From positions 62,001 through 121,448 of the forward strand of contig MFPR01000041.1 in assembly GCA_001784175.1 (NCBI GenBank): DNA of 59,448 bases, written 5' to 3'. Below are positions 1 to 59,448 of the stretch, in pieces. Below the pieces are notes generated by a model. That model searched no databases. It was not told the origin of the DNA and saw nothing but the letters and a program-made list of their open reading frames with translations. The DNA comes from Candidatus Lindowbacteria bacterium RIFCSPLOWO2_12_FULL_62_27 (GTDB lineage: Bacteria; Lindowbacteria; 2-12-FULL-62-27). Numbering within the stretch: position 1 is the first letter of the stretch; every line of letters begins with the position of its first letter. A program made the position numbers and the translations under genes.

Positions 1-1
1 G

Positions 2-265
2 CGGTCCGACACGCCGGAGCAGGCGGGGCGGGCGCTGGATGCGATTTTGGCCGCCGAAGTCGACACGCCGTCCGGGTCGATCCAGTATGACGGCGCGACC
101 TTCCCGCCCGTCTCGACGGAGGACCTCGCGATGCTGGGCCTGAGGTTCTACCGGAAGGCGACCGGCCAGGCGCGGGAGCCGATGAAGGGGGACACGTCGA
201 CATGGATGGATTATTCCGAGCGTGTTCGGCGCGCCGTGATCGTGCGGAGGCGGCCATCACGGTAG
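2..265 (+). CDS. 3' end of an upstream gene, product unknown (partial)
   Basis: Frame is open from the window edge to TAG at 263-265 and is co-oriented with the next gene 16 bp downstream. No recognisable motif. Confidence 0.4.
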   Translation, partial: RSDTPEQAGRALDAILAAEVDTPSGSIQYDGATFPPVSTEDLAMLGLRFYRKATGQAREPMKGDTSTWMDYSERVRRAVIVRRRPSR

Positions 266-281
266 GCGGGGCGGTTCAACC

Positions 282-2402
282 GTGTCCATTCTGATTTTTC
301 TCTGGCACATGCACCAGCCGGAATATGCGGACCCCAACACGGGCGAATTCGTTCTTCCGTGGACCCGGCTTCACGCGGTGAAGGACTACGACGAGTTCGC
401 CGACGTTCTGGCGGACCACCCCGGTATCCGGTCGACCGTCAACCTGACGCCGGTTCTCTGCGGGCAGATCGAGTCGATCGCGGCCGGCGTGAAGGACGTG
501 TACCAGATTTTGTCCGAGAAGCCGGCCTCGTATCTGACGCAGATCGAGCGCGAGTTCATCCTGTCGAATTTTTTCAAGGCGAATTTCGAAACGATGATCC
601 GGCCCTACGAGCGGTACTCGGAACTCTATTTCGAACGAGGCCGCAACGCCACGCCCGCGCATATCCACGAGGCCGCAAAGACGTTCGGCGTCCAGAAACT
701 GCGGGACCTGCAAGTCTGGGCGAACCTGGCATGGAGCGGCGTGAGGAACCGGCAGAAAGAGCCGGTGATCCGGGAGCTGATCGCCAAGGGCCGGCATTAC
801 ACGGACGAGGAAAAAGAGACGCTCATGGACGTTCACCGGCGCATCTGCTCCGGCGTGCTGGCCAAGTACCGGCGGCTCCAGGAGGCGGGGATCATCGAAA
901 TTTCCACCACGCCCTACTATCACCCGATCCTGCCGATCCTCCTCGACATGAAAGATGCGCAGATCGCGCATCCGGGCCTGGCGCTTCCCCGTCAGACGCG
1001 GCCCTTCGCCGACGACGCGCGGTGGCAGGTCGAGTCGGCACTCGCGTACGCCGAACGGACCTTCGGCCGGCGGCCCGCGGGCATGTGGCCGTCGGAAGGA
1101 TCGGTTTCTGAAAAGACGTGTGATCTTCTGGCCTCGTGCGGTGTGCGGTGGTCGGCGACGGACGAACGGATTCTGGAAAAGAGTCTCAACGGAGCGGCGG
1201 TCTCCTCCTCGCCGCCGGCGCTCGCGCGTCCCTATGTGTTCGAAACGGCGCACGGCCCGATCCGGCTGTTTTTCCGGAACCACGATCTTTCGGATCGGAT
1301 CGGGTTCACGTACGGCGCCATGCCGGTGGAGGACGCGGTCTCCGATTTTGTCGCGCGCGTCGAGTCGGCCGGCGGCGGCGCGGGCGCGGACACGGCGGTC
1401 AGCGTGATCCTGGACGGCGAGAACGCCTGGGAATATTTCCGGGGCGGCAGTTGCCAGCCTTTTTTGAGCGCGCTATTCACCCGGCTGAAACAATCGGGCA
1501 TCGTCACCCGGACGTGCGGCGACTGCGCGTCTTCCGATCAGCCGGCGGCCGAGCCTCTGCCGCGTCTTTCGCCGGGTTCGTGGATCAACGGGAATTTCAA
1601 CATCTGGATCGGCCATCCGGAGGACAACGCCGGCTGGGACGCGGTACAGACCGTGCGAATCGCGGTCGACCGCATGCCGGCGGGCGCCGCGAGGGACCGC
1701 GCGATGAAACTTCTGAGGATCGCGGAAGGCAGCGACTGGTACTGGTGGTTCGGAGACGATCACAGTTCGGAGGACGATCCGATGTTCGACCGGCTCTTTC
1801 GGGACAACCTGATCGCCGCGTGCCGCCTGGCGGGCGCCACCGTCCCTCCGGAACTGATGGCGCCGATCAAGCGGGCGCAGATGGTAACGGAAGCCAAACC
1901 GGCGACGGAACCGTTCACGCCGGCCATCGACGGAATGATCCGTCCCTTCTACGAATGGCTCGGCGCGGGCCGCGTGGATATCAGTTACATCGCCGGCGCG
2001 ATGCACAAGGCGATTTATCATCTGGAGCGGTTCTACTGGGGATTCGACGAAACGTCGTTTTATTTTTGTCTTGAGATGACCGCCGTTCCGCCGGGCGCGG
2101 AGGTCCGCCTGTTTTTCCGGACGGACGGCGGCGAGTTCACGGCCATCCTGCCGGTTTCCGACAGCGCCGGCATCGCACGGCTCGTGTGTCCGGACGGCGA
2201 GTGCCGACTGACGAGCGCGTACCGGGAGGTTCTCGAGGTGGAGGTTCCTCTCTCGGTGCTGAAGCTGTCGCCGGGCCGGCATGCATCCCTGGCGATTTCG
2301 GTGGTGGTGGAGGAGATGGAGATCGAGCGCTGGCCCGTGGGCAAGGTTTTCGACCTGCAGGTTCCGGATCCACTCTACTTCTCGGCGCAGTGGGTCGTCT
2401 GA
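282..2402 (+). CDS. Glycoside hydrolase family 57 protein (amylopullulanase-like)
   Basis: GH57 conserved regions HMHQP, TPYYHPILP, WPSEGS (nucleophile), ILDGENAWE (acid/base) and AEGSDWYWW. Confidence 0.92.
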   Translation: MSILIFLWHMHQPEYADPNTGEFVLPWTRLHAVKDYDEFADVLADHPGIRSTVNLTPVLCGQIESIAAGVKDVYQILSEKPASYLTQIEREFILSNFFKANFETMIRPYERYSELYFERGRNATPAHIHEAAKTFGVQKLRDLQVWANLAWSGVRNRQKEPVIRELIAKGRHYTDEEKETLMDVHRRICSGVLAKYRRLQEAGIIEISTTPYYHPILPILLDMKDAQIAHPGLALPRQTRPFADDARWQVESALAYAERTFGRRPAGMWPSEGSVSEKTCDLLASCGVRWSATDERILEKSLNGAAVSSSPPALARPYVFETAHGPIRLFFRNHDLSDRIGFTYGAMPVEDAVSDFVARVESAGGGAGADTAVSVILDGENAWEYFRGGSCQPFLSALFTRLKQSGIVTRTCGDCASSDQPAAEPLPRLSPGSWINGNFNIWIGHPEDNAGWDAVQTVRIAVDRMPAGAARDRAMKLLRIAEGSDWYWWFGDDHSSEDDPMFDRLFRDNLIAACRLAGATVPPELMAPIKRAQMVTEAKPATEPFTPAIDGMIRPFYEWLGAGRVDISYIAGAMHKAIYHLERFYWGFDETSFYFCLEMTAVPPGAEVRLFFRTDGGEFTAILPVSDSAGIARLVCPDGECRLTSAYREVLEVEVPLSVLKLSPGRHASLAISVVVEEMEIERWPVGKVFDLQVPDPLYFSAQWVV

Positions 2403-4381
2403 TGCCGCCGCTGTCCGTGATTTTTGGTCTCCACGCCCACGAACCTGTCGGCCAGAGCGTTTCGCAGGTGGACCGGACGGTGGACGGCGATATCCTGCCG
2501 TTTCTGGAGGCGGTTTCGGCGATCCCCGCGTTCAAGTGCGCCGCCCATCTGTCCGGATCGCTCTTGCGGCTCATCGAAGGCCGTCGCGCCGATGTGATGG
2601 ATATGCTCAAGCGCCTGATCGGCCGCGGCCAGTTGGAACTTCTGGGCGGCGGTTTTTATGAGCCGATTCTAACGACCCTCACCGTCGCCGATCAGACCGG
2701 CCAGATCCGCCGCTTCGGCGATTATCTTCAGCGCCAGTTCGGCGTCCGGCCCGCCGGCGGCTGGCTGCCGGAGCAGGTGTGGGAGCCGCATCTGTGCAAG
2801 CCGCTGCAGGAGGCCGGCGTGAAGTTCGTGCTGATGGACGACCCGCATTTTGCGGCGGCGGGCGTGCCGGCGGATGAGGTCCACGGCCTTTTCGTGACGG
2901 AGGAATCGGGCCACCGGCTCGGCGTCTTTCCGATTGACTCCGGCCTCAAAAATCTCATTCCCGATAAATCGCCGAAAGAGACGATCAATTACCTTGAGAA
3001 CCTCTCCGAAGAGCATCCCGGCACGGTCGTGGCATTCATGGGGGATGGCGCGGTCGCCGCGCGGCTCATCCCCGCGCTGGCGCGCGAAAAATTCCTGGCG
3101 CCCGTCACTCCGACTGAGTGGGCGGCCGGCCACGCGCCGCGCCGGCTCCTCTACGTGCCCAGCGCCTCCTCGGCGGAAATGTCCGAATGGATCCTCCCGC
3201 CCGGCCTGGAGGACGAATACGCCGGATTCAAATCCCAGGTTGTCCGGCACACGCGCGCGTCGGCCCAGCGGCTTTTTTTGCGCGGGGGTTTCTGGCGCGC
3301 CTTTCTGACCAAGTACGCCGAATCGAACTGGATGCAGAAACGCGTCTTCGCCGCCGCCACGAAAATGGGCCCGGTCCTCGAAAAACTTGGCGCCGACCGG
3401 GAGGCGCGCGCGATCCGGGACTTGTTGGACCGCGCCGCCTGTCACGACGCGTACTGGCACGGCGCGGGCGCGGGCCGCGGGAACGGCCCGGCGGGCGGAT
3501 TCTACGCGCCGCCGATCCGCGCGGCGGTCTGGCGGAATTTGCTGGAGGCGGAAACGCGGTTTTCAAAAAAGATGGGCCTGTTTCCCGCCTGTTTCTCCGA
3601 CGACATCGACTGCGACGGCGAGCCGGAATGGATGGTCTACACCGAATCCTGGGTCATTGGCTTCAAGCCGCGTCTCGGCGGCGGGATGATCGAATGGTCC
3701 TACCGGCCGGCCTTGCACAACTTTCAGAACACGGTCACGCGACGGCCCGAGCGGGACCACGCGCAACTTGAGCGGCATCCGCGCCTCGTGTACGACCGGT
3801 ATCGAAAAGCGAGCGGCCTGGTGTACGCGCTGGACAGCGGCGTGCGGTTCGAGCAGTTCGCCCGGCAGGACCTGCCCGAGCAGGCGCCGGCGGTGGGAGA
3901 GACCCAGGCGAAGGCGGAAGAAAAAGCCGAGTCGTTCTCGCTGAAATTCCGCCGGGAGGCCGGTCCGTTTGTGTTTGAAAAACATGTTGTGATTTCCAAG
4001 CATGAAAGTAAACTCTCGTTGCAGGTGTCTGTCTGCGCGTCGCCGGGCTCGGCGCCTTGGCGGCTGGGGCTCGGCTTCGAACTTTTTTACGCCCGCTTGG
4101 AGGACCTGGTCGTTGAGGGGTCGCTTCTGGAAGGGTCGGCCAGGAGCCGGAGCGTGTCGGTGACGGACCGCGGCGGGGGCACAACGGTCGTGATGAAATT
4201 CGACCGGGAAGTGGAAGTGTGGCTGGCGCCGGTCTGGACGATTTCAAAATCCATGGACGGCGTCCAGGAGACCTTTCAGGGAATTTCCGTGCTTTTCCTG
4301 GGAGACGACGCCGGGGCCGGCGTGAAACAGGAGTTGACCATGAACGTGGAGGTGAAATCCATTGCCGGAACTCAGGCGTGA
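2402..4381 (+). CDS. GH57 alpha-amylase/4-alpha-glucanotransferase-like protein (DUF1925/DUF1926 type)
   Basis: ATG at 2402 overlaps the upstream TGA. Motifs HAHEP, GGGFYEPIL, WLPEQVWEP, FLTKYAESNWM, HDAYWHG, DIDCDGEPE. Confidence 0.88.
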   Translation: MPPLSVIFGLHAHEPVGQSVSQVDRTVDGDILPFLEAVSAIPAFKCAAHLSGSLLRLIEGRRADVMDMLKRLIGRGQLELLGGGFYEPILTTLTVADQTGQIRRFGDYLQRQFGVRPAGGWLPEQVWEPHLCKPLQEAGVKFVLMDDPHFAAAGVPADEVHGLFVTEESGHRLGVFPIDSGLKNLIPDKSPKETINYLENLSEEHPGTVVAFMGDGAVAARLIPALAREKFLAPVTPTEWAAGHAPRRLLYVPSASSAEMSEWILPPGLEDEYAGFKSQVVRHTRASAQRLFLRGGFWRAFLTKYAESNWMQKRVFAAATKMGPVLEKLGADREARAIRDLLDRAACHDAYWHGAGAGRGNGPAGGFYAPPIRAAVWRNLLEAETRFSKKMGLFPACFSDDIDCDGEPEWMVYTESWVIGFKPRLGGGMIEWSYRPALHNFQNTVTRRPERDHAQLERHPRLVYDRYRKASGLVYALDSGVRFEQFARQDLPEQAPAVGETQAKAEEKAESFSLKFRREAGPFVFEKHVVISKHESKLSLQVSVCASPGSAPWRLGLGFELFYARLEDLVVEGSLLEGSARSRSVSVTDRGGGTTVVMKFDREVEVWLAPVWTISKSMDGVQETFQGISVLFLGDDAGAGVKQELTMNVEVKSIAGTQA

Positions 4382-5396
4382 CCCGCTGTCGCACCGGTGG
4401 GTGATCATTGCAACCGAGCGGGCGATGCGCCCGAGCGATTTCAAGGTGGAAAATCCGAAACCGGCTGCGAGCATCTGCCCGTTCTGTCCGGGAAACGAGC
4501 ACCTGACGCCGCCGGAAATCACGGCGGTCCGGCCGTCCGGCTCGGCCGCCAACAAATCCGGCTGGTCGCTCCGTGTCATTCCCAACAAATTCCCGGCCCT
4601 CCGCATCGAGGGCGAGCTTGGCCGCAAGGGATACGGGATGTACGACAAGATGAACGGGATCGGCGCGCATGAGGTGATCATCGAAACGGCGGACCACAGA
4701 CTCGACCTGCCGGATTATCCGCAGTCCCAGATGGAAATGGTCCTCCGGTCCTACCGGGACAGAATATCCGATTTGAAAAAGGACCCGCGGTTCAAATACA
4801 TGCTCGTCTTCAAAAACAGCGGCATCCACGCCGGCGCCAGCCTCGACCATCCCCATTCCCAGCTCATCGCCGTCCCCGTTACGCCCAAACGCGTGTCGGA
4901 GGAACTCTTCTATTGCCGGGACTATTACGAATACAAGGAGCGGTGCCTCCTGTGCGACATCATCTCCCAGGAACAGCTCCTGGAAGAACGGCTGGTCGTG
5001 GCCGAGGAGAACATGATCGCGTACGTGCCGTACGCCCCGCGGTTTCCCTTCGAAGTCCACGTGTTGCCGCGCCGGCACATGCACGACTACTGCGGCGTGT
5101 CCGACCGCGAGATCGGGTCGCTGGCGTACGTATTGAAGACGGTCCTCAAGAAGATCCGGCAGGCGCTCGGCGATCCCGCGTACAATTACATCATCCACAC
5201 CTCGCCTGTCACCCTGCCCCGGCCCGGCCATCCCGAGATGTGGGGCACCATCGAACTCGATTATCACTGGCACATCGAGATCATTCCGAGACTTACCCGG
5301 GTCGCGGGATTCGAGTGGGGCACCGGCTTTTACATCAACCCGGTCGCGCCGGAGAATGCCGCGAAGTTTTTGCGTGAAGAGAATGTGGATGCTTGA
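4362..5396 (+). CDS. galT: GalT-family hexose-1-phosphate nucleotidylyltransferase
   Basis: MPELRRDP start (TTG), CPFCPGNE, NKFPAL, GASLDHPHSQ active site, AGFEWGTG. Confidence 0.93.
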   Translation: MPELRRDPLSHRWVIIATERAMRPSDFKVENPKPAASICPFCPGNEHLTPPEITAVRPSGSAANKSGWSLRVIPNKFPALRIEGELGRKGYGMYDKMNGIGAHEVIIETADHRLDLPDYPQSQMEMVLRSYRDRISDLKKDPRFKYMLVFKNSGIHAGASLDHPHSQLIAVPVTPKRVSEELFYCRDYYEYKERCLLCDIISQEQLLEERLVVAEENMIAYVPYAPRFPFEVHVLPRRHMHDYCGVSDREIGSLAYVLKTVLKKIRQALGDPAYNYIIHTSPVTLPRPGHPEMWGTIELDYHWHIEIIPRLTRVAGFEWGTGFYINPVAPENAAKFLREENVDA

Positions 5397-5399
5397 GGC

Positions 5400-6884
5400 A
5401 TGAAAATCGCGTTCTTCTCCTCCGAGGTCGCGCCGTTTTCCAAAACCGGGGGGCTCGCCGATGTTTCCGGGACGCTCCCGCAGATTCTTGCGGCCGAGGG
5501 ACACGAGGTGGTCGTGGTGACGCCGCTGTACGCCTGCGTCGACCGGACGCGCCACGGGCTTCGCCACACCTCCGGGCGCGGCGAAGCGCCGGGTCTGGGC
5601 GGGGCGGAGATCTGGGAAGGCACGCTGGGCGCGGGTGGGCGCAGCACGGCCCGGGTGCTGTTTCTCAGCGCCGCCGCGTTCGACCGCGCGAACCTGTACC
5701 AGGAAACGGGGCGGGATTATCCGGACAACGATGTGCGGTTTTCCTATTTTTCCCGCGCGGCGCTCCTCCTGCTGAAGCATGTGTCCTTCGCGCCGGACGT
5801 CATTCATGCGAACGACTGGCAGACGGCGCTCGTGCCCGTTTACCTGAAAACGCACTTTTTGTCGGACGAATTCTTCTCCCGGTGCGGCACGGTCCTCTCG
5901 ATCCACAATCTGGCGTATCAGGGCGTGTTCGAAGCCGACCGGTGGCGTGCGCTGGGACTGCCGGACCGGCTGTTTCGAATGGAGGCGTTGGAATTTTACG
6001 GCAAGATCAATTTGCTGAAAGGCGGGCTCGTTTTTTCCGACATTCTGTCGACCGTGAGTCCGCGCTATGCGCGGGAAATCCAGACGCAATCGAACGGCGC
6101 CGGCCTCGACGGCGTGCTCCAGTCTCGTGCCGGCACGCTGGTCGGGATCCTGAACGGCATCGAGTATGCGGACTGGGACCCTTCGCGGGACGACAATCCG
6201 TTTCCGCCGTATGGACCGGAACGGATGGCGGGCAAATCGACCGCCAAAAAGATTCTGCTGGAACAGTTTGGCCTGGACAGCGGCGCCGGCGGAGGCGACC
6301 CGGCGCCGGCGTTGCTCGGAAGCGTCACGCGGCTCGACCCTCAAAAAGGCTGTGATATTCTGCTCCGGGGGCTGTTCCATATCCTGCCGAGAACCAACGC
6401 CCGGTTCGTGATGCTCGGAAGCGGCGCGCGGGACCTGGAGGCGGCGTTTGCGAACCTGGCGCGCCAGTTTCCGGGCCGGGTCGGGGTGGCGCTGAAGTTC
6501 GACCCGAAACTGGCGAAACTGGTCTATGCTGGCAGCGATCTTTTTCTGATGCCGTCGAAATACGAGCCCTGCGGCCTCGGCCAGATGATCGCCATGGCCT
6601 ATGGCACCGTTCCCGTGGTCCGCCTGACGGGGGGGTTGGCGGACACCGTCCGGCCCTATGACGAAAATTCCGGGAAAGGAAACGGATTCGGATTTGAGAG
6701 TTACACGGCGGAGGCCCTGAGCCGCACCGTCCAGAGAGCGCTGCATATCTATCGGCAGAAATCTTTGTTTTCCGCATTACAACAGAACGCCTTGCGGGAG
6801 CGGTTCACGTGGGGACAGGCCGCACGGTCGTATCTCGACGTGTATTCCCGCGCGATTCGGATTCGCGCGAAAGGAGGGGAGTAA
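5400..6884 (+). CDS. glgA: Glycogen synthase (GT5)
   Basis: KTGGLADV, HANDWQT, IHNLAYQG, PSKYEPCGL, TGGLADTV. Confidence 0.95.
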   Translation: MKIAFFSSEVAPFSKTGGLADVSGTLPQILAAEGHEVVVVTPLYACVDRTRHGLRHTSGRGEAPGLGGAEIWEGTLGAGGRSTARVLFLSAAAFDRANLYQETGRDYPDNDVRFSYFSRAALLLLKHVSFAPDVIHANDWQTALVPVYLKTHFLSDEFFSRCGTVLSIHNLAYQGVFEADRWRALGLPDRLFRMEALEFYGKINLLKGGLVFSDILSTVSPRYAREIQTQSNGAGLDGVLQSRAGTLVGILNGIEYADWDPSRDDNPFPPYGPERMAGKSTAKKILLEQFGLDSGAGGGDPAPALLGSVTRLDPQKGCDILLRGLFHILPRTNARFVMLGSGARDLEAAFANLARQFPGRVGVALKFDPKLAKLVYAGSDLFLMPSKYEPCGLGQMIAMAYGTVPVVRLTGGLADTVRPYDENSGKGNGFGFESYTAEALSRTVQRALHIYRQKSLFSALQQNALRERFTWGQAARSYLDVYSRAIRIRAKGGE

Positions 6885-6887
6885 GCG

Positions 6888-7133
6888 ATGGCTGTCAAAA
6901 TGGCTGAAAAGGCCGAGCCGGTATCCCTGGTTTATGAAATCGGGGAAAGCGCCGGCAAGGTGTACCAGTATTTGTCGAAGAAGGAAGAGGGCGACACGCC
7001 CGCGCAGATCGCGAAAGCGACTGGACTTGAGTCGACCATGAGCGCCATGGCCGTGGGCTGGCTGTCCCGCGAGAACAACGTCAGCGTGGAGCGGGCCGGC
7101 AGGAAAATTCAGGTGCGGTTGATCGGCCGCTGA
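6888..7133 (+). CDS. Small winged-helix protein (DUF2582-like)
   Basis: IGESAGKVYQYL...AVGWLSREN signature; GGAGG-type RBS upstream. Confidence 0.8.
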   Translation: MAVKMAEKAEPVSLVYEIGESAGKVYQYLSKKEEGDTPAQIAKATGLESTMSAMAVGWLSRENNVSVERAGRKIQVRLIGR

Positions 7134-7158
7134 ACGGCGGCGCACAGGTGGTGAAGGA

Positions 7159-7899
7159 TTGAAGAAAATCTGGATCATTCTCCTCATCGTGGCGGGCGTG
7201 GCGATCGGTGTCGCATCGGTGGGGTACTTTTTTTTCTGGGAGGACCTGCGGCTCCTGTTCGGCGCGGCGCCCAGAGGCGGGGAAAAAGTCTCCGGTGGCG
7301 GGAAGGTGGACCTGGTCGCCGAATTTGTCGCGATCGAGTCCGGTTCCAAATCTCCGTCCACTCCGGCCGCGGGACCGGCCCCCTCGGCGCCGGCGGACGC
7401 GGGGCCCGAGGGGGATGGTCTGGATCTCGGCGGGGAAGGCGCGGGGGAAGAGGCGGCGGAGGAGCCAGAGGAGCCGGAGGAGAAACCAAAACCGCCCGAG
7501 CCCAAACCGGAGCCGGTCCCGACGATCGAGCGAAAACCGGCCGGGACCGCGTTGGAAAAACCGTCGCCGGCCAAGCCCAGGGTCCCGGCACCGCCCGGGT
7601 CAGCGCCCCCGGCGCCCCAAGTGCCGGCGTCTCCGACGCCGGCCTCCGCGTCCGTCGCCGTCCAGAAGAAAGCGCAGGGACTGATCCAGCGCCGCAAGTA
7701 CGCCGAGGCCGAGGTGGTTCTCAAACAGTACCTGGCCGCCAACCCTCAGGACGGGGATGTCCACTTCATGATGGGATTTCTGCTCATTCAGCAAAACCGC
7801 AAGGGCCAGGCGGTCTCACATTTTCAATTCGCGTTCCAAGCCGCCCGGGATCCCCAGATCCGCCAGTTGTCGGAACAATATCTTAAAAAGTTGCGCTGA
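7159..7899 (+). CDS. Membrane-anchored Pro/Glu-rich protein with C-terminal TPR
   Basis: N-terminal hydrophobic helix, low-complexity Pro-rich linker, TPR-like helices (YAEAEVVLKQYLAANPQDGDVHFMMG). Confidence 0.75.
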   Translation: MKKIWIILLIVAGVAIGVASVGYFFFWEDLRLLFGAAPRGGEKVSGGGKVDLVAEFVAIESGSKSPSTPAAGPAPSAPADAGPEGDGLDLGGEGAGEEAAEEPEEPEEKPKPPEPKPEPVPTIERKPAGTALEKPSPAKPRVPAPPGSAPPAPQVPASPTPASASVAVQKKAQGLIQRRKYAEAEVVLKQYLAANPQDGDVHFMMGFLLIQQNRKGQAVSHFQFAFQAARDPQIRQLSEQYLKKLR

Positions 7900-7907
7900 T
7901 ATTTTTT

Positions 7908-8630
7908 TTGGCCCACCTCGAACTTCGCAACCTGACAAAACGATTCAACCGTCTCACGGCGGTGGACCGGCTGAACCTCGCCGTGAATCGCGGAGAGGTG
8001 TACGCGCTGCTCGGCCCGAACGGCGCCGGCAAGACGACGACGCTGCGGATGATCGCCGGCCTCACGCCGCCGACCTCGGGGGACATCCTCGTCGACGGCA
8101 GGAACCTGCGGGACCATCCAACGGAAATCAAATCCGATTTCTTCTTCATTCCCGACCGCCCCTATCTCTACGACAAACTGACGGGCCGGGAGTATCTGGA
8201 ATTTCTGATCAATATTTACGGGCGCGGGCGGATCGACGCCGTGGCCGGCCTCTTTCGGGAGTTCGAAATCGATGCCCGGCTCGATCACCTGGTCGAATCC
8301 TACTCCCACGGCATGCGCCAGAAACTCCTGCTCTCCGCGGCCTTCATGCTCGACCCCGCGATGCTGATCATCGATGAGCCGCTGGTGGGCCTCGACCCGA
8401 AAAGCATGGTGGTCCTGCGGCGGAAAATCGCCAACTTCGCGGGGGACAACCGCGTCGCCTTCATCTCAACCCATCAGCTCTCCATGGCCGAATCGGTTGC
8501 GACCCGCATCGGCATCCTCCACCACGGCCGGCTCCTCGCGGAAGGCTCCGTGCCGGAAATCCGGGACCGCGCCCGGTCCGGAACGCTGGAGGAGGCGTTT
8601 TTGAGTTTGACGGAAGAAATTTCAGACTAA
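7908..8630 (+). CDS. ABC transporter ATP-binding protein
   Basis: Walker A GPNGAGKTT, signature YSHGMRQK, Walker B LIIDEP, H-loop ISTH. Confidence 0.93.
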   Translation: MAHLELRNLTKRFNRLTAVDRLNLAVNRGEVYALLGPNGAGKTTTLRMIAGLTPPTSGDILVDGRNLRDHPTEIKSDFFFIPDRPYLYDKLTGREYLEFLINIYGRGRIDAVAGLFREFEIDARLDHLVESYSHGMRQKLLLSAAFMLDPAMLIIDEPLVGLDPKSMVVLRRKIANFAGDNRVAFISTHQLSMAESVATRIGILHHGRLLAEGSVPEIRDRARSGTLEEAFLSLTEEISD

Positions 8631-9794
8631 AACGATCTTCGTCAGTTCCGCTGGCGCGCCGATGCGCAGCGGCGGGCCCCAGGTGCCGGCGCCGCGGCTG
8701 ACATAAATCTGCGTGTGGCCGTGCCGGTGCAGGCCGCTCAGATAGGGTTGCGCCGCCATCACCAGTGCGCCGAATGGCCATATCTGCCCGCCATGGGTGT
8801 GTCCGGAAAGCTGCAAATCAATTCCCGCTTCTGCGGCGTCCCAGACCTCGCGCGGCTGATGCGCGAGAAGGATGGCCGGCGCGTCCGCCGGGCGCGCCGC
8901 GAGGGCGCGGCGCACATCCGGCGCGTTTGCCGGCGTTGTCGCAAACTGCCGCAGGCCCGCCCGGTCCGGAATACCGGCCAAGTACACGGCCGACGCCACC
9001 ATGAAACCCGAATTGTTCAGGATCGTCATGCCGAGTTTCCGGATGGCCTCGAGCCACACCTGCGTGTCGACGTAATATTCGTGATTGCCTGTCACAAAGA
9101 AAACGCCGTGCGTTGCGGTGAGATTCCGAAGCGGCGCCACCGTCCGGCCGATTTCGCCGGGATTGCCGTCCACAAGATCCCCCGTCACGACGATGAGATC
9201 CGGCCGGAGGGCGTTGACGCGTTCGACCACGCGCCGGACGAAGCTTTCCGGAGTCCATGGCGCAATGTGGAGGTCGGTCAATTGCACGATCGTGAATCCC
9301 TGCGCTCCGGCCGGCAGCCGGTCGAGTTTGACGGGCACTTCCAGAAGTTCCGGGTCCTCGAAGGCGCTGTAGACGCCGTGCAGAACGCCGCCGGCGCCGA
9401 TCGTGAGCGTTCCCGTTGCGAGCGTCCGCGAGAGAAACTGCCGGCGGGCCGGATCGAATACCGGCTGGCGGGTGATCCAGGATTTGATTCGAAGTCCAAC
9501 CCAGATCAAGCCGCCCGTCGCTCTCAGGCAGACGAGGAAAAACAGGATTCCCATCCAGGAAATCAGCAACAAATAGGCCATCCGATTCAGCGGTTCCGGC
9601 AACAGGCGGCGCAGAAAGAAACTCATCGGGACCAGCGCCGTCAATCCCGCCAGCGCCCAGCCGAGCCGCTGAATCCATCGCGGCGGGAGACGGACATCCC
9701 GGACAAACCGCATCCAGAAATAGCCGTGCATCACGGCTGAGGCCGCCGTGAGCAGTCCCAGCCACATGACCCACAACAGCCAGGGCCGGTTCAC
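8622..9794 (-). CDS. Membrane-bound metallophosphoesterase (YkuE-like)
   Basis: Three N-terminal TM helices; DLH, GDLVD, GNHE, AHQP, SGHTHGGQ motifs. Confidence 0.92.
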   Translation of the reverse strand: MNRPWLLWVMWLGLLTAASAVMHGYFWMRFVRDVRLPPRWIQRLGWALAGLTALVPMSFFLRRLLPEPLNRMAYLLLISWMGILFFLVCLRATGGLIWVGLRIKSWITRQPVFDPARRQFLSRTLATGTLTIGAGGVLHGVYSAFEDPELLEVPVKLDRLPAGAQGFTIVQLTDLHIAPWTPESFVRRVVERVNALRPDLIVVTGDLVDGNPGEIGRTVAPLRNLTATHGVFFVTGNHEYYVDTQVWLEAIRKLGMTILNNSGFMVASAVYLAGIPDRAGLRQFATTPANAPDVRRALAARPADAPAILLAHQPREVWDAAEAGIDLQLSGHTHGGQIWPFGALVMAAQPYLSGLHRHGHTQIYVSRGAGTWGPPLRIGAPAELTKIVLV

Positions 9795-9810
9795 TGCGCG
9801 CCGCCGCCGG

Positions 9811-12917
<3,107 letters not shown>

Positions 12918-12918
<1 letters not shown>

Positions 12919-14321
12919 TACCGGCCCGCCGGTTCCTGAATGCGGACGGGGATGCCGTCGCGAATTTTCTGAATGCCCGCGACCACGACCGATTCGCCCT
13001 CGTGCAGGCCGTCGAGAATCTGGACTTTCCCCGGGCGGCGAAGCCCGAGGGTCACTTCCCGCATGCGGGCGACGCCGCCCTCGATGACGAACGCGTGGAA
13101 TTTTCCGCCCTGCGGAACAATCGCCGATTCCGGCACCACGCGGGCATCTGGAAAATCTCCGACTGTGATGCGGACGTCGGCAAAGAGGCCTGGTTTGAGG
13201 CGCCGGCTTGGATTCTGGATGCGCATTTTCATCAGCACACTGCGGGTCTTCTCATCCACCGTCGGGTCGATGTAGTAGACCGTTCCGCGAAAGAGATCGT
13301 CCGGCCAGGGCGTCACGCGAAGTTCCGCCGCCTGGCCGGACCGGATCCGGCTCAGATACCGTTCCGGTACATGGAAGGCCGACTTGACCGAAGAAAGGTC
13401 CACCAGCTCGAACATGAGCGCGCCCTTGTCGACAAAATCGCCCACGGCCACGCGCCGGACCGACAGGACGCCGTCCATGGGCGCGATCAGCGTCAGGTCG
13501 TTCATCCGCGCTTGCTGAAGATTCAATTCGGCCTGCGCACGCTGAACTTCCGGATGAACATCCACCGGCGCGTCATCCCCGGCCGCGTCGCCGAGCGACG
13601 CTTGGAGCGCTTGTTCCGCAGCGTGCGCCGCCGCAAGCGCCGCCCGGGCCTGTTTGACGAGCGGGTGTCGCTCGTGCGTTTCCTCGCCGTCGACGCCCGA
13701 AAGAGACGCGTCCGCGGCGGCCACGTCTGCTTCGGCCTGTTTGACCGTCGTGATGGCGCGTTCGAGATCGTCCTGCGTTTTGAATTCCTTCTCGAACAGC
13801 GCGCGTGTCCGGTTTTCGTCCTGCCGGGCGCGTTCGAGAACGGCGCGCGCCCTCACGCGGCGCGCGAGCGTCTCGCGCACGGTCTGCCGGGCCTGATCGA
13901 TCCCGGCCTGGGCCTGCAGGATCTGGGCGCGCGCCGAGGCGAGTTGTTTGCGCTGCTGCAGCACGGTCTGCCGGATTTGGAGGAGCCGCGCCGAGGCGAC
14001 CTCGATATCCTGTTGCAGTTTGGCCGGGTCGAGTTCGACGAGGATGTCGCCTTTTTTCACTGTCTGACCCTCGTCGAATCCCAGCCGGACGATCCGGCCG
14101 GCGACCTCGGGTTTCACCTGCACCACTTCGCTTGCTTCGAGCGTCCCCACGGTTTCGATGGTCTCGACCATCCTTTCCGTCGCCACGGGCGCCACCTCGA
14201 CGAGCGGCGGTGGCGGACCGGCCGCCGGCTTGTCGGCCGCTCCGGGGGTGGAGAGCTTGGACCCGCAGGCCGCAAGGATCGCGGCCCCGATGAGTGCGAG
14301 GAAAATGCGACCCTTATTCAT
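12918..14321 (-). CDS. RND periplasmic adaptor (membrane fusion lipoprotein) with long coiled coil
   Basis: Lipobox LAAC, lipoyl half-motifs (VKPEVAGRI, APMDG), LKPGLFA, VPESAI. Confidence 0.93.
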
Positions 14322-15607
14322 TCGGCCGTTCCCAGCTCGCCGAGTGCGAGTTCGAATTTGCGGCGCGCCAGTTTCAAATCCGCGTCCGTGTCCGCCTCCT
14401 GAACCTCCGCCGCCACCAGCGCGGTGTGGGCGTCCGCCACCTCCACCGCCGTCGAGAGTCCCTCACGGAACTGCGCGATGACCCGCTCGTAATTTTCGCG
14501 CGCCGCCCCCACTCCCTTCCGGGACGCCGCACGGATTGCCCGGAGCGCGTCGATCTCCAGCATCGCCTGCCGCACTTCAAGATCGATCTCGCGCGCCATG
14601 CGCTCAAGTTCGAGCTGATGCTGTTCGACACGAATCTCCGCCTTTTCGACCTCGGCGTTTCTTCCGAATCCGTCGAAGATGTCATACTCGACTTTGGCCT
14701 GGACCTGCCAGTTGTCCTTCTCGCGAAACGAACTGACCTTCTGGGTGCGCGTGTAATTTCCGGCAAGTTTTGCGGAAGGAAAAAATCCGGCGCGGGCGGT
14801 CCGAATTCCCTCCTGAGCTTCTTTCAGCCGAAGTTCGGCGATCCGGTGTTCGGGCCGCAGGCGAATCGCACGCGCCACGTAGGGATCGGGCGTTTTGTCG
14901 TCCGGCCGCGCCTCGTCCGTTTCAGGGTCCGGCTCGTCCAGCACGGGTCCCTCCACGGGACGGCCGACGACGAAACCGAGCCGCGCGCGAAACACAGCCA
15001 CGTCGTTTTCCGCCCGCACCACGTCGCGCTCCGCCGCAGTCAGCGCGACTTCCGACCGGATCACCTCCGTGCGCGTCGCCGTCCCGGCCTCCTTGCGTGC
15101 CGCCGCGAGCGCGAGCTGGTCGCGGGCCAGTTCGACGGCGCGCCGGGCAATCGTCTGCCGGTGCTGGGCGCGCAGGAGAGAAAAATACTCGACCGCGACC
15201 TCGAAGAGCCGCGCCTGCTTCACCAGCCGGACCTCCTCCTGCTGAACGGCCACCTCAACGCGGGCCGCGCGCAGCGTCGCCCATTCCTTCCCGCCGCCAT
15301 AGAGCGGCTGGCTGACATCGAACCGGAAATCCGTATTGTCCTTGAACGTCACGAATCCCCCAACCCCGGCCTCGCGATTGCGGGACTGCGTGAAGGCGGC
15401 CGTAATACCCGGCAGCACGGCCGCCCGGGCCAGCCGGATGTTCTGCCGGGCCTCCGCGACCTGCGCCTCGGTGATCCGGATATCTTCATTCTTCTTGAGC
15501 GCGAGCTGAAACGCCTGCTCAAGAGACAGCGCGCCTTCCGCGCCGGCGCTGATCGAAATCAGCGCCATGAGGAAGACAACGCCCCACACGGTCCTTCGCC
15601 GGTTCAC
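14318..15607 (-). CDS. TolC-family outer membrane efflux channel
   Basis: Signal peptide, LSLEQAFQLAL, duplicated OEP repeat pattern; in an operon with the MFP and RND genes. Confidence 0.9.
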   Translation of the reverse strand: MNRRRTVWGVVFLMALISISAGAEGALSLEQAFQLALKKNEDIRITEAQVAEARQNIRLARAAVLPGITAAFTQSRNREAGVGGFVTFKDNTDFRFDVSQPLYGGGKEWATLRAARVEVAVQQEEVRLVKQARLFEVAVEYFSLLRAQHRQTIARRAVELARDQLALAAARKEAGTATRTEVIRSEVALTAAERDVVRAENDVAVFRARLGFVVGRPVEGPVLDEPDPETDEARPDDKTPDPYVARAIRLRPEHRIAELRLKEAQEGIRTARAGFFPSAKLAGNYTRTQKVSSFREKDNWQVQAKVEYDIFDGFGRNAEVEKAEIRVEQHQLELERMAREIDLEVRQAMLEIDALRAIRAASRKGVGAARENYERVIAQFREGLSTAVEVADAHTALVAAEVQEADTDADLKLARRKFELALGELGTAE

Positions 15608-16185
15608 GATTTTCTCCGATTTCCCTTGAAACCCCGCAAGAACAGATTGGCGAGGAACGCGGCCTCGCGGGCAGGATGAATTTTTTCATTGGCGATCCCG
15701 ATTTTCTGCCGGAGCAGCCCGAAGACCATCCCGTGAAAAACGGCCGCCTCGGGCAGACGGGACCGGCCGCCCAGAAGTTCCGCAAGGCGCAGGTTTTTGC
15801 GCCGGATCACCCCGGCCATGGCAACGCGGACCGCCGGAATGGCCAGCGTGCCTTCGCGAACAAAGAGTTTCATGAAATCGGGCCGGTCCGAAAAATATTC
15901 GAGGGTCAGGCGTGCGATGACCCGAAGCGACCCCTCCAGCCCGCCGGCCGCCGGGCGTCCCTCCGAAAGGCGGGCGTCCAATTCATCGGCCGTCCGTAGC
16001 AGAAGCGCCGTGAGGAGCCCCTCCTTATCCCGAAAATGGCGGTAGACCGTCCCCTTGCCGATCCCAGCCGCCGAACAGACATCATCGACGGTCGACCGGT
16101 AATACCCCTGTTTCGAAAACACCCGCCCTGCGGCTTCAAGTATGCCGTCGGCCGCCACCGGCCGCCTCCCACGTGCAGGTTTCAT
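15604..16185 (-). CDS. TetR/AcrR family transcriptional regulator
   Basis: ILEAAGRVFSKQGYYRSTVDDVCSAAGIGKGTVYRHFRDKE HTH. Start placed at ATG 16185, downstream of the promoter and operator. Confidence 0.92.
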   Translation of the reverse strand: MKPARGRRPVAADGILEAAGRVFSKQGYYRSTVDDVCSAAGIGKGTVYRHFRDKEGLLTALLLRTADELDARLSEGRPAAGGLEGSLRVIARLTLEYFSDRPDFMKLFVREGTLAIPAVRVAMAGVIRRKNLRLAELLGGRSRLPEAAVFHGMVFGLLRQKIGIANEKIHPAREAAFLANLFLRGFKGNRRKS

Positions 16186-16208
16186 CCGCGACTCCCACTG
16201 TCCCAGAC

Positions 16209-16240
16209 TTATTTCGGACTGACCAGTCAGTCCGAAATAA
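16209..16240. promoter_or_regulatory. Putative TetR operator, perfect inverted repeat TTATTTCGGACTGAC-CA-GTCAGTCCGAAATAA
   Basis: 15-bp arms with a 2-nt spacer, lying between the -10 box and the tetR start. Confidence 0.85.
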
Positions 16241-16268
16241 CTGTACGGCATTTCACCCCTGCTGTCAA
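16240..16268 (-). promoter_or_regulatory. Sigma70-type promoter of the tetR-tolC-mfp-rnd operon
   Basis: Minus strand TTGACA (16268-16263), 17-nt spacer, TACAGT (16245-16240). Confidence 0.75.
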
Positions 16269-16315
16269 TACCCGGTTTCGGCGGCGGCTCATGATCCCAG
16301 GAATAGAGACGCGTA

Positions 16316-16354
16316 GAAACGGGGTCGGGGAAACGGGGGTCGGAAACGGGGGTC
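16316..16354 (+). repeat. Tandem GAAACGGGG(G)TC units at the left end of the element
   Basis: gaaacggggtc-ggg-gaaacgggggtc-g-gaaacgggggtc; the last unit runs into the left IR. Confidence 0.8.
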
Positions 16355-17320
16355 AGACCTATGTTTATGAGTTTATTTTTCACACGATATGATGTAGGAG
16401 TGGTGCATGAGCCGTGCAGTTCGTGTGGATATTGAAGGATGCTGGTATCATGTCGTGGCAAGAGGCAACGAGCGGCGGTCGATTTTCACCTCTGATGAAG
16501 AACGGGGCTATTATCTGCGGTTGCTGGATGAAGTGACGCGATTGAGTGGGGCTTCCTTTAGCGCCTACAGTCTGGTTCCCAATCATGTTCATCTGTTGAT
16601 CCATCGAGGCCGTCAAAGCCTAGCGAGGATGATGCAGAGGCTTCACGGCAATTATGCCGGCCATTTTAACCGGCGGCATCGCCGCAAGGGGCATCTGTTT
16701 GAAGGCCGTTATCACGCCTATCTGGTGACTCACGATAGATATCTTGCGGCCCTTGTCCGATACATTCATCGTAACCTGCCCGAAGCCGGTTTGGGAAAAG
16801 AGAATTGGAACAGGTTATGGTCAAGTCACCGTCTTTACATCAATCAGAATCAGAGACCGTGGACTCAGTGGCGACCGGCGCCTGGATACGGGGGTGCCCG
16901 AGGGACTCGATCCTACCGCGAGTTAATGGGTGATTCTGCAGGGAGCGCTCTACCGCCATTTGTGCCGGAACGCCCATGGGCTTATGGGACGGCTGGTTCA
17001 TGGAGGAAGTACGAGCGCCGTAAAGAGGGAAGGGAAGGAAGAAAGCGCCGTGAGCTGAGGGGGGTTGAGGCACTGGAGCGTGTGATCGAGAAGGTCGCTA
17101 AGCACCGTCGTGTCTCCGTAATATCGTTGCAGTCTGACAGCAGACTGCGGGCGATCACAAAAGTCCGAAACGAGGCGATTTTGAATTGTCTGGCTGCCGG
17201 CCATGGGCCGACAGAAATCAGCCGTTACTTCCAGAGATGCCCTGCGTCCATCACAACAGTGGTTCGCCGTTACGGCGATCCGCGTAAAGAAAATAAACTT
17301 ATAAACATAGGTCTGACCCC
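16349..17320 (+). mobile_element. Y1/RAYT transposase element bounded by 31-bp terminal inverted repeats
   Basis: 16349-16379 GGGGTCAGACCTATGTTTATGAGTTTATTTT and 17290-17320 AAAATAAACTTATAAACATAGGTCTGACCCC are reverse complements at 30/31 positions. The interior is visibly lower in GC. Confidence 0.85.
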
Positions 17321-17324
17321 ATGA
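16407..17324 (+). CDS. REP-associated/IS200-like tyrosine (HUH) transposase with C-terminal HTH
   Basis: YHVVARGNERR, PNHVHLL (HUH), GHLFEGRY, RYIHRN, WSSHR; C-terminal DnaA_C-like helix-turn-helix. Confidence 0.9.
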   Translation: MSRAVRVDIEGCWYHVVARGNERRSIFTSDEERGYYLRLLDEVTRLSGASFSAYSLVPNHVHLLIHRGRQSLARMMQRLHGNYAGHFNRRHRRKGHLFEGRYHAYLVTHDRYLAALVRYIHRNLPEAGLGKENWNRLWSSHRLYINQNQRPWTQWRPAPGYGGARGTRSYRELMGDSAGSALPPFVPERPWAYGTAGSWRKYERRKEGREGRKRRELRGVEALERVIEKVAKHRRVSVISLQSDSRLRAITKVRNEAILNCLAAGHGPTEISRYFQRCPASITTVVRRYGDPRKENKLINIGLTP

Positions 17325-17374
17325 CCCCTAGGTCTGACCCCATGACCCCCCCATGACCCCCATGACCCCCATGA
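17321..17374 (+). repeat. Tandem ATGACCCC(n) units and a re-copied IR tip at the right end of the element
   Basis: atgacccc-taggtctgacccc-atgaccccccc-atgaccccc-atgaccccc-atga. Confidence 0.8.
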
Positions 17375-17382
17375 AGTGAAAT

Positions 17383-18369
17383 ATGCCATCTCAGTTGAGA
17401 AGTAAAGAATCGACACTCCGGTTTGTTGGAATGATCCTCATTCTGGTCACGGTCTTACTGTGGACGGGACAGGTCGTGATCTCTCTCACCATGCTTGATG
17501 AGCAGACAATCGAAAACCGGCTGGATGTGGCCATCGCTGTGACCCCTGTCGTCAAACAACCTTGGAAGACGGAATGGTTTATACCGGGAATCTATAAATG
17601 TGTCGGTTTCTCATTCACGCCTGAATCCGATATACCCATTCCCGCTCATCAGAAAATCACTTTCCTATCGCACAACCGGATGCGCATCAACGGAGTCATT
17701 GTCAGGCAGGACGACGGAAAACGATTCCGGGTCCAGATGGAGGGGACAGATATCTGGATAACAAGGGACAGCATTCGAACGGGGGCGGAAATCCGCCAGG
17801 AAGATATCGACAGTTTGGAGCGATCACCGCATAGTTTCGCCGGTCGGCGAATGTTGTGGTCATTCCTACTCACAGGTGTTTTCGGAATCACCGGGGTGAT
17901 CATTCTATTGTATGTGGATAGAAAAGGGAGGCTTGCAGCGGCTCCTTCAAGCGAACAAGCGGAGGCGATTGCGGTTATTTCAGGCCGACGCCTGAAAATC
18001 GCACGACTTTCATTCGCGGTCACGTGGGCGCTGGCCGCAGCATTCGCAACATCCATGATAGGAACAACCATTGGACCTTGGTTTGTCCGCCGATATTTTG
18101 AACCAGCCATACACGAGGTTATTCTCGAAGATATGTATGACTGGCCCCTCATCAATATTATTCTCCTCATCCTGCCTGCCATCATCTACTCGTATTTCTA
18201 CAAATTCGTCTTCAACTGTTACTCAGACAAGGATGGATGGAACAGGATGATCCGGGACCTCATGACTGATTCGCCTTACTCCAAGCCGATTATCTGCGGC
18301 GGATTTTTCGCGGGACTTGTCATGCCGACGGTTTATGCGTTGGTGAGGTATTTTGTATTTCATGGATAA
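17383..18369 (+). CDS. Hypothetical integral membrane protein
   Basis: 328-aa ORF with about 5 hydrophobic segments and one soluble loop; lower GC than the flanks. Confidence 0.7.
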   Translation: MPSQLRSKESTLRFVGMILILVTVLLWTGQVVISLTMLDEQTIENRLDVAIAVTPVVKQPWKTEWFIPGIYKCVGFSFTPESDIPIPAHQKITFLSHNRMRINGVIVRQDDGKRFRVQMEGTDIWITRDSIRTGAEIRQEDIDSLERSPHSFAGRRMLWSFLLTGVFGITGVIILLYVDRKGRLAAAPSSEQAEAIAVISGRRLKIARLSFAVTWALAAAFATSMIGTTIGPWFVRRYFEPAIHEVILEDMYDWPLINIILLILPAIIYSYFYKFVFNCYSDKDGWNRMIRDLMTDSPYSKPIICGGFFAGLVMPTVYALVRYFVFHG

Positions 18370-19243
18370 TGCTTCGACCCTGTCACGACGCGTTTTTTTA
18401 AAAGGCACACTGGCCGCTGCCGCGGTTGTGGGGGCTGGCTGCGCGATTGACGGAGTTTTCGGCGAACCGAACTGGATAGAATGTCCAGAGGTGCCGGTTG
18501 CTGTTCCAAGTCTTCTGAAGGCGTTTGTCGGATACCGGATATTGCATGTCACAGACATCCACATGGGCACGCCCGGGTCAGAAGACCGGCTGCATAGGCT
18601 GGTTGAAATATGCAACAGGACGGGCTGCGATCTGATCGCGTTTACCGGAGATTTCGTCTCCTTCAAGAAATCGATCGGCGGGCTCTCCGAGGCGTTGTCG
18701 CAGATCAAGCGTCCGCCCAACGGGATGGTTGCAGTGCTTGGCAATCACGATCACTGGACAGACCATAATGCCCTGCGAAAGACGCTTGAGCGTCATGGGA
18801 TCGAAGATCTGACGAACCGTGGACTGCCCATTGAGCGGGCGGGCAGCGCTCTATGGATCTGCGGCACGGGCGACCTGTGGGAGGACAGGGTGGACGTTTC
18901 CACGGCCGTGAAGGATGCGCCGCCGGATATCACGCGGATTCTTTTGTCCCACAATCCGGACGTGGCTGAAACGCACGTGTTCCCGGAGCATCGGATATCG
19001 CTTCAACTTTCCGGACATACCCACGGCGGCCAGGTCAAGATTCCGTTCGGCCCGGCGCCCCTGGTCCCTTCGGCTTACGGCCAGAAATATCGTGCCGGCC
19101 TGGTCAAAGCCCCCCACACGCAGGTATTCGTGTCCAAAGGAGTCGGCGTCATCAGTCCCCCTGTGCGATTCAACTGCCGCCCGGAAGTCCCGATCCTGCG
19201 TCTCGTTTCATGTGGGATTGACCGTGGCCCCGGCGCACTGTAG
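18362..19243 (+). CDS. Tat-exported metallophosphoesterase (YkuE-like)
   Basis: SRRVFLK twin-arginine motif; DIH, GDFV, GNHD, SHNP, SGHTHGGQ motifs. Confidence 0.9.
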   Translation: MDNASTLSRRVFLKGTLAAAAVVGAGCAIDGVFGEPNWIECPEVPVAVPSLLKAFVGYRILHVTDIHMGTPGSEDRLHRLVEICNRTGCDLIAFTGDFVSFKKSIGGLSEALSQIKRPPNGMVAVLGNHDHWTDHNALRKTLERHGIEDLTNRGLPIERAGSALWICGTGDLWEDRVDVSTAVKDAPPDITRILLSHNPDVAETHVFPEHRISLQLSGHTHGGQVKIPFGPAPLVPSAYGQKYRAGLVKAPHTQVFVSKGVGVISPPVRFNCRPEVPILRLVSCGIDRGPGAL

Positions 19244-19254
19244 GATGCAGCGTC

Positions 19255-20475
19255 ATGGAGACAGAGACGTTTCAGGATTTTCAGGATTTTCAGAGCCTGG
19301 CCCTGCCGGAGGCCCTGAAGGAGAATGTGGCGCATCTTGGGTTTCAGGCGCCGACGCCCATCCAGGCCCAGACCATTCCCCGGATTCTGTCCGGGCGCGA
19401 CCTCATCGGGCAGTCGCAGACGGGCAGCGGCAAGACGGCGGCGTACCTCGTGCCGGTGATCGCGCAGTTGAACGCCGCCCTGCCCGTGGTCCAGGCGATC
19501 GTCCTGACCCCGACCCGTGAACTGTGCGTGCAGGTCGCCGAGGTCGCGAACGACCTCGTCGCGAACACGGGCCTGCGCGTCATGGCGATCTTCGGCGGAT
19601 TTTCGCTCGACATCCAGTGCGCCGCGCTCCGCCAGGGTGTGCAGCTGGTGCTGGGCACGCCGGGCCGGGTCAAGGACCTGATGATGCGCGGCCGGCTGGA
19701 CCTGTCGGGCGTGCGGCATTTCATTCTGGACGAGGCCGACGAGATGCTTGACATGGGATTTTTGAACGACATCACCTACATCGCGAACCGCACGCCGAAA
19801 GTCCGGCAGAACCTGCTGTTTTCCGCCACGATGGCGCCGCCCGTCAAACAGCTCATCAACGACTACATGAATCACCCGGAGCACATCGAAATCCAGCAGG
19901 TCACGCGCACGGCCGACACGCTCTCGCACCTCTTTGTCCGGGCGCAGGGCCACGATAAGGACCGTGTGTTGCGGTCGCTGTTGTCGGAGTTCCGGCCGGA
20001 CGCCGCGCTGATTTTCAGCAACAAGAAACATGCCGTGCCCCGGATCGCCCGCGCCCTCCGGGGTGGGGCGATGCCGGTCGAATATCTGCACGGGGGGCTC
20101 GAGCAGGAGGACCGGATGCGGATCATGAGACAGTTTCGGGACGGCCGGATTCAAGTGCTGGTATGTACCGACGTCGCGGCGCGCGGCCTCGACGTTCTTT
20201 CCGTGGGCCTCGTCGTCAACTACGATATCCCGCCCGACCCCGACATCTACGTCCACCGCGTGGGCCGGACGGGCCGGATCGGCGAGAAGGGCACGGCGGT
20301 GAGCCTGGTGGCCAATCACGAGATGGCCCTCCTGCACCGCATCGAGTCCCACGCGCGGATCCGGATGCAGCCCTACGCGCCGGCGGGCGAGCCGGCGAGC
20401 TCGAAATCCTCCTCAGACTCGAAGAATTCCCGCCGGAAGAGAGGGCACGACCGGCATTCCGGCCGGCGCCGGTGA
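19255..20475 (+). CDS. DEAD-box RNA helicase
   Basis: Q motif PTPIQ, QTGSGKT, PTREL, TPGR, DEAD, SAT, ARGLD, HRVGRTGR. Confidence 0.96.
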   Translation: METETFQDFQDFQSLALPEALKENVAHLGFQAPTPIQAQTIPRILSGRDLIGQSQTGSGKTAAYLVPVIAQLNAALPVVQAIVLTPTRELCVQVAEVANDLVANTGLRVMAIFGGFSLDIQCAALRQGVQLVLGTPGRVKDLMMRGRLDLSGVRHFILDEADEMLDMGFLNDITYIANRTPKVRQNLLFSATMAPPVKQLINDYMNHPEHIEIQQVTRTADTLSHLFVRAQGHDKDRVLRSLLSEFRPDAALIFSNKKHAVPRIARALRGGAMPVEYLHGGLEQEDRMRIMRQFRDGRIQVLVCTDVAARGLDVLSVGLVVNYDIPPDPDIYVHRVGRTGRIGEKGTAVSLVANHEMALLHRIESHARIRMQPYAPAGEPASSKSSSDSKNSRRKRGHDRHSGRRR

Positions 20476-21206
20476 CAGGATCGTTTTCCGATTTCGACGA
20501 TCTGCGCGTGATAGTCGTTCCACAGCGGCGCGCGCCGCGGCAGGTTTGACTCGAACCACGCGCGGATCTCGTCATAGGGTTCTGCGCCGCTTAAGAAACC
20601 GTGCCGGCTGAAAATCCGCCGCGTGTACGCGTCCACCACAAAAACGGGCTGTTCCAGCGCATAGAGTAAAATGGAGTCGGCCGTTTCCGGGCCGATCCCG
20701 TGGACGCTCAATAGCCGTTCGCGCGCAAGCGCCGTTTTCCATCGCATCATCGACGTCATTGGGTTCGACCCGATGCCATGGATGGCATCGTACCCGGAGC
20801 GGTCATGGATGGACCGCTTGACGGAGGGTGCGGGCGCGTGGTCCCGCAAAAATCGGACAAAGGCTTTCAACTTTTTCGCCTTCTGATTGAAATACCCGGA
20901 CGAGCGTATCAGCCGTGCCAGCCGGCTGCACGGGATTCTCCGGAGGCCCGGGACTGAGAGGACGCCCCGGCGATGGAGTTCCATCATCGCCTTTGAGACG
21001 TTGGTCCACGCGGTATTTTGCGTGAGGATCGCTCCGACCGCAATTTCAACCCGCTGCCGTTCCGTCAGCCGTTTCCGGTCCGGATCGTACGCCGGCCGGG
21101 CTTCGGACCCGGCGCCTCGCCGGAACACCGGCCACCAGCCGCGCGGACCGTGGGCGCGTTTCATGGCGGCATAGATGCCCGTCAGGATTTTCCGCATTAC
21201 CCCCAT
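20373..21206 (-). CDS. Endonuclease III-related HhH-GPD protein with FeS motif
   Basis: GAILTQNTAWTNV, LLSVHGIGPETADSILLY, VVDAY, C-x6-C-x2-C; AGAGG RBS before ATG 21206. Confidence 0.9.
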   Translation of the reverse strand: MGVMRKILTGIYAAMKRAHGPRGWWPVFRRGAGSEARPAYDPDRKRLTERQRVEIAVGAILTQNTAWTNVSKAMMELHRRGVLSVPGLRRIPCSRLARLIRSSGYFNQKAKKLKAFVRFLRDHAPAPSVKRSIHDRSGYDAIHGIGSNPMTSMMRWKTALARERLLSVHGIGPETADSILLYALEQPVFVVDAYTRRIFSRHGFLSGAEPYDEIRAWFESNLPRRAPLWNDYHAQIVEIGKRSCHRRRPECRSCPLFRREFFESEEDFELAGSPAGA

Positions 21207-21416
21207 CTTATCCTCTTTGTAATTTGGATTACAGCGTGGAAGCGGGAAGTTCTGGAGCCCCGAGAATTCTCCTTGACCTTTTCGCCCGGATGATCTAGGG
21301 TCTGCGACCGCCAAGGTGCTCGGGTGGGCATGATCCGCATCTTTCTTGCGCTTACCTGATAGGGCTCCGCGGACGGGAATCGGAACATCGAAGATTCAAC
21401 TAAACATGGAGATGCC

Positions 21417-23597
21417 ATGGGCGACGGATTACACCATCCGCCGGTGGGGGTTCTTCTTGCCATCGGGCGGAAATATGCGGCGATTCTGACCACGGTCGGG
21501 ATTTGTTTTCTGTTCTGCGTTTTGGCGCGGCCCGCGGCCGCCGTGGACGCGGGCGCGGTCGCCGTCCGGGTGGACGAGTTCAAGAGCGACGTGACGGTGG
21601 CGATCACCAAGGTCAACGGCCGGACCGTGGTCGAGGTCCTGAAACGCGAGATCGAGAAGGCGATGGAGGCCGACGGGGCGTTCCGGGTCGAGGCGACGGC
21701 GCAGTCTTCGCTGAACGGCACGATCCGTGAACTGACCGTCGGGGACATCCGATTAAACGACGCGGGCCAGGTCATTCAAAAACGCGTGAAAGTACGGCTG
21801 GATTTCGCCGCGCTGAACGAGGTTTCCGGCCGCGAAGCCATCCATCGAATCAACTTCACCAGAGAACTTGAATACTATACCGAACTTTATTCGCTTGATC
21901 TCGGAAAAACCGACAAGCGCATGTTCGAGGAGAAATTTCTGCCCGACCTGGCCAGGGCGATCCTGGCGGAGTTGAAGCGCGTGCGCAAGAAATTGCCGCA
22001 AGTCAAAGGCAAGACCATCACCCTGTCCAAAGACGAACAGGGCGAGCTGAACCAGATCGGCAAGGGCGCGCGGAAGCTCGTGAGCGGGACGGTGGAACTG
22101 GACAACGAGCGGATCAACATCGCCAAGGGCGACGTCACGGCGGGCGGCGCGGCGTACCGGCACACGAGCCGGATCATCCAGACGACGACGGTGAAACTCG
22201 AACCGGTGCAGTGGGACGAGTCGGAACTCAAAGGCGTGACGATCGTCAAAGACCAGCCGAACGACCTGCGGAATGTGACGATGCAGCAGGGACTGCTCGA
22301 GTACAAGATCGACGCGGACAACCAGCTCAAGGCCGGCACGGTGAGCGCGTCGCTGTCGAAGATGGCGTTCGACCAGACGGTGAAGGGCCTGACGTTCGAG
22401 CGGAAGATGAAGTTCGGCGAGTACGACCAGACGTGGATGCTGATGGGCGGGAGGGAGTTCAAGTCGAACGGGAGCGGGGATCTGCCTCGGTACAGTTACG
22501 GATCGTACTGGAAGTCATCCTTTGGCGCCGCCGGCGACGTCCAGTTCACGGTCGACTTCACGCGCGACCGCGACCCGTCGGTCGTGTCGGGCGCGCGGCA
22601 GGACTTCGACAACCGCATCTACGGCGTGAGCGGGAAATTCAAGACGCCGGTCGGCACGGAACTGGCGTACGACCTCGCTCGCTCGAAACACCGGGCGGAC
22701 GACCAGCTCGACACGCAGACGCTGTACGGCAGCGTCCATGACGTGAAACTGACGCAGAAACTCAAAAATCTGACGGTGAAAGGCGAATACTTTTTCGGCG
22801 ACGAGAAATTCACGACGGTGTTCGGCAGCGCGACGACGGACCGCAAAAAGGTCGGTTACGGCGCGGACCTGCCGGCGACGCTGGGGCCGGTGGAGGTCAA
22901 ACTGGCGGCGGATATGTCGCGGACGACCAAGATCACCGCGAAATCGACGACGGACGTCCTCGCGCAGGGGTCGGCGAATTTCACGCTGGCGCCGTTCAAG
23001 GACATGGACAACAAATATATGAAGGACATGTCGCTGACGCACGAGCAGTCGATGCGGCATTCGTACGACGACGTGCTGGACGGGACGGCGCAGTCCAAGG
23101 ACAACGACAATTACAGATTCGGGTACGGCCTGACGAACAAATTCGGCGACGCCTACACGCTGGGCCTCAAATTCGACGAGGAGCATGAGCACAACCGGCT
23201 GACGGGCGGGTTGTTTCTGACGAAGGAATACAAATGGGACAACACGATCTCGCGGACGCTGTGGGAGAAGGTCAAGGCCGACCTCAAGGCGAACTACCGC
23301 GACAAATTCGCGGGCGGGACGACCGACCGATTTCTCACCTACGGCGGGACGTTTTCGCGCGAGTGGGACACGCTCAAGGCGCAGTTCGACTATCTGCACG
23401 ACGTCAAGCGCGGCACGACGAGGAGCCAGAACACGACGAAAGACCGGTTCACGCTGGATCTGTCCTACGCCAGGGATATCGGGCATTACAAAACGACGAC
23501 CACGCTTCGCGGCGACTACGAGCGAAATCACTTCACGGATTTCAGCAATAAATACAACAAACTGACGACCACCGTGAACGTCAAGATCAATTTTTAG
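21417..23597 (+). CDS. Secreted protein, probable outer-membrane beta-barrel with N-terminal periplasmic domain
   Basis: Signal peptide ending PAAA; long alternating polar/aromatic strand pattern; C-terminal VNVKINF. Start codon uncertain. Confidence 0.65.
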   Translation: MGDGLHHPPVGVLLAIGRKYAAILTTVGICFLFCVLARPAAAVDAGAVAVRVDEFKSDVTVAITKVNGRTVVEVLKREIEKAMEADGAFRVEATAQSSLNGTIRELTVGDIRLNDAGQVIQKRVKVRLDFAALNEVSGREAIHRINFTRELEYYTELYSLDLGKTDKRMFEEKFLPDLARAILAELKRVRKKLPQVKGKTITLSKDEQGELNQIGKGARKLVSGTVELDNERINIAKGDVTAGGAAYRHTSRIIQTTTVKLEPVQWDESELKGVTIVKDQPNDLRNVTMQQGLLEYKIDADNQLKAGTVSASLSKMAFDQTVKGLTFERKMKFGEYDQTWMLMGGREFKSNGSGDLPRYSYGSYWKSSFGAAGDVQFTVDFTRDRDPSVVSGARQDFDNRIYGVSGKFKTPVGTELAYDLARSKHRADDQLDTQTLYGSVHDVKLTQKLKNLTVKGEYFFGDEKFTTVFGSATTDRKKVGYGADLPATLGPVEVKLAADMSRTTKITAKSTTDVLAQGSANFTLAPFKDMDNKYMKDMSLTHEQSMRHSYDDVLDGTAQSKDNDNYRFGYGLTNKFGDAYTLGLKFDEEHEHNRLTGGLFLTKEYKWDNTISRTLWEKVKADLKANYRDKFAGGTTDRFLTYGGTFSREWDTLKAQFDYLHDVKRGTTRSQNTTKDRFTLDLSYARDIGHYKTTTTLRGDYERNHFTDFSNKYNKLTTTVNVKINF

Positions 23598-23619
23598 GGC
23601 GAATTCCGAGTGCTCCCCG

Positions 23620-25395
23620 ATGCGATCTGACGCGAAAATGACGAACCCCGTGTACGGCCTGTTCGGACGCTTCGTTCCGCCCGCCGCGCTCGTGGCGGCC
23701 CTCTGCTTTTCCTTCCCCGCGTTCGCCGACCTGCCGGTGCCCGTCCGAAGCCCGAACGTCGAAGTCGGCAGTCCCAAATCGCCCCGCGCCGTCTACGCGC
23801 CCGGTGAAGTCGCCGGCATCGAGGTCAAGGTGAAAAACAAGAGCGCGATGGAAATCCAAGCCATCATCCTGCTTGACATCGTCCTTCCCGACGGCGCTAC
23901 GCAGCAGCTTCGATCGGATGTTCAGGCCGTCGACGCGCGCAAATCCAAAACCGTCTCCGTCCAATACGCGATCCCGGCCGACGCGCCGAACGGAACGTAT
24001 TACGCCCGCGTCTACATCCGGAATCCCTACATCCGCGAACCGTACTACGTAGACGATGCGGTGAAGGTCTTTGAGGTAAAAGGGGGCCGCGCATTGGACA
24101 CGGAAGTTGAGATTGTGGAGAAGACCGTCGCGTCGGATGCCGACTGGCCCGGAGCGGCGGAGGGTTCCGGAATTCCCGTGAAGTCGATGCCGTTCGCGCC
24201 GAAGCAGAAGTCGGTGGCCTCGACCCTTACGCCGGAATTCACATGGCCCCGGCATCCGCAGGCGGTTTCTTACAAGGTCTATGTATCGAAAGTTCCCTTC
24301 TCCAGCGCCAACGTCATCATGGCCCAGGGCGTGACCGACCTCAAGTATACATTCGATCCGGAGGATGCATCGCTGCCTTTGGCCGACGGCCGGACCTATG
24401 CGTTCACGATCCTTCCGAAAAATTCGGCCGGCGCCACGATGGTCGGCGATCTCAACGGGTTCTTCAGCACATTCACCGTTCAACTGTCCGCGCCCTCGGC
24501 CGCCAAAAAGGATGCACTCGACATCAAACTCAACGACATTTCCACGACGGCCGCGTCGTCCGGAACCGAGGTTTACTGGAACAAGGAAGATGTCCCGGCC
24601 GGCACGTTGACGATTTCCGGCACGGTCCCGAACTTCACCGACGTGGGCCGGCTGCCCGAGTCGGACGAACCGTCGTACTGGCTGGCCGCGGAGGACGCCG
24701 GCAAGATCGTCGCCGAGCAGTCGTTGGCCAACGAGAAAATCCGAAAGGTGTGGATATCGACCGACAACGGCGCGAATTTCGCACTGCTCACGCTCGAAAA
24801 GGTGGATGCCTCAACCGGCGCATTCAGCCATGTCATCAAGCTTACCGCGAGCGCCGACTATTATCTCAAATTCAAAGTCGAAACGACGACGGGCCGATCC
24901 GCCGTCATCGAACCGAGCGGCGTCAAGATCATCCACTACAAGCATGCGGACCAGGCGGAAGCGCTCAAGGAACTATTGAACAATCTCAAGAACGCGCTGG
25001 TCAACAACGACCGCGCCGCGCTGATGGATATCATTCACCCGGACTGGATCAGCACCGACGCCGATTTCGTGGACAAGAGCAAATTTGAAAATACGATCCG
25101 CGAGTTGTTCACCAAGACCACGACCACCCTGATCACCTGGTCGACCGAAAATACCGACATCATCTCTCCGGGCCGCCGGGTCACGCTGACCTGCACGTGG
25201 CGGCAGAAGATGACGCATCCGACATTCAACGCGACACGCGACATCAACACGACTCTGCGGCTGGACGTGCGCAGGGAAAACGGCAAGTGGCTCATCCGCG
25301 AGGATATCGACCTCGTGATCTTCCGCGCGAATTTCGGCATGACCCTGACCGTCAATCCCCATGGATTGCTGCCTCCGGGCTATGGCACGCGATAA
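23620..25395 (+). CDS. Secreted multidomain protein (Ig/CARDB-like domains plus C-terminal NTF2-like domain)
   Basis: Signal peptide ending PAFA; YAPGEV..VKN..APNGTY Ig-like motif; C-terminal RRENGKWLI typical of NTF2-like folds. Confidence 0.7.
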   Translation: MRSDAKMTNPVYGLFGRFVPPAALVAALCFSFPAFADLPVPVRSPNVEVGSPKSPRAVYAPGEVAGIEVKVKNKSAMEIQAIILLDIVLPDGATQQLRSDVQAVDARKSKTVSVQYAIPADAPNGTYYARVYIRNPYIREPYYVDDAVKVFEVKGGRALDTEVEIVEKTVASDADWPGAAEGSGIPVKSMPFAPKQKSVASTLTPEFTWPRHPQAVSYKVYVSKVPFSSANVIMAQGVTDLKYTFDPEDASLPLADGRTYAFTILPKNSAGATMVGDLNGFFSTFTVQLSAPSAAKKDALDIKLNDISTTAASSGTEVYWNKEDVPAGTLTISGTVPNFTDVGRLPESDEPSYWLAAEDAGKIVAEQSLANEKIRKVWISTDNGANFALLTLEKVDASTGAFSHVIKLTASADYYLKFKVETTTGRSAVIEPSGVKIIHYKHADQAEALKELLNNLKNALVNNDRAALMDIIHPDWISTDADFVDKSKFENTIRELFTKTTTTLITWSTENTDIISPGRRVTLTCTWRQKMTHPTFNATRDINTTLRLDVRRENGKWLIREDIDLVIFRANFGMTLTVNPHGLLPPGYGTR

Positions 25396-25402
25396 CGAGC
25401 GG

Positions 25403-28162
25403 ATGATTCGCCGGGCTTTCGCCGGAATCGTGGCAGCCGGCCTGCTGATTGCGCTGTCTCCGGCATTCGTCCACGCCGTGCCGAACGACACCATCGCTGA
25501 CCGCGTCCTCGGCCAGCCTGGATTTGAGTCGGCAACCACCGAGACTTCCGCGACCGGCATGACCCGGCCGATCGGTATTGCCGTCGACGCCAGGGGGCGA
25601 CTGTATGTGTCCGAAGAGCTCAACAACCGCATCCTCGTTTTCGACAGTCCCGCGGCCGGGGATACCACGGCGGACACCGTCCTCGGCCAGGCGAATTTCA
25701 CGACCGGTGACTCGCTCATCTCGCGCACCGGCCTGTCGTTTCCCACCGGCATGGCGTTCGACTCGTTCGGGCGGCTCTATGTGTCCGAGTTCAGAAACCA
25801 CCGCGTTCTCATTTACGACAGTCCGACATCGGGCGACACGACGGCCGACACGGTTCTCGGCCAGGCTAATTTTACGACGGCCATCGCCGCCACAACCCGA
25901 ACCGGAATGAGCGGCCCAAGCGGCGTCGCGATTGACGCCTTTGGGCGCCTCTATGTCTCCGAGTTCACCAACAACCGCATTCTCATTTTCGACAGCCCGA
26001 CATCGGGCGACACGACGGCCGACACGGTTCTGGGCCAGCCCAACTTTACGACAAGCGTTGACATCACGACCCGCGACGGCATGTCGGCCCCGGACGGAAT
26101 TGCGCTGGATACATTTGGCCGGCTCTACGTCGCCGACCGGGGCAACAATCGCATTCTGATTTTCGACACACCTGCGTCAGGCGACACGACGGCCGACACG
26201 CTTCTTGGCCAGCCCAATTATATAACGGCCACCCCCACGACGACTGCGAACGGCTTGCGAGTCCCGCGCGGACTCGCGATCGACGCCGCCGGACGACTGT
26301 ATGTCGCGGACAGGGACAACCATCGCGTTCTCATTTTCGATAATCCGGCGAATGACACGACCGCCGACACCGTCCTCGGCGAGCCGGACTTCCTGACTCG
26401 GGGCGCCACCACGAATTCATCCGGCATGAGCAGTCCCGCCGGCGTCGCCGTCGATACCGCGGGACGTCTCTACGTGGCCGACCGGTCGAACAGCCGCGTT
26501 CTTGTTTTCTTCGCGAATCCGCGCATTTCGCAGACGACGCGATCGAACAACCATCAGCGCGGGCAAATCTATGCGGCATTGTCCCTGCCATTCGAGTTCG
26601 CCGGGAAAGACAGCGACGGCATCGCGCTGTCGGGCCGGACGCCGGCCTACAGCGTGTCGTTCGCTCCGTCCGGCGCGAGTGGATATTCTCTTGATACGTT
26701 GGGCATCAGGTCGACATCCGCCTCGGGTACCGCGGCCGTCCGCCTGACGCTCGGCGACAAAAACGGCGTCTATCAGGTGACAGCCACGATCGACGACACG
26801 ACCGCCGTGTTCACGGCATATTCGGATTCGATCAACATCTCGGCCCAAACCTGGACGATGTTCGGCCCGAACAAAAATCCGACGACCGCCACCCGCGCAG
26901 GCGTCATCGAGGACGACGGATTCGGCACGCTCGATTCAGTCTCCACGACTCTATCAAGCGGCTACGTTGTCTACTGGTCGAATCCGGCGATATCGCCCGA
27001 CTCCGCGTACGGCCTCTTTGTCACGCCGGCGACCATCGACACGGGGCGGTCCTACTGGCTCTACAGCGCCGCCGCCAAAACGCTCGACGTCGACGGCACG
27101 GTGCTGACGGAAACGCTGTCCATCCGCATCTCTCCGGGCTGGAACATGGTTTCGAATCCGTTTCCGTATTTCATTGATTTCGACTCCGACATCCAGTTTC
27201 AAGTGGACGGCGGAACCAAGAAAAGCCCGCAGCTCGCGCAAACCGACAGCATCGCCGACGGCGTGATCTTCTGGTATGACAACGCCAACACGACCTTCCG
27301 CTGGGGCCCGCGCGCAAGTCCGGCGTCGTCCACCGCCGCGACCGCGTCGAGCCTTCAGCTCAAGCCTTTCACAGGCTACGAAATCTACGCGCACCAAACC
27401 TGCACGATGCACTTTTACCCTAACCCGCGGGATCCTGCCTCGTCGACGGTGTTGAATCAGACACCGGCGCCCAGATACACGGCGGAGAACCCCCTCTCCC
27501 CCGCAGGGGGAGAGGGTTGGGGTGAGGGGGTCCGGTCCGCCTTTTCCTCGTATTATTCAAGCGGCGGAACGTCGGACTGGGAAATCCAGCTCTCCGCGTC
27601 CGGCACAAACGGCTCGCAAACCGCAGGCGACATCGACAACTACGTGGGCGTTCGCGCGGCCGGTTCGCTCACCGTGCGGGACGCCCCCGCATCGCCGGGC
27701 GGCGGAATGGGTTTGAGCGTGGCGCCGTACGGACAGGCGGGAACCTACGCGCTTCATTACGCCGTGTCCCCCGCGGACGCGACGTGGGACGTGAACGTGT
27801 ATTCCTCCGCCGTCGGGAACGTGACGATTTCCGCTTCGGGATTGTCGGGCTTGCCCTCGACCGTCTCATCGCTTTTGCTGCAGGACCTGACAACGGGAAC
27901 CGTTACCGACATGAAAACTTCGCCTTACACCTACGCATCTTCAGCCGCCGAAACGCGCATATTCCATCTCTCGGCAACGGGCGTCCTGCCGAGTTCGTCC
28001 TCGTCCGTCAAGGCGATCTACCCTGCGGCCTGTCTCATCGCCAAAACGTTCAACGCCGCCGGATGCGCCGGCTTCGCGCATCCCTTCCGCCGCCTGCGGG
28101 ATTTTCTGCTCGGATCGCCCTGCGGCCGCGCTCTCGTGGAAACCTATTACCGCATCTACTAA
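25403..28162 (+). CDS. Secreted NHL-repeat beta-propeller protein with CFI-box-CTERM-like tail
   Basis: Signal peptide; six ~60-aa repeats (ADTVLGQ.NF...P.G.A.D..GRLYV.D..N.R.L.F); tail CLIA...FRRLRDFLL...GRALVETYY. Confidence 0.85.
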   Translation: MIRRAFAGIVAAGLLIALSPAFVHAVPNDTIADRVLGQPGFESATTETSATGMTRPIGIAVDARGRLYVSEELNNRILVFDSPAAGDTTADTVLGQANFTTGDSLISRTGLSFPTGMAFDSFGRLYVSEFRNHRVLIYDSPTSGDTTADTVLGQANFTTAIAATTRTGMSGPSGVAIDAFGRLYVSEFTNNRILIFDSPTSGDTTADTVLGQPNFTTSVDITTRDGMSAPDGIALDTFGRLYVADRGNNRILIFDTPASGDTTADTLLGQPNYITATPTTTANGLRVPRGLAIDAAGRLYVADRDNHRVLIFDNPANDTTADTVLGEPDFLTRGATTNSSGMSSPAGVAVDTAGRLYVADRSNSRVLVFFANPRISQTTRSNNHQRGQIYAALSLPFEFAGKDSDGIALSGRTPAYSVSFAPSGASGYSLDTLGIRSTSASGTAAVRLTLGDKNGVYQVTATIDDTTAVFTAYSDSINISAQTWTMFGPNKNPTTATRAGVIEDDGFGTLDSVSTTLSSGYVVYWSNPAISPDSAYGLFVTPATIDTGRSYWLYSAAAKTLDVDGTVLTETLSIRISPGWNMVSNPFPYFIDFDSDIQFQVDGGTKKSPQLAQTDSIADGVIFWYDNANTTFRWGPRASPASSTAATASSLQLKPFTGYEIYAHQTCTMHFYPNPRDPASSTVLNQTPAPRYTAENPLSPAGGEGWGEGVRSAFSSYYSSGGTSDWEIQLSASGTNGSQTAGDIDNYVGVRAAGSLTVRDAPASPGGGMGLSVAPYGQAGTYALHYAVSPADATWDVNVYSSAVGNVTISASGLSGLPSTVSSLLLQDLTTGTVTDMKTSPYTYASSAAETRIFHLSATGVLPSSSSSVKAIYPAACLIAKTFNAAGCAGFAHPFRRLRDFLLGSPCGRALVETYYRIY
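27490..27530. repeat. REP-like palindrome (CCCTCTCCCCC-GCA-GGGGGAGAGGG-TTGGGGTGAGGGG) inside the CDS
   Basis: Perfect 11-bp stem at 27492-27516 followed by a GGGGTGAGGG tail, the pattern of a widespread intergenic repeat family. Confidence 0.75.
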
Positions 28163-28175
28163 CCGATATGGAGGA

Positions 28176-28673
28176 ATGATGACCGTGCAACAGGGAGTTG
28201 ACAACAGGACGGACACCGCCGATCGAAAAGTGAAATTGGGACGCGTCGCCTATGGCGCCGCCACCATCGCGGCTTTCGATATTCTTGCAGGCGAACCGAT
28301 ACTCAAAATCGAAGGCCCGGAGGTCTCGGTTCCAGACCGATACACCATCCAGATTGACGAGGATACTCATATCGTTCCGGATGAGATGGCCGGCCGATAT
28401 CTCAATCACCATTGTTCGCCAAACGCACGTTTTGATTTCGACACCTGGACGCTCGTGGCGACGCGATTCATCAAACAGGGAGAGGAGATCGCATTCAACT
28501 ATCTCACCACGGAATGGGACATGGCCGCCCCCTTCGACTGTTTCTGCGAATCCAGGGCATGTTTCGGCAGGATCGCCGGCTACAAGAATCTGACGGACGC
28601 GCAGAAGTCGCAGTGCGAACCGTGGTGCTCTCCGTTCCTCCGGTCGAAAATGGCCGCCGCTGTCCGGCCGTGA
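28176..28673 (+). CDS. SET-domain methyltransferase with post-SET cysteines
   Basis: RYLNHHCSPN, IKQGEEIAFNY, post-SET CFCESRAC; GGAGG RBS. Confidence 0.9.
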   Translation: MMTVQQGVDNRTDTADRKVKLGRVAYGAATIAAFDILAGEPILKIEGPEVSVPDRYTIQIDEDTHIVPDEMAGRYLNHHCSPNARFDFDTWTLVATRFIKQGEEIAFNYLTTEWDMAAPFDCFCESRACFGRIAGYKNLTDAQKSQCEPWCSPFLRSKMAAAVRP

Positions 28674-29890
28674 AAGAAACGGCCACCCTGCCGTGGTGGT
28701 GTGACCGGCGCCTGATCCCGGAGGGATCGGGGCTCGTCTTGAACGGCGCGCCCGTCGCCGATCTGGCGTCGTCGCTCGGCACGCCCCTCTATCTCTACAG
28801 CGCGTCGCGCGTGCGGGACCGGCTGGCGGGCCTTCGCGAATCGCTCGCGTCGGTCGGCCTCGACAGCCGCATATACTACGCGATGAAGGCCAATCGCCAC
28901 CCGGGCCTTCTCGACCTGATCCGCGCCGAGCGTGACGTCGGCATCGACGCCTGCTCGCCCCGTGAAGTCGAAACGGCGATCGAGGCGGGATTTCGGCCCG
29001 GGGAGATTTCCCTCACGGCCTCGATGCTCAGCAACCGCGACCTCGCCGCGCTGGCGGCGAGCCGCGTCCACGTGAACCTCGATACCGTTTCCGCGATCCG
29101 GCGGTTCGGCCGCGCGGCCCCGCGCGGCGCGCGGATCGGACTACGCGTCGATCCCGGAGTCGACGCCGGATACGCCGTCGCCGCCTCCAAACTCTCTTAC
29201 GGCCGGGCCAAACTGGGACTGCCGGCCGCGCGGTTGCCGGATGCTCTCGATGAGGCCGAACGGGCGGGCCTTGCGGTCGATACGCTCCACATGCATCTCG
29301 GATGGGGACTGCAGGAAAGCGACGCGGGCGCGTTCGATCAGGCGTTGGCTGTGCTGGCCGCGCAAATTCCCAAGATTCCCGATTTGCAAGTCGTCAATAT
29401 TGGCGGCGGGCTCGGCGCGCGACATCGCGAGGATGATCGTCCGCTCGCGCTTGACGCGTGGGCCGCGGCCGTTCGCCGGCGCCTCGGCGGGAGCGGCCTG
29501 ACACTGGCCTGCGAGCCCGGCACCCTGCTGGTCGCCGCCGCCGGCGTCCTGGTGGTTGAAGTCAACACGGTGAACGAAAAGGACGGCCGGACGTGGGTGG
29601 GCGTCGACGCGGGACACAACATCAACGTCTATCCGCTGCACTACAAGATTCCGCTCGAGGTCGTACATGTGACTCGTCCGCTCGATTCGCCCGCGCGCGT
29701 GGTGACGATCGTCGGCAATATCAACGAAGCCGGTGACGTCTTCGCCCAAGACGTGCGGCTCCCCGAAATCCGCGAGGGCGATCTGCTCGCCTTCCTGCCG
29801 GCCGGGGCCTACGGGGCGAGCATGTCGAGCGACCACTGTCTGCGCGGAAACCCGCGTGAATTTCTCATCGACAAGGAGGGCGGGTCCTGA
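28670..29890 (+). CDS. Fold-type III PLP-dependent decarboxylase (diaminopimelate decarboxylase-like)
   Basis: GTG overlaps the SET stop (GTGA). Motifs GTPLYLY, YAMKAN (PLP Lys), HMHLG, NIGGG, EPG, GAYGASMSS. Confidence 0.88.
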   Translation: MKETATLPWWCDRRLIPEGSGLVLNGAPVADLASSLGTPLYLYSASRVRDRLAGLRESLASVGLDSRIYYAMKANRHPGLLDLIRAERDVGIDACSPREVETAIEAGFRPGEISLTASMLSNRDLAALAASRVHVNLDTVSAIRRFGRAAPRGARIGLRVDPGVDAGYAVAASKLSYGRAKLGLPAARLPDALDEAERAGLAVDTLHMHLGWGLQESDAGAFDQALAVLAAQIPKIPDLQVVNIGGGLGARHREDDRPLALDAWAAAVRRRLGGSGLTLACEPGTLLVAAAGVLVVEVNTVNEKDGRTWVGVDAGHNINVYPLHYKIPLEVVHVTRPLDSPARVVTIVGNINEAGDVFAQDVRLPEIREGDLLAFLPAGAYGASMSSDHCLRGNPREFLIDKEGGS

Positions 29891-29895
29891 CGTCT

Positions 29896-32226
29896 TTGGT
29901 GAGCGGGATCCTCGGCGTCTGCCGGATCGAGCGCGAAGACGCCCCGGCGTTCGTCCGGATGGCCCTGCTGGTCCTGCCGGCGTCGGCCGTGATCGCGGCG
30001 CTCCAGGTCATCACGTATTCGCTCTTCGTGTTCCATGTCGGCATGGCGTCGATCTCCTGGCGATACATCTTCTCCGCGGTCTTTCTGTGCGTCTTCGGCG
30101 GATTCGCGATGCCGGCGCTCGCCGGCGCCGATTCGTTCAGGGGATACCGGCGAACGGTCCTCGGTTGTTCGATCTCTCTCGGAGTCTGTGCGCTGTCCAT
30201 GGGCGCCCACCGGCCGATCGTCTTCTACCTGGCGTCGGCCATCGCCGCGCTGACGGAGGCGCTGAGTTATTTCGTCTTCTGGAAAATGATTTACGAGGTC
30301 TGCGAAAGTGATCGGGCGGACCGGATCTTCTCCCCGGTCGTCGGCCTTTCCGTCCTCGGCGGCGCGATCGGGTGCATCGGCACCGGGATCATCGTCGAGT
30401 CGATCGACGCGTCGCTTCTGCTGTTCGTTTCCGCAGTCTTGCTGCCGACGACGCTCCTCGCGGCCCGCGCGCTCGAGCGCGTCGCGTACGCGGGCGACCC
30501 GAAGCCGGGCGCGGCGCCCTGGAGCGAACTCAAGGAAACGGTGCGTGCTGTGCGCCATCAACCGCTGGCGCGCCTGCTCATCATCGGCATGCTCATCAGC
30601 GTCGGCATCTCGTGCCTGTCGGACTGCCTGTACAACGTCATGGTCGTCTGGAAGTTCACTCTCAACGGAGAAATTCTCGAGCAGAAGCTCGTGTCCTTCT
30701 ACGCGTATTTCGACGCCATCACGGCGATCCTCACGGTCGCCGTCTACTTCTTCCTGATCGGTCCGATCATGAATCGCCTCGGCGCGGCGCGCGCCCAATT
30801 GCTTCTTCCGGGCGTTCTCTGCTCGGGGTTCAGCCTGGTCGTCGTCGCCGGAGTCCTCAAGGAAACGGCCGTGACGCTGGGCCTCACGCTCGGCATGCGC
30901 CTCGGCCAACTGCTCTGCGCCAACAGCGTCCACGCCTACGCGATCGATCCCATCGATGACGCCGCGCTGGAGAATGAGAGTTCCGCGACCAAGGACCTCC
31001 GGAACGCAACGATCCTGCAAATATCCTACTGCGTCTCCGGCGTCGCCATCCTGCTCACCGAAACCGTCCCCCTCGTGTATTTGGCCGGCCTCTCGATGGC
31101 GGCCGCCGCCGTGTACCTCGGCGTCGCGCTTCGCATGAAACGCGTCTACCTGGAGGAACAAGAGGAGGATCCCGGCGCGGGAGTGCTCTTTCCGGCGGCG
31201 CGCGCCATCGTCCTTGCGATCGCCGGCACACTCGCGGCGGCGGTCGTGGCGTATGCCGTCATGTACGCTCTTTCGTTCAGGTCGGTTGGGGTCGAGGCCG
31301 TGAAAACTGCCGCCGCTCCGGCCGGGGCGCAAACCGGCGCCGCTCCCGCGTCGGGACAGGCGGCAGTCGATGAGGGGACGCGGGTGGAGATCCGTGAACG
31401 GGAGACGGCGACGGCGGGCGCGCGCGCGGCCGCCGAGGAAGCCGGCGAGGCGCACGCGAAGGCCGAGGCGCGGGTCGACGAGGCCGCTGCGAAATTGGAA
31501 GTTCTCGTCGGCGGCATGAAAGACAATCCGCTGTTGAAATCCCTGACCCAGCACCAGAACTTTTTCGATCAGAGCCAGGGTCTGAACAAACTCCTGCGGG
31601 ATCTTCGAGACGAGGCCCGGCGGACCGGCCGGCGCTTTCAGGAACTGTCCGACACCGCCGCCTATCTCGCGGACCTTGTCGAGCTGGCCCGAAACCCCGG
31701 CGGCCCCATGGCCGCGAAATATCCGCGGGAAGCTGAACTTGTGCGGGCCTCGATCGCGCGCCGAAACGCGGAACCCGCCGACGCCGGGGAGTCGGGCGCG
31801 CCGGAGATCGTCTTCCGCGTCGAACCCGGCGTGCTCGTGCTTTCGACGGAAAACAGTGCCTCGAAATCCATCTCGGGCCTGTCGGTCACCCTCGCGGGCG
31901 GGGGATTCAAGGACGGCGACGTCATTGTGATGCAGGTTGACGCGCCGGGAGAACCGTGGTCGTGGAAATTCACAGCCGGAGAGCCGTTCAACGTCTCCTC
32001 GCGCCTCAAGCGATATTCGATCGACCTGTCGGCGTCCGGCCGCGCGGAGCGATCGGGTGCCGGCATCGCGATCGCGGCCGATTGTGTCGTCACCTTTACG
32101 GACGTCGCCATGGTCGGCGAATACGCGTGGACGGGGTCGATCGCCGTTTTCCGTGACGGCCGGCGGATTGGCTCGCGTCCGTTCAAACTCGTCGTGACGC
32201 CGGGCGCGGCGGTCACAGGCCCGTGA
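29896..32226 (+). CDS. MFS/Npt-like multi-pass membrane protein fused to a coiled coil and a beta-rich C-terminal domain
   Basis: About 12-13 hydrophobic segments; FWKMIYEV...ADRIFSPV..LSVLGGAIG resembles NTT/AAA-family helices; soluble C-terminal ~300 aa. Confidence 0.6.
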   Translation: MVSGILGVCRIEREDAPAFVRMALLVLPASAVIAALQVITYSLFVFHVGMASISWRYIFSAVFLCVFGGFAMPALAGADSFRGYRRTVLGCSISLGVCALSMGAHRPIVFYLASAIAALTEALSYFVFWKMIYEVCESDRADRIFSPVVGLSVLGGAIGCIGTGIIVESIDASLLLFVSAVLLPTTLLAARALERVAYAGDPKPGAAPWSELKETVRAVRHQPLARLLIIGMLISVGISCLSDCLYNVMVVWKFTLNGEILEQKLVSFYAYFDAITAILTVAVYFFLIGPIMNRLGAARAQLLLPGVLCSGFSLVVVAGVLKETAVTLGLTLGMRLGQLLCANSVHAYAIDPIDDAALENESSATKDLRNATILQISYCVSGVAILLTETVPLVYLAGLSMAAAAVYLGVALRMKRVYLEEQEEDPGAGVLFPAARAIVLAIAGTLAAAVVAYAVMYALSFRSVGVEAVKTAAAPAGAQTGAAPASGQAAVDEGTRVEIRERETATAGARAAAEEAGEAHAKAEARVDEAAAKLEVLVGGMKDNPLLKSLTQHQNFFDQSQGLNKLLRDLRDEARRTGRRFQELSDTAAYLADLVELARNPGGPMAAKYPREAELVRASIARRNAEPADAGESGAPEIVFRVEPGVLVLSTENSASKSISGLSVTLAGGGFKDGDVIVMQVDAPGEPWSWKFTAGEPFNVSSRLKRYSIDLSASGRAERSGAGIAIAADCVVTFTDVAMVGEYAWTGSIAVFRDGRRIGSRPFKLVVTPGAAVTGP

Positions 32227-35200
32227 ATCGATCCCGAAAACGGATTCGTGCGAATCGGGCGCCGGCCCTGCTTTTTTTACTCCTGATCGCTTTTCCCGCC
32301 CTTGCCGCCGACATCACCGGCAGGGCGCTCGTCCCGCTGAAAGACGGCTCGCAGGCGTATGTATTCCTCCTGAACAACTACGACCGGACCCGGGACGGGG
32401 AAATTTACGTCATCGTCACCTCGGGCGGAACGCGCACCGCGTACAAGCCGCAGGAGAATATTCTCGACGCGCCCGCGCAGAAGGGGAGCTGGGGCGTCAA
32501 ACTCAGGGGCGATGTCCAGATCTCGATGGTCGAGGTCGTGCTCTACGGAAACCCGCCCGCGCCGGTTTCCGCGCCCGTCCTCGCGTTGCCTCCCGCCCTT
32601 GCGGGCAAATGGACGCTCTCCGACCGTATGGCCGGCGCGCTCACGCTGAAACTCGAGGCCGAGGGCGACGCGGCGAAGGGATACACGCTGACCGGCAAGG
32701 CATCGGTCAAGGACGCGGGCGAGTTCGCCGTCACCGGCACGTGGAATCCGGCGAAGCCCAGCGCGCCCCTCATCATCGAAACCTCGAATGTTTTCAAACA
32801 ACTCCTCGAAGGGCTGCTCGGCCAGTCGTACCCGGCGGACGCATTTTCGCTCGGAGAAAAAATCACCGCGATAATCAACCTCCCGACGGAATGGACCGCG
32901 CAGCTTAAGAAGGGCATCAAATCGCAGGACGACCTCAAGGCATTCTCCGCCGGACAGGTGGCGGTAGGCATCGCGGTTCCGTTCACGCTGAAAATCGACC
33001 CGACAAAACCGGCGTTCAACCTGATGGCGAGGATCAACCCGGTGGCCAAGACGGTGAGCCTGTCTCTTGGCGCGGGACAGAAATGGGATAAGCCGTTTGA
33101 CTTTCTGCCTGTGTCGTTCGACCAGATCGCGCTGACAACCGATTTCAAATTCGAGAGCCTGAACGCGAAGGCGGCCGGCAACATCGAGTTCTTCGGACTG
33201 ATTCCGGTGGATTTGGATATGATCACACTCAAGGGCATGAAGCCGGACTTGAAACTCACGATCAAGCCAGACGTGAACATCCTCATCGGCGCGCTGGGCA
33301 AGCTCGAAATTCCGGTTGAGCTCAAAGATATTTTCCTGCCGGTACTCAACAAGCTCGAGTTCGGGACGTTTAATCTCGGCGGCTTGGGCGACCTCGGCAT
33401 CAGCGGCAAACTGCCGTCGCTGAAGATGGACTTTAAAATCAAGACGTTGCATTTCGACCGCACGTTCAATCTCGACATGCCCGAATTCAGTTTCCGGAAA
33501 CCGGCCCTCTTCATCGCCGAGCTTGGCAAGATCGTCCTGCCGGAACTCAAGGCGAACTTCGACATCATCCTGGCGGATCTGGCGTTTGACGGGCTGATCG
33601 GCAAATGGACGCTGGCGGACTTGAGCATCGATGTTGGATCGATCAAGGTCACGGCCGAGGGCGACCCGATGGCGGGCTATGACCTCGCGTGCGCGATCAC
33701 GGTGAAGGACGTCGGCACGATGAACGCCGTCGGCAAATGGAGCCCGGCCGCGCCGCTTGCGCCCGTCACGTTTCATGTTGACAACATCTTCAAGTCCGCG
33801 TTCGAGGGGCTACTGGGCGGCGCGTATCCGTCGGAGGCGTTTTCGCTCGACGAGAAAATCGACGTGACGGTGGGGCTCGACCCGAATTGGGTGGAACAAT
33901 TGAAAAAAGGATCGAAAGGCGCGACGACCATCAAGACCGGGACCTACACCCTGGTCGCGAAGATGCCGTTCAAATTAAAACTCGACCCGATGAAGCCGAT
34001 GTTCAATCTGACGGCGACGATCGACGCCGTGGCGAAGACCGTGGCCGTGGGGCTGGACGAAGGTCAGAAGTGGGATCAGCCATTCGATTTCCTGCCGGTC
34101 ACGTTCGACAAGATCGACCTCACATCCGATTTTAAATTCGAGAGCCTGAACGCGAAGGCGGCCGGCAACATCGAATTTTTCGGAGCGATCCCGGCGAGTC
34201 TCGATATGATCACGCTCAAGGGCATGAAGCCGGACCTGAAACTCACGATCAAGCCCGACGTGAACATCCTCATCGGCGCGCTGGGCAAACTCGACATCCC
34301 GATTGAGCTGAAAGACATCTTTATCCCGCTTCTCGATAAATTCGAGTTTGGCGCGTTTGAGCTCGGCGGGATCGGCGACCTCGGCATCAGCGGGAAACTG
34401 CCGTCGCTCAAAATGGACTTCAAACTCAAACTCCCGAACTTCGAGCACACCTTCAAATTGGACATGCCCGAATTCAATTTCCGCAAGCCCGATCTCTTCA
34501 CCGCCGAACTCGGTAAAATCGTTCTGCCCGTCCTCCAGGCGAATCTGCCCGATATCACAATGGGCCTGGCGCTCGAGCTTGCAACGGGCAAATGGCCGCT
34601 GGTGGATTTGAATATCGACCTCGTGAAACTGAAACTCGACGCGGAAGGCGATCCGACCAAGGGATTCACGCTCGACGGCGTCATCACCGTCAAGGATCTC
34701 GGCGACTTCAAAGTGAACGGCCTCTGGGGCAAGGACGATCCTTCAAAAGTCGTGTTCGACGTGGACAACGCCGCCCAGTCAGTTTTAGACGCGACGATCG
34801 GCAAGGCCGTGCCGAAGGACTGGTTCAAGATGGGCGACAAGATAACCGTGACGGCGACGCTCGACAAGGAGTGGTCGGACCAGCTCACGAAGGGCGCCAA
34901 GGCGGCGAACCCGTTTGACAAGGGAAACTTTACAGTCGATATCTCGTTCCCGCTCACGCTGAAATTCGACCCGACGAAAGATGCGTTCAAACTGACCGCG
35001 CACATCGACCCGCAGGCCAAGACGGCGACGATTGGCCTCGACGCGGGGCAGACGTGGTCGGACCCGTTCGGATATCTTCCCGTGACGTTCACCCAAATTG
35101 ACATGGCGTCGGACGTGAAGTTCTCGAAGATAGCGATGACGTCGACCGCCGACATGACGTTCATCAAGCCGATCCCGCTCAAGCTCGACGCGACGATCGC

Positions 35201-38200
35201 AAACGGCGCGGTGACGAATTTCAAACTCATCGTGACCCCGCCCGCGGATTTTCCAAGCGCGGTCCTGAATGCCATGAAGATTCCGGGGAACCTGTCGCTG
35301 TCTCTCGACGACGTGAAGTGGGCGCTTGACGAAATTCTGAAAAATATCAAAATGGGCGAGATCACCATCTCCGCGCCCGACTTCAACGCCAAGGTCGCCG
35401 ACATCGGCCTGAAATTCAGCGTCGACCTGCCGAGCTGGAAATATGATTTCGATTTCAAGGCGCCGGGAGTCAATCTGAAGAATCTCGACAAATTCTACGT
35501 CGATTTCGGCAACTATGTCGTCCCGGTTCTGGTCGCGAACTTCGACAAAATCACGGCGGGATTGATCTTCAAGGGCATCGCGGGCAAGTGGCCGCTGGGC
35601 GATGTTGACCTTGGCATCGCGTCGGCGAACCTCGAGGCCGAAGGTGACCCGACTAAGGGCTACACCCTCACGGGCAAGATCACGGTCGTGGAAGCGGGCG
35701 ATTTCACCATCAACGGATTCTGGAGCCCGTCCACGCCGCTCGATCCGATCAACTTCAAAGCGGACAACCTCTTCAAGACCGCCATGGACAAGCGTCTCGA
35801 CCAGCTTGTTCCGAAGGACTGGATCAAACTCGACGAGAAGATCAACATCAAAGTCGGCCTTTCGGAATCGTGGGTCAACAAATTGCAGCGCGGCGGCAGA
35901 GCGGACGCGAAGACGCCGGCGGCCGGCGGGGACAAATTTACCCTTGAGGTGTCGATGCCGCTCAAGATGATACTTGATCCGAAAAAACCGCCGTTCAATA
36001 TGACTGCGTCGTACCAGCCGCTGAACGACGTCATCTCGCTCTCGCTCGACGACGGCCAGGTTTGGGAAAAGCCGCTCGATATTCTGCCCGTCAGATTCGA
36101 CAAACTCGCGCTCGGGGCCGACCCGTCCCTCACCACGCTCACCGTGAACACGTCCGGCAAACTGGATTTTCTCGTGCCGTGCGACGTTGTTCTCGTGATG
36201 GAGACGAAAAAAGGCGCCGCCCCGAGTTACACGGTCAACCTGAAACCCGCGGCGGGCACGAACATCGTCAAGGCGATTCTCGACGGCAGAGTTCCGCCCG
36301 CAAGTCTCGCGCTGGTTAACGGCCTTCTGCCGAACACCGTGGTCGAGGAAATCAGCGTCGCCATGGACGCGACAAAATCAAAGCCGGATATCCGGCTGAA
36401 GTTCACGATGTCGAAGGAGTCGCTCTCCCAGACGTTCGATATTCTGGTGAAGGAAGCAGACATGAGCAATTCGGGCGACTTCTCCGCCAAGGCGGCGCCG
36501 CAAATTCTCGATCAGCTTTCCGGCGGCACAATCGGCGCGGCCACGACGGAACTGTTGGACAAACTCGGATTGAGCGGCGACTGGACGATCATCGATCTCA
36601 ACATCGCGAGCCAGCTGATCCTGAAAGTGAACGTCAAGGGGTCGCCCGCGAAGGGCTACGACATCACGTCGGACATCAAACCGCTCGTCTTCGACCAGTT
36701 CAAACTGACGGGCCGATGGGACCCGGCGAAACCGGCCGACCCGGTTACGCTCACCGCGGACAAAAATGTTTTCAAACCGGTCTTCGACAAGACCATCGGC
36801 AAACAACTTCCCACAGGCTGGATGGTATTGAAGGACGAACTCTTTGTGGTCATCACGTTCCCGTCGGCCATCACGGACGCGCTCACATCCGGCGGGTCGG
36901 CCGGCGCCGGCGCGACAACCGGCGCGGACGGTATCGACATGGAAATCGGGTTCCCGATGGAACTGAAGATCGATCCGACGAAAGAAAAGAGGCTTGACAT
37001 GATCGGAAGTGTTCTGCCGATGAAATCGCAGGCGCAGTTGGCTCTCGCCGCTGGACAGGTCTGGGACAAGCCGTTTGGATTCGTGCCCGCGACATTCAAT
37101 ACGTTTACGGCCGCGTCGGATCCGAGTTTCACGCAGATCACGATCCATGGCGAAGGCACATCGGACTTCCTCGAGGGCGAGAAAATCGACTTCAAAATCG
37201 ACATCGTGTCCGTCCAGGGACAGAAACCCACACTGGAAATCAATGCGACGCCCACGCCGGGCATGGCCAAGGCGATGATGAAGAAGGCGAATATTCCGGC
37301 CTCTTTGCAGGACTGCATCGCGACGATCGAGTTGAACAAGATCGACATGTCCGCGGATTTTTCGAGTGTCATCAACGGCGTGGTTCCGTACTGCAAGCTC
37401 TCGTTCACGTTGAATCATCCGCTTGCGGGGAGGCTGAACATTGATGTCGGACTGCCGGCCGGCGATATGAAAGATCCGGCGGGATTCGCGAAGACAGTCG
37501 CGGAGAACGTGGTCAGTCAGCTTGAAAATATCGTGTCGCAGGTCGTCGGAAACGTCAGCAAAAAACTCGAGAACGCCGCGAAGGATCCCGTCGGCACCGC
37601 CAAAGATCTCGCCAACACCGCCGGCAACACAGCGCAGGACATCGCCGCGTCAACAAAGGATTTCTTCAAGGATCCGGGCCGGAACACGGTGGATCTCGCC
37701 AAAAATGCCGCGAAGATGGCCGAAGATCTCGGCAAGCAGGTCGTGTCCAATGTAACCGCCAAGCTCGAAAAAATCGCCGAAGATCCGATCGGCGCCGCCA
37801 TCGAGGCCGCGCAGGCCGCTTACGACGCGGCGGTGAGCGTCGCCAACAGCATCGCGGACTTCTTTTCGGATATCGGCAGTGCGATCGTAGACTTCTTCGG
37901 CGGCGGGGACGACGGCCCCAGCGACGAGGAGATCGCCGCGCAGGAGGCGGCGGACAAAGCGAAGGCGGATGCGCAGAAAAAATTGAATGATTTGTACATA
38001 GAACAGATGAACAAGCGGATTGCGGAAATACTTCGCAACGCCGACTTCGAAAATTGCAAGAAAGCCATCGCCGCCGCGACAACCATGCAGGAGGCCGAGA
38101 AGATCGCGTACAACGACTTCCAGCCGGCCTATTCGCATCTGTTGAACTCGGACAAGACTCAATTGTACGAAGAGGTCAAGAAGAAGGCGATGTCCATCGC

Positions 38201-41200
38201 GCCGCCGCCATCCGAGTCGATGGCCTGGTGGCGGAACAAGATGTCCGACGCCGAAATCTGGTGGCTCGACGACGGGATCAAATTCATCGACGGCAAGGAA
38301 TTTCCGAACAACACATGGTTCTCGAATGTCTCCGGCCTCTCGGCGGCGGACAAGGCCGCGCTGAAGAGCGAGATGAAAGCGAAACAGCCAGCCAAGCTTC
38401 TGAAGTGGCAGACGAAGTATATTCGCGATTATCGCGAGGGCATGGACTGGGCCTTCACGATTCAGGATGTGCTGAATCAGATTGAGTGGATCAACAATGA
38501 CATCATGAACCGCCTCAACCAGGACCAGGTCGCCGATCTGAAAAAATATGCGGATGCCGCGATCGCAAGGGTCAACGCCGCATGGCTGGAAAAGTTCACG
38601 GACCAGATAAACGGCGCGAGCACTGAATATCGGCTGTATGAGGTGCAGTCCGATATGGAGATCAGCTACAACCTGACGGCGCCGCAAAAGGCGGTCTTGA
38701 AGAAAAAAATTGCCGCGCTCCTGCCCAACATCAAGACACAGGGGCCGATCAACGCGATGAGGAATATGGAGAAACGGATCGCGGAGGAAATGAATTTCGC
38801 AGTCCTCAAAGGGCTTGACGAGCGTCTGACTGCGGGCCCGTTGGAAATGCCGTTCGCCGCGAATTCCGTGGAAGACGTTATAACGCAGATTAAATTGAGC
38901 CACGATGATGCGCTTGACGCGGATTTGAGCGTATTGTCCGACGATTCAAAGGAAATCCTGGGCGGGCTGATCCGGCAACGCATATACAGTCTGCGCGGAA
39001 TACACGACGCCGTGGTGAATGTGCAACTGAAGCGCATATCTAATATGATGCTTGGCTCCGAAATTGAACTCCTGAGCTACCAAATAGACGGCCGCGCCGC
39101 CCCCGATCTCTCTTATTTGGGCGATGACAACAAAAAGAAATTGCGGGATGAAATCCAAAAGCGATTTAATCAGGCGCCTATCCGTCAGAAGGCGTTTGAT
39201 GAGATGTATCTGGCAATCGATAATGCGGCGACTTGGGCGGATCTTACAAAACTCCAGGACGCTCTCTCCGGAAAGAGCGTTGAGGGCTTGCCGGTTATTT
39301 TGAACCTGACCGAACTCGACATCGAGCGGCTGACCGAGAGGGTCACGGAAAAGCTGGACGTCATCAATACTGAACTGAAGAAGTTCCGCGCGGGAATCGC
39401 CGCCGCGACCACGAACGCCGATATCAAGTCATGGAAAGGAAAGATTGATGAAAACAAATCGCTGGCCGCCGACCAGAAGAAGGCGCTGAAAGACGAGGCC
39501 GACGCGAAATTCGCGGAACTAGCCGCGAAGGAATTAAAAAGCATGCAGGACGGCATCACCGCCGCGACGACAAGCGCCGATATCAGCACGTGGGAATGGT
39601 CGATCGACAACAGCGACTTGCTCACCGCCGACCAGAAAAAGACGTTGAAATCGCAGTCCAAAGCGAAGCGCATTCCGCTCCTCATCTCCTACCCTTTCGA
39701 TCAGACGATGGACATCGCCAACCTCAACCGGTGGAAAGGCATGCTCAACGGCACGGCCATCGACCGGTATCCGGTCACGCTGGATTATCTGAAAGAGCCC
39801 GAGGTCACGATGATCAAGGAAAACATTCTCTCGCTGACTGCGGATCAGAAGGCCGGCTACCTGAAGACAATCGAAGAGCGCCTGGTCATCGCGAACAAGG
39901 AGCGTGAAGAATACGTGGCCGCCGCCAAGGCCAAGACCGCCAGCCTGACGAAGTACGCAGAATTGGTCGAGCACAAAGATCATATCAAAACGTCTTCGGG
40001 TCTACCGGATGACATCAAGGCGACGCTGACGGGCGAAGTGGACGTGAAAATCCAGTCGCTCTTCGGCGCGGAACTCGACGGGTATATGGCCACGTTCCGT
40101 AGCGCCCTCGTGGATGCCGACGGTATGTCCTCCGAGAAGCGCACGTTGCGGCTGAAAGCTATCGAAGACTATCTCAATGGCTATTATGCGTCTCTCACCG
40201 GGCTTCCGAACATAAAGTTCATGACCGCGGACCAGATCGCGATGATGAAGAAGGAAGTCGCGCTGGCGAAAAATCCCCCGAGCGCCACGGACCGCGCGGC
40301 CGTGGTCAAAAAATACACCGACGCCATCGCGGCGGCAAAGGATGAAGCGGCCATCAAAACCCTGAAGGCGCAGATCGAGTCGGACTCGACGCTCTTATGG
40401 TCCGACAAATATCCTCTGATCGGGTCGATCAACGCGAAAACGGTCATGAAGCTGACCATGCCGGAGAACGTCAAGGTCGGCAAGGAGATCAGGCTGAACA
40501 TTTCCGGCGGCTGGGCGCCGTTTAAGTACGAACTCGAACGCAATAGGTCCGGAGCCTCCTTCGTCGGCGACGTCTACAAGACCGGATCGTTTGCGACGGC
40601 CATGAATGAAATGGGAAATATCATTGTCGTCACCGACGCGACCGGACAGACCCAGAAAGCGAATGTCCGCACCATCGCGGGCATTACCGTCAGCCCGTCG
40701 GGAAAAACCAGCGTGATGGCGGGGGGCAGTATCACGTTTACCGCTCCCGGCGGCGTCGGAACTCCCAGTTTTTCCCTGGACCCGAACAATTCGAATGGTT
40801 TCATCAATGAACAGACGGGCGTCTATACCGCGGGCACAGGAAAATCGAATGTGGAGGATGGGATCAAGGCTCGCGACTTCGACTTCAACTCCGATGTCGT
40901 CACGGTGTTTGTTTATCCCAAGCCGACGGCGCAAGTCAGCGACGATCGCGCAAAAACGTTCCGGGACCGGCTGGCCGCCGCGAATTCGGTCGAGGCCGCT
41001 GAATTGGTGAAGACGGAACTCAACGCGGATACTCTGCTGACGCAGGAGAAGAAGGCCGAGTTGATCAAGGAGGCCGATGCCCGGGCAAGTCTTCCCGATC
41101 TGAAGGAAAAGGCGCAGAAAGAGGCGCTCGCGAACTTCCCGAAAAAACTTAAGGATTGGATCGCCACGGAATCGAGCGCGGATCGCCTTGATGTGGTCGG

Positions 41201-42836
41201 CCGATATATTTTTAACTACATTCAGTATCCCACCCCCGCGCCGTCCGGCATGGATTGGCTGATCGACGGGCTCAAGTACTATTCGGACGCGGAATTGAGC
41301 GATTTGTCCAAGGAATGCTCTCTGCCGGGATCGATCAAGACCATCCGCGGATGGTTGGAGGATCCGATGACGTCGACAGAAACGGTACGGTGGAGAATCA
41401 AAGGATTCAATTATTCGGATGCGAAGAAGGAGAAACTCCTCCTCGAGGTCGACGCGTGGGTCGCCACGGTGGATACATCGACCAAGGCCGCGTATGACGC
41501 GAAGGCCAAGGCGGCGAAAGAGGCCGAACAAGCGGCGATGGATGCCAAGATCGCCGACGTGACCGCCAAATCGGAGATGCGCATTTCGATCACGTCCCTG
41601 TATCAGAGCATATTGTACCGGGCGCCCACGGCGATGGAATTGGCAAACAACGAAGGATATTTTGCTTCTTTCGGTCTCGCCGATATCGCCAACAGTCTAT
41701 TGACGTCGGACGGATTCAAGAATCTATCCGCCGCCGAAAAAATTAAATCCCTGTACCGATTCATTCTGCGGAGAGACGCCGATGCGGACGGAACGGCGTA
41801 CTACGGCGCGTCGGGCAAGTCGACCGCTGAAATCGCCAAGGCTCTGTATGAAAGCGATGAACACAAAAAACTCGCGGAGGATAAAAAGACGCTTATCAAA
41901 GATGTGCTTACAAAGTACGGAGTCAATTTGAGCGCATCTTCCGCGGCAACGACAACTGCAATGACAACCGCTACAAGTTACACCCCGTCCGCAACGAACC
42001 TTGCCAAAGGCAAATCCGCGTCCGGCAGTGCGGCCTGCGGGACGAGCGAAGGCCCTGAAAAGGCGGTCAACGGAACGTCGAGCGGCGGCAATTCCGACAA
42101 ATGGTGTTCGCTCGCTGATCAAAAATATCTGGATGTCGATCTGGGCGCGTCCTATTCCATCACCGAATTTGTCGTCGCGCACGCGGGCGCGGGCAGCGAG
42201 GATGCGTCGTTCAACACGAAAGACTTCTCCTTCTCGGTCAGCGCGGACAAGACGACGTGGACGGACATTTTGACGGTGAGCGGAAACACAAGCAACGTAA
42301 CGAAACACGCGGTTCAGGGCACAGGACAATATGTCCGGTTGAACATCAAGACGCCGACCCAGACAACGGACAAAGCCGCGCGAATTTATGAGTTCGAAGT
42401 CAACGGCACGATTGTCCCGGCTGTGTCCAACCTCGCCAAAGGAAAAACAGCGACCGGCAGCGCCAGTTGCGCCTCGTCCGAAGGGCCCGAAAAGGCGGTC
42501 AACGGGAGCAAATCGGATAAATGGTGTTCGAAGGCGGATCAGAAATTTCTCGAGGTCGACCTCGGCGCGCCGTACTCCATCACGGAGTTTGTCGTCGCGC
42601 ACGCGGCCGAGGGCGGAGAGGGCTCGTCGTACAACACAAAAGATTTTAAAATCTCGGTCAGCGCGGACAAATCGTCTTGGACCGAGAGTGTCAACGTGAG
42701 CGGAAACACCAGCAATCTCACGAAACATGCGGTTACGAACACGACGGGCCAGTATGTTAAATTGACCATCACGACGCCGACCCAGACGGCGGACCCGGCC
42801 GCGCGCATTTACGAGTTTGAGGTGATCGGACGATGA
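32223..42836 (+). CDS. Giant 3537-aa secreted protein: five ~330-aa beta-rich repeats, helical region, Ig-like domains, DUF4214-like domain and two F5/8 type C (CBM32) domains
   Basis: Signal peptide ending PALA; repeats start GKW/GDW about every 990 nt; LYRFILRRDADADG; two NLAKGK.A..S...KWCS...VDLG...IYEFEV domains. Confidence 0.85.
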   Translation: MNRSRKRIRANRAPALLFLLLIAFPALAADITGRALVPLKDGSQAYVFLLNNYDRTRDGEIYVIVTSGGTRTAYKPQENILDAPAQKGSWGVKLRGDVQISMVEVVLYGNPPAPVSAPVLALPPALAGKWTLSDRMAGALTLKLEAEGDAAKGYTLTGKASVKDAGEFAVTGTWNPAKPSAPLIIETSNVFKQLLEGLLGQSYPADAFSLGEKITAIINLPTEWTAQLKKGIKSQDDLKAFSAGQVAVGIAVPFTLKIDPTKPAFNLMARINPVAKTVSLSLGAGQKWDKPFDFLPVSFDQIALTTDFKFESLNAKAAGNIEFFGLIPVDLDMITLKGMKPDLKLTIKPDVNILIGALGKLEIPVELKDIFLPVLNKLEFGTFNLGGLGDLGISGKLPSLKMDFKIKTLHFDRTFNLDMPEFSFRKPALFIAELGKIVLPELKANFDIILADLAFDGLIGKWTLADLSIDVGSIKVTAEGDPMAGYDLACAITVKDVGTMNAVGKWSPAAPLAPVTFHVDNIFKSAFEGLLGGAYPSEAFSLDEKIDVTVGLDPNWVEQLKKGSKGATTIKTGTYTLVAKMPFKLKLDPMKPMFNLTATIDAVAKTVAVGLDEGQKWDQPFDFLPVTFDKIDLTSDFKFESLNAKAAGNIEFFGAIPASLDMITLKGMKPDLKLTIKPDVNILIGALGKLDIPIELKDIFIPLLDKFEFGAFELGGIGDLGISGKLPSLKMDFKLKLPNFEHTFKLDMPEFNFRKPDLFTAELGKIVLPVLQANLPDITMGLALELATGKWPLVDLNIDLVKLKLDAEGDPTKGFTLDGVITVKDLGDFKVNGLWGKDDPSKVVFDVDNAAQSVLDATIGKAVPKDWFKMGDKITVTATLDKEWSDQLTKGAKAANPFDKGNFTVDISFPLTLKFDPTKDAFKLTAHIDPQAKTATIGLDAGQTWSDPFGYLPVTFTQIDMASDVKFSKIAMTSTADMTFIKPIPLKLDATIANGAVTNFKLIVTPPADFPSAVLNAMKIPGNLSLSLDDVKWALDEILKNIKMGEITISAPDFNAKVADIGLKFSVDLPSWKYDFDFKAPGVNLKNLDKFYVDFGNYVVPVLVANFDKITAGLIFKGIAGKWPLGDVDLGIASANLEAEGDPTKGYTLTGKITVVEAGDFTINGFWSPSTPLDPINFKADNLFKTAMDKRLDQLVPKDWIKLDEKINIKVGLSESWVNKLQRGGRADAKTPAAGGDKFTLEVSMPLKMILDPKKPPFNMTASYQPLNDVISLSLDDGQVWEKPLDILPVRFDKLALGADPSLTTLTVNTSGKLDFLVPCDVVLVMETKKGAAPSYTVNLKPAAGTNIVKAILDGRVPPASLALVNGLLPNTVVEEISVAMDATKSKPDIRLKFTMSKESLSQTFDILVKEADMSNSGDFSAKAAPQILDQLSGGTIGAATTELLDKLGLSGDWTIIDLNIASQLILKVNVKGSPAKGYDITSDIKPLVFDQFKLTGRWDPAKPADPVTLTADKNVFKPVFDKTIGKQLPTGWMVLKDELFVVITFPSAITDALTSGGSAGAGATTGADGIDMEIGFPMELKIDPTKEKRLDMIGSVLPMKSQAQLALAAGQVWDKPFGFVPATFNTFTAASDPSFTQITIHGEGTSDFLEGEKIDFKIDIVSVQGQKPTLEINATPTPGMAKAMMKKANIPASLQDCIATIELNKIDMSADFSSVINGVVPYCKLSFTLNHPLAGRLNIDVGLPAGDMKDPAGFAKTVAENVVSQLENIVSQVVGNVSKKLENAAKDPVGTAKDLANTAGNTAQDIAASTKDFFKDPGRNTVDLAKNAAKMAEDLGKQVVSNVTAKLEKIAEDPIGAAIEAAQAAYDAAVSVANSIADFFSDIGSAIVDFFGGGDDGPSDEEIAAQEAADKAKADAQKKLNDLYIEQMNKRIAEILRNADFENCKKAIAAATTMQEAEKIAYNDFQPAYSHLLNSDKTQLYEEVKKKAMSIAPPPSESMAWWRNKMSDAEIWWLDDGIKFIDGKEFPNNTWFSNVSGLSAADKAALKSEMKAKQPAKLLKWQTKYIRDYREGMDWAFTIQDVLNQIEWINNDIMNRLNQDQVADLKKYADAAIARVNAAWLEKFTDQINGASTEYRLYEVQSDMEISYNLTAPQKAVLKKKIAALLPNIKTQGPINAMRNMEKRIAEEMNFAVLKGLDERLTAGPLEMPFAANSVEDVITQIKLSHDDALDADLSVLSDDSKEILGGLIRQRIYSLRGIHDAVVNVQLKRISNMMLGSEIELLSYQIDGRAAPDLSYLGDDNKKKLRDEIQKRFNQAPIRQKAFDEMYLAIDNAATWADLTKLQDALSGKSVEGLPVILNLTELDIERLTERVTEKLDVINTELKKFRAGIAAATTNADIKSWKGKIDENKSLAADQKKALKDEADAKFAELAAKELKSMQDGITAATTSADISTWEWSIDNSDLLTADQKKTLKSQSKAKRIPLLISYPFDQTMDIANLNRWKGMLNGTAIDRYPVTLDYLKEPEVTMIKENILSLTADQKAGYLKTIEERLVIANKEREEYVAAAKAKTASLTKYAELVEHKDHIKTSSGLPDDIKATLTGEVDVKIQSLFGAELDGYMATFRSALVDADGMSSEKRTLRLKAIEDYLNGYYASLTGLPNIKFMTADQIAMMKKEVALAKNPPSATDRAAVVKKYTDAIAAAKDEAAIKTLKAQIESDSTLLWSDKYPLIGSINAKTVMKLTMPENVKVGKEIRLNISGGWAPFKYELERNRSGASFVGDVYKTGSFATAMNEMGNIIVVTDATGQTQKANVRTIAGITVSPSGKTSVMAGGSITFTAPGGVGTPSFSLDPNNSNGFINEQTGVYTAGTGKSNVEDGIKARDFDFNSDVVTVFVYPKPTAQVSDDRAKTFRDRLAAANSVEAAELVKTELNADTLLTQEKKAELIKEADARASLPDLKEKAQKEALANFPKKLKDWIATESSADRLDVVGRYIFNYIQYPTPAPSGMDWLIDGLKYYSDAELSDLSKECSLPGSIKTIRGWLEDPMTSTETVRWRIKGFNYSDAKKEKLLLEVDAWVATVDTSTKAAYDAKAKAAKEAEQAAMDAKIADVTAKSEMRISITSLYQSILYRAPTAMELANNEGYFASFGLADIANSLLTSDGFKNLSAAEKIKSLYRFILRRDADADGTAYYGASGKSTAEIAKALYESDEHKKLAEDKKTLIKDVLTKYGVNLSASSAATTTAMTTATSYTPSATNLAKGKSASGSAACGTSEGPEKAVNGTSSGGNSDKWCSLADQKYLDVDLGASYSITEFVVAHAGAGSEDASFNTKDFSFSVSADKTTWTDILTVSGNTSNVTKHAVQGTGQYVRLNIKTPTQTTDKAARIYEFEVNGTIVPAVSNLAKGKTATGSASCASSEGPEKAVNGSKSDKWCSKADQKFLEVDLGAPYSITEFVVAHAAEGGEGSSYNTKDFKISVSADKSSWTESVNVSGNTSNLTKHAVTNTTGQYVKLTITTPTQTADPAARIYEFEVIGR

Positions 42837-43768
42837 GGCGCCGGATTCTCGTCGCGGCCGTCGCGCTTATGGTGCCGTATTCCGCGTGGGCGGGATCGCG
42901 CGCCAAAGACGCCGCAACCCCTTTCGGCGGGAACAAGAACCCCACGAAGGCGGATGTTGTGCGCGTCGTCGGCGACGCGACGCGCAAGACGGCGGCGGGG
43001 ATGACGGACAAACTGGCCGGCGACTACAGCGCCTTTCTCGTGGGGGCGGCGAACGTGATGGATGACAGAAGAATCGTCAAGCCCGCCTATCGCGACGTGT
43101 TTCTCTCCACGCAAAAAGATACGGTGATCAACGCGATGCTGAATTCCTACGACACCTTCGCCGCCGCCACGCTGTCGGCGTGGATGAAAAAGGCGCCGGG
43201 ACTTCGGTGGACGGTTTCCACCGCGCTCCAATCGGAACGCGACCGCCTCGTGGACTTTTTCCTTCAGGAACCCGAGTTGATCATCCGAGTTGCGCGTTCC
43301 GTCCAGTCCTCGCGCGCAAAAGCGGGACTCCATCCGGATTCAGTGCCGGACGTCATCCGAACGAAAGTGGATGAAGCCGCCGCGGCGGACACGCAGGAGA
43401 ACTTCACGCGCCTGCTCTACCGCGCCGCCGCGCTCGGCGACACGGAAGTTGGGCGGGCGATCCGCGGGCGAGTCCGGAGACTTGCGACGGACCTGACGGA
43501 CGGCCTGACGGCCGCCTACGTCAAATTCCGCGTGGAGTTCGACGCGACGCTGACCGAAAACAAAATCACCGACACCGCCGTGCGCGGTTCACTGTTTCGC
43601 CCGAAAAGGGCCGACGTTCTCGCCGCGCTGATGAAACAATACGACGCCTTCGCCGCCAAAACCCAATCCGCCTTCAAAGCCGCCGGCCCGGCCGTCCGGA
43701 GCGCGGTCGCGGACGAGCTTGCCGCCACGCGCGAGAAGTTCAACGCGACGTTCAAGGCCGAACAATGA
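42833..43768 (+). CDS. Secreted alpha-helical protein with internal duplication (paralog A)
   Basis: Signal peptide; two copies of Y..F.V......KI.....R..........ML..YD.FA; ATGA overlap with the upstream gene. Confidence 0.7.
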   Translation: MRRRILVAAVALMVPYSAWAGSRAKDAATPFGGNKNPTKADVVRVVGDATRKTAAGMTDKLAGDYSAFLVGAANVMDDRRIVKPAYRDVFLSTQKDTVINAMLNSYDTFAAATLSAWMKKAPGLRWTVSTALQSERDRLVDFFLQEPELIIRVARSVQSSRAKAGLHPDSVPDVIRTKVDEAAAADTQENFTRLLYRAAALGDTEVGRAIRGRVRRLATDLTDGLTAAYVKFRVEFDATLTENKITDTAVRGSLFRPKRADVLAALMKQYDAFAAKTQSAFKAAGPAVRSAVADELAATREKFNATFKAEQ

Positions 43769-44379
43769 AATATTCTCGAAAAGTCCCAACGGAAAAATCC
43801 ATGATCATGCGCCCTGTCACCGCTGAGATCGAGCGGCGGATTTTTACGATTCGCGGGCGGAGGGTGATGCTGGACGCCGATCTGGCGAAAGTGTATGGGG
43901 TGACCACGGCCAGATTGAACGAGCAGGTGAAGCGGAATCCCGATCGATTCCCGCCGGATTTGGTGTTCCAAATCACGCGCCGGGAGTGGGCTGTTTTGAT
44001 ATCGCAATTTGCGACATCAAAGATCCGCGGCGGCCGCAGAAAACTTCCTTATGTGTTCACAAAAGATGGAGCGGTGATGATCGCAACTGTCCTCAAGAGT
44101 CCACGTGCAGCCATGGTCACACTGCAGGTTGTACGGGCTTTTAATCGCATGCAGGCCATTTTGGATACGCATGCGGACATCGGCATCAAGATACGAGAAC
44201 TCGAAAAGACCATCAGCCGGAAGTTCCGAAAACATGAAAAGTCCATCGAGATTATTTTTGGCGCGCTGAATCAATTGATGAACCCGCCCCAAACGCCCGT
44301 CGTCGGGTTTGTCGTTGACGGGGGCGACAAAGACAATTCCTCTCTTGGACGAAGAGACCGGAGGCGAAAATCCAAATGA
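43765..44379 (+). CDS. ORF6N-domain DNA-binding protein
   Basis: IRGRRVMLDADLAKVYGVTTARLNEQVKRNPDRFP, GGRRKLPYVFT and a C-terminal coiled coil ending in VGF. Confidence 0.9.
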   Translation: MKYSRKVPTEKSMIMRPVTAEIERRIFTIRGRRVMLDADLAKVYGVTTARLNEQVKRNPDRFPPDLVFQITRREWAVLISQFATSKIRGGRRKLPYVFTKDGAVMIATVLKSPRAAMVTLQVVRAFNRMQAILDTHADIGIKIRELEKTISRKFRKHEKSIEIIFGALNQLMNPPQTPVVGFVVDGGDKDNSSLGRRDRRRKSK

Positions 44380-45320
44380 ACAGACATAGCTGGTTGCTGG
44401 GTCGACGGGGTCATTCTGACACTTTGACACTTTCGACTGCGGTGCTCATCCTGTCGTTGATCGTGCTGACCGGCGCTCCGGCTCTGGCGGCGGATTCCGC
44501 GCGGGAGTTGCGCGACCTCGTGACCGGGACGCAAAACTCCGCGACCGCGCTTGCGGACAAGACGGCGGAGGACTTCCTCGCTTATCTCGTCCGCGTGAAC
44601 GCGTCGCTGGACGAAAAGAAAATCACGAAGCCCGAACACCGCGCGGCGGTGATCGCCCCGGCGGCGAACGAGCTGGCGGACTCGATGCTCGCCGAGTTCG
44701 ATGCGTTCGGCGTGAAACTGCTCGCCGGGTGGCGCAAGAAAGCTCCGCAGTTGTCTCCAATCGTATCGGAGATGCTGGACGACGAAGCGGACCGCCTGAC
44801 CGAGTTTCTCCGTGCCGATCCGATGATGTTGGTCAGCCGCGCCGCGCGCACGTCGCGGTTGAGGGTTCAGGAACCGATCCGGCAGGGCATGGAATCGATG
44901 GCCGCCGCGGTGGAAGCTGCCGATTCGGGCCCGGGATTCATGCGGCGGCTTCAGCGCGCTCAGATCGTGGGCGACCGCGAAGTCGCCCGCGTGGTGCGGC
45001 GACGCGTGGGCCGGGAGGCGCAAAAGGTCGGAGACCGGATCGCGGACGCGTACCTGACATTTTTCCTCGCGTCGCAGAAATCATTGAATGAGTCGGCCAT
45101 CTACGACAGCGCCGCCCGCCGGTCGATCCTCGAGCCGCAATCCAAAGCCGTGTCCGACTCGATGCTCGCCGACTTCGATGCCTTCACTGTCGCGACCAAG
45201 CAGGCCTTCGCGGGCGCCGGCGAGATCGTCCCGGTCGCCGCAACCGCCGCGCTGGACGAGGGCGAAACGCCCGACGGGAGCAACATCCGGCGTGCGCTGG
45301 ACATGCAGGCGAAAAGGTGA
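44376..45320 (+). CDS. Secreted alpha-helical protein with internal duplication (paralog B)
   Basis: Colinear with 42833-43768 (e.g. KKAPGL/KKAPQL, DRLVDFF/DRLTEFL, LGDTEVGR/VGDREVAR). Confidence 0.7.
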   Translation: MNRHSWLLGRRGHSDTLTLSTAVLILSLIVLTGAPALAADSARELRDLVTGTQNSATALADKTAEDFLAYLVRVNASLDEKKITKPEHRAAVIAPAANELADSMLAEFDAFGVKLLAGWRKKAPQLSPIVSEMLDDEADRLTEFLRADPMMLVSRAARTSRLRVQEPIRQGMESMAAAVEAADSGPGFMRRLQRAQIVGDREVARVVRRRVGREAQKVGDRIADAYLTFFLASQKSLNESAIYDSAARRSILEPQSKAVSDSMLADFDAFTVATKQAFAGAGEIVPVAATAALDEGETPDGSNIRRALDMQAKR

Positions 45321-45327
45321 AGACGCG

Positions 45328-46086
45328 ATGAGGCCGGCGATCCTTCGCGCGCCTGTTTCAGCCCTTCTCCTCGCCGGCGGATTCGTCTTGTTCGGACTCG
45401 CCCGCAGCGCGGACGCGGCCATGGCCATGCCGGCGTCCGGAGGCAGGCCGGGCTTAGGCCGGGGTGCGCTGATCCTTTCCAGCCTCGCCCCGTTTGCCGA
45501 GCCGGCCGGGGACGAGGGCGCGATGTATCTCGTGAGCGCCGGTCCGATCAAGCCGGGCGTGACCCTCGGCCCGGACTCCCGGCCCATCACGCTTATGGCT
45601 GCGCAGGCCGTTGGCGTGGCCCGCGCGACGGGCAATCCCAAGGCATACACCATCCAGCCCGGCGAATTCACGTTCAATACGGAGGGCGCGATCAGCAAGG
45701 CGTTTGGGGACGCCGTCATTTCCTTCGTCGACGCCGCAGGCCAATCGTCCCTGGTCTTCGATGGGACCGAAATCGTGGCGCTTGCGATCGTTCCGGTATC
45801 GGCCGGCGCGGCGCAATATCAGGAAAAGCTGAATAACACGAAGGCGATCGCGGCGCATCCGGAGAACGACCCGGTCACCGTGACGATGACCCCCTTCGTC
45901 CAGCCCGGCGGGAATACCTTCGTGTTCTCGAACATCACCGTCACCTACGCCGGCGTGGAGTTCTTGAGAAAACACGAGTGGTCCGTGTCGCTGAGAATTT
46001 TCGGCGGCCTGAACCTGAAACTGATCGCCGAGACCCCGCCAAACTCGCTCAAATTCATCTTCCTCCCGGGAGAGCCCCAGCCGTGA
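45328..46086 (+). CDS. Hypothetical secreted beta-rich protein
   Basis: ATG 7 nt after the previous stop; signal-peptide-like N-terminus. Confidence 0.65.
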   Translation: MRPAILRAPVSALLLAGGFVLFGLARSADAAMAMPASGGRPGLGRGALILSSLAPFAEPAGDEGAMYLVSAGPIKPGVTLGPDSRPITLMAAQAVGVARATGNPKAYTIQPGEFTFNTEGAISKAFGDAVISFVDAAGQSSLVFDGTEIVALAIVPVSAGAAQYQEKLNNTKAIAAHPENDPVTVTMTPFVQPGGNTFVFSNITVTYAGVEFLRKHEWSVSLRIFGGLNLKLIAETPPNSLKFIFLPGEPQP

Positions 46087-46252
46087 AGAGGACATTCGCG
46101 TCGTTTTCTCGGAGCGATTGTAACAAAGCGGCGTCCTCTGCATTCCCCGCGGCGAATTTTTGAGGACGATTCATCCCCTCAAGAAATTGACTCCTTCGGG
46201 AACTCGACAACCTCAGCCCGGCGATGATATGTAAGGTCTTGAGCATGGAAGC

Positions 46253-46294
46253 GAGCCCGTAGCTCAGTCGGTAGAGCAGCGGCCTTTTAAGCCG
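46253..46294 (+). pseudogene. 5' half of tRNA-Lys(UUU), truncated after the anticodon arm
   Basis: GAGCCCG-TA-GCTCAGTCGGTAGAGC-A-GCGGC-CTTTTAA-GCCG gives the acceptor 5' strand, D arm and anticodon arm. No T arm or 3' acceptor strand follows. Confidence 0.8.
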
Positions 46295-46336
46295 AGTCCG
46301 TGTATCTGAATATCCAGGCAGCGCGACTATAATCCT

Positions 46337-46365
46337 TTGACATGCCCCTGGGAGTAGGTTACAAT
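46337..46365 (+). promoter_or_regulatory. Sigma70-type promoter upstream of the AAA ATPase
   Basis: TTGACA (46337-46342), 17-nt spacer, TACAAT (46360-46365). Confidence 0.75.
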
Positions 46366-46397
46366 CTGGATATGTCAATTCCAATTTGCGAGACAAA

Positions 46398-47558
46398 ATG
46401 GAAGTAATCAACCGATTCGTGTCAGAAGCCGGGCAGAGCTTTTTCCTGTTCGGTCCGCGGGGAACGGGGAAGTCCACATGGGTCAGGCGGCGGTTCGGCG
46501 CCGCGCTTCGAATCGACCTTCTCGCGCCGGACGTTTTCCGCGAGTACAGCGCCCGGCCGGAACGCTTAAGAGAGCTGGCCGCGGGGAACCCCCGCGCCCG
46601 GGTGATCGTCATCGACGAGGTCCAGAAAGTCCCTGATCTCTTGGGCGTTGTTCACGGGTTGATCGAGGAAAAGCGGGGCCTGCGTTTCGTGCTGACGGGA
46701 TCCAGTTCCCGAAAACTGAAACGCTCCGGCGTGGATCTCATGGCCGGCCGCGCCGTCATCCGGACGATCCACCCGTTCATGGCGGCGGAACTCGACAACC
46801 GGTTTCATTTTGAAAAGGCGCTCCGGATCGGACTTCTGCCCCTGGTCTGGAACTCACCGGATCCCGCGGAGGTTTTGAAAACCTACGCCGCCCTGTACGT
46901 CCGGGAAGAGGTCCAGATGGAGGGATTGGTTCGCAACGTCGGGAATTTTTCCCGGTTCCTGGAAGCGGTCAGTTTCAGTCATGCTGCGATTCTGAATATC
47001 AGCAACCTGTCCCGGGAATGCGGGGTCGAGCGCAAGACCGTTGAGGGCTATGTATCGATCCTGGAGGATTTGCTGTTGGGATTTCGCCTGCCGGTTTTTA
47101 CTAAACGCGCCCGCCGGGCGGTGAGCATGCATCCCAAATTCTTTTTGTTCGACGCCGGCGTGTTTCGGTCCTTGCGGCCCACCGGCCCTCTTGATCGGCC
47201 GGCGGAAATCGACGGCGCCGCCCTGGAGGGACTGGTGGCCCAGCATCTGCGGGCCTGGATCGATTACCGGCGCGCCCGAAATCAGCTTTTTTTCTGGCGA
47301 AGCCGCGCCGGTCTCGAGGTCGATTTCGTCGTGTATGGCCCGGACGGCTTCCTGGCGATCGAAGTTAAAAATACTAACCGGATTCGCCCGGAGGATTTGC
47401 GCGGCCTGAAGAGCTTCAAAGACGAATATCCGCAAAGCCAAGCCATCCTTTTGTATCGCGGAACAGAGCGATTGAAACAAGGCGGCGTCCTCTGCCTTCC
47501 ATGCGATGAATTTTTGAGCGGGATTCACCCCCACAAAAAATTGATGACGGCGACATGA
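46398..47558 (+). CDS. AAA_14 ATPase with DUF4143 / PD-(D/E)xK-like C-terminus
   Basis: GPRGTGKST, VIDEVQK, LTGSS, PKFFLFDAG, WRSRAGLEVDF, AIEVK. Confidence 0.92.
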   Translation: MEVINRFVSEAGQSFFLFGPRGTGKSTWVRRRFGAALRIDLLAPDVFREYSARPERLRELAAGNPRARVIVIDEVQKVPDLLGVVHGLIEEKRGLRFVLTGSSSRKLKRSGVDLMAGRAVIRTIHPFMAAELDNRFHFEKALRIGLLPLVWNSPDPAEVLKTYAALYVREEVQMEGLVRNVGNFSRFLEAVSFSHAAILNISNLSRECGVERKTVEGYVSILEDLLLGFRLPVFTKRARRAVSMHPKFFLFDAGVFRSLRPTGPLDRPAEIDGAALEGLVAQHLRAWIDYRRARNQLFFWRSRAGLEVDFVVYGPDGFLAIEVKNTNRIRPEDLRGLKSFKDEYPQSQAILLYRGTERLKQGGVLCLPCDEFLSGIHPHKKLMTAT

Positions 47559-48736
47559 GGGCGGTCAAGGGTCAGGTCGAACTGGTCGTCCGGATGTGCC
47601 GGAAGGTCTTGGCGAAGGAAAGCGTCCACGGGCAATTGATGGAAATTTGCCGGGAAATTCGAAGACATTTCGGATTTTCGCGCGTGGTCATTTTTCTCGT
47701 CGATGAAGTCTTGCGCCAGATTCGCGGCGCGGCGGGCAGCGGTCTGCGGCTGACCTACATCCGCAGTCAGGCGTTTCCGATCGAGAACCGCGGGGGGATC
47801 GAAATCCCCAACGCGATTTCGCGGTGCGCGGCGACCGGGAGGCCGGAGACCTGCCGGCTCCGGATTGCCGACGCCGGGTATCGAAAATTTGTGCGCGGAA
47901 AATCGCCCTTGAACAGAACCTACGCGAAAGAATACGCGCTTCTGCCCCTCAAGGTTCGGGGCCGGACATTTGCGGTGATCGCGGTGTCGGTCATGGAGGG
48001 GGAAGGCACGCTCACGGACGAAACCGTCGCCACGCTTGCGTCATTCGCCGATTTCGTGTCGCTCGTGATTCTGCAGGCGAAGGAATTGCAGGAGCGGCGG
48101 CGGCTGGAGCGGGAGATCGAGTCGGTCAGCGAGCAGATCCAGCGCCGGCTGGGCCAGGATTTCCATGATGGCCTTGGCCAGGACCTCACCGGCATCCGCA
48201 TGCGCGCGGAGCTGATGGAGGAGCGCCTGAACGGCGTGTCGGCCGAGGCCGCGGCCGACGCACAACGAATTGTCAAGTTGGCCAGGCAGGCCGTCGAACG
48301 CGCGAGAAAATTGTCACGGGGGTTGTATCCGGTGACGCTCGAACGGCATGGACTCCTGTCGGCGCTACAGGAGCTGGCGGACAGCGCGACGCTGATGTAC
48401 GGCATTCGATGTTCGGTGTCGGCTCCGCGGAGAATCGACATTCGCAAGAGCACAACCGCCATTCAGCTTTACCGGATCGCCCAGGAATCGGTGCACAACG
48501 CCGTCAAGCATGGCCGGGCGGGCCGCGTGACCGTTGGACTGTTACGGCGGAAAGGCCGCGGCGTACTCGAGATCACAGATGACGGCACGGGCTTCGACAC
48601 ACACACAAAATCCACGGGCATGGGGTTGAATGTCATGCGCCACCGGGCTGAACTCATCGACGGCGAACTGCGCATCCGCGCGATGCGGCCGTCCGGCACT
48701 CGGGTGCTGTGCCGGTTCCCTCTGCCATCCAAATGA
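47555..48736 (+). CDS. GAF-domain sensor histidine kinase (HisKA_3)
   Basis: GQDFHDGLGQ H-box, QESVHNAVKH, DDGTGF, GMGL; N-terminal GAF-like region. Confidence 0.9.
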   Translation: MRAVKGQVELVVRMCRKVLAKESVHGQLMEICREIRRHFGFSRVVIFLVDEVLRQIRGAAGSGLRLTYIRSQAFPIENRGGIEIPNAISRCAATGRPETCRLRIADAGYRKFVRGKSPLNRTYAKEYALLPLKVRGRTFAVIAVSVMEGEGTLTDETVATLASFADFVSLVILQAKELQERRRLEREIESVSEQIQRRLGQDFHDGLGQDLTGIRMRAELMEERLNGVSAEAAADAQRIVKLARQAVERARKLSRGLYPVTLERHGLLSALQELADSATLMYGIRCSVSAPRRIDIRKSTTAIQLYRIAQESVHNAVKHGRAGRVTVGLLRRKGRGVLEITDDGTGFDTHTKSTGMGLNVMRHRAELIDGELRIRAMRPSGTRVLCRFPLPSK

Positions 48737-49404
48737 AAAAATCCCGGGTGCGACCCGAGTCTTCTTCCGTGCGGATTCTGATCGTGGACGATCATCCGGT
48801 CGTCCGCGAGGGTATCGCGGAACGCATTCGCCGGGAACAGGGCTGGTCGGTATGCGGAGAGGCCGAAGATGGCCCCGGCGCAATTGACATGGTCCGAAAA
48901 CGGGCGCCGGATCTGGCCACGGTTGACCTTACGCTGAAAACCGGAGGCGGGCTCGAATTGATCAAGACGCTCAAATCCATTCGCCCCAAACTGAAAGTCG
49001 TTGTGGTGTCCATGCACGATGAGGCGCTCTATGCCGAACGCGCCATCCGCGCGGGCGCCTCGGGCTACGTGTCGAAGCAGGAGCCGATGTCGGAAATCGT
49101 GCGGGCGATTCGGACGGTTCTCGCGGGCGACATCGCCGTGAGCGAAGGGTTCGGCCGGAAAGTCCTTCAGGATTGGGCGGAATCAACGCCGAAGCGCGGA
49201 TCAAAACCGGTCGAATCTTTGAGCGACCGCGAGCTGGAGATTTTGCGTCTGATCGGCGGCGGTCTCGCCACCCGGCAGATCGCGGCGGAATTGAACATCG
49301 GCGTCAAAACGGTCGAGACGTATCGCCTGCGGCTTAAGAAGAAACTGAAACTCACATCCGCCGCCGCGCTGGTCCGTTACGCCGCGCGGAACATCGAGGG
49401 ATAA
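48733..49404 (+). CDS. NarL/LuxR-family response regulator
   Basis: IVDDHPVVREG receiver domain; LSDRELEIL...KTVETYR HTH; ATGA overlap with the kinase. Confidence 0.93.
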   Translation: MKKSRVRPESSSVRILIVDDHPVVREGIAERIRREQGWSVCGEAEDGPGAIDMVRKRAPDLATVDLTLKTGGGLELIKTLKSIRPKLKVVVVSMHDEALYAERAIRAGASGYVSKQEPMSEIVRAIRTVLAGDIAVSEGFGRKVLQDWAESTPKRGSKPVESLSDRELEILRLIGGGLATRQIAAELNIGVKTVETYRLRLKKKLKLTSAAALVRYAARNIEG

Positions 49405-49426
49405 GCCGACCGCCGGCTTTGATTTT
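49403..49426. terminator. Possible short terminator between convergent genes
   Basis: AAGCCG-ACCGC-CGGCTT hairpin followed by TGATTTT. Confidence 0.3.
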
Positions 49427-49449
49427 GGGCATTCGTTGATCAGGCGGCC

Positions 49450-49710
49450 TTAACGATAAACCAACGGATACCGGGCGGGGTCCCGGAGCGCGGACACTTC
49501 CAAATCGACGTCGAGTTTGGGCCAGTGGAGGTGGGTATCGTGGAGGATTCGGACTTGGGACACATCGCTGATCCTCGCGCCTTTGAACCACGGATAGTTT
49601 TTGTATGGAAGGAAATGCTCTTCGCCGGCCAGCCACAGCCAGATGCCGTGGTTGGAAACGTTGGTCACTTCAACTTTTGAAGTGTTTCCGCCACGCGTTT
49701 TTAATTTCAT
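49450..49710 (-). CDS. DUF2442-domain protein (putative antitoxin partner)
   Basis: VTNVSNHGIWL, FLPYKNYPWF, LHWPKLDVDL. Confidence 0.85.
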   Translation of the reverse strand: MKLKTRGGNTSKVEVTNVSNHGIWLWLAGEEHFLPYKNYPWFKGARISDVSQVRILHDTHLHWPKLDVDLEVSALRDPARYPLVYR

Positions 49711-49909
49711 CTTTTCTCTCCCGGACGATTTTTCGGGCTTCGTCCACCCGCTTCTTTGACAATCCATAATTCTTCGCAAGAACAACGGACGGTTCCAACC
49801 AAAACTTTGCTTCCCCGTCGGCGCAATACACGTGAACGTGCATCCGTTTTTCTTCCAGCGAAAAAAAGAAGAACCGGTATCCCTTCCGCCTGAAAACTGT
49901 CGGACTCAT
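49670..49909 (-). CDS. DUF4160-domain protein (putative toxin)
   Basis: MSPTVFR..GYRFFFFS.EE..HVHV....GEAKFWLEP...W..HF. Confidence 0.88.
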   Translation of the reverse strand: MSPTVFRRKGYRFFFFSLEEKRMHVHVYCADGEAKFWLEPSVVLAKNYGLSKKRVDEARKIVRERKDEIKNAWRKHFKS

Positions 49910-50091
49910 TGTACATTATCGCATGGCCGTTGACGGTTGTAAATTTGTCTTGCCTGACGGCAGCGATTCCGCATATGGACGGCGGACCGCTACTGGCGTG
50001 ATCGATTTTGTTCAAATTCGCATGGCCGCAGTTGTTCCTCCTTCCTCCACAACTGAAATCAACTGAAAAGGGGACAGTGAACTGGGGCTGG

Positions 50092-50179
50092 TTCAACTAC
50101 GAAATGACGCGAATGATCGCGAAAGAAGACAGTTTACCTGTGAATCATTTCGCGTATATTCGCGCCTTTCGTAGTTGAA
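50092..50179. repeat. Long imperfect inverted repeat inside the IS
   Basis: TTCAACTACGAAATGACGCGAATGATCGCGAAA ... TTTCGCGTATATTCGCGCCTTTCGTAGTTGAA. Confidence 0.75.
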
Positions 50180-50245
50180 GGTTTCCAATCCGCCGTCTAC
50201 TGCGGGATTCCATCAACCGAAAGGAAAATAATCGCCGGATCCCTG

Positions 50246-51505
50246 TCATGATGTATCCGGTATAATGTCCGACCCGGCATAGAAATTCGCTTTGATCCGA
50301 TCCACCCAATATCGGATGCTCTTGTCAATGCGCATGGCCGCCTTCACATTCAGACGAATGAAAGCATGAAATAAATTGTACGCCACGAATAATAACAGCC
50401 AGATCACCGTCATCGCGTTCACGTCATGTTTGTAGACGTGGTCGGCGTGCCACTCGTTCACCAATTCGTTGAACCCTTCGTTCTCCACCGCCCAGCGGCG
50501 GTGTCCGCCTTTCACCGCCGCGCGACTTGGGAATTTCTCCTTCGACAACGTCATCACCCACCACCATCCGGCCGTCTTCACCTCCAACCGCCCGTCTTTC
50601 TGCCTTCGAATAGTTTGTGTCTCAACCGTCCGCACCACCCGCACCGGCCGATCCATCGCGTCCCACGACTCAAAGCCCTCCAGGTCCCAGCACCGGTAGA
50701 CCTTTCCGTCTTCCTCCCACTGCTCCGGCGTCATCTTGTCCATCAGCCCCTCCGCGTCCCTCAGCACTTCCCGCCGTTCGTCCTTCAACACCGCCATCGC
50801 GTCCTTCCCATAGTCCAGACACATTTTGAAAAACGGCGCACGGGCATACAAACTGTCCGCCACCACCTTGTCGAAACTCCGGCCATAATCACGGATCACC
50901 CGCTCCAGGCACCTCACCGAGCACGCGACCTCGTCCTCGCCTCCAGCCTGCATCTCCATGTCCAACAAAATCGTCCATTCTCCGCAAACCCACATCGCCG
51001 TCACACACCGATGGTAATACTGGACCCGGTCCTCTTCCGACATGTGGATCGTCCGTTCCAGACAGTCCGGACAGCACCTGAGAAAACTGGCGCTGATCTC
51101 ATGCCCGTCCACCACCACCTGCCCCCGCCCCTCTTCAAACGCTTTCCGAAACGCCTTGTTTCGTTTCATCTTCCGGATCAATTTCCGACTCACCACGCGC
51201 AAATCTTTCGTCTCCACACTCGCCGTGATCCGCCCCATCTGATCCGCTTTCGGCAATCGTCCTCCTACCCACCGTTTGGCAAACCCTCCCCATTGATGCT
51301 GCTCCAGCGCGTTGAAACTCCCCACCCTCGCCAGCAACATCACCAAGAGCCCACGCGCCACAGCCGGCGTCTGGTACTCCCCCTCGCCCTTGCGCGTGTC
51401 GCCCACCTGCCGGATCATCTCCGACAGCCCATAGACCCGATCCGCGTACTTCAATAATCTCCGAAGAATCTCCTCTATCCCTCCCGTTCTCTCAACTTCC
51501 ACCAC
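50246..51505 (-). CDS. DDE transposase (IS4-superfamily/ISNCY-like)
   Basis: VVDG, VVADSLY, GHRRWAVENEGFNELV. Start codon uncertain; overlaps the DUF6788 gene. Confidence 0.88.
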   Translation of the reverse strand: MVEVERTGGIEEILRRLLKYADRVYGLSEMIRQVGDTRKGEGEYQTPAVARGLLVMLLARVGSFNALEQHQWGGFAKRWVGGRLPKADQMGRITASVETKDLRVVSRKLIRKMKRNKAFRKAFEEGRGQVVVDGHEISASFLRCCPDCLERTIHMSEEDRVQYYHRCVTAMWVCGEWTILLDMEMQAGGEDEVACSVRCLERVIRDYGRSFDKVVADSLYARAPFFKMCLDYGKDAMAVLKDERREVLRDAEGLMDKMTPEQWEEDGKVYRCWDLEGFESWDAMDRPVRVVRTVETQTIRRQKDGRLEVKTAGWWWVMTLSKEKFPSRAAVKGGHRRWAVENEGFNELVNEWHADHVYKHDVNAMTVIWLLLFVAYNLFHAFIRLNVKAAMRIDKSIRYWVDRIKANFYAGSDIIPDTS

Positions 51506-51798
51506 TGCACACGTGAAATCTTCTCCAAAAGATCCGTGGCCTCACGATATTCCTTGATCCACATCCGAACTCGTTTCTCCCATGCTTTGGGCACATAGAC
51601 TTGCCGGCGTTTGCCGTTGTCACTTCGTTCCAGCACCAGTTGTACGTGCTTTTCACCCCTCGTGCATTTACATCCTGCCTTGCCGCATGTCCCTTCCCGC
51701 ACGCACAATGTACCGCGCAGGTATTCCCTCCGGTGAACCACTTTGGCCAGCCGGGCTCTCCATTCCCGTTCGGCCGATGTCATTTGACTTCGACGCAT
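51475..51798 (-). CDS. DUF6788-family IS accessory protein
   Basis: RGTL.....CGK.GCKC..GEKH......GKRRQVYVP; AAGGAGG RBS. Confidence 0.82.
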   Translation of the reverse strand: MRRSQMTSAEREWRARLAKVVHRREYLRGTLCVREGTCGKAGCKCTRGEKHVQLVLERSDNGKRRQVYVPKAWEKRVRMWIKEYREATDLLEKISRVQWWKLREREG

Positions 51799-52167
51799 GG
51801 GGCCCTCCTTTCTGATATGTCTGTTAACATATCAGAATTGTATCAAAAGTCAACACCTTTTTCAAATGCGAATTTGCCCGTCTATCCGATGATTTCGATT
51901 CTGTCCGCCTGGGAAGGACTTACGGCCTTACTGGCCCCTTATTTGCGGAATCGCTGGCCTGACGGATTGGGCGGGATCAACAGTTCGAGGGATAATTTTT
52001 CATAGCGGCAAGGCATGTCAGGGATTCCCTGACATCATTATCCTCCCTTCCCTGAATTGACGGCCCCACCGCCTGAAGAGACTTTCAAATAATTTAATGA
52101 AGACCGAAATCGAGCCGTATCGTATTCGTATTTTTTTTGATACAAAGATTGAACTAAGGTACGGACT

Positions 52168-53148
52168 TTGCACAGGAGGAGAGGCCTTCTGAATACATCT
52201 AGTGTCCATGCGCCCGCCGGCTTCCTGCGGCTCGGCGCGCTTCTCGTTTCCATTCTCTGGCTGGCGGCGCCTTTTGCCGACGCCGCCGAAATCCTCTCCG
52301 GCAAACTGTCCGACGTCCGCGGCGACGTGAGAATCCAGCGGCGCGGGTCGAACATCACGTCTCTGGCGCCCTCCGGCACACGCGTCGAGCCGGGTGACGC
52401 CGTCATCACCGGCATGGCGGGCCGCGCCAGGATCGCGATGAAACATGGCGTCCTCCACGTCGATCCGGCCAGTCGGGTTGTCCTCATGCGCGGCCTCGCC
52501 GGGCGGTCCGAGGTATTCGCCGAATTCGCGATGCCGTTCGGGTCCGTGACGGCGCATATTAATATGGAGAAGGGCAAGGAACACTGGTTCGACATCCTGA
52601 CCCTCAACACGCGCGCTCGCGGCCGGGGACACAAGGAAGGGGCGCAACTCGTCGTCCATCACGAAGCCGGCGCGACGACCGTGACCGACAGCGCTTCCGG
52701 CCGGTGGGAACAACTCCCGATGATCCTGCCCAACGAGCCGCCCGCCGTTCAGGCCGTTCTCACCGATGCCGCCAACGCAACAACCTTGGTCAAAACATAT
52801 CTCGACAGTGCATTGAGCGAATCGGTGCTCCGGGCCGTGGATGTCGCGGCCCAGCCGGGCGCGCCGGATCTGATGGCAGTTCAAATCGTGCCCGCGCCGG
52901 TCGTGGAACCAGCTCCTGTCGAACCGCCTCCCGCGAAACCGGCGGAAAGTCCAAAGCCTGCGCCCAAGCCTGAACCGCCCGCGGCGCCCGCACCACAGCC
53001 GCCGCCCGCGCCAGAGCCTCCACCCGCTCCTGCGCCGCCACCACCGCCTCCGCCGCAAACGCCGCCGCTCAAGTTGACGTTGACGCCGCAAGAAGGCAAA
53101 GGCGCCGTGCTTTCCAATTCCGCGACCGTAACGTCCGAGAACAAATAA
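52168..53148 (+). CDS. Secreted FecR-like domain protein with Pro-rich C-terminus
   Basis: Signal peptide; GDVRIQRRG...L..G..V..GDAVITG..GRARI FecR-like pattern; poly-Pro tail. Start codon uncertain. Confidence 0.65.
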
Positions 53149-53149
53149 G

Positions 53150-56100
53150 ATGCGCTCGATGCTTGCCCGGAACCGCTGGTCGCGCTTCCTCATCCTGTTG
53201 CCTGTAGTCTGTTTCCTGTTGCCTTTCTTTTCGGACACCGCGCTGGCCATGCAGATTTTCGTCAAGACGCAGACCGGCAAAACCATCACGCTCGATGTCG
53301 AACCCTCGGACGCCATCGAGAACATCAAAGCGAAAATTCAGGACAAGGAAGGCATTGCGCCGGGCGAACAGAAACTGATCTTTGCGGGAAAACAACTCGA
53401 GGATGGCCGGACGCTCTCCGACTACAACATCCAAAAAGAATCGACGCTCCACTTGGTGGTGAAAAAGGCGCAAGCGCCGGCCGGGAATCTCAAGATCAGG
53501 CTGTGGGCCTACGCGGGCGCGACGGTAAGCGCCGCGACGTCCGGCGGCGTCCCGCCTTACACATACTCGATCTCAACCAATAACTCCGGCGCGGCGATCT
53601 CCTCCGACGGCCTCTACACGGCCGGGCCGACATCGGGCGTGAGCGACATCATCCGCGTCACCGACGCGGACGGGACGTACCTCGAGGGCGAGGTCGAAGT
53701 CCGGATCGTGCCCGCTCCGAAACTCACCATCGTCTCCATCACCGCCGCGCAGGAAAAATATAATCCGGGCGACAAGGTCACGGGCGAGATCATGATTAAA
53801 AACAGCGGCACGGCCGACGCCGATGCCGTCGTCGACCTCGGGGTTGCCAGTCCGAATGGAAAAGAATCGTACAAAATCGACAACCTGGCGGCCGCGGTGG
53901 AGAAGGGCGCCGAGAAGGCGGTCGCGTATTCGTTCGAACTCAAATCGGACGCGGCCGACGGACAATACAAGGCAAACGCCATCGCAAAGATCGGCTCGCA
54001 AACCGCCGCGGAGTTGGCCGACGTCCATGTGTTCATCGTCGTTCCGAAGCCCAAGCCCAAACCGCCGGTCAACACGGTTGCGCCGCAAATCAGCGGCGGC
54101 ACAAAGGCCGGTGAAAAACTCACGTGCGGCACGGGCGAATGGACCGGCGATCCGACGATAGAATACAGCTACCAGTGGCAGAGGGAAGGCAAGGAGATTT
54201 CCGGCGTGTCGAGCGCCGAATATGTCATCCAGAACGTGGACCCCGGCCTCGCGCTCACCTGCGTCGTGACGGCGAAGAATGATGCCGGATCGGCATCGAA
54301 GCCCGCCCAGAATTCGATCGCTGTCGTACTTGAGCCAGTCACGATCGAACCGGCGAACGTGACTCTGGAGGCGGGAGATGCCGTAACCTTCACCGGCAAA
54401 GGCGGTCGGGCTCCGTACACGTTCGAAGCTTCTAGTAAGACTATCGATGCGTCGACAGGCAAATACACAGCACCGGCAAGCTCGACAGGCGGGTCTGCTG
54501 ATATTTACGATGTGAACGTCTTCGACGACCAAAAAACCGGAGCTCGCGCCGAGGTTTATATCATTCCTCCGAAATTATCCGCTTTCATCACGACGGACAA
54601 GAAAAGTTATCTGCCGGGAGAAGAAGTCCGTGTCACAGTCACTGTCAAGAGCGCAAGTTATTGTGATTGGCAGACGTCCGTCTGGGGTATTTCTGTAAAA
54701 CAGGGTGACGCGCATTCGGGATATGGAAAAGCTGATTTGAATGGGATTCTTATTGTTCCGAAGGGTGGTGAGACATCGTACAAATTTACTTTCAAAGTGA
54801 ACACTAACGGCGTGAAATATGGCACGTATTCGGTTGCTGCGAATTTCAAGCCAACCGTTAAGGCAGACCATATCAAAGACGTACGTATCGCATTGAATCC
54901 AGACCCAGTCCAATTCGAAGTCATCGCGCCCCCGACACCTCCGGCCAACACCGAAGCGCCGAAAATTAGCGGCGACGGACTCGTGGATGGCGAGGCCGGG
55001 ATTGACGTGAAACTTACGTGCTCGACGGGCGAGTGGACGGGCGATCCGACGATCGCGTATTCATATCAGTGGACGAGGGACGGAAAAGACATCACCGACG
55101 CGACAAACGCCGACTACACGACGACCAAGGACGACGCCGGCATGAAACTGAAATGCGTCGTGACCGCGAAAAACGATGAGGGGAAGGCGGCGAAAGAAAG
55201 TTCGAACTCCGCAACCATCGTCGTTCCGGATCTGGTGATCGACCCGACGGAGGCGACGATATCGGAGGAGCAGTCGGTGACGTTCACCGCAAGCGGCGGG
55301 TACGGCAAATATACATTCTCCATCGCGGAAAACAAATCGCGCGGAAATGGGATTAAGGTGAGGGGGGCCAACAATAAATTCATCTATACGGCAGGCGAGC
55401 TGGCCATCGACAACGTGCAGGACGTGGTGGCGGTGAAGGACGAATTGGGCAAGGAGGCCAAAGCGGTTGTCACCGTAAAGCCGGAGGAGCCGGTCAACTC
55501 GGTTGCTCCGCAAATCAGCGGCGACGGACTCGTGGACGGCGAGGCCGGGATTGATGTGAAACTTACATGCTCGACGGGAGATTGGGTGAGCGATCTGGAA
55601 ATTACCTACTGGTTTCAGTGGCGTCGGGACGGCAAGCCAATCGACGGCGCGAATTCGGCCGGCTACACGACGACCCAGGACGACGCCGGCACGAAACTGA
55701 AATGCGTCGTGTCCGCGCATAACGATGCGGGGATGAACTTGAAGGAAAGTTCCAATTCGGTCACCGTCAAGGCGGCGGAGCTGACGATTTCACCGGCGCA
55801 GGAAAGCGCTACCGCGGGCGCGGTGATCACGCTTCAGGCGGCCGGCGGCGAGCCGCCCTACGAATTCAGTTTCATCGAAAACAATTCAAACGCGGAGCTG
55901 ACTCGAGACGAGGAGGCCACGGATCTATCGCCGGACATCTACTACACCGCCGGCGCGCCGGAGATGGATGTGATCGATCAGGTTCAGGTCAAGGACAAGC
56001 TCGGCGCCACCGCGGTTGCGTCGCTGACCGTCACCGCTCCGCCTCCGGTGGATAATGGCGATGGACAGGGCGAGGGCGGCGGATCCAATCAAAACGATTA

Positions 56101-59100
56101 CTATGACAACGACGGCGACGACGGCGGCGGATCCAACATCGGCGGCGGCGGGTCGAAAGGCCCCTACAAGAAGGGGGCGACGGTCAAGGCGATCAACGCC
56201 AACAATCCGAGCCAGGTTGTCACCGGCGAGATCCTCGACGACAACGGGAACTTCTTCCTCACCGTCCCGTGGTCCGGCCCGACCCTCATACGGATATCCG
56301 GCCCCTTCGTGGACGAATTCACCGGCGAAGTGAAGACGATCGACGAGCCGATCGAGGGGGTCGTGAACGCCCAGAACCACGACACGGTTAACTGTTCCAT
56401 TCACATCCCCTCGACCATCGCGAGCAACATCGTGGAGGACAAAATGAAAGCCGACCCGTCCAAAAAAATCACGCCCGTGGACGTCGTCTCGGCGAACCGC
56501 AAAGTGGGCAAGATGCTCGGCCTCTCGGGCGACATCGACGTCAGCCGGATCGACATCCGGGACACCTCCATTCCGAATGCGGAAAAGCTCCTGAACTTCC
56601 AGATCTCCGTCGCCGCCAACGCGGGAGTCGAGAAGGCGATCGAGGCCGCGAAGCAGATCGCGGTAGAATTTGCGCGGAATAAACCGGCGGGCTCGTCGCG
56701 CGGCGGCGTGGTCAAGGCGGCCGAATTGAAGAAGACGCTGGAGAATATCGAGGCGGGACGAAATATCTCCGTAAAAACGGAAAGCGGCAAAACGATCAGC
56801 GTTGCTCCGGCCACCGTCATCAAGAACGTCGTCGTGCAACGCCGGCCGCCGCCCCGGCCAGTGGCCGAGCCCGCCAAAAAGCCCGGCGCGAAGGAGAGAT
56901 TGAGCGACAAGATGGTTCCGCCCGGATACAAATATGAATTGATCTACAAGGACAATTCGGGTCAGCAGAAATCGCGGATATACAAAGAGGGCGAACGGCT
57001 GTTCGCCGACGACATGGCGGAATTCATCAAGATCAAAGTCCTGCGCGCCGATACGGCGCCGGCCGAGCCCGCCGATGCCCGGATCAACGAGGCCAAAAAA
57101 ATTCTGGCGGGAATGGCCGACGCGTTGAACAAAAAAGATGTCAGCGGCATGACCGCCCCGGTCGCGCCTGACGCGATCGTGACGATGAATGGCAGGCGGT
57201 CCGACGGCGCGGGCCTGCGGCAACTGCTCGATGCGGCGCTTCCCCTCCTGGACAATGTCCAATGGAACCTGCAAATCCAATCGGCAGCGGTCGACCCCAA
57301 AACCGGAAACGTCCGTGTGCGGGTGACGTCGTCGTATTCGGCCGAACTCATGGAACCGGTCGGCGTGACGCGCGAGTCGCTGCCGAAACCGGAAGAGGTC
57401 AAGGCCTATCAGATGCGGCTCCTGGAATCGTTGCGGTCCACTTCCGACGAAATCTATGAATTCAAATCAACCACCGCCGGCCTGCAACTGGTCGAGATGG
57501 TCTCCGGTCTGCCCTTCAGCGCCGACCTGGCCGACAAAATCTCCAGCCTCATGGCGGCGTGGCGGGTGAAAGTCACGGTGTTCGGGCTGTTCGATCATCT
57601 GGAACAGAACAATCTCGCAAAATTCTCGGAACTCATCGCTGAAGCCTTCGTCAACAACGACGACAACAATTTCAAACACAACCGCGCCGATTTTATCGAG
57701 TCCATCAAAGCCGACCTCGACCACCTCACGGCGATTGACCACGGCGTCCGCGTCGAGGACATCCAGTTCACCGCGGACCATTCCATCGCGCGCGTCCCCG
57801 TCACGTGGGACCGCCGCGCCCGCATCGCCAACACGCGCTCGGAGTGGACGGTCAAAAATCAGAAAACGACGCTGACGCTGACAAACGGCGGTCTGTTCAG
57901 GCTCGCGCAGATCGAAGGCAAGCCCCTGTTCGGCAACTCGAGCCGCCTGACGCGAAAGACCTTGATCCGCGCGGGCGAACTCGACGGCGTGACGGTGACG
58001 AAAGCGGTCGTCATCGGCGACGGGCGGGACACCGCGGCCGCGACGAGCGCCGACGTGCCGGAAATGCCGGCGGAGAACATCTCAAGCCTCAACATAAGCA
58101 CAGAGATCAGCAACGGGACCATCTCTTCCAATCCAACGGTTGATCAGACGTGGAAGGGCAACATCACGATCACCTCGAACATCACGATCCCCTCCGGGAT
58201 CAAGATCACCGTCGTATCGGGCGCTGTCATCACGCTGTCCGACAACGTGACGATTACCGTCGCGGGAACATTGGAGCCGACCAGCGCGACGTTCACGTCC
58301 GGGACAACGTGCGGCCTCACGATCTCCAGCGGCGGGACCGTGACGTCGGCCGGCACAAGCTACACATGGGGCAACAACTCGACAATCACCGTCGCGTCCG
58401 GCGGGACGGCGACGTTCACCAGCGGCACGTGGTCCATGGGCACGGGCACGACCATCGCCGCCAGCGGCACGCTCTCGGCGACGAGCGCCACGTTCAAGGC
58501 GGCCTCGACAAGGTGGGGCGGGATGACGATCGCGTCCGGATCGGCCGTGACGATCACGAGTTGCACGATGAAGGAAGCCGACACGCTCATCATCACGACC
58601 GCCGCCAGCCCGACGATTTCCAGCAACACGCTCAATCCTGTCCGGTGCGCCATCCAGGTCAAATCGAGCGGGTCTCCCGTCATTACGGGGAACACCATCA
58701 CGTCTCTGTCGGGGTCGTTCATTGCCGCCATGGCGCTCGATGTCGGCGTCAATTCTTCCGCCAGCATTTCTTTCAGCAACAACACCATCACGAAACTCGG
58801 GTCGGCCGTTCCCAATGTGAGTATCGATTACAACGCCAATATCCAGATTCGGTCGGGTTTCACCGGCACATTCACGTCCTCGGGCAACCGATTGACCGGC
58901 GATCACACCGGCGCGGTGTCCGGCACGGCGCTCAATACGTATGGCGTTATTCTCGCCACGGACGCCGGTTCGGCCACATTCACAAATGATGTCTTTAACG
59001 AGTTTGCGGTTGGACTCGAAAACCGCGGATCTGATAATGATTATACCGGCGCGGACCAGGGCATTTCCCTCACCTTCACGAACTGCGACTTCACGCACAA

Positions 59101-59311
59101 CAGATTGGATGGACTAAACGGAGGGAACGCCACCGCCGACGGTACGCCGTCCATCACGCTGACCGGCTGTTTCTTCAAGGGTAACGGCGACGACCACGGA
59201 ACACAGGCGGTCAACACGGGCACCACCGTGCCGGACGCCGTCAACGGCGCGGACGACACCTACATGGACGTGACGTCCGTCACAAATCCGCGGTCGAGCG
59301 CGAACAACTGA
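53150..59311 (+). CDS. 2053-aa secreted protein with N-terminal eukaryote-type ubiquitin domain, Ig-like repeats, NTF2-like domains and C-terminal beta-helix
   Basis: Signal peptide ending TALA, then MQIFVKT...HLV; three NT.APxISG...LTCxTGxW...YQW.RDG repeats; GGxxPY Ig-like units; Thr/Ser-rich beta-helix-like C-terminus. Confidence 0.9.
53249..53458 (+). other. Ubiquitin domain (equivalent to residues 1-70)
   Basis: Manual alignment with human ubiquitin gives 62/70 identical residues; followed by VKKAQ instead of LRLRGG. Confidence 0.97.
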
Positions 59312-59448
59312 CATGACAACCCTCCCCTTCCCGCCTTCCCGCCTTCCTTATAAAAAATGGGTCTTCCGGTTTTCCTGTGGGTAAAAGAGAGGCATTTTAT
59401 CGGGAGACGCGCCCCCTCTCCCGAACCCTCTACCCCACATTCCCCCTT

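Follow-up and report, generated by a model that had tools for sequence, protein, structure and literature searches.

Two ubiquitin homologues secreted by bacteria, BfUbb and BoUbb, have been described. These proteins of B. fragilis and B. ovatus are small and free, are ~61-63% identical to ubiquitin and, going by the available text of the reports, are known from Bacteroides only. A SusCD-type transporter imports them, and their target is a periplasmic PPIase (PMC11467351, PMC5705921), and a C-terminal disulfide is crucial for BfUbb antagonism (PMC11467351). Bacterial ubiquitin-like pathways have also been linked to phage defence; these, as the accessible part of the report describes them, use an E1-E2-E3-type enzyme cascade for conjugation (PMC10557695). 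The searchable literature on bacterial secreted or fused ubiquitins yielded descriptions of BfUbb and BoUbb only. Phage-defence conjugation systems work in the cytoplasm, with modifiers whose sequences are far removed from that of ubiquitin. In eukaryotes, ubiquitin is encoded in fusion genes, either as polyubiquitin or joined to the ribosomal proteins eL40 and eS31; these fusions reside in the cytosol, where deubiquitinases cleave them after Gly76. Diderm bacteria have a general class of giant surface adhesins with Ig-like repeats, and to our knowledge no family of adhesins has a ubiquitin head as its defining feature.

The ubiquitin-headed gene

The window (the whole 59,448-nt stretch of DNA that was analysed) comes from an uncultured bacterium found in groundwater; its closest named relatives carry the label Candidatus Lindowbacteria. 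On the + strand of the window, as for all features given here, an ORF at 53150..59311 encodes 2053 aa with an ATG start and without an internal stop. The product consists, from N- to C-terminus, of a Sec-type signal peptide, ubiquitin, a 9-residue disordered linker, Ig-like/CARDB-like repeats, NTF2-like (SnoaL) domains and a beta-helix. The protein database entry for this product is 2050 aa long and begins at the second ATG.

The signal peptide, translated from 33 codons (53150..53248), has four basic residues, a hydrophobic core and A-L-A at positions -3 to -1, immediately 5' of ubiquitin Met1. Since this agrees with the -3..-1 rule and the same junction is conserved in relatives (small-x-small stands directly before Met1 in 7/7 copies of the cassette described below), cleavage after A-L-A, with the mature protein starting at ubiquitin Met1, is most likely.

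The ubiquitin domain occupies 53249..53464 (mature residues 1-72). Residues 34-103 (nt 53249-53458) are identical to canonical ubiquitin at 62/70 positions, the reference being ubiquitin from L058, a polyubiquitin contig of eukaryote type. Aligning the domain with PDB ubiquitin chains in HMMER gives the same result (E 3.7e-37 for single ubiquitin chains), and Pfam PF00240 scores 96.7 bits against a cut-off of 25.4 (E 6.6e-28); the match is far beyond chance. The substitutions are L8Q, E16D, T22A, V26I, P37A, D39G, Q40E and R42K, and all seven lysines are retained. Residues 71-76 read V-K-K-A-Q-A in place of the LRLRGG tail, and inspection of residues 34-200 found no cysteine, in the domain or after it. 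Because the tail is replaced and the domain carries an export signal, this ubiquitin cannot be conjugated and forms a permanent N-terminal head. In the AlphaFold2 model the ubiquitin has a pLDDT of 90-96, and Foldseek aligns it to ubiquitin structures with a TM (target) of 0.94-0.98 and an rmsd of 0.4-1.2 A. The linker to the first Ig-like domain (53465..53491, delimited by pLDDT and by alignment of the copies) falls below 50 at mature residues 74-81, and the first Ig-like beta-sandwich (53492..53704, modelled as all-beta, with a G-G-x-P-P-Y motif conserved in the alignments) reaches 72-90. With the linker below 50 and a pTM of 0.45, the ubiquitin would be a head on a flexible tether, with no fixed interface to the next domain.

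The stalk continues through 53705..56038, where Pfam matches and motif positions place repeated CARDB/MG2-like domains, Ig-like domains (G-x-W-T-G ... Y-x-W) and further P-P-Y-type domains; MG2 is matched at residues 204-281 and Ig_2 at 619-692, and Ig_3 and fn3 are also found. A low-complexity Gly/Asp/Asn-rich linker (56039..56161) leads into the middle and C-terminal module (56132..58510), which is made up of a carboxypeptidase-regulatory-like part (CarboxypepD_reg, a weak Atlas lead only), a helical part and NTF2-like domains (SnoaL_2 at 26.0 bits, just below the cut-off of 27, and a weak DUF4440). A right-handed beta-helix (PF13229, 25.9 bits, at the cut-off) occupies 58511..58996 near the C-terminus. 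The first-pass annotation, made from the sequence alone, had counted the same 62/70 matches, placed a Sec-type signal peptide directly before Met1, and seen ~1950 aa with Ig-like, NTF2-like and beta-helix domains follow in frame. The alignments, the conserved junction, the disordered linker and the partly weak or borderline Pfam matches bear out this description.

Cassette copies and assembly support

The signal peptide, ubiquitin and first Ig-like domain form a cassette of which seven gene copies are known: three in the window's genome (the window, contigs C39 and C9), three across two sister genera (two in G001, one in G003) and one on a metagenome contig (L091). The order ubiquitin-linker-Ig and the junction between signal peptide and Met1 are identical in all seven, and the linker differs among them in length and sequence. 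The middle/C-terminal module also occurs in paralogues that lack ubiquitin; it is 44-59% identical to P0124 and to the paralogues of P0124 on C29, C26, C39 and C3. P0124 carries the module without ubiquitin, so the head is dispensable for it; homologues with and without the domain, for which a search was suggested at the outset, both exist. The window protein is a member of a lineage-specific expansion in which one cassette has been joined to different bodies.

The first-pass annotation had warned of a chimeric assembly and pointed to read support across 53150-53600. Eukaryotic ubiquitin DNA could have been mis-joined to a bacterial gene in assembly or binning: short-read graph contigs break inside the ubiquitin codons at 53408-53446, and some prokaryote assemblies contain eukaryote-type polyubiquitin or ubiquitin-ribosomal-protein contigs (L058, L077, L079, L084). 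The break is accounted for by a 39-nt exact repeat (53408..53446) common to this gene and the paralogous ubiquitin gene on C39, so that at most two ubiquitin-headed paralogues could have been swapped. Graph contigs from four runs of four studies cover 52000-55000 without any difference and bridge both junctions. Both junctions, moreover, recur in the seven independent cassette copies, from three genera and one metagenome contig; the bacterial signal peptide is in frame; there is no polyubiquitin repeat; and GC3 of the ubiquitin codons (0.72) equals that of the rest of the gene (0.77 +/- 0.10). An artefact is close to refuted.

This agreement in codon usage, noted at first as host-like GC-rich codons, also bears on age. 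Among the family copies, dS over ubiquitin codons 1-70 ranges from 0.5 to saturated, and when the window ubiquitin is compared with each of the other genes sampled, the proportion of synonymous differences is 0.52 or more. Host-like codon usage and near-saturated synonymous sites support the proposal that a eukaryotic-type, probably eukaryote-derived ubiquitin was acquired and has long been resident in bacteria. Purifying selection keeps the domain: dN/dS over the same codons is 0.06-0.2 among the near-canonical copies, a range typical of many ordinary structural domains, so that what is selected may be something other than a binding surface. The classical binding surface is altered (L8Q in the window, L8A and I44K in the C39 copy, V70E in L091), with the L8-I44-V70 patch eroded in 3/6 near-canonical copies; in the cassette family at least, this speaks against ordinary eukaryotic ubiquitin-binding domains recognising the head. 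The residues invariant in 7/7 copies, the diverged one included, comprise the exposed F4, K6, T12, T14, K29, K33, K48, R54 and D58.

The upstream gene A

An exported protein is encoded directly upstream by gene A (52168..53148). It carries a FecR-like domain at the N-terminus, then a proline-rich linker and, at the C-terminus, a conserved tail of 28 residues (53062..53145) with two short beta-strand-like runs around a G-K-G turn in the alignment. The start codon of gene A may be TTG at 52168 or the in-frame CTG at 52189, which follows AGGAGG; the stop lies 1 nt before the ATG of the ubiquitin gene. A direct Pfam search gave no match; distant homologues from a profile search match FecR (PF04773) above cut-off, and there is a weak NCBIfam match to Leptospira Lsa33. 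Gene A also precedes the ubiquitin gene in L004, L005, L006 and L091, and its tail does so in L002. Tail codons differ synonymously between loci. The two genes form an operon, with predicted co-transcription and translational coupling.

In TonB-dependent transducers, the small signalling domain at the N-terminus is bound by FecR-type domains. By analogy, the gene A product might bind the ubiquitin head in the periplasm, and the pair might steer the giant protein to a secretin or another envelope machine or keep it there. The FecR-like domain found by transitive homology fits such docking, as do the close spacing (in five loci the end of gene A overlaps the ubiquitin gene start or lies 1 nt ahead of it, with the tail in a sixth), the restriction of the tail motif to two occurrences in the 4.39-Mb genome, both directly before a ubiquitin-headed gene, and the giant secretin with a weak STN match that adjoins the paralogous cluster on C26. 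But giant paralogues without ubiquitin, on C29 and C26, are likewise preceded by FecR-like heads or begin with them, which ties gene A to the gene family, not to ubiquitin, and tblastn over 86 loci found class members in other phyla without gene A nearby. Docking is, on this evidence, highly improbable.

Predicted exported ubiquitins in other prokaryotes

The signal peptide-ubiquitin architecture is not unique to this gene. At least 384 related stretches, a lower bound confirmed from the 597 pattern matches listed, occur in species-representative prokaryote genomes, as the caveat that ubiquitin fusions might already be in databases had anticipated. Outside the cassette family, 78 class loci were taken as the best protein matches of the larger set, a choice that partly accounts for their high ubiquitin identity; ubiquitin was detectable in 75/78, and in 66 of these 75 a signal-peptide-like presequence ends directly at Met1. 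The class spans bacteria and archaea and consists of cell-surface proteins that carry ubiquitin at the free N-terminus, with downstream bodies unrelated to one another. RefSeq names the isolate relatives 'ubiquitin family protein' or 'Ig-like domain-containing protein'. In a Pfam scan of ten such proteins, among them proteins of Limnohabitans, Pseudovibrio and Saccharibacillus, three had three C-terminal SLH domains, two an autotransporter beta-domain, one IPTL-CTERM and one an S-layer SbsC C-terminal domain. Relatives from cultured isolates carry such anchors (SLH domains, autotransporter barrels, IPTL-CTERM), which makes display of ubiquitin on the cell surface probable in the class. The window protein exemplifies a habit, widespread among bacteria and apparently unstudied, of placing ubiquitin outside the cell.

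Proposed role of the ubiquitin head

The gene is real, and it is fairly probable that it encodes an exported ubiquitin head on an Ig-like stalk, the head being an outward-facing recognition or binding part for an extracellular partner. Sec would export the product, and signal peptidase I would cut after A-L-A and expose Met1. Small, globular and very stable, the ubiquitin would stay joined through its flexible linker, as a head at the N-terminal end of a ~900-residue Ig-like stalk carrying the NTF2-like and beta-helix modules. Located outside the cytoplasm and with no di-glycine tail, it could not serve as a modifier; ubiquitin itself would be the working part and bind an extracellular partner, most attractively a eukaryotic grazer or host.

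The surface stalk proposed in the first-pass annotation stands in part, and the roles suggested there for the ubiquitin (mimic or decoy, tethered antibacterial effector, folding leader) are hypotheses. The Ig-like stalk is present and display is likely from the anchored relatives, but Pfam and NCBIfam scans found no recognised sorting or anchor signal after the beta-helix of the window protein and, beyond the Sec signal, no recognised T1SS, T5SS, T9SS or sortase/exosortase signal. The host is a diderm (BamA/Omp85 and four secretins were found in its genome). With no recognised outer-membrane translocation or anchoring signal, and with the contig, like the window, ending 137 nt after the stop codon (59309..59311), the protein could stay in the periplasm or be released.

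The head might instead bind nothing and serve as an export or folding leader or a protective cap: a fast-folding, stable ubiquitin would leave Sec first, aid the long protein and guard its free end. Fusing ubiquitin to the N-terminus increases the yield of recombinant proteins. Consistent with such a role, in those 66/75 class loci ubiquitin comes first and follows the cleavage site without a spacer, the bodies that follow are mutually unrelated, the flexible linker sets no fixed interface, and half of the near-canonical family copies have lost the intact L8-I44-V70 patch. Yet some members have no cargo. Among the inspected class loci, 5/70 signal-peptide ubiquitins are stand-alone and 6/70 have tails of only 11-60 residues, and in both autotransporters ubiquitin is the sole Pfam domain of the passenger, which argues for ubiquitin as payload; the exposed residues invariant in 7/7 copies also speak against a leader or cap, which we regard as unlikely. 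An outward-facing binding head remains the preferred reading.

Comparison with known systems

Like the phage-defence conjugation systems, the window protein represents bacterial use of a ubiquitin-type beta-grasp protein (PMC10557695, in its accessible part); in contrast to them, it is predicted to be exported, its ubiquitin is near-canonical, and no E1-E2-E3-type enzyme genes were seen in the neighbourhood inspected. Eukaryotic fusions, represented among the data by matched PDB titles and by the contaminant contig L079, likewise have ubiquitin in frame at the N-terminus of another protein, whereas the window protein has a signal peptide, lacks Gly-Gly and bears no sign of processing. With giant Ig-like adhesins it has in common a very long Ig-like repeat stalk and distinct terminal modules. 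A 2720-aa 'Ig-like domain-containing protein' of Pseudoalteromonas also has a ubiquitin-like N-terminus, and carbohydrate-binding modules occur in relatives (F5/8 type C in L007).

BfUbb and BoUbb, ubiquitin homologues with a signal peptide, kill related strains (PMC11467351, PMC5705921, as far as their available text goes). By extension the head, tethered or freed by proteolysis of the linker, which is modelled as exposed and disordered, might enter competing bacteria and poison a periplasmic target. Such a weapon is very unlikely here. The C-terminal disulfide is impossible because residues 34-200 have no cysteine; the neighbourhood inspected contains no immunity-like or transporter gene beside the ubiquitin-headed gene; and BfUbb, at ~63% identity (PMC3352274, available text), is more diverged than the 62/70 match seen here. 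What is common to BfUbb/BoUbb and the window protein is a eukaryote-derived ubiquitin fold in a bacterium, with a signal peptidase I signal, which would be extracytoplasmic and unconjugated (PMC3352274, PMC5705921, PMC11467351, in the parts available). The window protein differs in being a cysteine-free, near-canonical ubiquitin permanently fused into a 2053-aa multi-domain protein instead of a small free one, occurring in three paralogues with a conserved partner gene, in a groundwater candidate phylum.

A near-canonical ubiquitin on a giant exported protein

The ORF at 53150..59311 (+ strand) opens with an ATG and runs for 2053 codons. Residues 1-33 of its product are Sec-signal-like: four of them are basic, the core is hydrophobic, and positions -3 to -1 are A-L-A. 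In the translation, the residue directly after this predicted signal peptide is Met1 of ubiquitin. The domain is identical to canonical ubiquitin at 62 of the first 70 residues (the reference was the eukaryote-type polyubiquitin contig L058; HMMER against PDB chains gave the same alignment) and scores 96.7 bits against Pfam PF00240 (cut-off 25.4, E 6.6e-28). The near-canonical ubiquitin that the first-pass annotation had placed at the predicted mature N-terminus is thereby upheld. The substitutions are L8Q, E16D, T22A, V26I, P37A, D39G, Q40E and R42K; all seven lysines are present, as are I44, H68 and V70. Residues 71-76 are V-K-K-A-Q-A, not L-R-L-R-G-G, and the chain extends 1944 residues further.

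The AlphaFold2 model of the mature N-terminus gives the ubiquitin a pLDDT of 90-96; mature residues 74-81 are disordered and are followed by an all-beta domain with pLDDT 72-90. Since the pTM of the two domains together is only 0.45, they are modeled without a fixed mutual orientation. By Foldseek, the head superimposes on solved ubiquitin chains with TM scores (target) of 0.94-0.98 and rmsd of 0.4-1.2 A. Further downstream, Pfam recognizes MG2/CARDB-like, Ig_2/Ig_3, fn3, SnoaL_2, DUF4440 and right-handed beta-helix domains, in agreement with the bacterial Ig-like, NTF2-like and beta-helix domains proposed earlier. No C-terminal surface anchor was recognized by Pfam or NCBIfam; the contig stops shortly beyond the gene, and a scan found no terminator 3' of it. 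Protein matches to residues 1-200 are dominated by eukaryotic polyubiquitins. For the C-terminal half, the protein database searched contains no close relative of similar length: of 7996 candidates scored against residues 1000-2053, the only hits were the query protein and one paralogue, and residues 1000-1330 gave unnamed clusters and a weak CarboxypepD_reg lead in the ESM Atlas. Within the second CARDB/Ig repeat block, a patch at 54410-55040 has a GC of 0.46 and a GC3 of 0.44-0.63, the gene otherwise having a GC3 of 0.77, and repeat-type joints occur in graph contigs at 54116-54159 and 54959-55000.

Assembly support and cassette copies

A eukaryotic-looking domain in a bacterial contig could be an assembly artefact, and graph contigs do break within the ubiquitin codons, at 53408-53446. 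The break is a 39-nt exact repeat common to the paralogue on contig C39 of the same genome; therefore, a mis-join there could only swap two ubiquitin-headed paralogues. The 52000-55000 region is covered with zero differences, and both junctions are bridged by graph contigs, in four runs from four studies. These are assembled contigs from groundwater and soil metagenomes, all flagged as possible sources of this assembly, so their support is only weakly independent. Taken with the further copies of the arrangement described next, the window gene is not an assembly artefact.

The source genome (4.39 Mb, 44 contigs, 94% complete) contains three PF00240 matches: the window gene, one on C39 (2109 aa) and one on C9 that is shorter and has diverged. 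Two of the three other genomes of the same taxonomic family carry the domain (two copies in one, G001, and one in the other, G003), while it was found in none of 37 sampled relatives' genomes from other families. A seventh copy, on a metagenome contig (L091), was reached through the gene directly upstream, here called gene A. All seven copies have a cassette of the same layout: the signal peptide ends small-x-small, ubiquitin begins at Met1, and a short linker that varies between copies leads to an Ig-like domain with G-G-x-P-P-Y. The conjugation tail L-R-L-R-G-G is absent from all seven. A ubiquitin-less paralogue, P0124 (1433 aa), carries the middle module of the window protein. The same module is also encoded by a separate gene directly after the C39 ubiquitin gene.

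The C9 copy (positions 90-1052, - strand; L003) is 40/70 identical to ubiquitin. Its frame stops at a TAG within 72-nt tandem repeats that go on in frame. Contig C39 (L002:2-322) opens with the same 72-nt repeats, running into the conserved gene A-type tail just before the ubiquitin gene; because of these common repeats, C9 and C39 probably adjoin in the genome. To judge from its sequence, the C9 copy gives a picture of relaxed selection and may be decaying.

Age and selection

Over ubiquitin codons 1-70, synonymous divergence between family copies lies between 0.5 and saturation; dN/dS of the near-canonical copies over these codons is 0.06-0.2. The smallest proportion of synonymous differences between the window ubiquitin and any sampled gene is 0.52; thus none of them has recent DNA in common with it. 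GC3 is 0.72 in the window ubiquitin codons, 0.77 in the rest of the gene (sd 0.10, 70-codon blocks) and 0.74 in the upstream gene, so the host-like codon usage noted earlier is real. These comparisons indicate a ubiquitin domain of long standing in this lineage, kept by selection. In a tree of 85 ubiquitin domains (70 columns) no branch is well supported: the six family copies may form one clade (not rejected, p-AU 0.352), eukaryote-type sequences are not set apart, and the tree points to no particular donor or number of acquisitions.

Gene A and the modular envelope proteins

Gene A (52168-53148, + strand) stops 1 nt before the ATG of the window ubiquitin gene. The coupled gene is also present at loci L004, L005, L006 and L091; before the C39 gene, its C-terminal tail can be seen. 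Behind a signal peptide of its own, the gene A product has a conserved domain of ~200 residues, followed by a proline-rich linker and a conserved tail of 28 residues; this tail occurs just twice in the source genome, each time before a ubiquitin-headed gene. Pfam gave no direct FecR match to gene A, even at E 5. A gene A profile run against 1.84 billion representatives led to four distant homologues matching PF04773 at 26.8-39.6 bits (cut-off 24), and because these matches to Pfam FecR lie above the cut-off, the domain is called FecR-like. The AlphaFold2 model of gene A has a mean pLDDT of 43, too low for a fold search. A metagenome scan with gene A gave at least one confirmed locus among at least 597 pattern matches. 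No sigma-70 promoter site was found by scan on the + strand before gene A; an AT-rich spacer (51950-52160) lies between gene A and a DDE transposase (PF01609; 50246-51505, - strand), which is ~660 nt upstream of the gene A/ubiquitin operon.

On contigs C29 and C26, giant paralogues without ubiquitin likewise begin with, or are preceded by, a FecR-like head. The bodies vary by copy: the C39 protein has long Ig arrays and the L007 protein F5/8 type C sugar-binding domains. The family thus appears to be one of lineage-specific modular giant envelope proteins, in which ubiquitin plus the first Ig-like domain would be one of several interchangeable N-terminal cassettes. The signal peptides of ubiquitin-headed and FecR-like proteins look alike, with Cys or Cys-Cys in A-x-C-C-L-L-P-type cores and A-H-A or A-L-A ends (53150-53248 and 52168-52285 in the window; near 77660 on C26 and near 2720 on C29), and may constitute a family-specific export signal. 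The organism is diderm, with BamA and four secretins in the genome, and its nearest named records are 'Candidatus Lindowbacteria' and 'bacterium' from groundwater.

Very large envelope proteins are dense within the window. A 3537-aa frame at 32223-42836 (+) has two F5/8 type C (discoidin-like) domains and a DUF4214 near the C-terminus, and is preceded by genes for an NHL beta-propeller protein and an MG2-like protein. Between the giant genes (43765-49404) lie an ORF6N/Rha-type regulator, an AAA_14/DUF4143 ATPase and a GAF-HisKA_3 kinase with a LuxR-type response regulator. On C26, a 2229-aa frame (95228-101917, - strand; L095:232-6918) encodes an unusually large secretin with five Secretin_N domains and the secretin domain itself, as well as three HHH_3 (ComEA-like DNA-binding) motifs at the C-terminal end; it also matches STN weakly. 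The frame adjoins a cluster of paralogous giant proteins of FecR-like and SnoaL type.

Exported ubiquitins in other prokaryotes

When the cassette alignment was scanned against one genome per prokaryote species, at least 597 stretches matched and at least 384 encode relatives. The best 80 of these were analyzed; two are the family itself, and a script detected ubiquitin in 75 of the remaining 78. A signal-peptide-like presequence ends directly at Met1 in 66 of these 75 best-match loci, accounting for 70 domains, of which only four keep LRLRGG. The other 12 domains include eukaryote-type sequences, namely polyubiquitin (L058, L077) and a ubiquitin-ribosomal-protein fusion (L079). The synonymous-difference proportion is 0.5 or more in 96% of 616 GC3-matched pairs of class genes, and the median dN/dS of the 162 unsaturated GC3-matched pairs is 0.06; the low dN is partly built in because the loci were picked as best protein matches, which does not hold for the saturated dS. 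This class of signal-peptide ubiquitin proteins, with members in both bacterial and archaeal genomes, is widespread and unexpected.

Pfam was run on ten class proteins, of which three come from metagenome-assembled genomes and the other seven from cultured isolates; seven of the ten carry at the C-terminal end a surface anchor that fits the lineage. Two Saccharibacillus proteins and a Cohnella one have three SLH domains. Those of Limnohabitans and Pseudovibrio have an autotransporter beta-domain, and their passengers show no Pfam domain other than ubiquitin. IPTL-CTERM occurs in Paracidovorax and the S-layer SbsC C-terminal domain in Arcobacter. Adhesin-type repeats occur in the proteins from Methanothrix, Clostridiales and Synergistaceae genomes.

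The phage collection gave no match and the plasmid collection three matching records. Two of the relatives are annotated in cultured isolates. On a Pseudoalteromonas shioyasakiensis plasmid (L097:8941-17103), beside a gene for an outer-membrane beta-barrel, lies the gene for a 2720-aa 'Ig-like domain-containing protein' whose N-terminus is ubiquitin-like (47% identity). The megaplasmid pRUMAL01 of Ruminococcus albus 7 (L096:3935-4675) encodes a 246-aa 'ubiquitin family protein', to which PGAP gives ubiquitination GO terms, near a dockerin protein. The earlier suspicion that uncharacterized ubiquitin fusions may already be in databases was therefore correct.

Proposed function

The analysis establishes the window protein as real, selected and exported, its first mature domain being a non-conjugatable ubiquitin on a flexible tether; to this extent the earlier interpretation stands, as does the whole of the observation behind it. 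Signal peptidase would cut after A-L-A. As some class members have known anchors at the opposite end, the ubiquitin of the window protein would by analogy point outward as the free tip of a surface fibre.

What the head does may be read in several ways. One is that of a leader or cap. Of the 70 signal-peptide ubiquitins, 59 are followed by more than 60 residues and six by 11-60, and five are stand-alone. Many class members thus show ubiquitin only (the five stand-alone, the six short-tailed and two autotransporters), and for this reason ubiquitin itself is the putative payload, a head that would recognize or bind something and not just lead the chain out of the cell. A further alternative is docking to the FecR-like partner, with the conserved coupling to gene A on its side; a complex prediction with gene A residues 38-240 and cassette residues 34-190 scored 0.00, was run without controls and has no bearing on binding either way.

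A role directed at eukaryotes has its appeal, since the carriers' habitats are, we infer, heavily grazed. In this family, however, the classical L8-I44-V70 patch is changed in three of the six near-canonical copies (L8Q in the window, L8A and I44K on C39, V70E in L091), and F4, K6, T12, T14, K29, K33, K48, R54 and D58, among others, are invariant in all seven family copies; the family heads would therefore contact any partner by other faces. Ubiquitin is a nearly unchanged protein common to every eukaryote. A bolder proposal, which we regard as improbable, is that bacteria of many phyla and some archaea coat themselves in exported, non-conjugatable ubiquitin as a general anti-eukaryote device, spread among prokaryotes by gene transfer, and that this groundwater lineage expanded it to ubiquitin-tipped giant surface fibres with a FecR-like partner. 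Such a coat might be a 'self' disguise, or a handle that misdirects the recognition and uptake machinery of grazers or hosts.

Significance

Ubiquitin is usually seen as a hallmark of eukaryotic cell biology. That selection keeps a near-canonical ubiquitin on proteins sent out of the cell, both in a candidate phylum and in hundreds of other prokaryote genomes, implies a function outside cells and a eukaryote-prokaryote exchange that is so far unstudied. In the window case the head is a portable cassette, retained despite alterations to the classical binding patch. With this case, secreted bacterial ubiquitin extends to a candidate phylum, where the cassette has expanded to three paralogues and is coupled to a conserved partner gene. 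The class is directly testable because it has cultured, tractable carriers in Limnohabitans, Pseudovibrio, Saccharibacillus and Ruminococcus albus.

Comparison with known systems

The window domain belongs to the ubiquitin family in sequence and fold but lacks the tail that makes ubiquitin a modifier. Ubiquitin proper is cytosolic and works with E1, E2 and E3. The signal peptide of the window protein predicts export; an E2 (PF00179) search of the source genome gave no match, with the controls equally silent. Bacterial ubiquitin-like conjugation and defence operons encode a cytoplasmic modifier with E1, E2 or JAB-type neighbours. The window gene has a signal peptide and none of these genes among its neighbours, which are the FecR-like exported protein, the transposase, a two-component system and others.

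BfUbb and BoUbb are described in PMC3352274, PMC5705921 and PMC11467351; in the literature covered, mainly open-access main texts, they were the only bacterial ubiquitins of eukaryotic type to be found, and no paper was found in which ubiquitin heads an exported bacterial multi-domain protein. They have a signal peptidase I signal directly before the ubiquitin fold, as does the window protein, in which cleavage is predicted. This likeness is what a BfUbb-like weapon has in its favor as a reading of the window head: according to PMC11467351, BfUbb/BUbb homologues kill related strains, with SusCD-type import and a periplasmic PPIase target, and the C-terminal disulfide is needed for antagonism by the secreted Bacteroides homologue. 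Such a disulfide is impossible in the window head, which has no cysteine in residues 34-200, and BfUbb and BoUbb are small stand-alone proteins whereas the window protein is a 2053-aa fusion. As two defining features of a BUbb are absent, the protein being neither small and free nor equipped with the C-terminal disulfide, assignment to that group was rejected. In the signal-peptide ubiquitin surface class, cleavage is predicted directly before Met1 and ubiquitin is the first mature domain, as in the window copy.

Follow-up and report, generated by a model that had tools for sequence, protein, structure and literature searches.

Organization of the locus

The window, i.e. the whole stretch of DNA analysed, comprises 59,448 nucleotides of contig MFPR01000041.1 from Candidatus Lindowbacteria bacterium RIFCSPLOWO2_12_FULL_62_27. 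It contains a ubiquitin (Ub) domain that is not the product of a free gene and forms residues 34-109 of an open reading frame (ORF) of 2053 amino acids, P0001, preceded on the same strand by a gene designated here the upstream partner. The following features were assigned (basis in brackets):

52168..53148, forward strand: upstream partner gene, 326 aa (ORF call; homologues at the family loci)
53150..59311, forward strand: whole ORF P0001, 2053 aa (ORF call, translation, Pfam, NCBIfam)
53150..53248, forward strand: signal peptide, 33 aa (read from the translation)
53249..53464, forward strand: ubiquitin core, residues 1-72 (phmmer, Pfam, column comparison, AlphaFold2, Foldseek)
53465..53497, forward strand: linker in place of the Leu-Arg-Gly-Gly tail (alignment of copies, pLDDT)
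53498..53713, forward strand: first Ig-like β-sandwich domain (alignments, AlphaFold2 model)

The initial annotation had placed ubiquitin at 53249-53476, an interval made up of the core and residues 73-76 (K-A-Q-A), and had read it as an acceptor-only mimic, unable to be conjugated or clipped off and still able to accept chains. In the complete frame no stop follows the VKKAQA element, and the frame is open for 33 codons upstream, with the features of a signal peptide. The order of elements in P0001 is signal peptide, ubiquitin, linker, Ig-like/MG2/fn3 repeats, SnoaL-like/DUF4440 domains and a C-terminal right-handed β-helix; Pfam assigned ubiquitin to residues 36-106, MG2 to 204-281, Ig_2 to 619-692 and Beta_helix to 1788-1949. 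Neither Pfam nor NCBIfam recognised an anchor or a sorting domain at the C-terminus of P0001, which ends in the β-helix region.

In the signal peptide a basic n-region is followed by an h-region of about 15 hydrophobic residues and then by a c-region whose last residues, T-A-L-A (A-x-A motif), abut Met1 of ubiquitin, and the same arrangement was found in all seven copies of the family to which P0001 belongs. Judging from these features, the signal peptide is probably cleaved exactly before Met1, and P0001 would be a protein of the cell surface.

The ubiquitin core and its tail

Segment 53249-53464 matched residues 1-72 of ubiquitin residue for residue and without gaps in a phmmer search against PDB chains (E of about 1e-37 for each single-ubiquitin chain), and its score against Pfam PF00240 was 96.7 bits compared to a cut-off of 25.4. 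The column comparison, for which the reference was the first repeat of polyubiquitin P0009 (the same as PDB ubiquitin over residues 1-72), gave 62 of 70 positions identical to canonical ubiquitin. The substitutions reported initially (L8Q, E16D, T22A, V26I, P37A, D39G, Q40E and R42K, with VKKAQA for LRLRGG at 71-76) proved exact, and the window copy retains Met1, the seven lysines (K6, K11, K27, K29, K33, K48 and K63), I44, S65, H68 and V70. The AlphaFold2 model showed pLDDT values of 86-94 over residues 1-70 and was superimposed by Foldseek on solved ubiquitin chains with TM-scores of 0.93-0.98 and an rmsd of 0.5-1.9 Å, i.e. it has the β-grasp fold; the unfolded domain that the initial annotation had considered as a counter-case is not what the model predicts.

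The exposed C-terminal Leu-Arg-Gly-Gly through which members of the ubiquitin family are activated by E1 is missing from the domain. The linker found in its place differs in length and sequence among the copies (mean pairwise identity 22% over 10 pairs, the diverged copy left out) and is predicted to be disordered, with pLDDT below 50 at residues 74-81. Gly-Gly, whether at 75-76 or elsewhere in the linker, is absent from all seven copies, which also share no conserved cleavage site, and residues 71-83 of the window protein include no cysteine. Since the linker replaces Leu-Arg-Gly-Gly, the domain would be neither activated by E1 nor released by a deubiquitinase (DUB). Thus, the initial claim that its own C-terminus does not permit conjugation and offers no Gly-Gly to a DUB was borne out, as the ORF runs on and none of the seven copies has Gly-Gly; for processing to a conjugatable C-terminus, a further counter-case, none of the linkers provides a Gly-Gly. 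The mature product would contain about 2020 residues. The first Ig-like domain was modelled as all-β with pLDDT of 60-87 and as separate from ubiquitin (AlphaFold2, pTM of the model 0.46).

Conjugation genes and cellular compartment

As stated in the initial annotation, no match to E1, E2 or JAB was found in the window. The proposed extension of this check to the genome gave no match to PF00179 (E2) or PF01398 (JAB) in the 94%-complete assembly; as the PF00179 control likewise matched nowhere, the absence of these genes is only provisional. One strong ThiF match (with rhodanese, next to a PLP enzyme) and one Prok-JAB match were located 48 kb apart on contig 28, which is not the contig of the window, and both genes stand in ordinary metabolic contexts.

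An acceptor-only mimic would be delivered into a eukaryotic cell, where it could be neither conjugated nor removed but would have chains built on its lysines or Met1, and its recognition face would be retuned. The intact lysines and Met1, the missing Gly-Gly tail and the retention of I44, H68 and V70 in the window copy agree with such a role. However, it requires the domain to meet E2 and E3 enzymes, whereas the domain follows a signal peptide, at the mature N-terminus of a 2053-residue protein of extracellular type, in which about 1,940 more residues of extracellular-type domains come after it. Moreover, no injection or translocation machinery linked to the ubiquitin gene was found in the window. 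The acceptor-only role is therefore unsupported, because the ubiquitin domain is exported. Since ubiquitin would lie outside the cytoplasm, reasoning based on conjugation is not directly applicable to it, and the main correction to the initial annotation is of a topological nature.

DNA matches were obtained in seven groundwater and soil metagenome runs, which may be the source of this DNA, and no RNA run was listed among them. No sign of host association was seen among these matching metagenomes, which also speaks against delivery into a host cell.

Paralogues, age and authenticity

Three ubiquitin copies were found in this genome, and copies are present in three of the four genera of the phylum, which is represented by four genomes. 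A seventh family copy was identified on an independent metagenome contig (L092). A metagenome scan with the Ig-like domain returned nine loci, i.e. three on the genome's own contigs, the new locus L092 and five without ubiquitin (L095-L099). A homology search with residues 1-200 retrieved mainly eukaryotic and metagenomic polyubiquitins and was of no help for orthologues.

The dS values between copies ranged from 0.54 to more than 2, i.e. near saturation, one pair being saturated. The dN/dS comparison that the initial annotation had proposed gave 0.068-0.329 for the 14 pairs whose dS was finite, indicating purifying selection. With the diverged copy left out (10 pairs), dN was 0.149 for ubiquitin compared to 0.253 for the adjacent Ig-like domain. 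GC3 amounted to 72% in the ubiquitin segment and to 77% in the remainder of the ORF. A single-clade constraint on the seven family copies was not rejected (lnL 8.3 better than the free tree, p-AU 0.658). In the tree of 92 ubiquitin cores (72 columns) none of the 84 branches was starred, and the tree is therefore silent on the donor and on the number of transfers.

These data also bear on whether the gene is an assembly chimera or a eukaryotic contaminant. Such contamination does occur in the wider collection described below, where eight of the best 80 loci, out of at least 437, are short contigs with tandem Gly-Gly polyubiquitin and apparently of eukaryotic origin. Here, however, the ORF passes without a break into bacterial flanks on a contig of 121 kb, its GC3 matches that of host genes, the junctions are common to three paralogues, to orthologues in two other genera and to the independent contig, and dS between copies is near saturation, so that an artefact can for practical purposes be dismissed. 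In the explanation preferred for the locus, the ubiquitin would be an old, horizontally acquired gene of eukaryotic type that was adapted to the codon usage of its host, was duplicated within the four-genome phylum and has stayed under purifying selection.

Variation among the family copies

Substitutions of the window copy are largely private to it: T22A, P37A and D39G were found in no other family copy and L8Q, Q40E and R42K in one other copy each, and E16D alone occurs in all. The variable positions of the family fall at 8-9, 36-42 and 70-72, which in the ubiquitin structure would be close to the tail and to the side that contacts E1. Such a placement agrees with the clustering noted in the initial annotation. 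The retuned specificity deduced from it is not supported, as the hot spots carry a differing residue in each family copy and no conserved trait emerges; the alignment of the copies looks like relaxed or diversifying change without a fixed new specificity.

In the six near-canonical copies only 1 of 42 lysine cells was changed, compared to 58 of 420 cells overall. The lysines being better kept than average, this result fits the acceptor idea better than an explanation of ubiquitin as a binding head. The hydrophobic patch (positions 8, 44, 68 and 70) was changed in 4 of 24 cells, about the average rate, and shows polar or charged changes or L8A in four of the seven copies (L8Q; L8A with I44K; L8Q with I44V, V70A and H68M; V70E). 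The diverged paralogue has lost K11, K63 and H68 together with much of the surface, and its ubiquitin dN of 0.37-0.41 is near the 0.30-0.40 of its Ig-like domain; therefore at least one copy can do without the canonical surface. The changes I44K, V70E and K27Q were found in further family copies. It may be observed that ubiquitin is 80-93% identical to its eukaryotic counterpart across the surface, for which a plain binding module would have no obvious need.

The losses of K11 and K63 in one paralogue, the changes I44K, V70E and K27Q in others and the mostly private nature of the listed substitutions weigh against an acceptor-only mimic, as do the compartment and the habitat, and this role is considered very unlikely in spite of the well-kept lysines.

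Exported ubiquitin in other prokaryotes

Ubiquitin stretches were confirmed in at least 437 cases in genomes of bacteria and archaea. The figures for this class refer to the best 80 of the at least 437 matches and are biased toward canonical sequences because these were ranked by likeness to the query. With this restriction, a signal peptide directly precedes Met1 at 62 of the best 80 loci. Culturable bacteria with this module include Limnohabitans, Dyella, Cohnella, Saccharibacillus and Ruminococcus albus. All 62 exported copies, which come from many phyla, have Met1, five have Gly-Gly at 75-76, and their median identity to canonical ubiquitin is 65/70. Among these copies from the best 80, retention amounts to 89% for L8, 90% for I44 and 95% for H68, to 100% for both K27 and K29 and to 92% for both K48 and K63, and D16, as in the window protein, occurs in 42 of the 62. 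The lysine retention might be taken in favour of an acceptor role, but the range of 92-100% is about that of the overall median identity of 65/70 in the same sample.

A Pfam scan of ten class members revealed an autotransporter β-domain in four, SLH repeats in two and adhesin or β-helix domains in three, a C-terminal envelope anchor of the kind missing from P0001 being present in six of the ten. Ubiquitin is essentially the sole passenger of the autotransporter in four of the ten, and some members among the best 80 consist only of ubiquitin and a short hydrophobic tail. In the class as a whole the ubiquitin module would be an outward-facing cargo of autotransporters and of SLH-anchored, PEP-CTERM-like and adhesin-type proteins. 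The literature search, with subscription journals and supplements outside its coverage, found only the Bacteroides work on such proteins, and the available parts of the comparative-genomics papers PMC3482391 and PMC1949818 do not mention the class. Ubiquitin outside the bacterial cell is thus a widespread and apparently undescribed habit.

One explanation for these sequences is mimicry at the surface without conjugation, in which the displayed ubiquitin would engage the ubiquitin-binding proteins of a protist grazer or host as bait, decoy or adhesin. Mimicry of this kind would explain why the whole surface is near-canonical, and it is in line with the median of 65/70 and the retention of L8, I44 and H68 in the 62 copies from the best 80, with the slower change of ubiquitin than of its neighbouring domain despite saturated dS, and with the small autotransporters that carry ubiquitin as sole passenger. 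On the other hand, the domain lies outside the bacterium and the ubiquitin receptors known to us are cytosolic, the hydrophobic patch is altered in four of the seven lineage copies, and the sample is biased toward canonical sequences; we know of no eukaryotic partner for a displayed bacterial ubiquitin. On balance we regard this as unlikely.

Alternatively, ubiquitin could be an inert helper of folding or secretion, a fast-folding and very stable cap at the N-terminus that would make a giant protein easier to export, more soluble or more resistant to proteases. Fusing ubiquitin to the N-terminus of recombinant proteins is a common way to improve their yield and solubility, ubiquitin is always at the extreme mature N-terminus in the 62 exported copies (from the best 80 of at least 437), and the linker is unconstrained. 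Such a role is disfavoured by the carriers in which ubiquitin is the near-sole autotransporter passenger (4 of 10 members) or is followed only by a short hydrophobic tail, because they leave nothing for it to help. Moreover, the surface of a mere scaffold would be expected to vary far more than it does, and in the present family a dedicated partner gene co-varies with the head. This role is, in our estimate, also unlikely.

The conserved head and the upstream partner

The head, i.e. the first 150-180 residues with ubiquitin, linker and Ig-like domain, is colinear and 67-73% identical among the three full-length family proteins, the remainder being non-colinear. A single nucleotide separates the stop codon of the partner gene from the start codon (ATG) of the ubiquitin gene, and this spacing was found in all four complete junctions (the window, L008, L009 and L010). 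Partner homologues were also present at L011 and L092 and a C-terminal fragment at L002. The conserved unit comprises no more than the ubiquitin-linker-Ig head and the translationally coupled upstream gene. No partner homologue was found at the 79 ubiquitin loci from other lineages, i.e. it was seen at family loci only, and docking to the partner is therefore no general reason for bacteria to keep ubiquitin.

The partner has a signal peptide, an all-β N-terminal region, a proline-rich linker and a conserved C-terminal motif. It gave no family match in Pfam even at E up to 5, only a sub-threshold NCBIfam match to Lsa33 (18.5 bits compared to a cut-off of 420) and nothing below E 0.27 in a profile search of PDB sequences. 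Its AlphaFold2 model could not be used for a structure search because the mean pLDDT was 48.8. The nearest ESM Atlas features were those of FecR-domain clusters (0.94; 25 of 30 matches), which may serve as a lead.

Complex prediction for the partner with the ubiquitin and Ig-like head gave a score of 0.59 (runs of 0.72, 0.37 and 0.59), the best of three controls scoring 0.00; the runs shared at least 55% of their contacts, with partner pLDDT of at least 76. Among 80 solved complexes 58 attained the mark used, as did 2 among 110 mismatched pairs, counts that apply only roughly here given the shallow alignments, and a score of 0.60 or below with the mark reached was seen in only 7 of the 80 solved complexes and in both passing mismatches. 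The prediction, which gives no interface, hints weakly at a contact between head and partner which, if real, may involve the Ig-like domain rather than ubiquitin.

Proposed function and significance

Taken together, the initial reading is partly supported, and another explanation is preferred. It is probable that the ubiquitin is an old acquired one that comes first in the mature form of a giant protein, Sec-exported and non-cytoplasmic, and serves as a non-covalent binding head. In the proposed arrangement the ubiquitin fold would be followed by a flexible, non-cleavable linker, the Ig-like domain and a long variable body, and the most likely activity of ubiquitin would be non-covalent protein binding. 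The ubiquitin-linker-Ig head would act together with the translationally coupled and exported upstream protein, in docking, assembly or anchoring.

Ubiquitin is regarded as a eukaryotic hallmark, and its conservation is usually ascribed to its many intracellular partners. The locus described here holds an old, selected and exported ubiquitin in a deep-branching, uncultured groundwater lineage, duplicated and built into giant surface-type proteins with a partner gene, and hundreds of comparable genes occur across bacteria and archaea (at least 437 matches). A function, if found, would explain how ubiquitin remains near-unchanged outside cells without those intracellular partners. It might also be speculated, at low odds, that many prokaryotic phyla display near-canonical ubiquitin to engage the ubiquitin-recognition or chain machinery of eukaryotes, for instance grazers or hosts, the present family being a two-gene system of ubiquitin head and partner with hypervariable loops (9 and 36-42) around the former tail. 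If this were true, the well-kept lysines and Met1 would matter as originally proposed.

Comparison with known systems

The ThiS, MoaD, SAMP and TtuB proteins and the ubiquitin-like proteins of E1/E2/JAB operons share the β-grasp fold with the window ubiquitin. All of these are cytoplasmic proteins with Gly or Gly-Gly at the end, their genes stand next to E1/E2/JAB genes, and their resemblance to ubiquitin is only remote, whereas the window domain has a signal peptide, no terminal Gly and no adjacent E1/E2/JAB genes.

Like the ubiquitin-ribosomal fusions of eukaryotes, the window ubiquitin is N-terminal in a longer translation product. Eukaryotic ubiquitin fusions are cut after Gly76 and functional ubiquitin is freed, whereas the window protein has neither Gly-Gly nor a conserved cut site. 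The secreted ubiquitin-extension effectors of cyst nematodes, as mentioned in PMC5705921, also carry a signal peptide.

Going by the published descriptions, the closest known relatives are BfUbb and BoUbb of Bacteroides fragilis and B. ovatus (PMC3352274, PMC5705921, PMC11467351). As described there, these too are ubiquitins of eukaryotic type gained by a bacterium, with Gly-Gly missing and the producer devoid of ubiquitination enzymes. BfUbb is 63% identical to human ubiquitin (PMC3352274, PMC5705921, PMC11467351) and is made with a signal for signal peptidase I, the mature protein starting exactly at ubiquitin residue 1 (PMC5705921, PMC3352274), with which the predicted mature N-terminus of the window protein also aligns. 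Mature BfUbb is described as a free protein of 76 residues with a C-terminal cysteine (PMC3352274, PMC5705921), and it acts as a diffusible antibacterial toxin with SusCD-type import and a periplasmic PPIase as target (PMC11467351). In contrast, the window ubiquitin is identical to the canonical sequence at 62 of 70 positions, has no tail cysteine and is the first domain of a 2053-residue protein, in a family of three paralogues with a dedicated upstream partner in a groundwater lineage. The predicted cut of the signal peptide at Met1 and the absence of Gly-Gly could suggest an analogous toxin, clipped from its giant carrier to kill competitors. However, the fused state and the missing cysteine distinguish it from BfUbb, no conserved cleavage site was found in the linkers of the seven copies, and no immunity-like small gene is conserved beside the ubiquitin gene at the window and family loci, which makes a toxin of this type highly improbable.

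With the class of proteins built from a signal peptide, ubiquitin and a carrier the window protein shares the signal peptide abutting Met1, the near-canonical core, the loss of Gly-Gly and a multidomain, exported architecture in which ubiquitin stands at the very start of the mature chain. It differs from the class in the lack of a recognised C-terminal anchor, in its much larger size (2053 aa) and, compared to the class sample, in the less well kept hydrophobic patch of its family, and it is further distinguished by a head that includes a conserved Ig-like domain and by the lineage-specific partner gene alongside.

Structure of the ubiquitin domain and of its carrier protein

The features concerned are:
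52168-53148, forward strand: 326-residue exported protein
53150-59311, forward strand: 2053-residue open reading frame headed by ubiquitin
53249-53476, forward strand: 76-residue translated stretch with the ubiquitin domain, residues 34-109 of the 2053-residue frame

This stretch matched ubiquitin residues 1-72 without gaps in hundreds of PDB chains, single-ubiquitin chains giving E of about 1e-37 (phmmer; 411 distinct PDB sequences at E <=0.001). Column comparison showed 62/70 identity to canonical ubiquitin, the reference being the first repeat of the polyubiquitin P0009, which has the same sequence as PDB ubiquitin. The comparison returned the substitutions listed in the initial annotation (L8Q, E16D, T22A, V26I, P37A, D39G, Q40E and R42K), VKKAQA in place of LRLRGG at residues 71-76, and intact Met1, seven lysines, I44, S65, H68 and V70; the factual statements of that annotation are all correct.

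The AlphaFold2 model of ubiquitin, linker and first domain gave pLDDT 86-94 for ubiquitin residues 1-70, below 50 for residues 74-81 in the linker region and 60-87 for the all-beta domain after the linker. Its pTM of 0.46 is in keeping with a flexible tether joining two independent domains. The model superposes on solved ubiquitin with TM 0.93-0.98 (Foldseek), from which it follows that the domain folds; the unfolded domain considered in the initial annotation is not what the two programs predict.

The domain has no separate gene. The 33 residues ahead of its Met1 show, as read from the translation, the three-part make-up of a Sec signal peptide: the n-region is basic, the h-region is a hydrophobic stretch of about 15 residues, and the short, polar c-region, in which the -3 and -1 residues are small (T-A-L-A), directly abuts Met1. 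Such a signal would be cut exactly at Met1 and would place the ubiquitin outside the cytoplasm. Neither a stop nor Gly-Gly follows ubiquitin residue 72 in the translated frame, and an Ig-like beta-sandwich begins after a linker of 11 residues. The body contains MG2, Ig and fn3-type repeats as well as SnoaL-like/DUF4440 domains, and closes at its C-terminus with a right-handed beta-helix (Pfam); no recognisable C-terminal anchor was found by Pfam and NCBIfam searches. The claim that the domain cannot be conjugated or clipped off holds for its own tail, through which neither activation nor release can occur, as Gly-Gly is missing and the frame continues; nothing in the sequence suggests processing to a conjugatable C-terminus.

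The reported absence of E1, E2 and JAB genes from the window was borne out by family searches of the whole genome, in which JAB (PF01398) had no match and E2 (PF00179) had none either, the E2 control also matching no genome, so that E2 is not proven absent. ThiF gave one strong match, a ThiF+rhodanese protein adjoining a PLP-dependent enzyme on contig 28, and one sub-threshold match about 2 kb ahead of the window start. Prok-JAB gave one 203-residue protein on contig 28, 48 kb from the ThiF+rhodanese gene and neighboured by genes for a stress protein and an O-antigen-ligase-like protein. This set is an ordinary inventory of the sulfur-carrier type and, since the ubiquitin is exported, conjugation genes are beside the point. 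The earlier interpretation is thus partly supported: it stands as regards a non-conjugatable ubiquitin and lacks support as regards an intracellular acceptor, the domain lying behind a signal peptide on a giant extracellular-type protein.

Distribution, age and selection

The source genome (4.39 Mb, 94% complete), in which the window lies on contig 41, has three ubiquitin matches, on contigs 41, 39 and 9; the contig-39 protein has 2109 residues, and the contig-9 copy is much diverged (40/70 identical to ubiquitin). The phylum sample comprised four genomes in four genera of one family, three of which carry ubiquitin genes. The fourth (91% complete, 300 contigs) had no match, nor had any of 37 genomes sampled from other lineages in the same search. 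One further copy, L092, turned up when metagenome contigs were scanned with the Ig-like domain next to ubiquitin as query. All seven family copies show a signal peptide ending in A-x-A, then M-(Q/E)-I-F-V-K-T, and the same first Ig-like domain after a linker differing in length and sequence; Gly-Gly is absent from all seven.

Between family copies dS ranged from 0.54 to >2, one pair being saturated, with dN of 0.11-0.19 among the near-canonical copies; where dS was finite (14 pairs), dN/dS was 0.068-0.329. With the diverged copy excluded (10 pairs), mean dN was 0.149 for ubiquitin versus 0.253 for the adjacent Ig-like domain, and linker identity was 22%. GC3 in the ubiquitin segment (72%) lies near that of the remainder of the frame (77%). 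The branching of a tree of 92 ubiquitin cores lacked resolution; forcing the seven copies into one clade gave a likelihood 8.3 better than the free search and was not rejected (p-AU 0.658). Because of the divergence, dN/dS, GC3, clade test and shared architecture, the data point to one old acquisition with later duplication under purifying selection, and to neither recent transfer nor contamination; that the gene is an artefact is hardly credible.

The clustered substitutions had been interpreted as a retuned recognition face. E16D recurs in all six other family copies, V26I in two and L8Q, Q40E and R42K in one each, while T22A, P37A and D39G recur in none. The family hot spots are positions 9, 22, 36, 37, 39, 40, 42, 71 and 72, with residues differing among copies at each (D39 is replaced by G, T, S, L or S). 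In the ubiquitin structure they would encircle the foot of the C-terminal tail, on the face that E1 and many deubiquitinases engage. The spatial impression therefore has substance; the retuning does not follow from it, since the substitutions are mostly private to the window copy and the hot-spot residues differ from copy to copy. Judged from the alignment, the pattern appears to be that expected from relaxed or diversifying change around a non-functioning tail, with no fixed new specificity.

In the six near-canonical copies the hydrophobic patch (8, 44, 68, 70) was changed in 4/24 cells, a rate about equal to the overall 58/420; among these changes are I44K and V70E, each in a different copy. 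The lysines are better kept (1/42 cells, K27Q), a result in favour of the acceptor-only mimic proposed in the initial annotation; K11 and K63 are gone from the diverged paralogue, and the acceptor-only reading as a whole is very unlikely.

The conserved head and its upstream partner

Of the family proteins, three are full-length (2053, 2109 and 1441 residues), and these are colinear only over their first 150-180 residues (67-73% identity), comprising signal peptide, ubiquitin, linker and first Ig-like domain. The bodies share only reshuffled Ig-like repeats (26-40% identity), and further domains differ, being beta-helix and SnoaL-like in the window protein and F5/8 type C in L011, from a sister genus. 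The giants L100 (contig 39, 315-6641; 2109 residues) and L011 (2989-7311; 1441 residues) have a common C-terminal domain and both terminate in Gly-Gly, the window protein ending instead in the beta-helix region.

Directly upstream of the ubiquitin gene lies the 326-residue exported protein, whose stop is 1 nt ahead of the ubiquitin-gene ATG in 4/4 readable junctions. The N-terminal region of this protein is all-beta and belongs to no known family; the protein also has a proline-rich linker, with an inserted Ig-like module in one homologue, and a conserved motif of some 25 residues at the C-terminal end. This partner is present in the window, L008, L009, L010, L011 and L092, with a C-terminal fragment in L002 (contig 39), and in none of 79 ubiquitin loci of other lineages.

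Complex prediction for the partner and the ubiquitin+Ig head scored 0.59 (runs 0.72, 0.37 and 0.59), the best of three controls scoring 0.00. The score mark was reached by 58/80 solved complexes versus 2/110 mismatched pairs, and both passing mismatches, with 7 of those 80 complexes, scored at the mark but <=0.60. The runs share >=55% of contacts, with partner pLDDT >=76; the prediction made on own shallow alignments gave no interface. The modelling gives weak support for a complex and, because synteny is added to it, there are moderate grounds for the head and partner working together, though the contact may not be ubiquitin itself.

Other features of the window are:
32223-42836, forward strand: 3537-residue giant frame with DUF4214 and, at the C-terminus, two F5/8 type C (discoidin) domains, which recur in the ubiquitin-headed protein of L011
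43765-44379, forward strand: ORF6N/Rha-type phage regulatory protein
46386-47558, forward strand: AAA_14+DUF4143 ATPase
50246-51798, reverse strand: IS-type DDE transposase (419 residues, PF01609) and DUF6788 protein, immediately upstream of the partner/ubiquitin pair

The phage-regulator and ATPase genes, with the giant gene on one side and a GAF-histidine kinase/LuxR response-regulator pair on the other, may be mobile-element debris.

Contig 9 (L003, 1-500), which bears the diverged copy, terminates in tandem repeats of 72 nt. The final 91 nt of this contig match the opening 91 nt of contig 39 (L002, 1-330) at 96.7%, and for this reason the two contigs probably abut. The diverged-ubiquitin protein would then take the partner's place upstream of the giant gene on contig 39 and terminate in the partner-type C-terminal motif; an in-frame TAG within the contig-9 repeat interrupts it in the present assembly.

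Possible role of the exported ubiquitin

The gene encodes, behind a signal peptide, a folded ubiquitin under selection whose own tail permits neither activation nor release; this ubiquitin heads a giant protein of extracellular type. The exported ubiquitin would serve as a non-covalent protein-binding head, which in this lineage may cooperate with the co-translated partner, whether for docking, for assembly or for anchoring. It is very probable that the domain is exported, cannot be conjugated and is no intracellular acceptor; that it is a binding head cooperating with the partner stands at even chances; an exported binding head working with the partner is the best overall reading, and a likely one. 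Mimicry directed at eukaryotes, with no conjugation, is unlikely, and the same must be said more firmly of an inert cap for folding or secretion. A near-eukaryotic ubiquitin surface in cells without its partners is explained well by no reading.

The wider class of exported ubiquitins

A scan of one genome per prokaryotic species, with ubiquitin patterns taken from the family alignment, gave at least 598 pattern matches, of which at least 437 were confirmed by tblastn; the best 80 loci, holding 84 ubiquitin-bearing frames, were analysed. A signal peptide directly precedes Met1 in 62 of these 80 loci (64 frames, of which a crude rule called 61 and inspection by eye another 3). Tandem ubiquitin was found in 9/84 frames, eight on short contigs with Gly-Gly polyubiquitin, and 11/84 lack a signal peptide, two of them clipped by the frame or contig end. 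Eight contigs of 305-3463 nt assigned to bacterial isolates or MAGs (L024, L044, L055, L065, L066, L071, L083 and L089) carry tandem Gly-Gly polyubiquitin or ubiquitin-ribosomal fusions and are probably eukaryotic contamination of assemblies.

Among 62 exported copies of the best 80 loci (family copy L011 and one insertion-bearing copy excluded), identity to canonical ubiquitin was 52-69 of 70 (median 65), with Met1 in 62/62, D16 in 42/62 and Gly-Gly at 75-76 in 5/62; L8, I44, H68 and V70 were kept in 89, 90, 95 and 82%, respectively, figures that describe the most ubiquitin-like slice of at least 437 hits and are biased upwards.

Carrier domains in ten class members from isolates or long contigs (Pfam)
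Autotransporter beta-domain: 4/10 (Limnohabitans, Pseudomonas, Pseudovibrio, Loktanella)
Three SLH repeats: 2/10 (Cohnella, Saccharibacillus)
Beta-helix repeats: 1/10 (Ruminococcus albus)
YDG/MBG adhesin domains: 1/10 (Clostridiales isolate)
SdrD/SpaA/DUF11: 1/10 (Methanothrix archaeon)
No further domain: 1/10 (Conexibacter)

Several small class proteins consist of ubiquitin and a short hydrophobic tail, nothing else. From the carrier survey and signal-peptide counts it follows that the window gene is one member of a broad prokaryotic set exporting ubiquitin at a free N-terminal end.

In Dyella (L043 from Dyella sp. OK004, L029, L035) a signal peptide is directly followed by stand-alone ubiquitin; two copies stop after residue 73 and, because one keeps the full Leu-Arg-Leu-Arg-Gly-Gly before its stop, an exported ubiquitin that would in principle be conjugatable appears to exist in cultured soil bacteria. 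L019 and L021, from Methanobacteriota archaeon MAGs, have ubiquitin domains 85-86% identical to the query; they differ in architecture from the exported class, with about 120 preceding residues without signal-peptide features and a short Cys-containing extension after.

Comparison with known systems

No paper on the wider class was found in the literature searched, some journals and supplements lying outside the search; the class is surprising and apparently undescribed so far. To it the window locus contributes lineage, architecture and partner, not function.

Among relatives described so far, the Bacteroides proteins BfUbb and BoUbb come closest. The reports describe a signal-peptidase-I signal cut exactly at ubiquitin residue 1, a missing Gly-Gly and a producer without conjugation enzymes (PMC3352274, PMC5705921), and the window ubiquitin has in common with them the signal abutting residue 1 and the lack of Gly-Gly and conjugation enzymes. 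Mature BfUbb is described there as a free 76-residue protein with a C-terminal cysteine (PMC3352274, PMC5705921), and a further report presents it as an antibacterial toxin that diffuses, enters through a SusCD-type transporter and is directed at a periplasmic PPIase (PMC11467351). Since the window protein lacks both the stand-alone size and the terminal cysteine, it was not classed as a BfUbb orthologue; a released toxin of this kind is highly improbable. The window protein is instead a secreted bacterial ubiquitin homologue that heads giant proteins and has a dedicated partner, in a groundwater phylum of four genomes.
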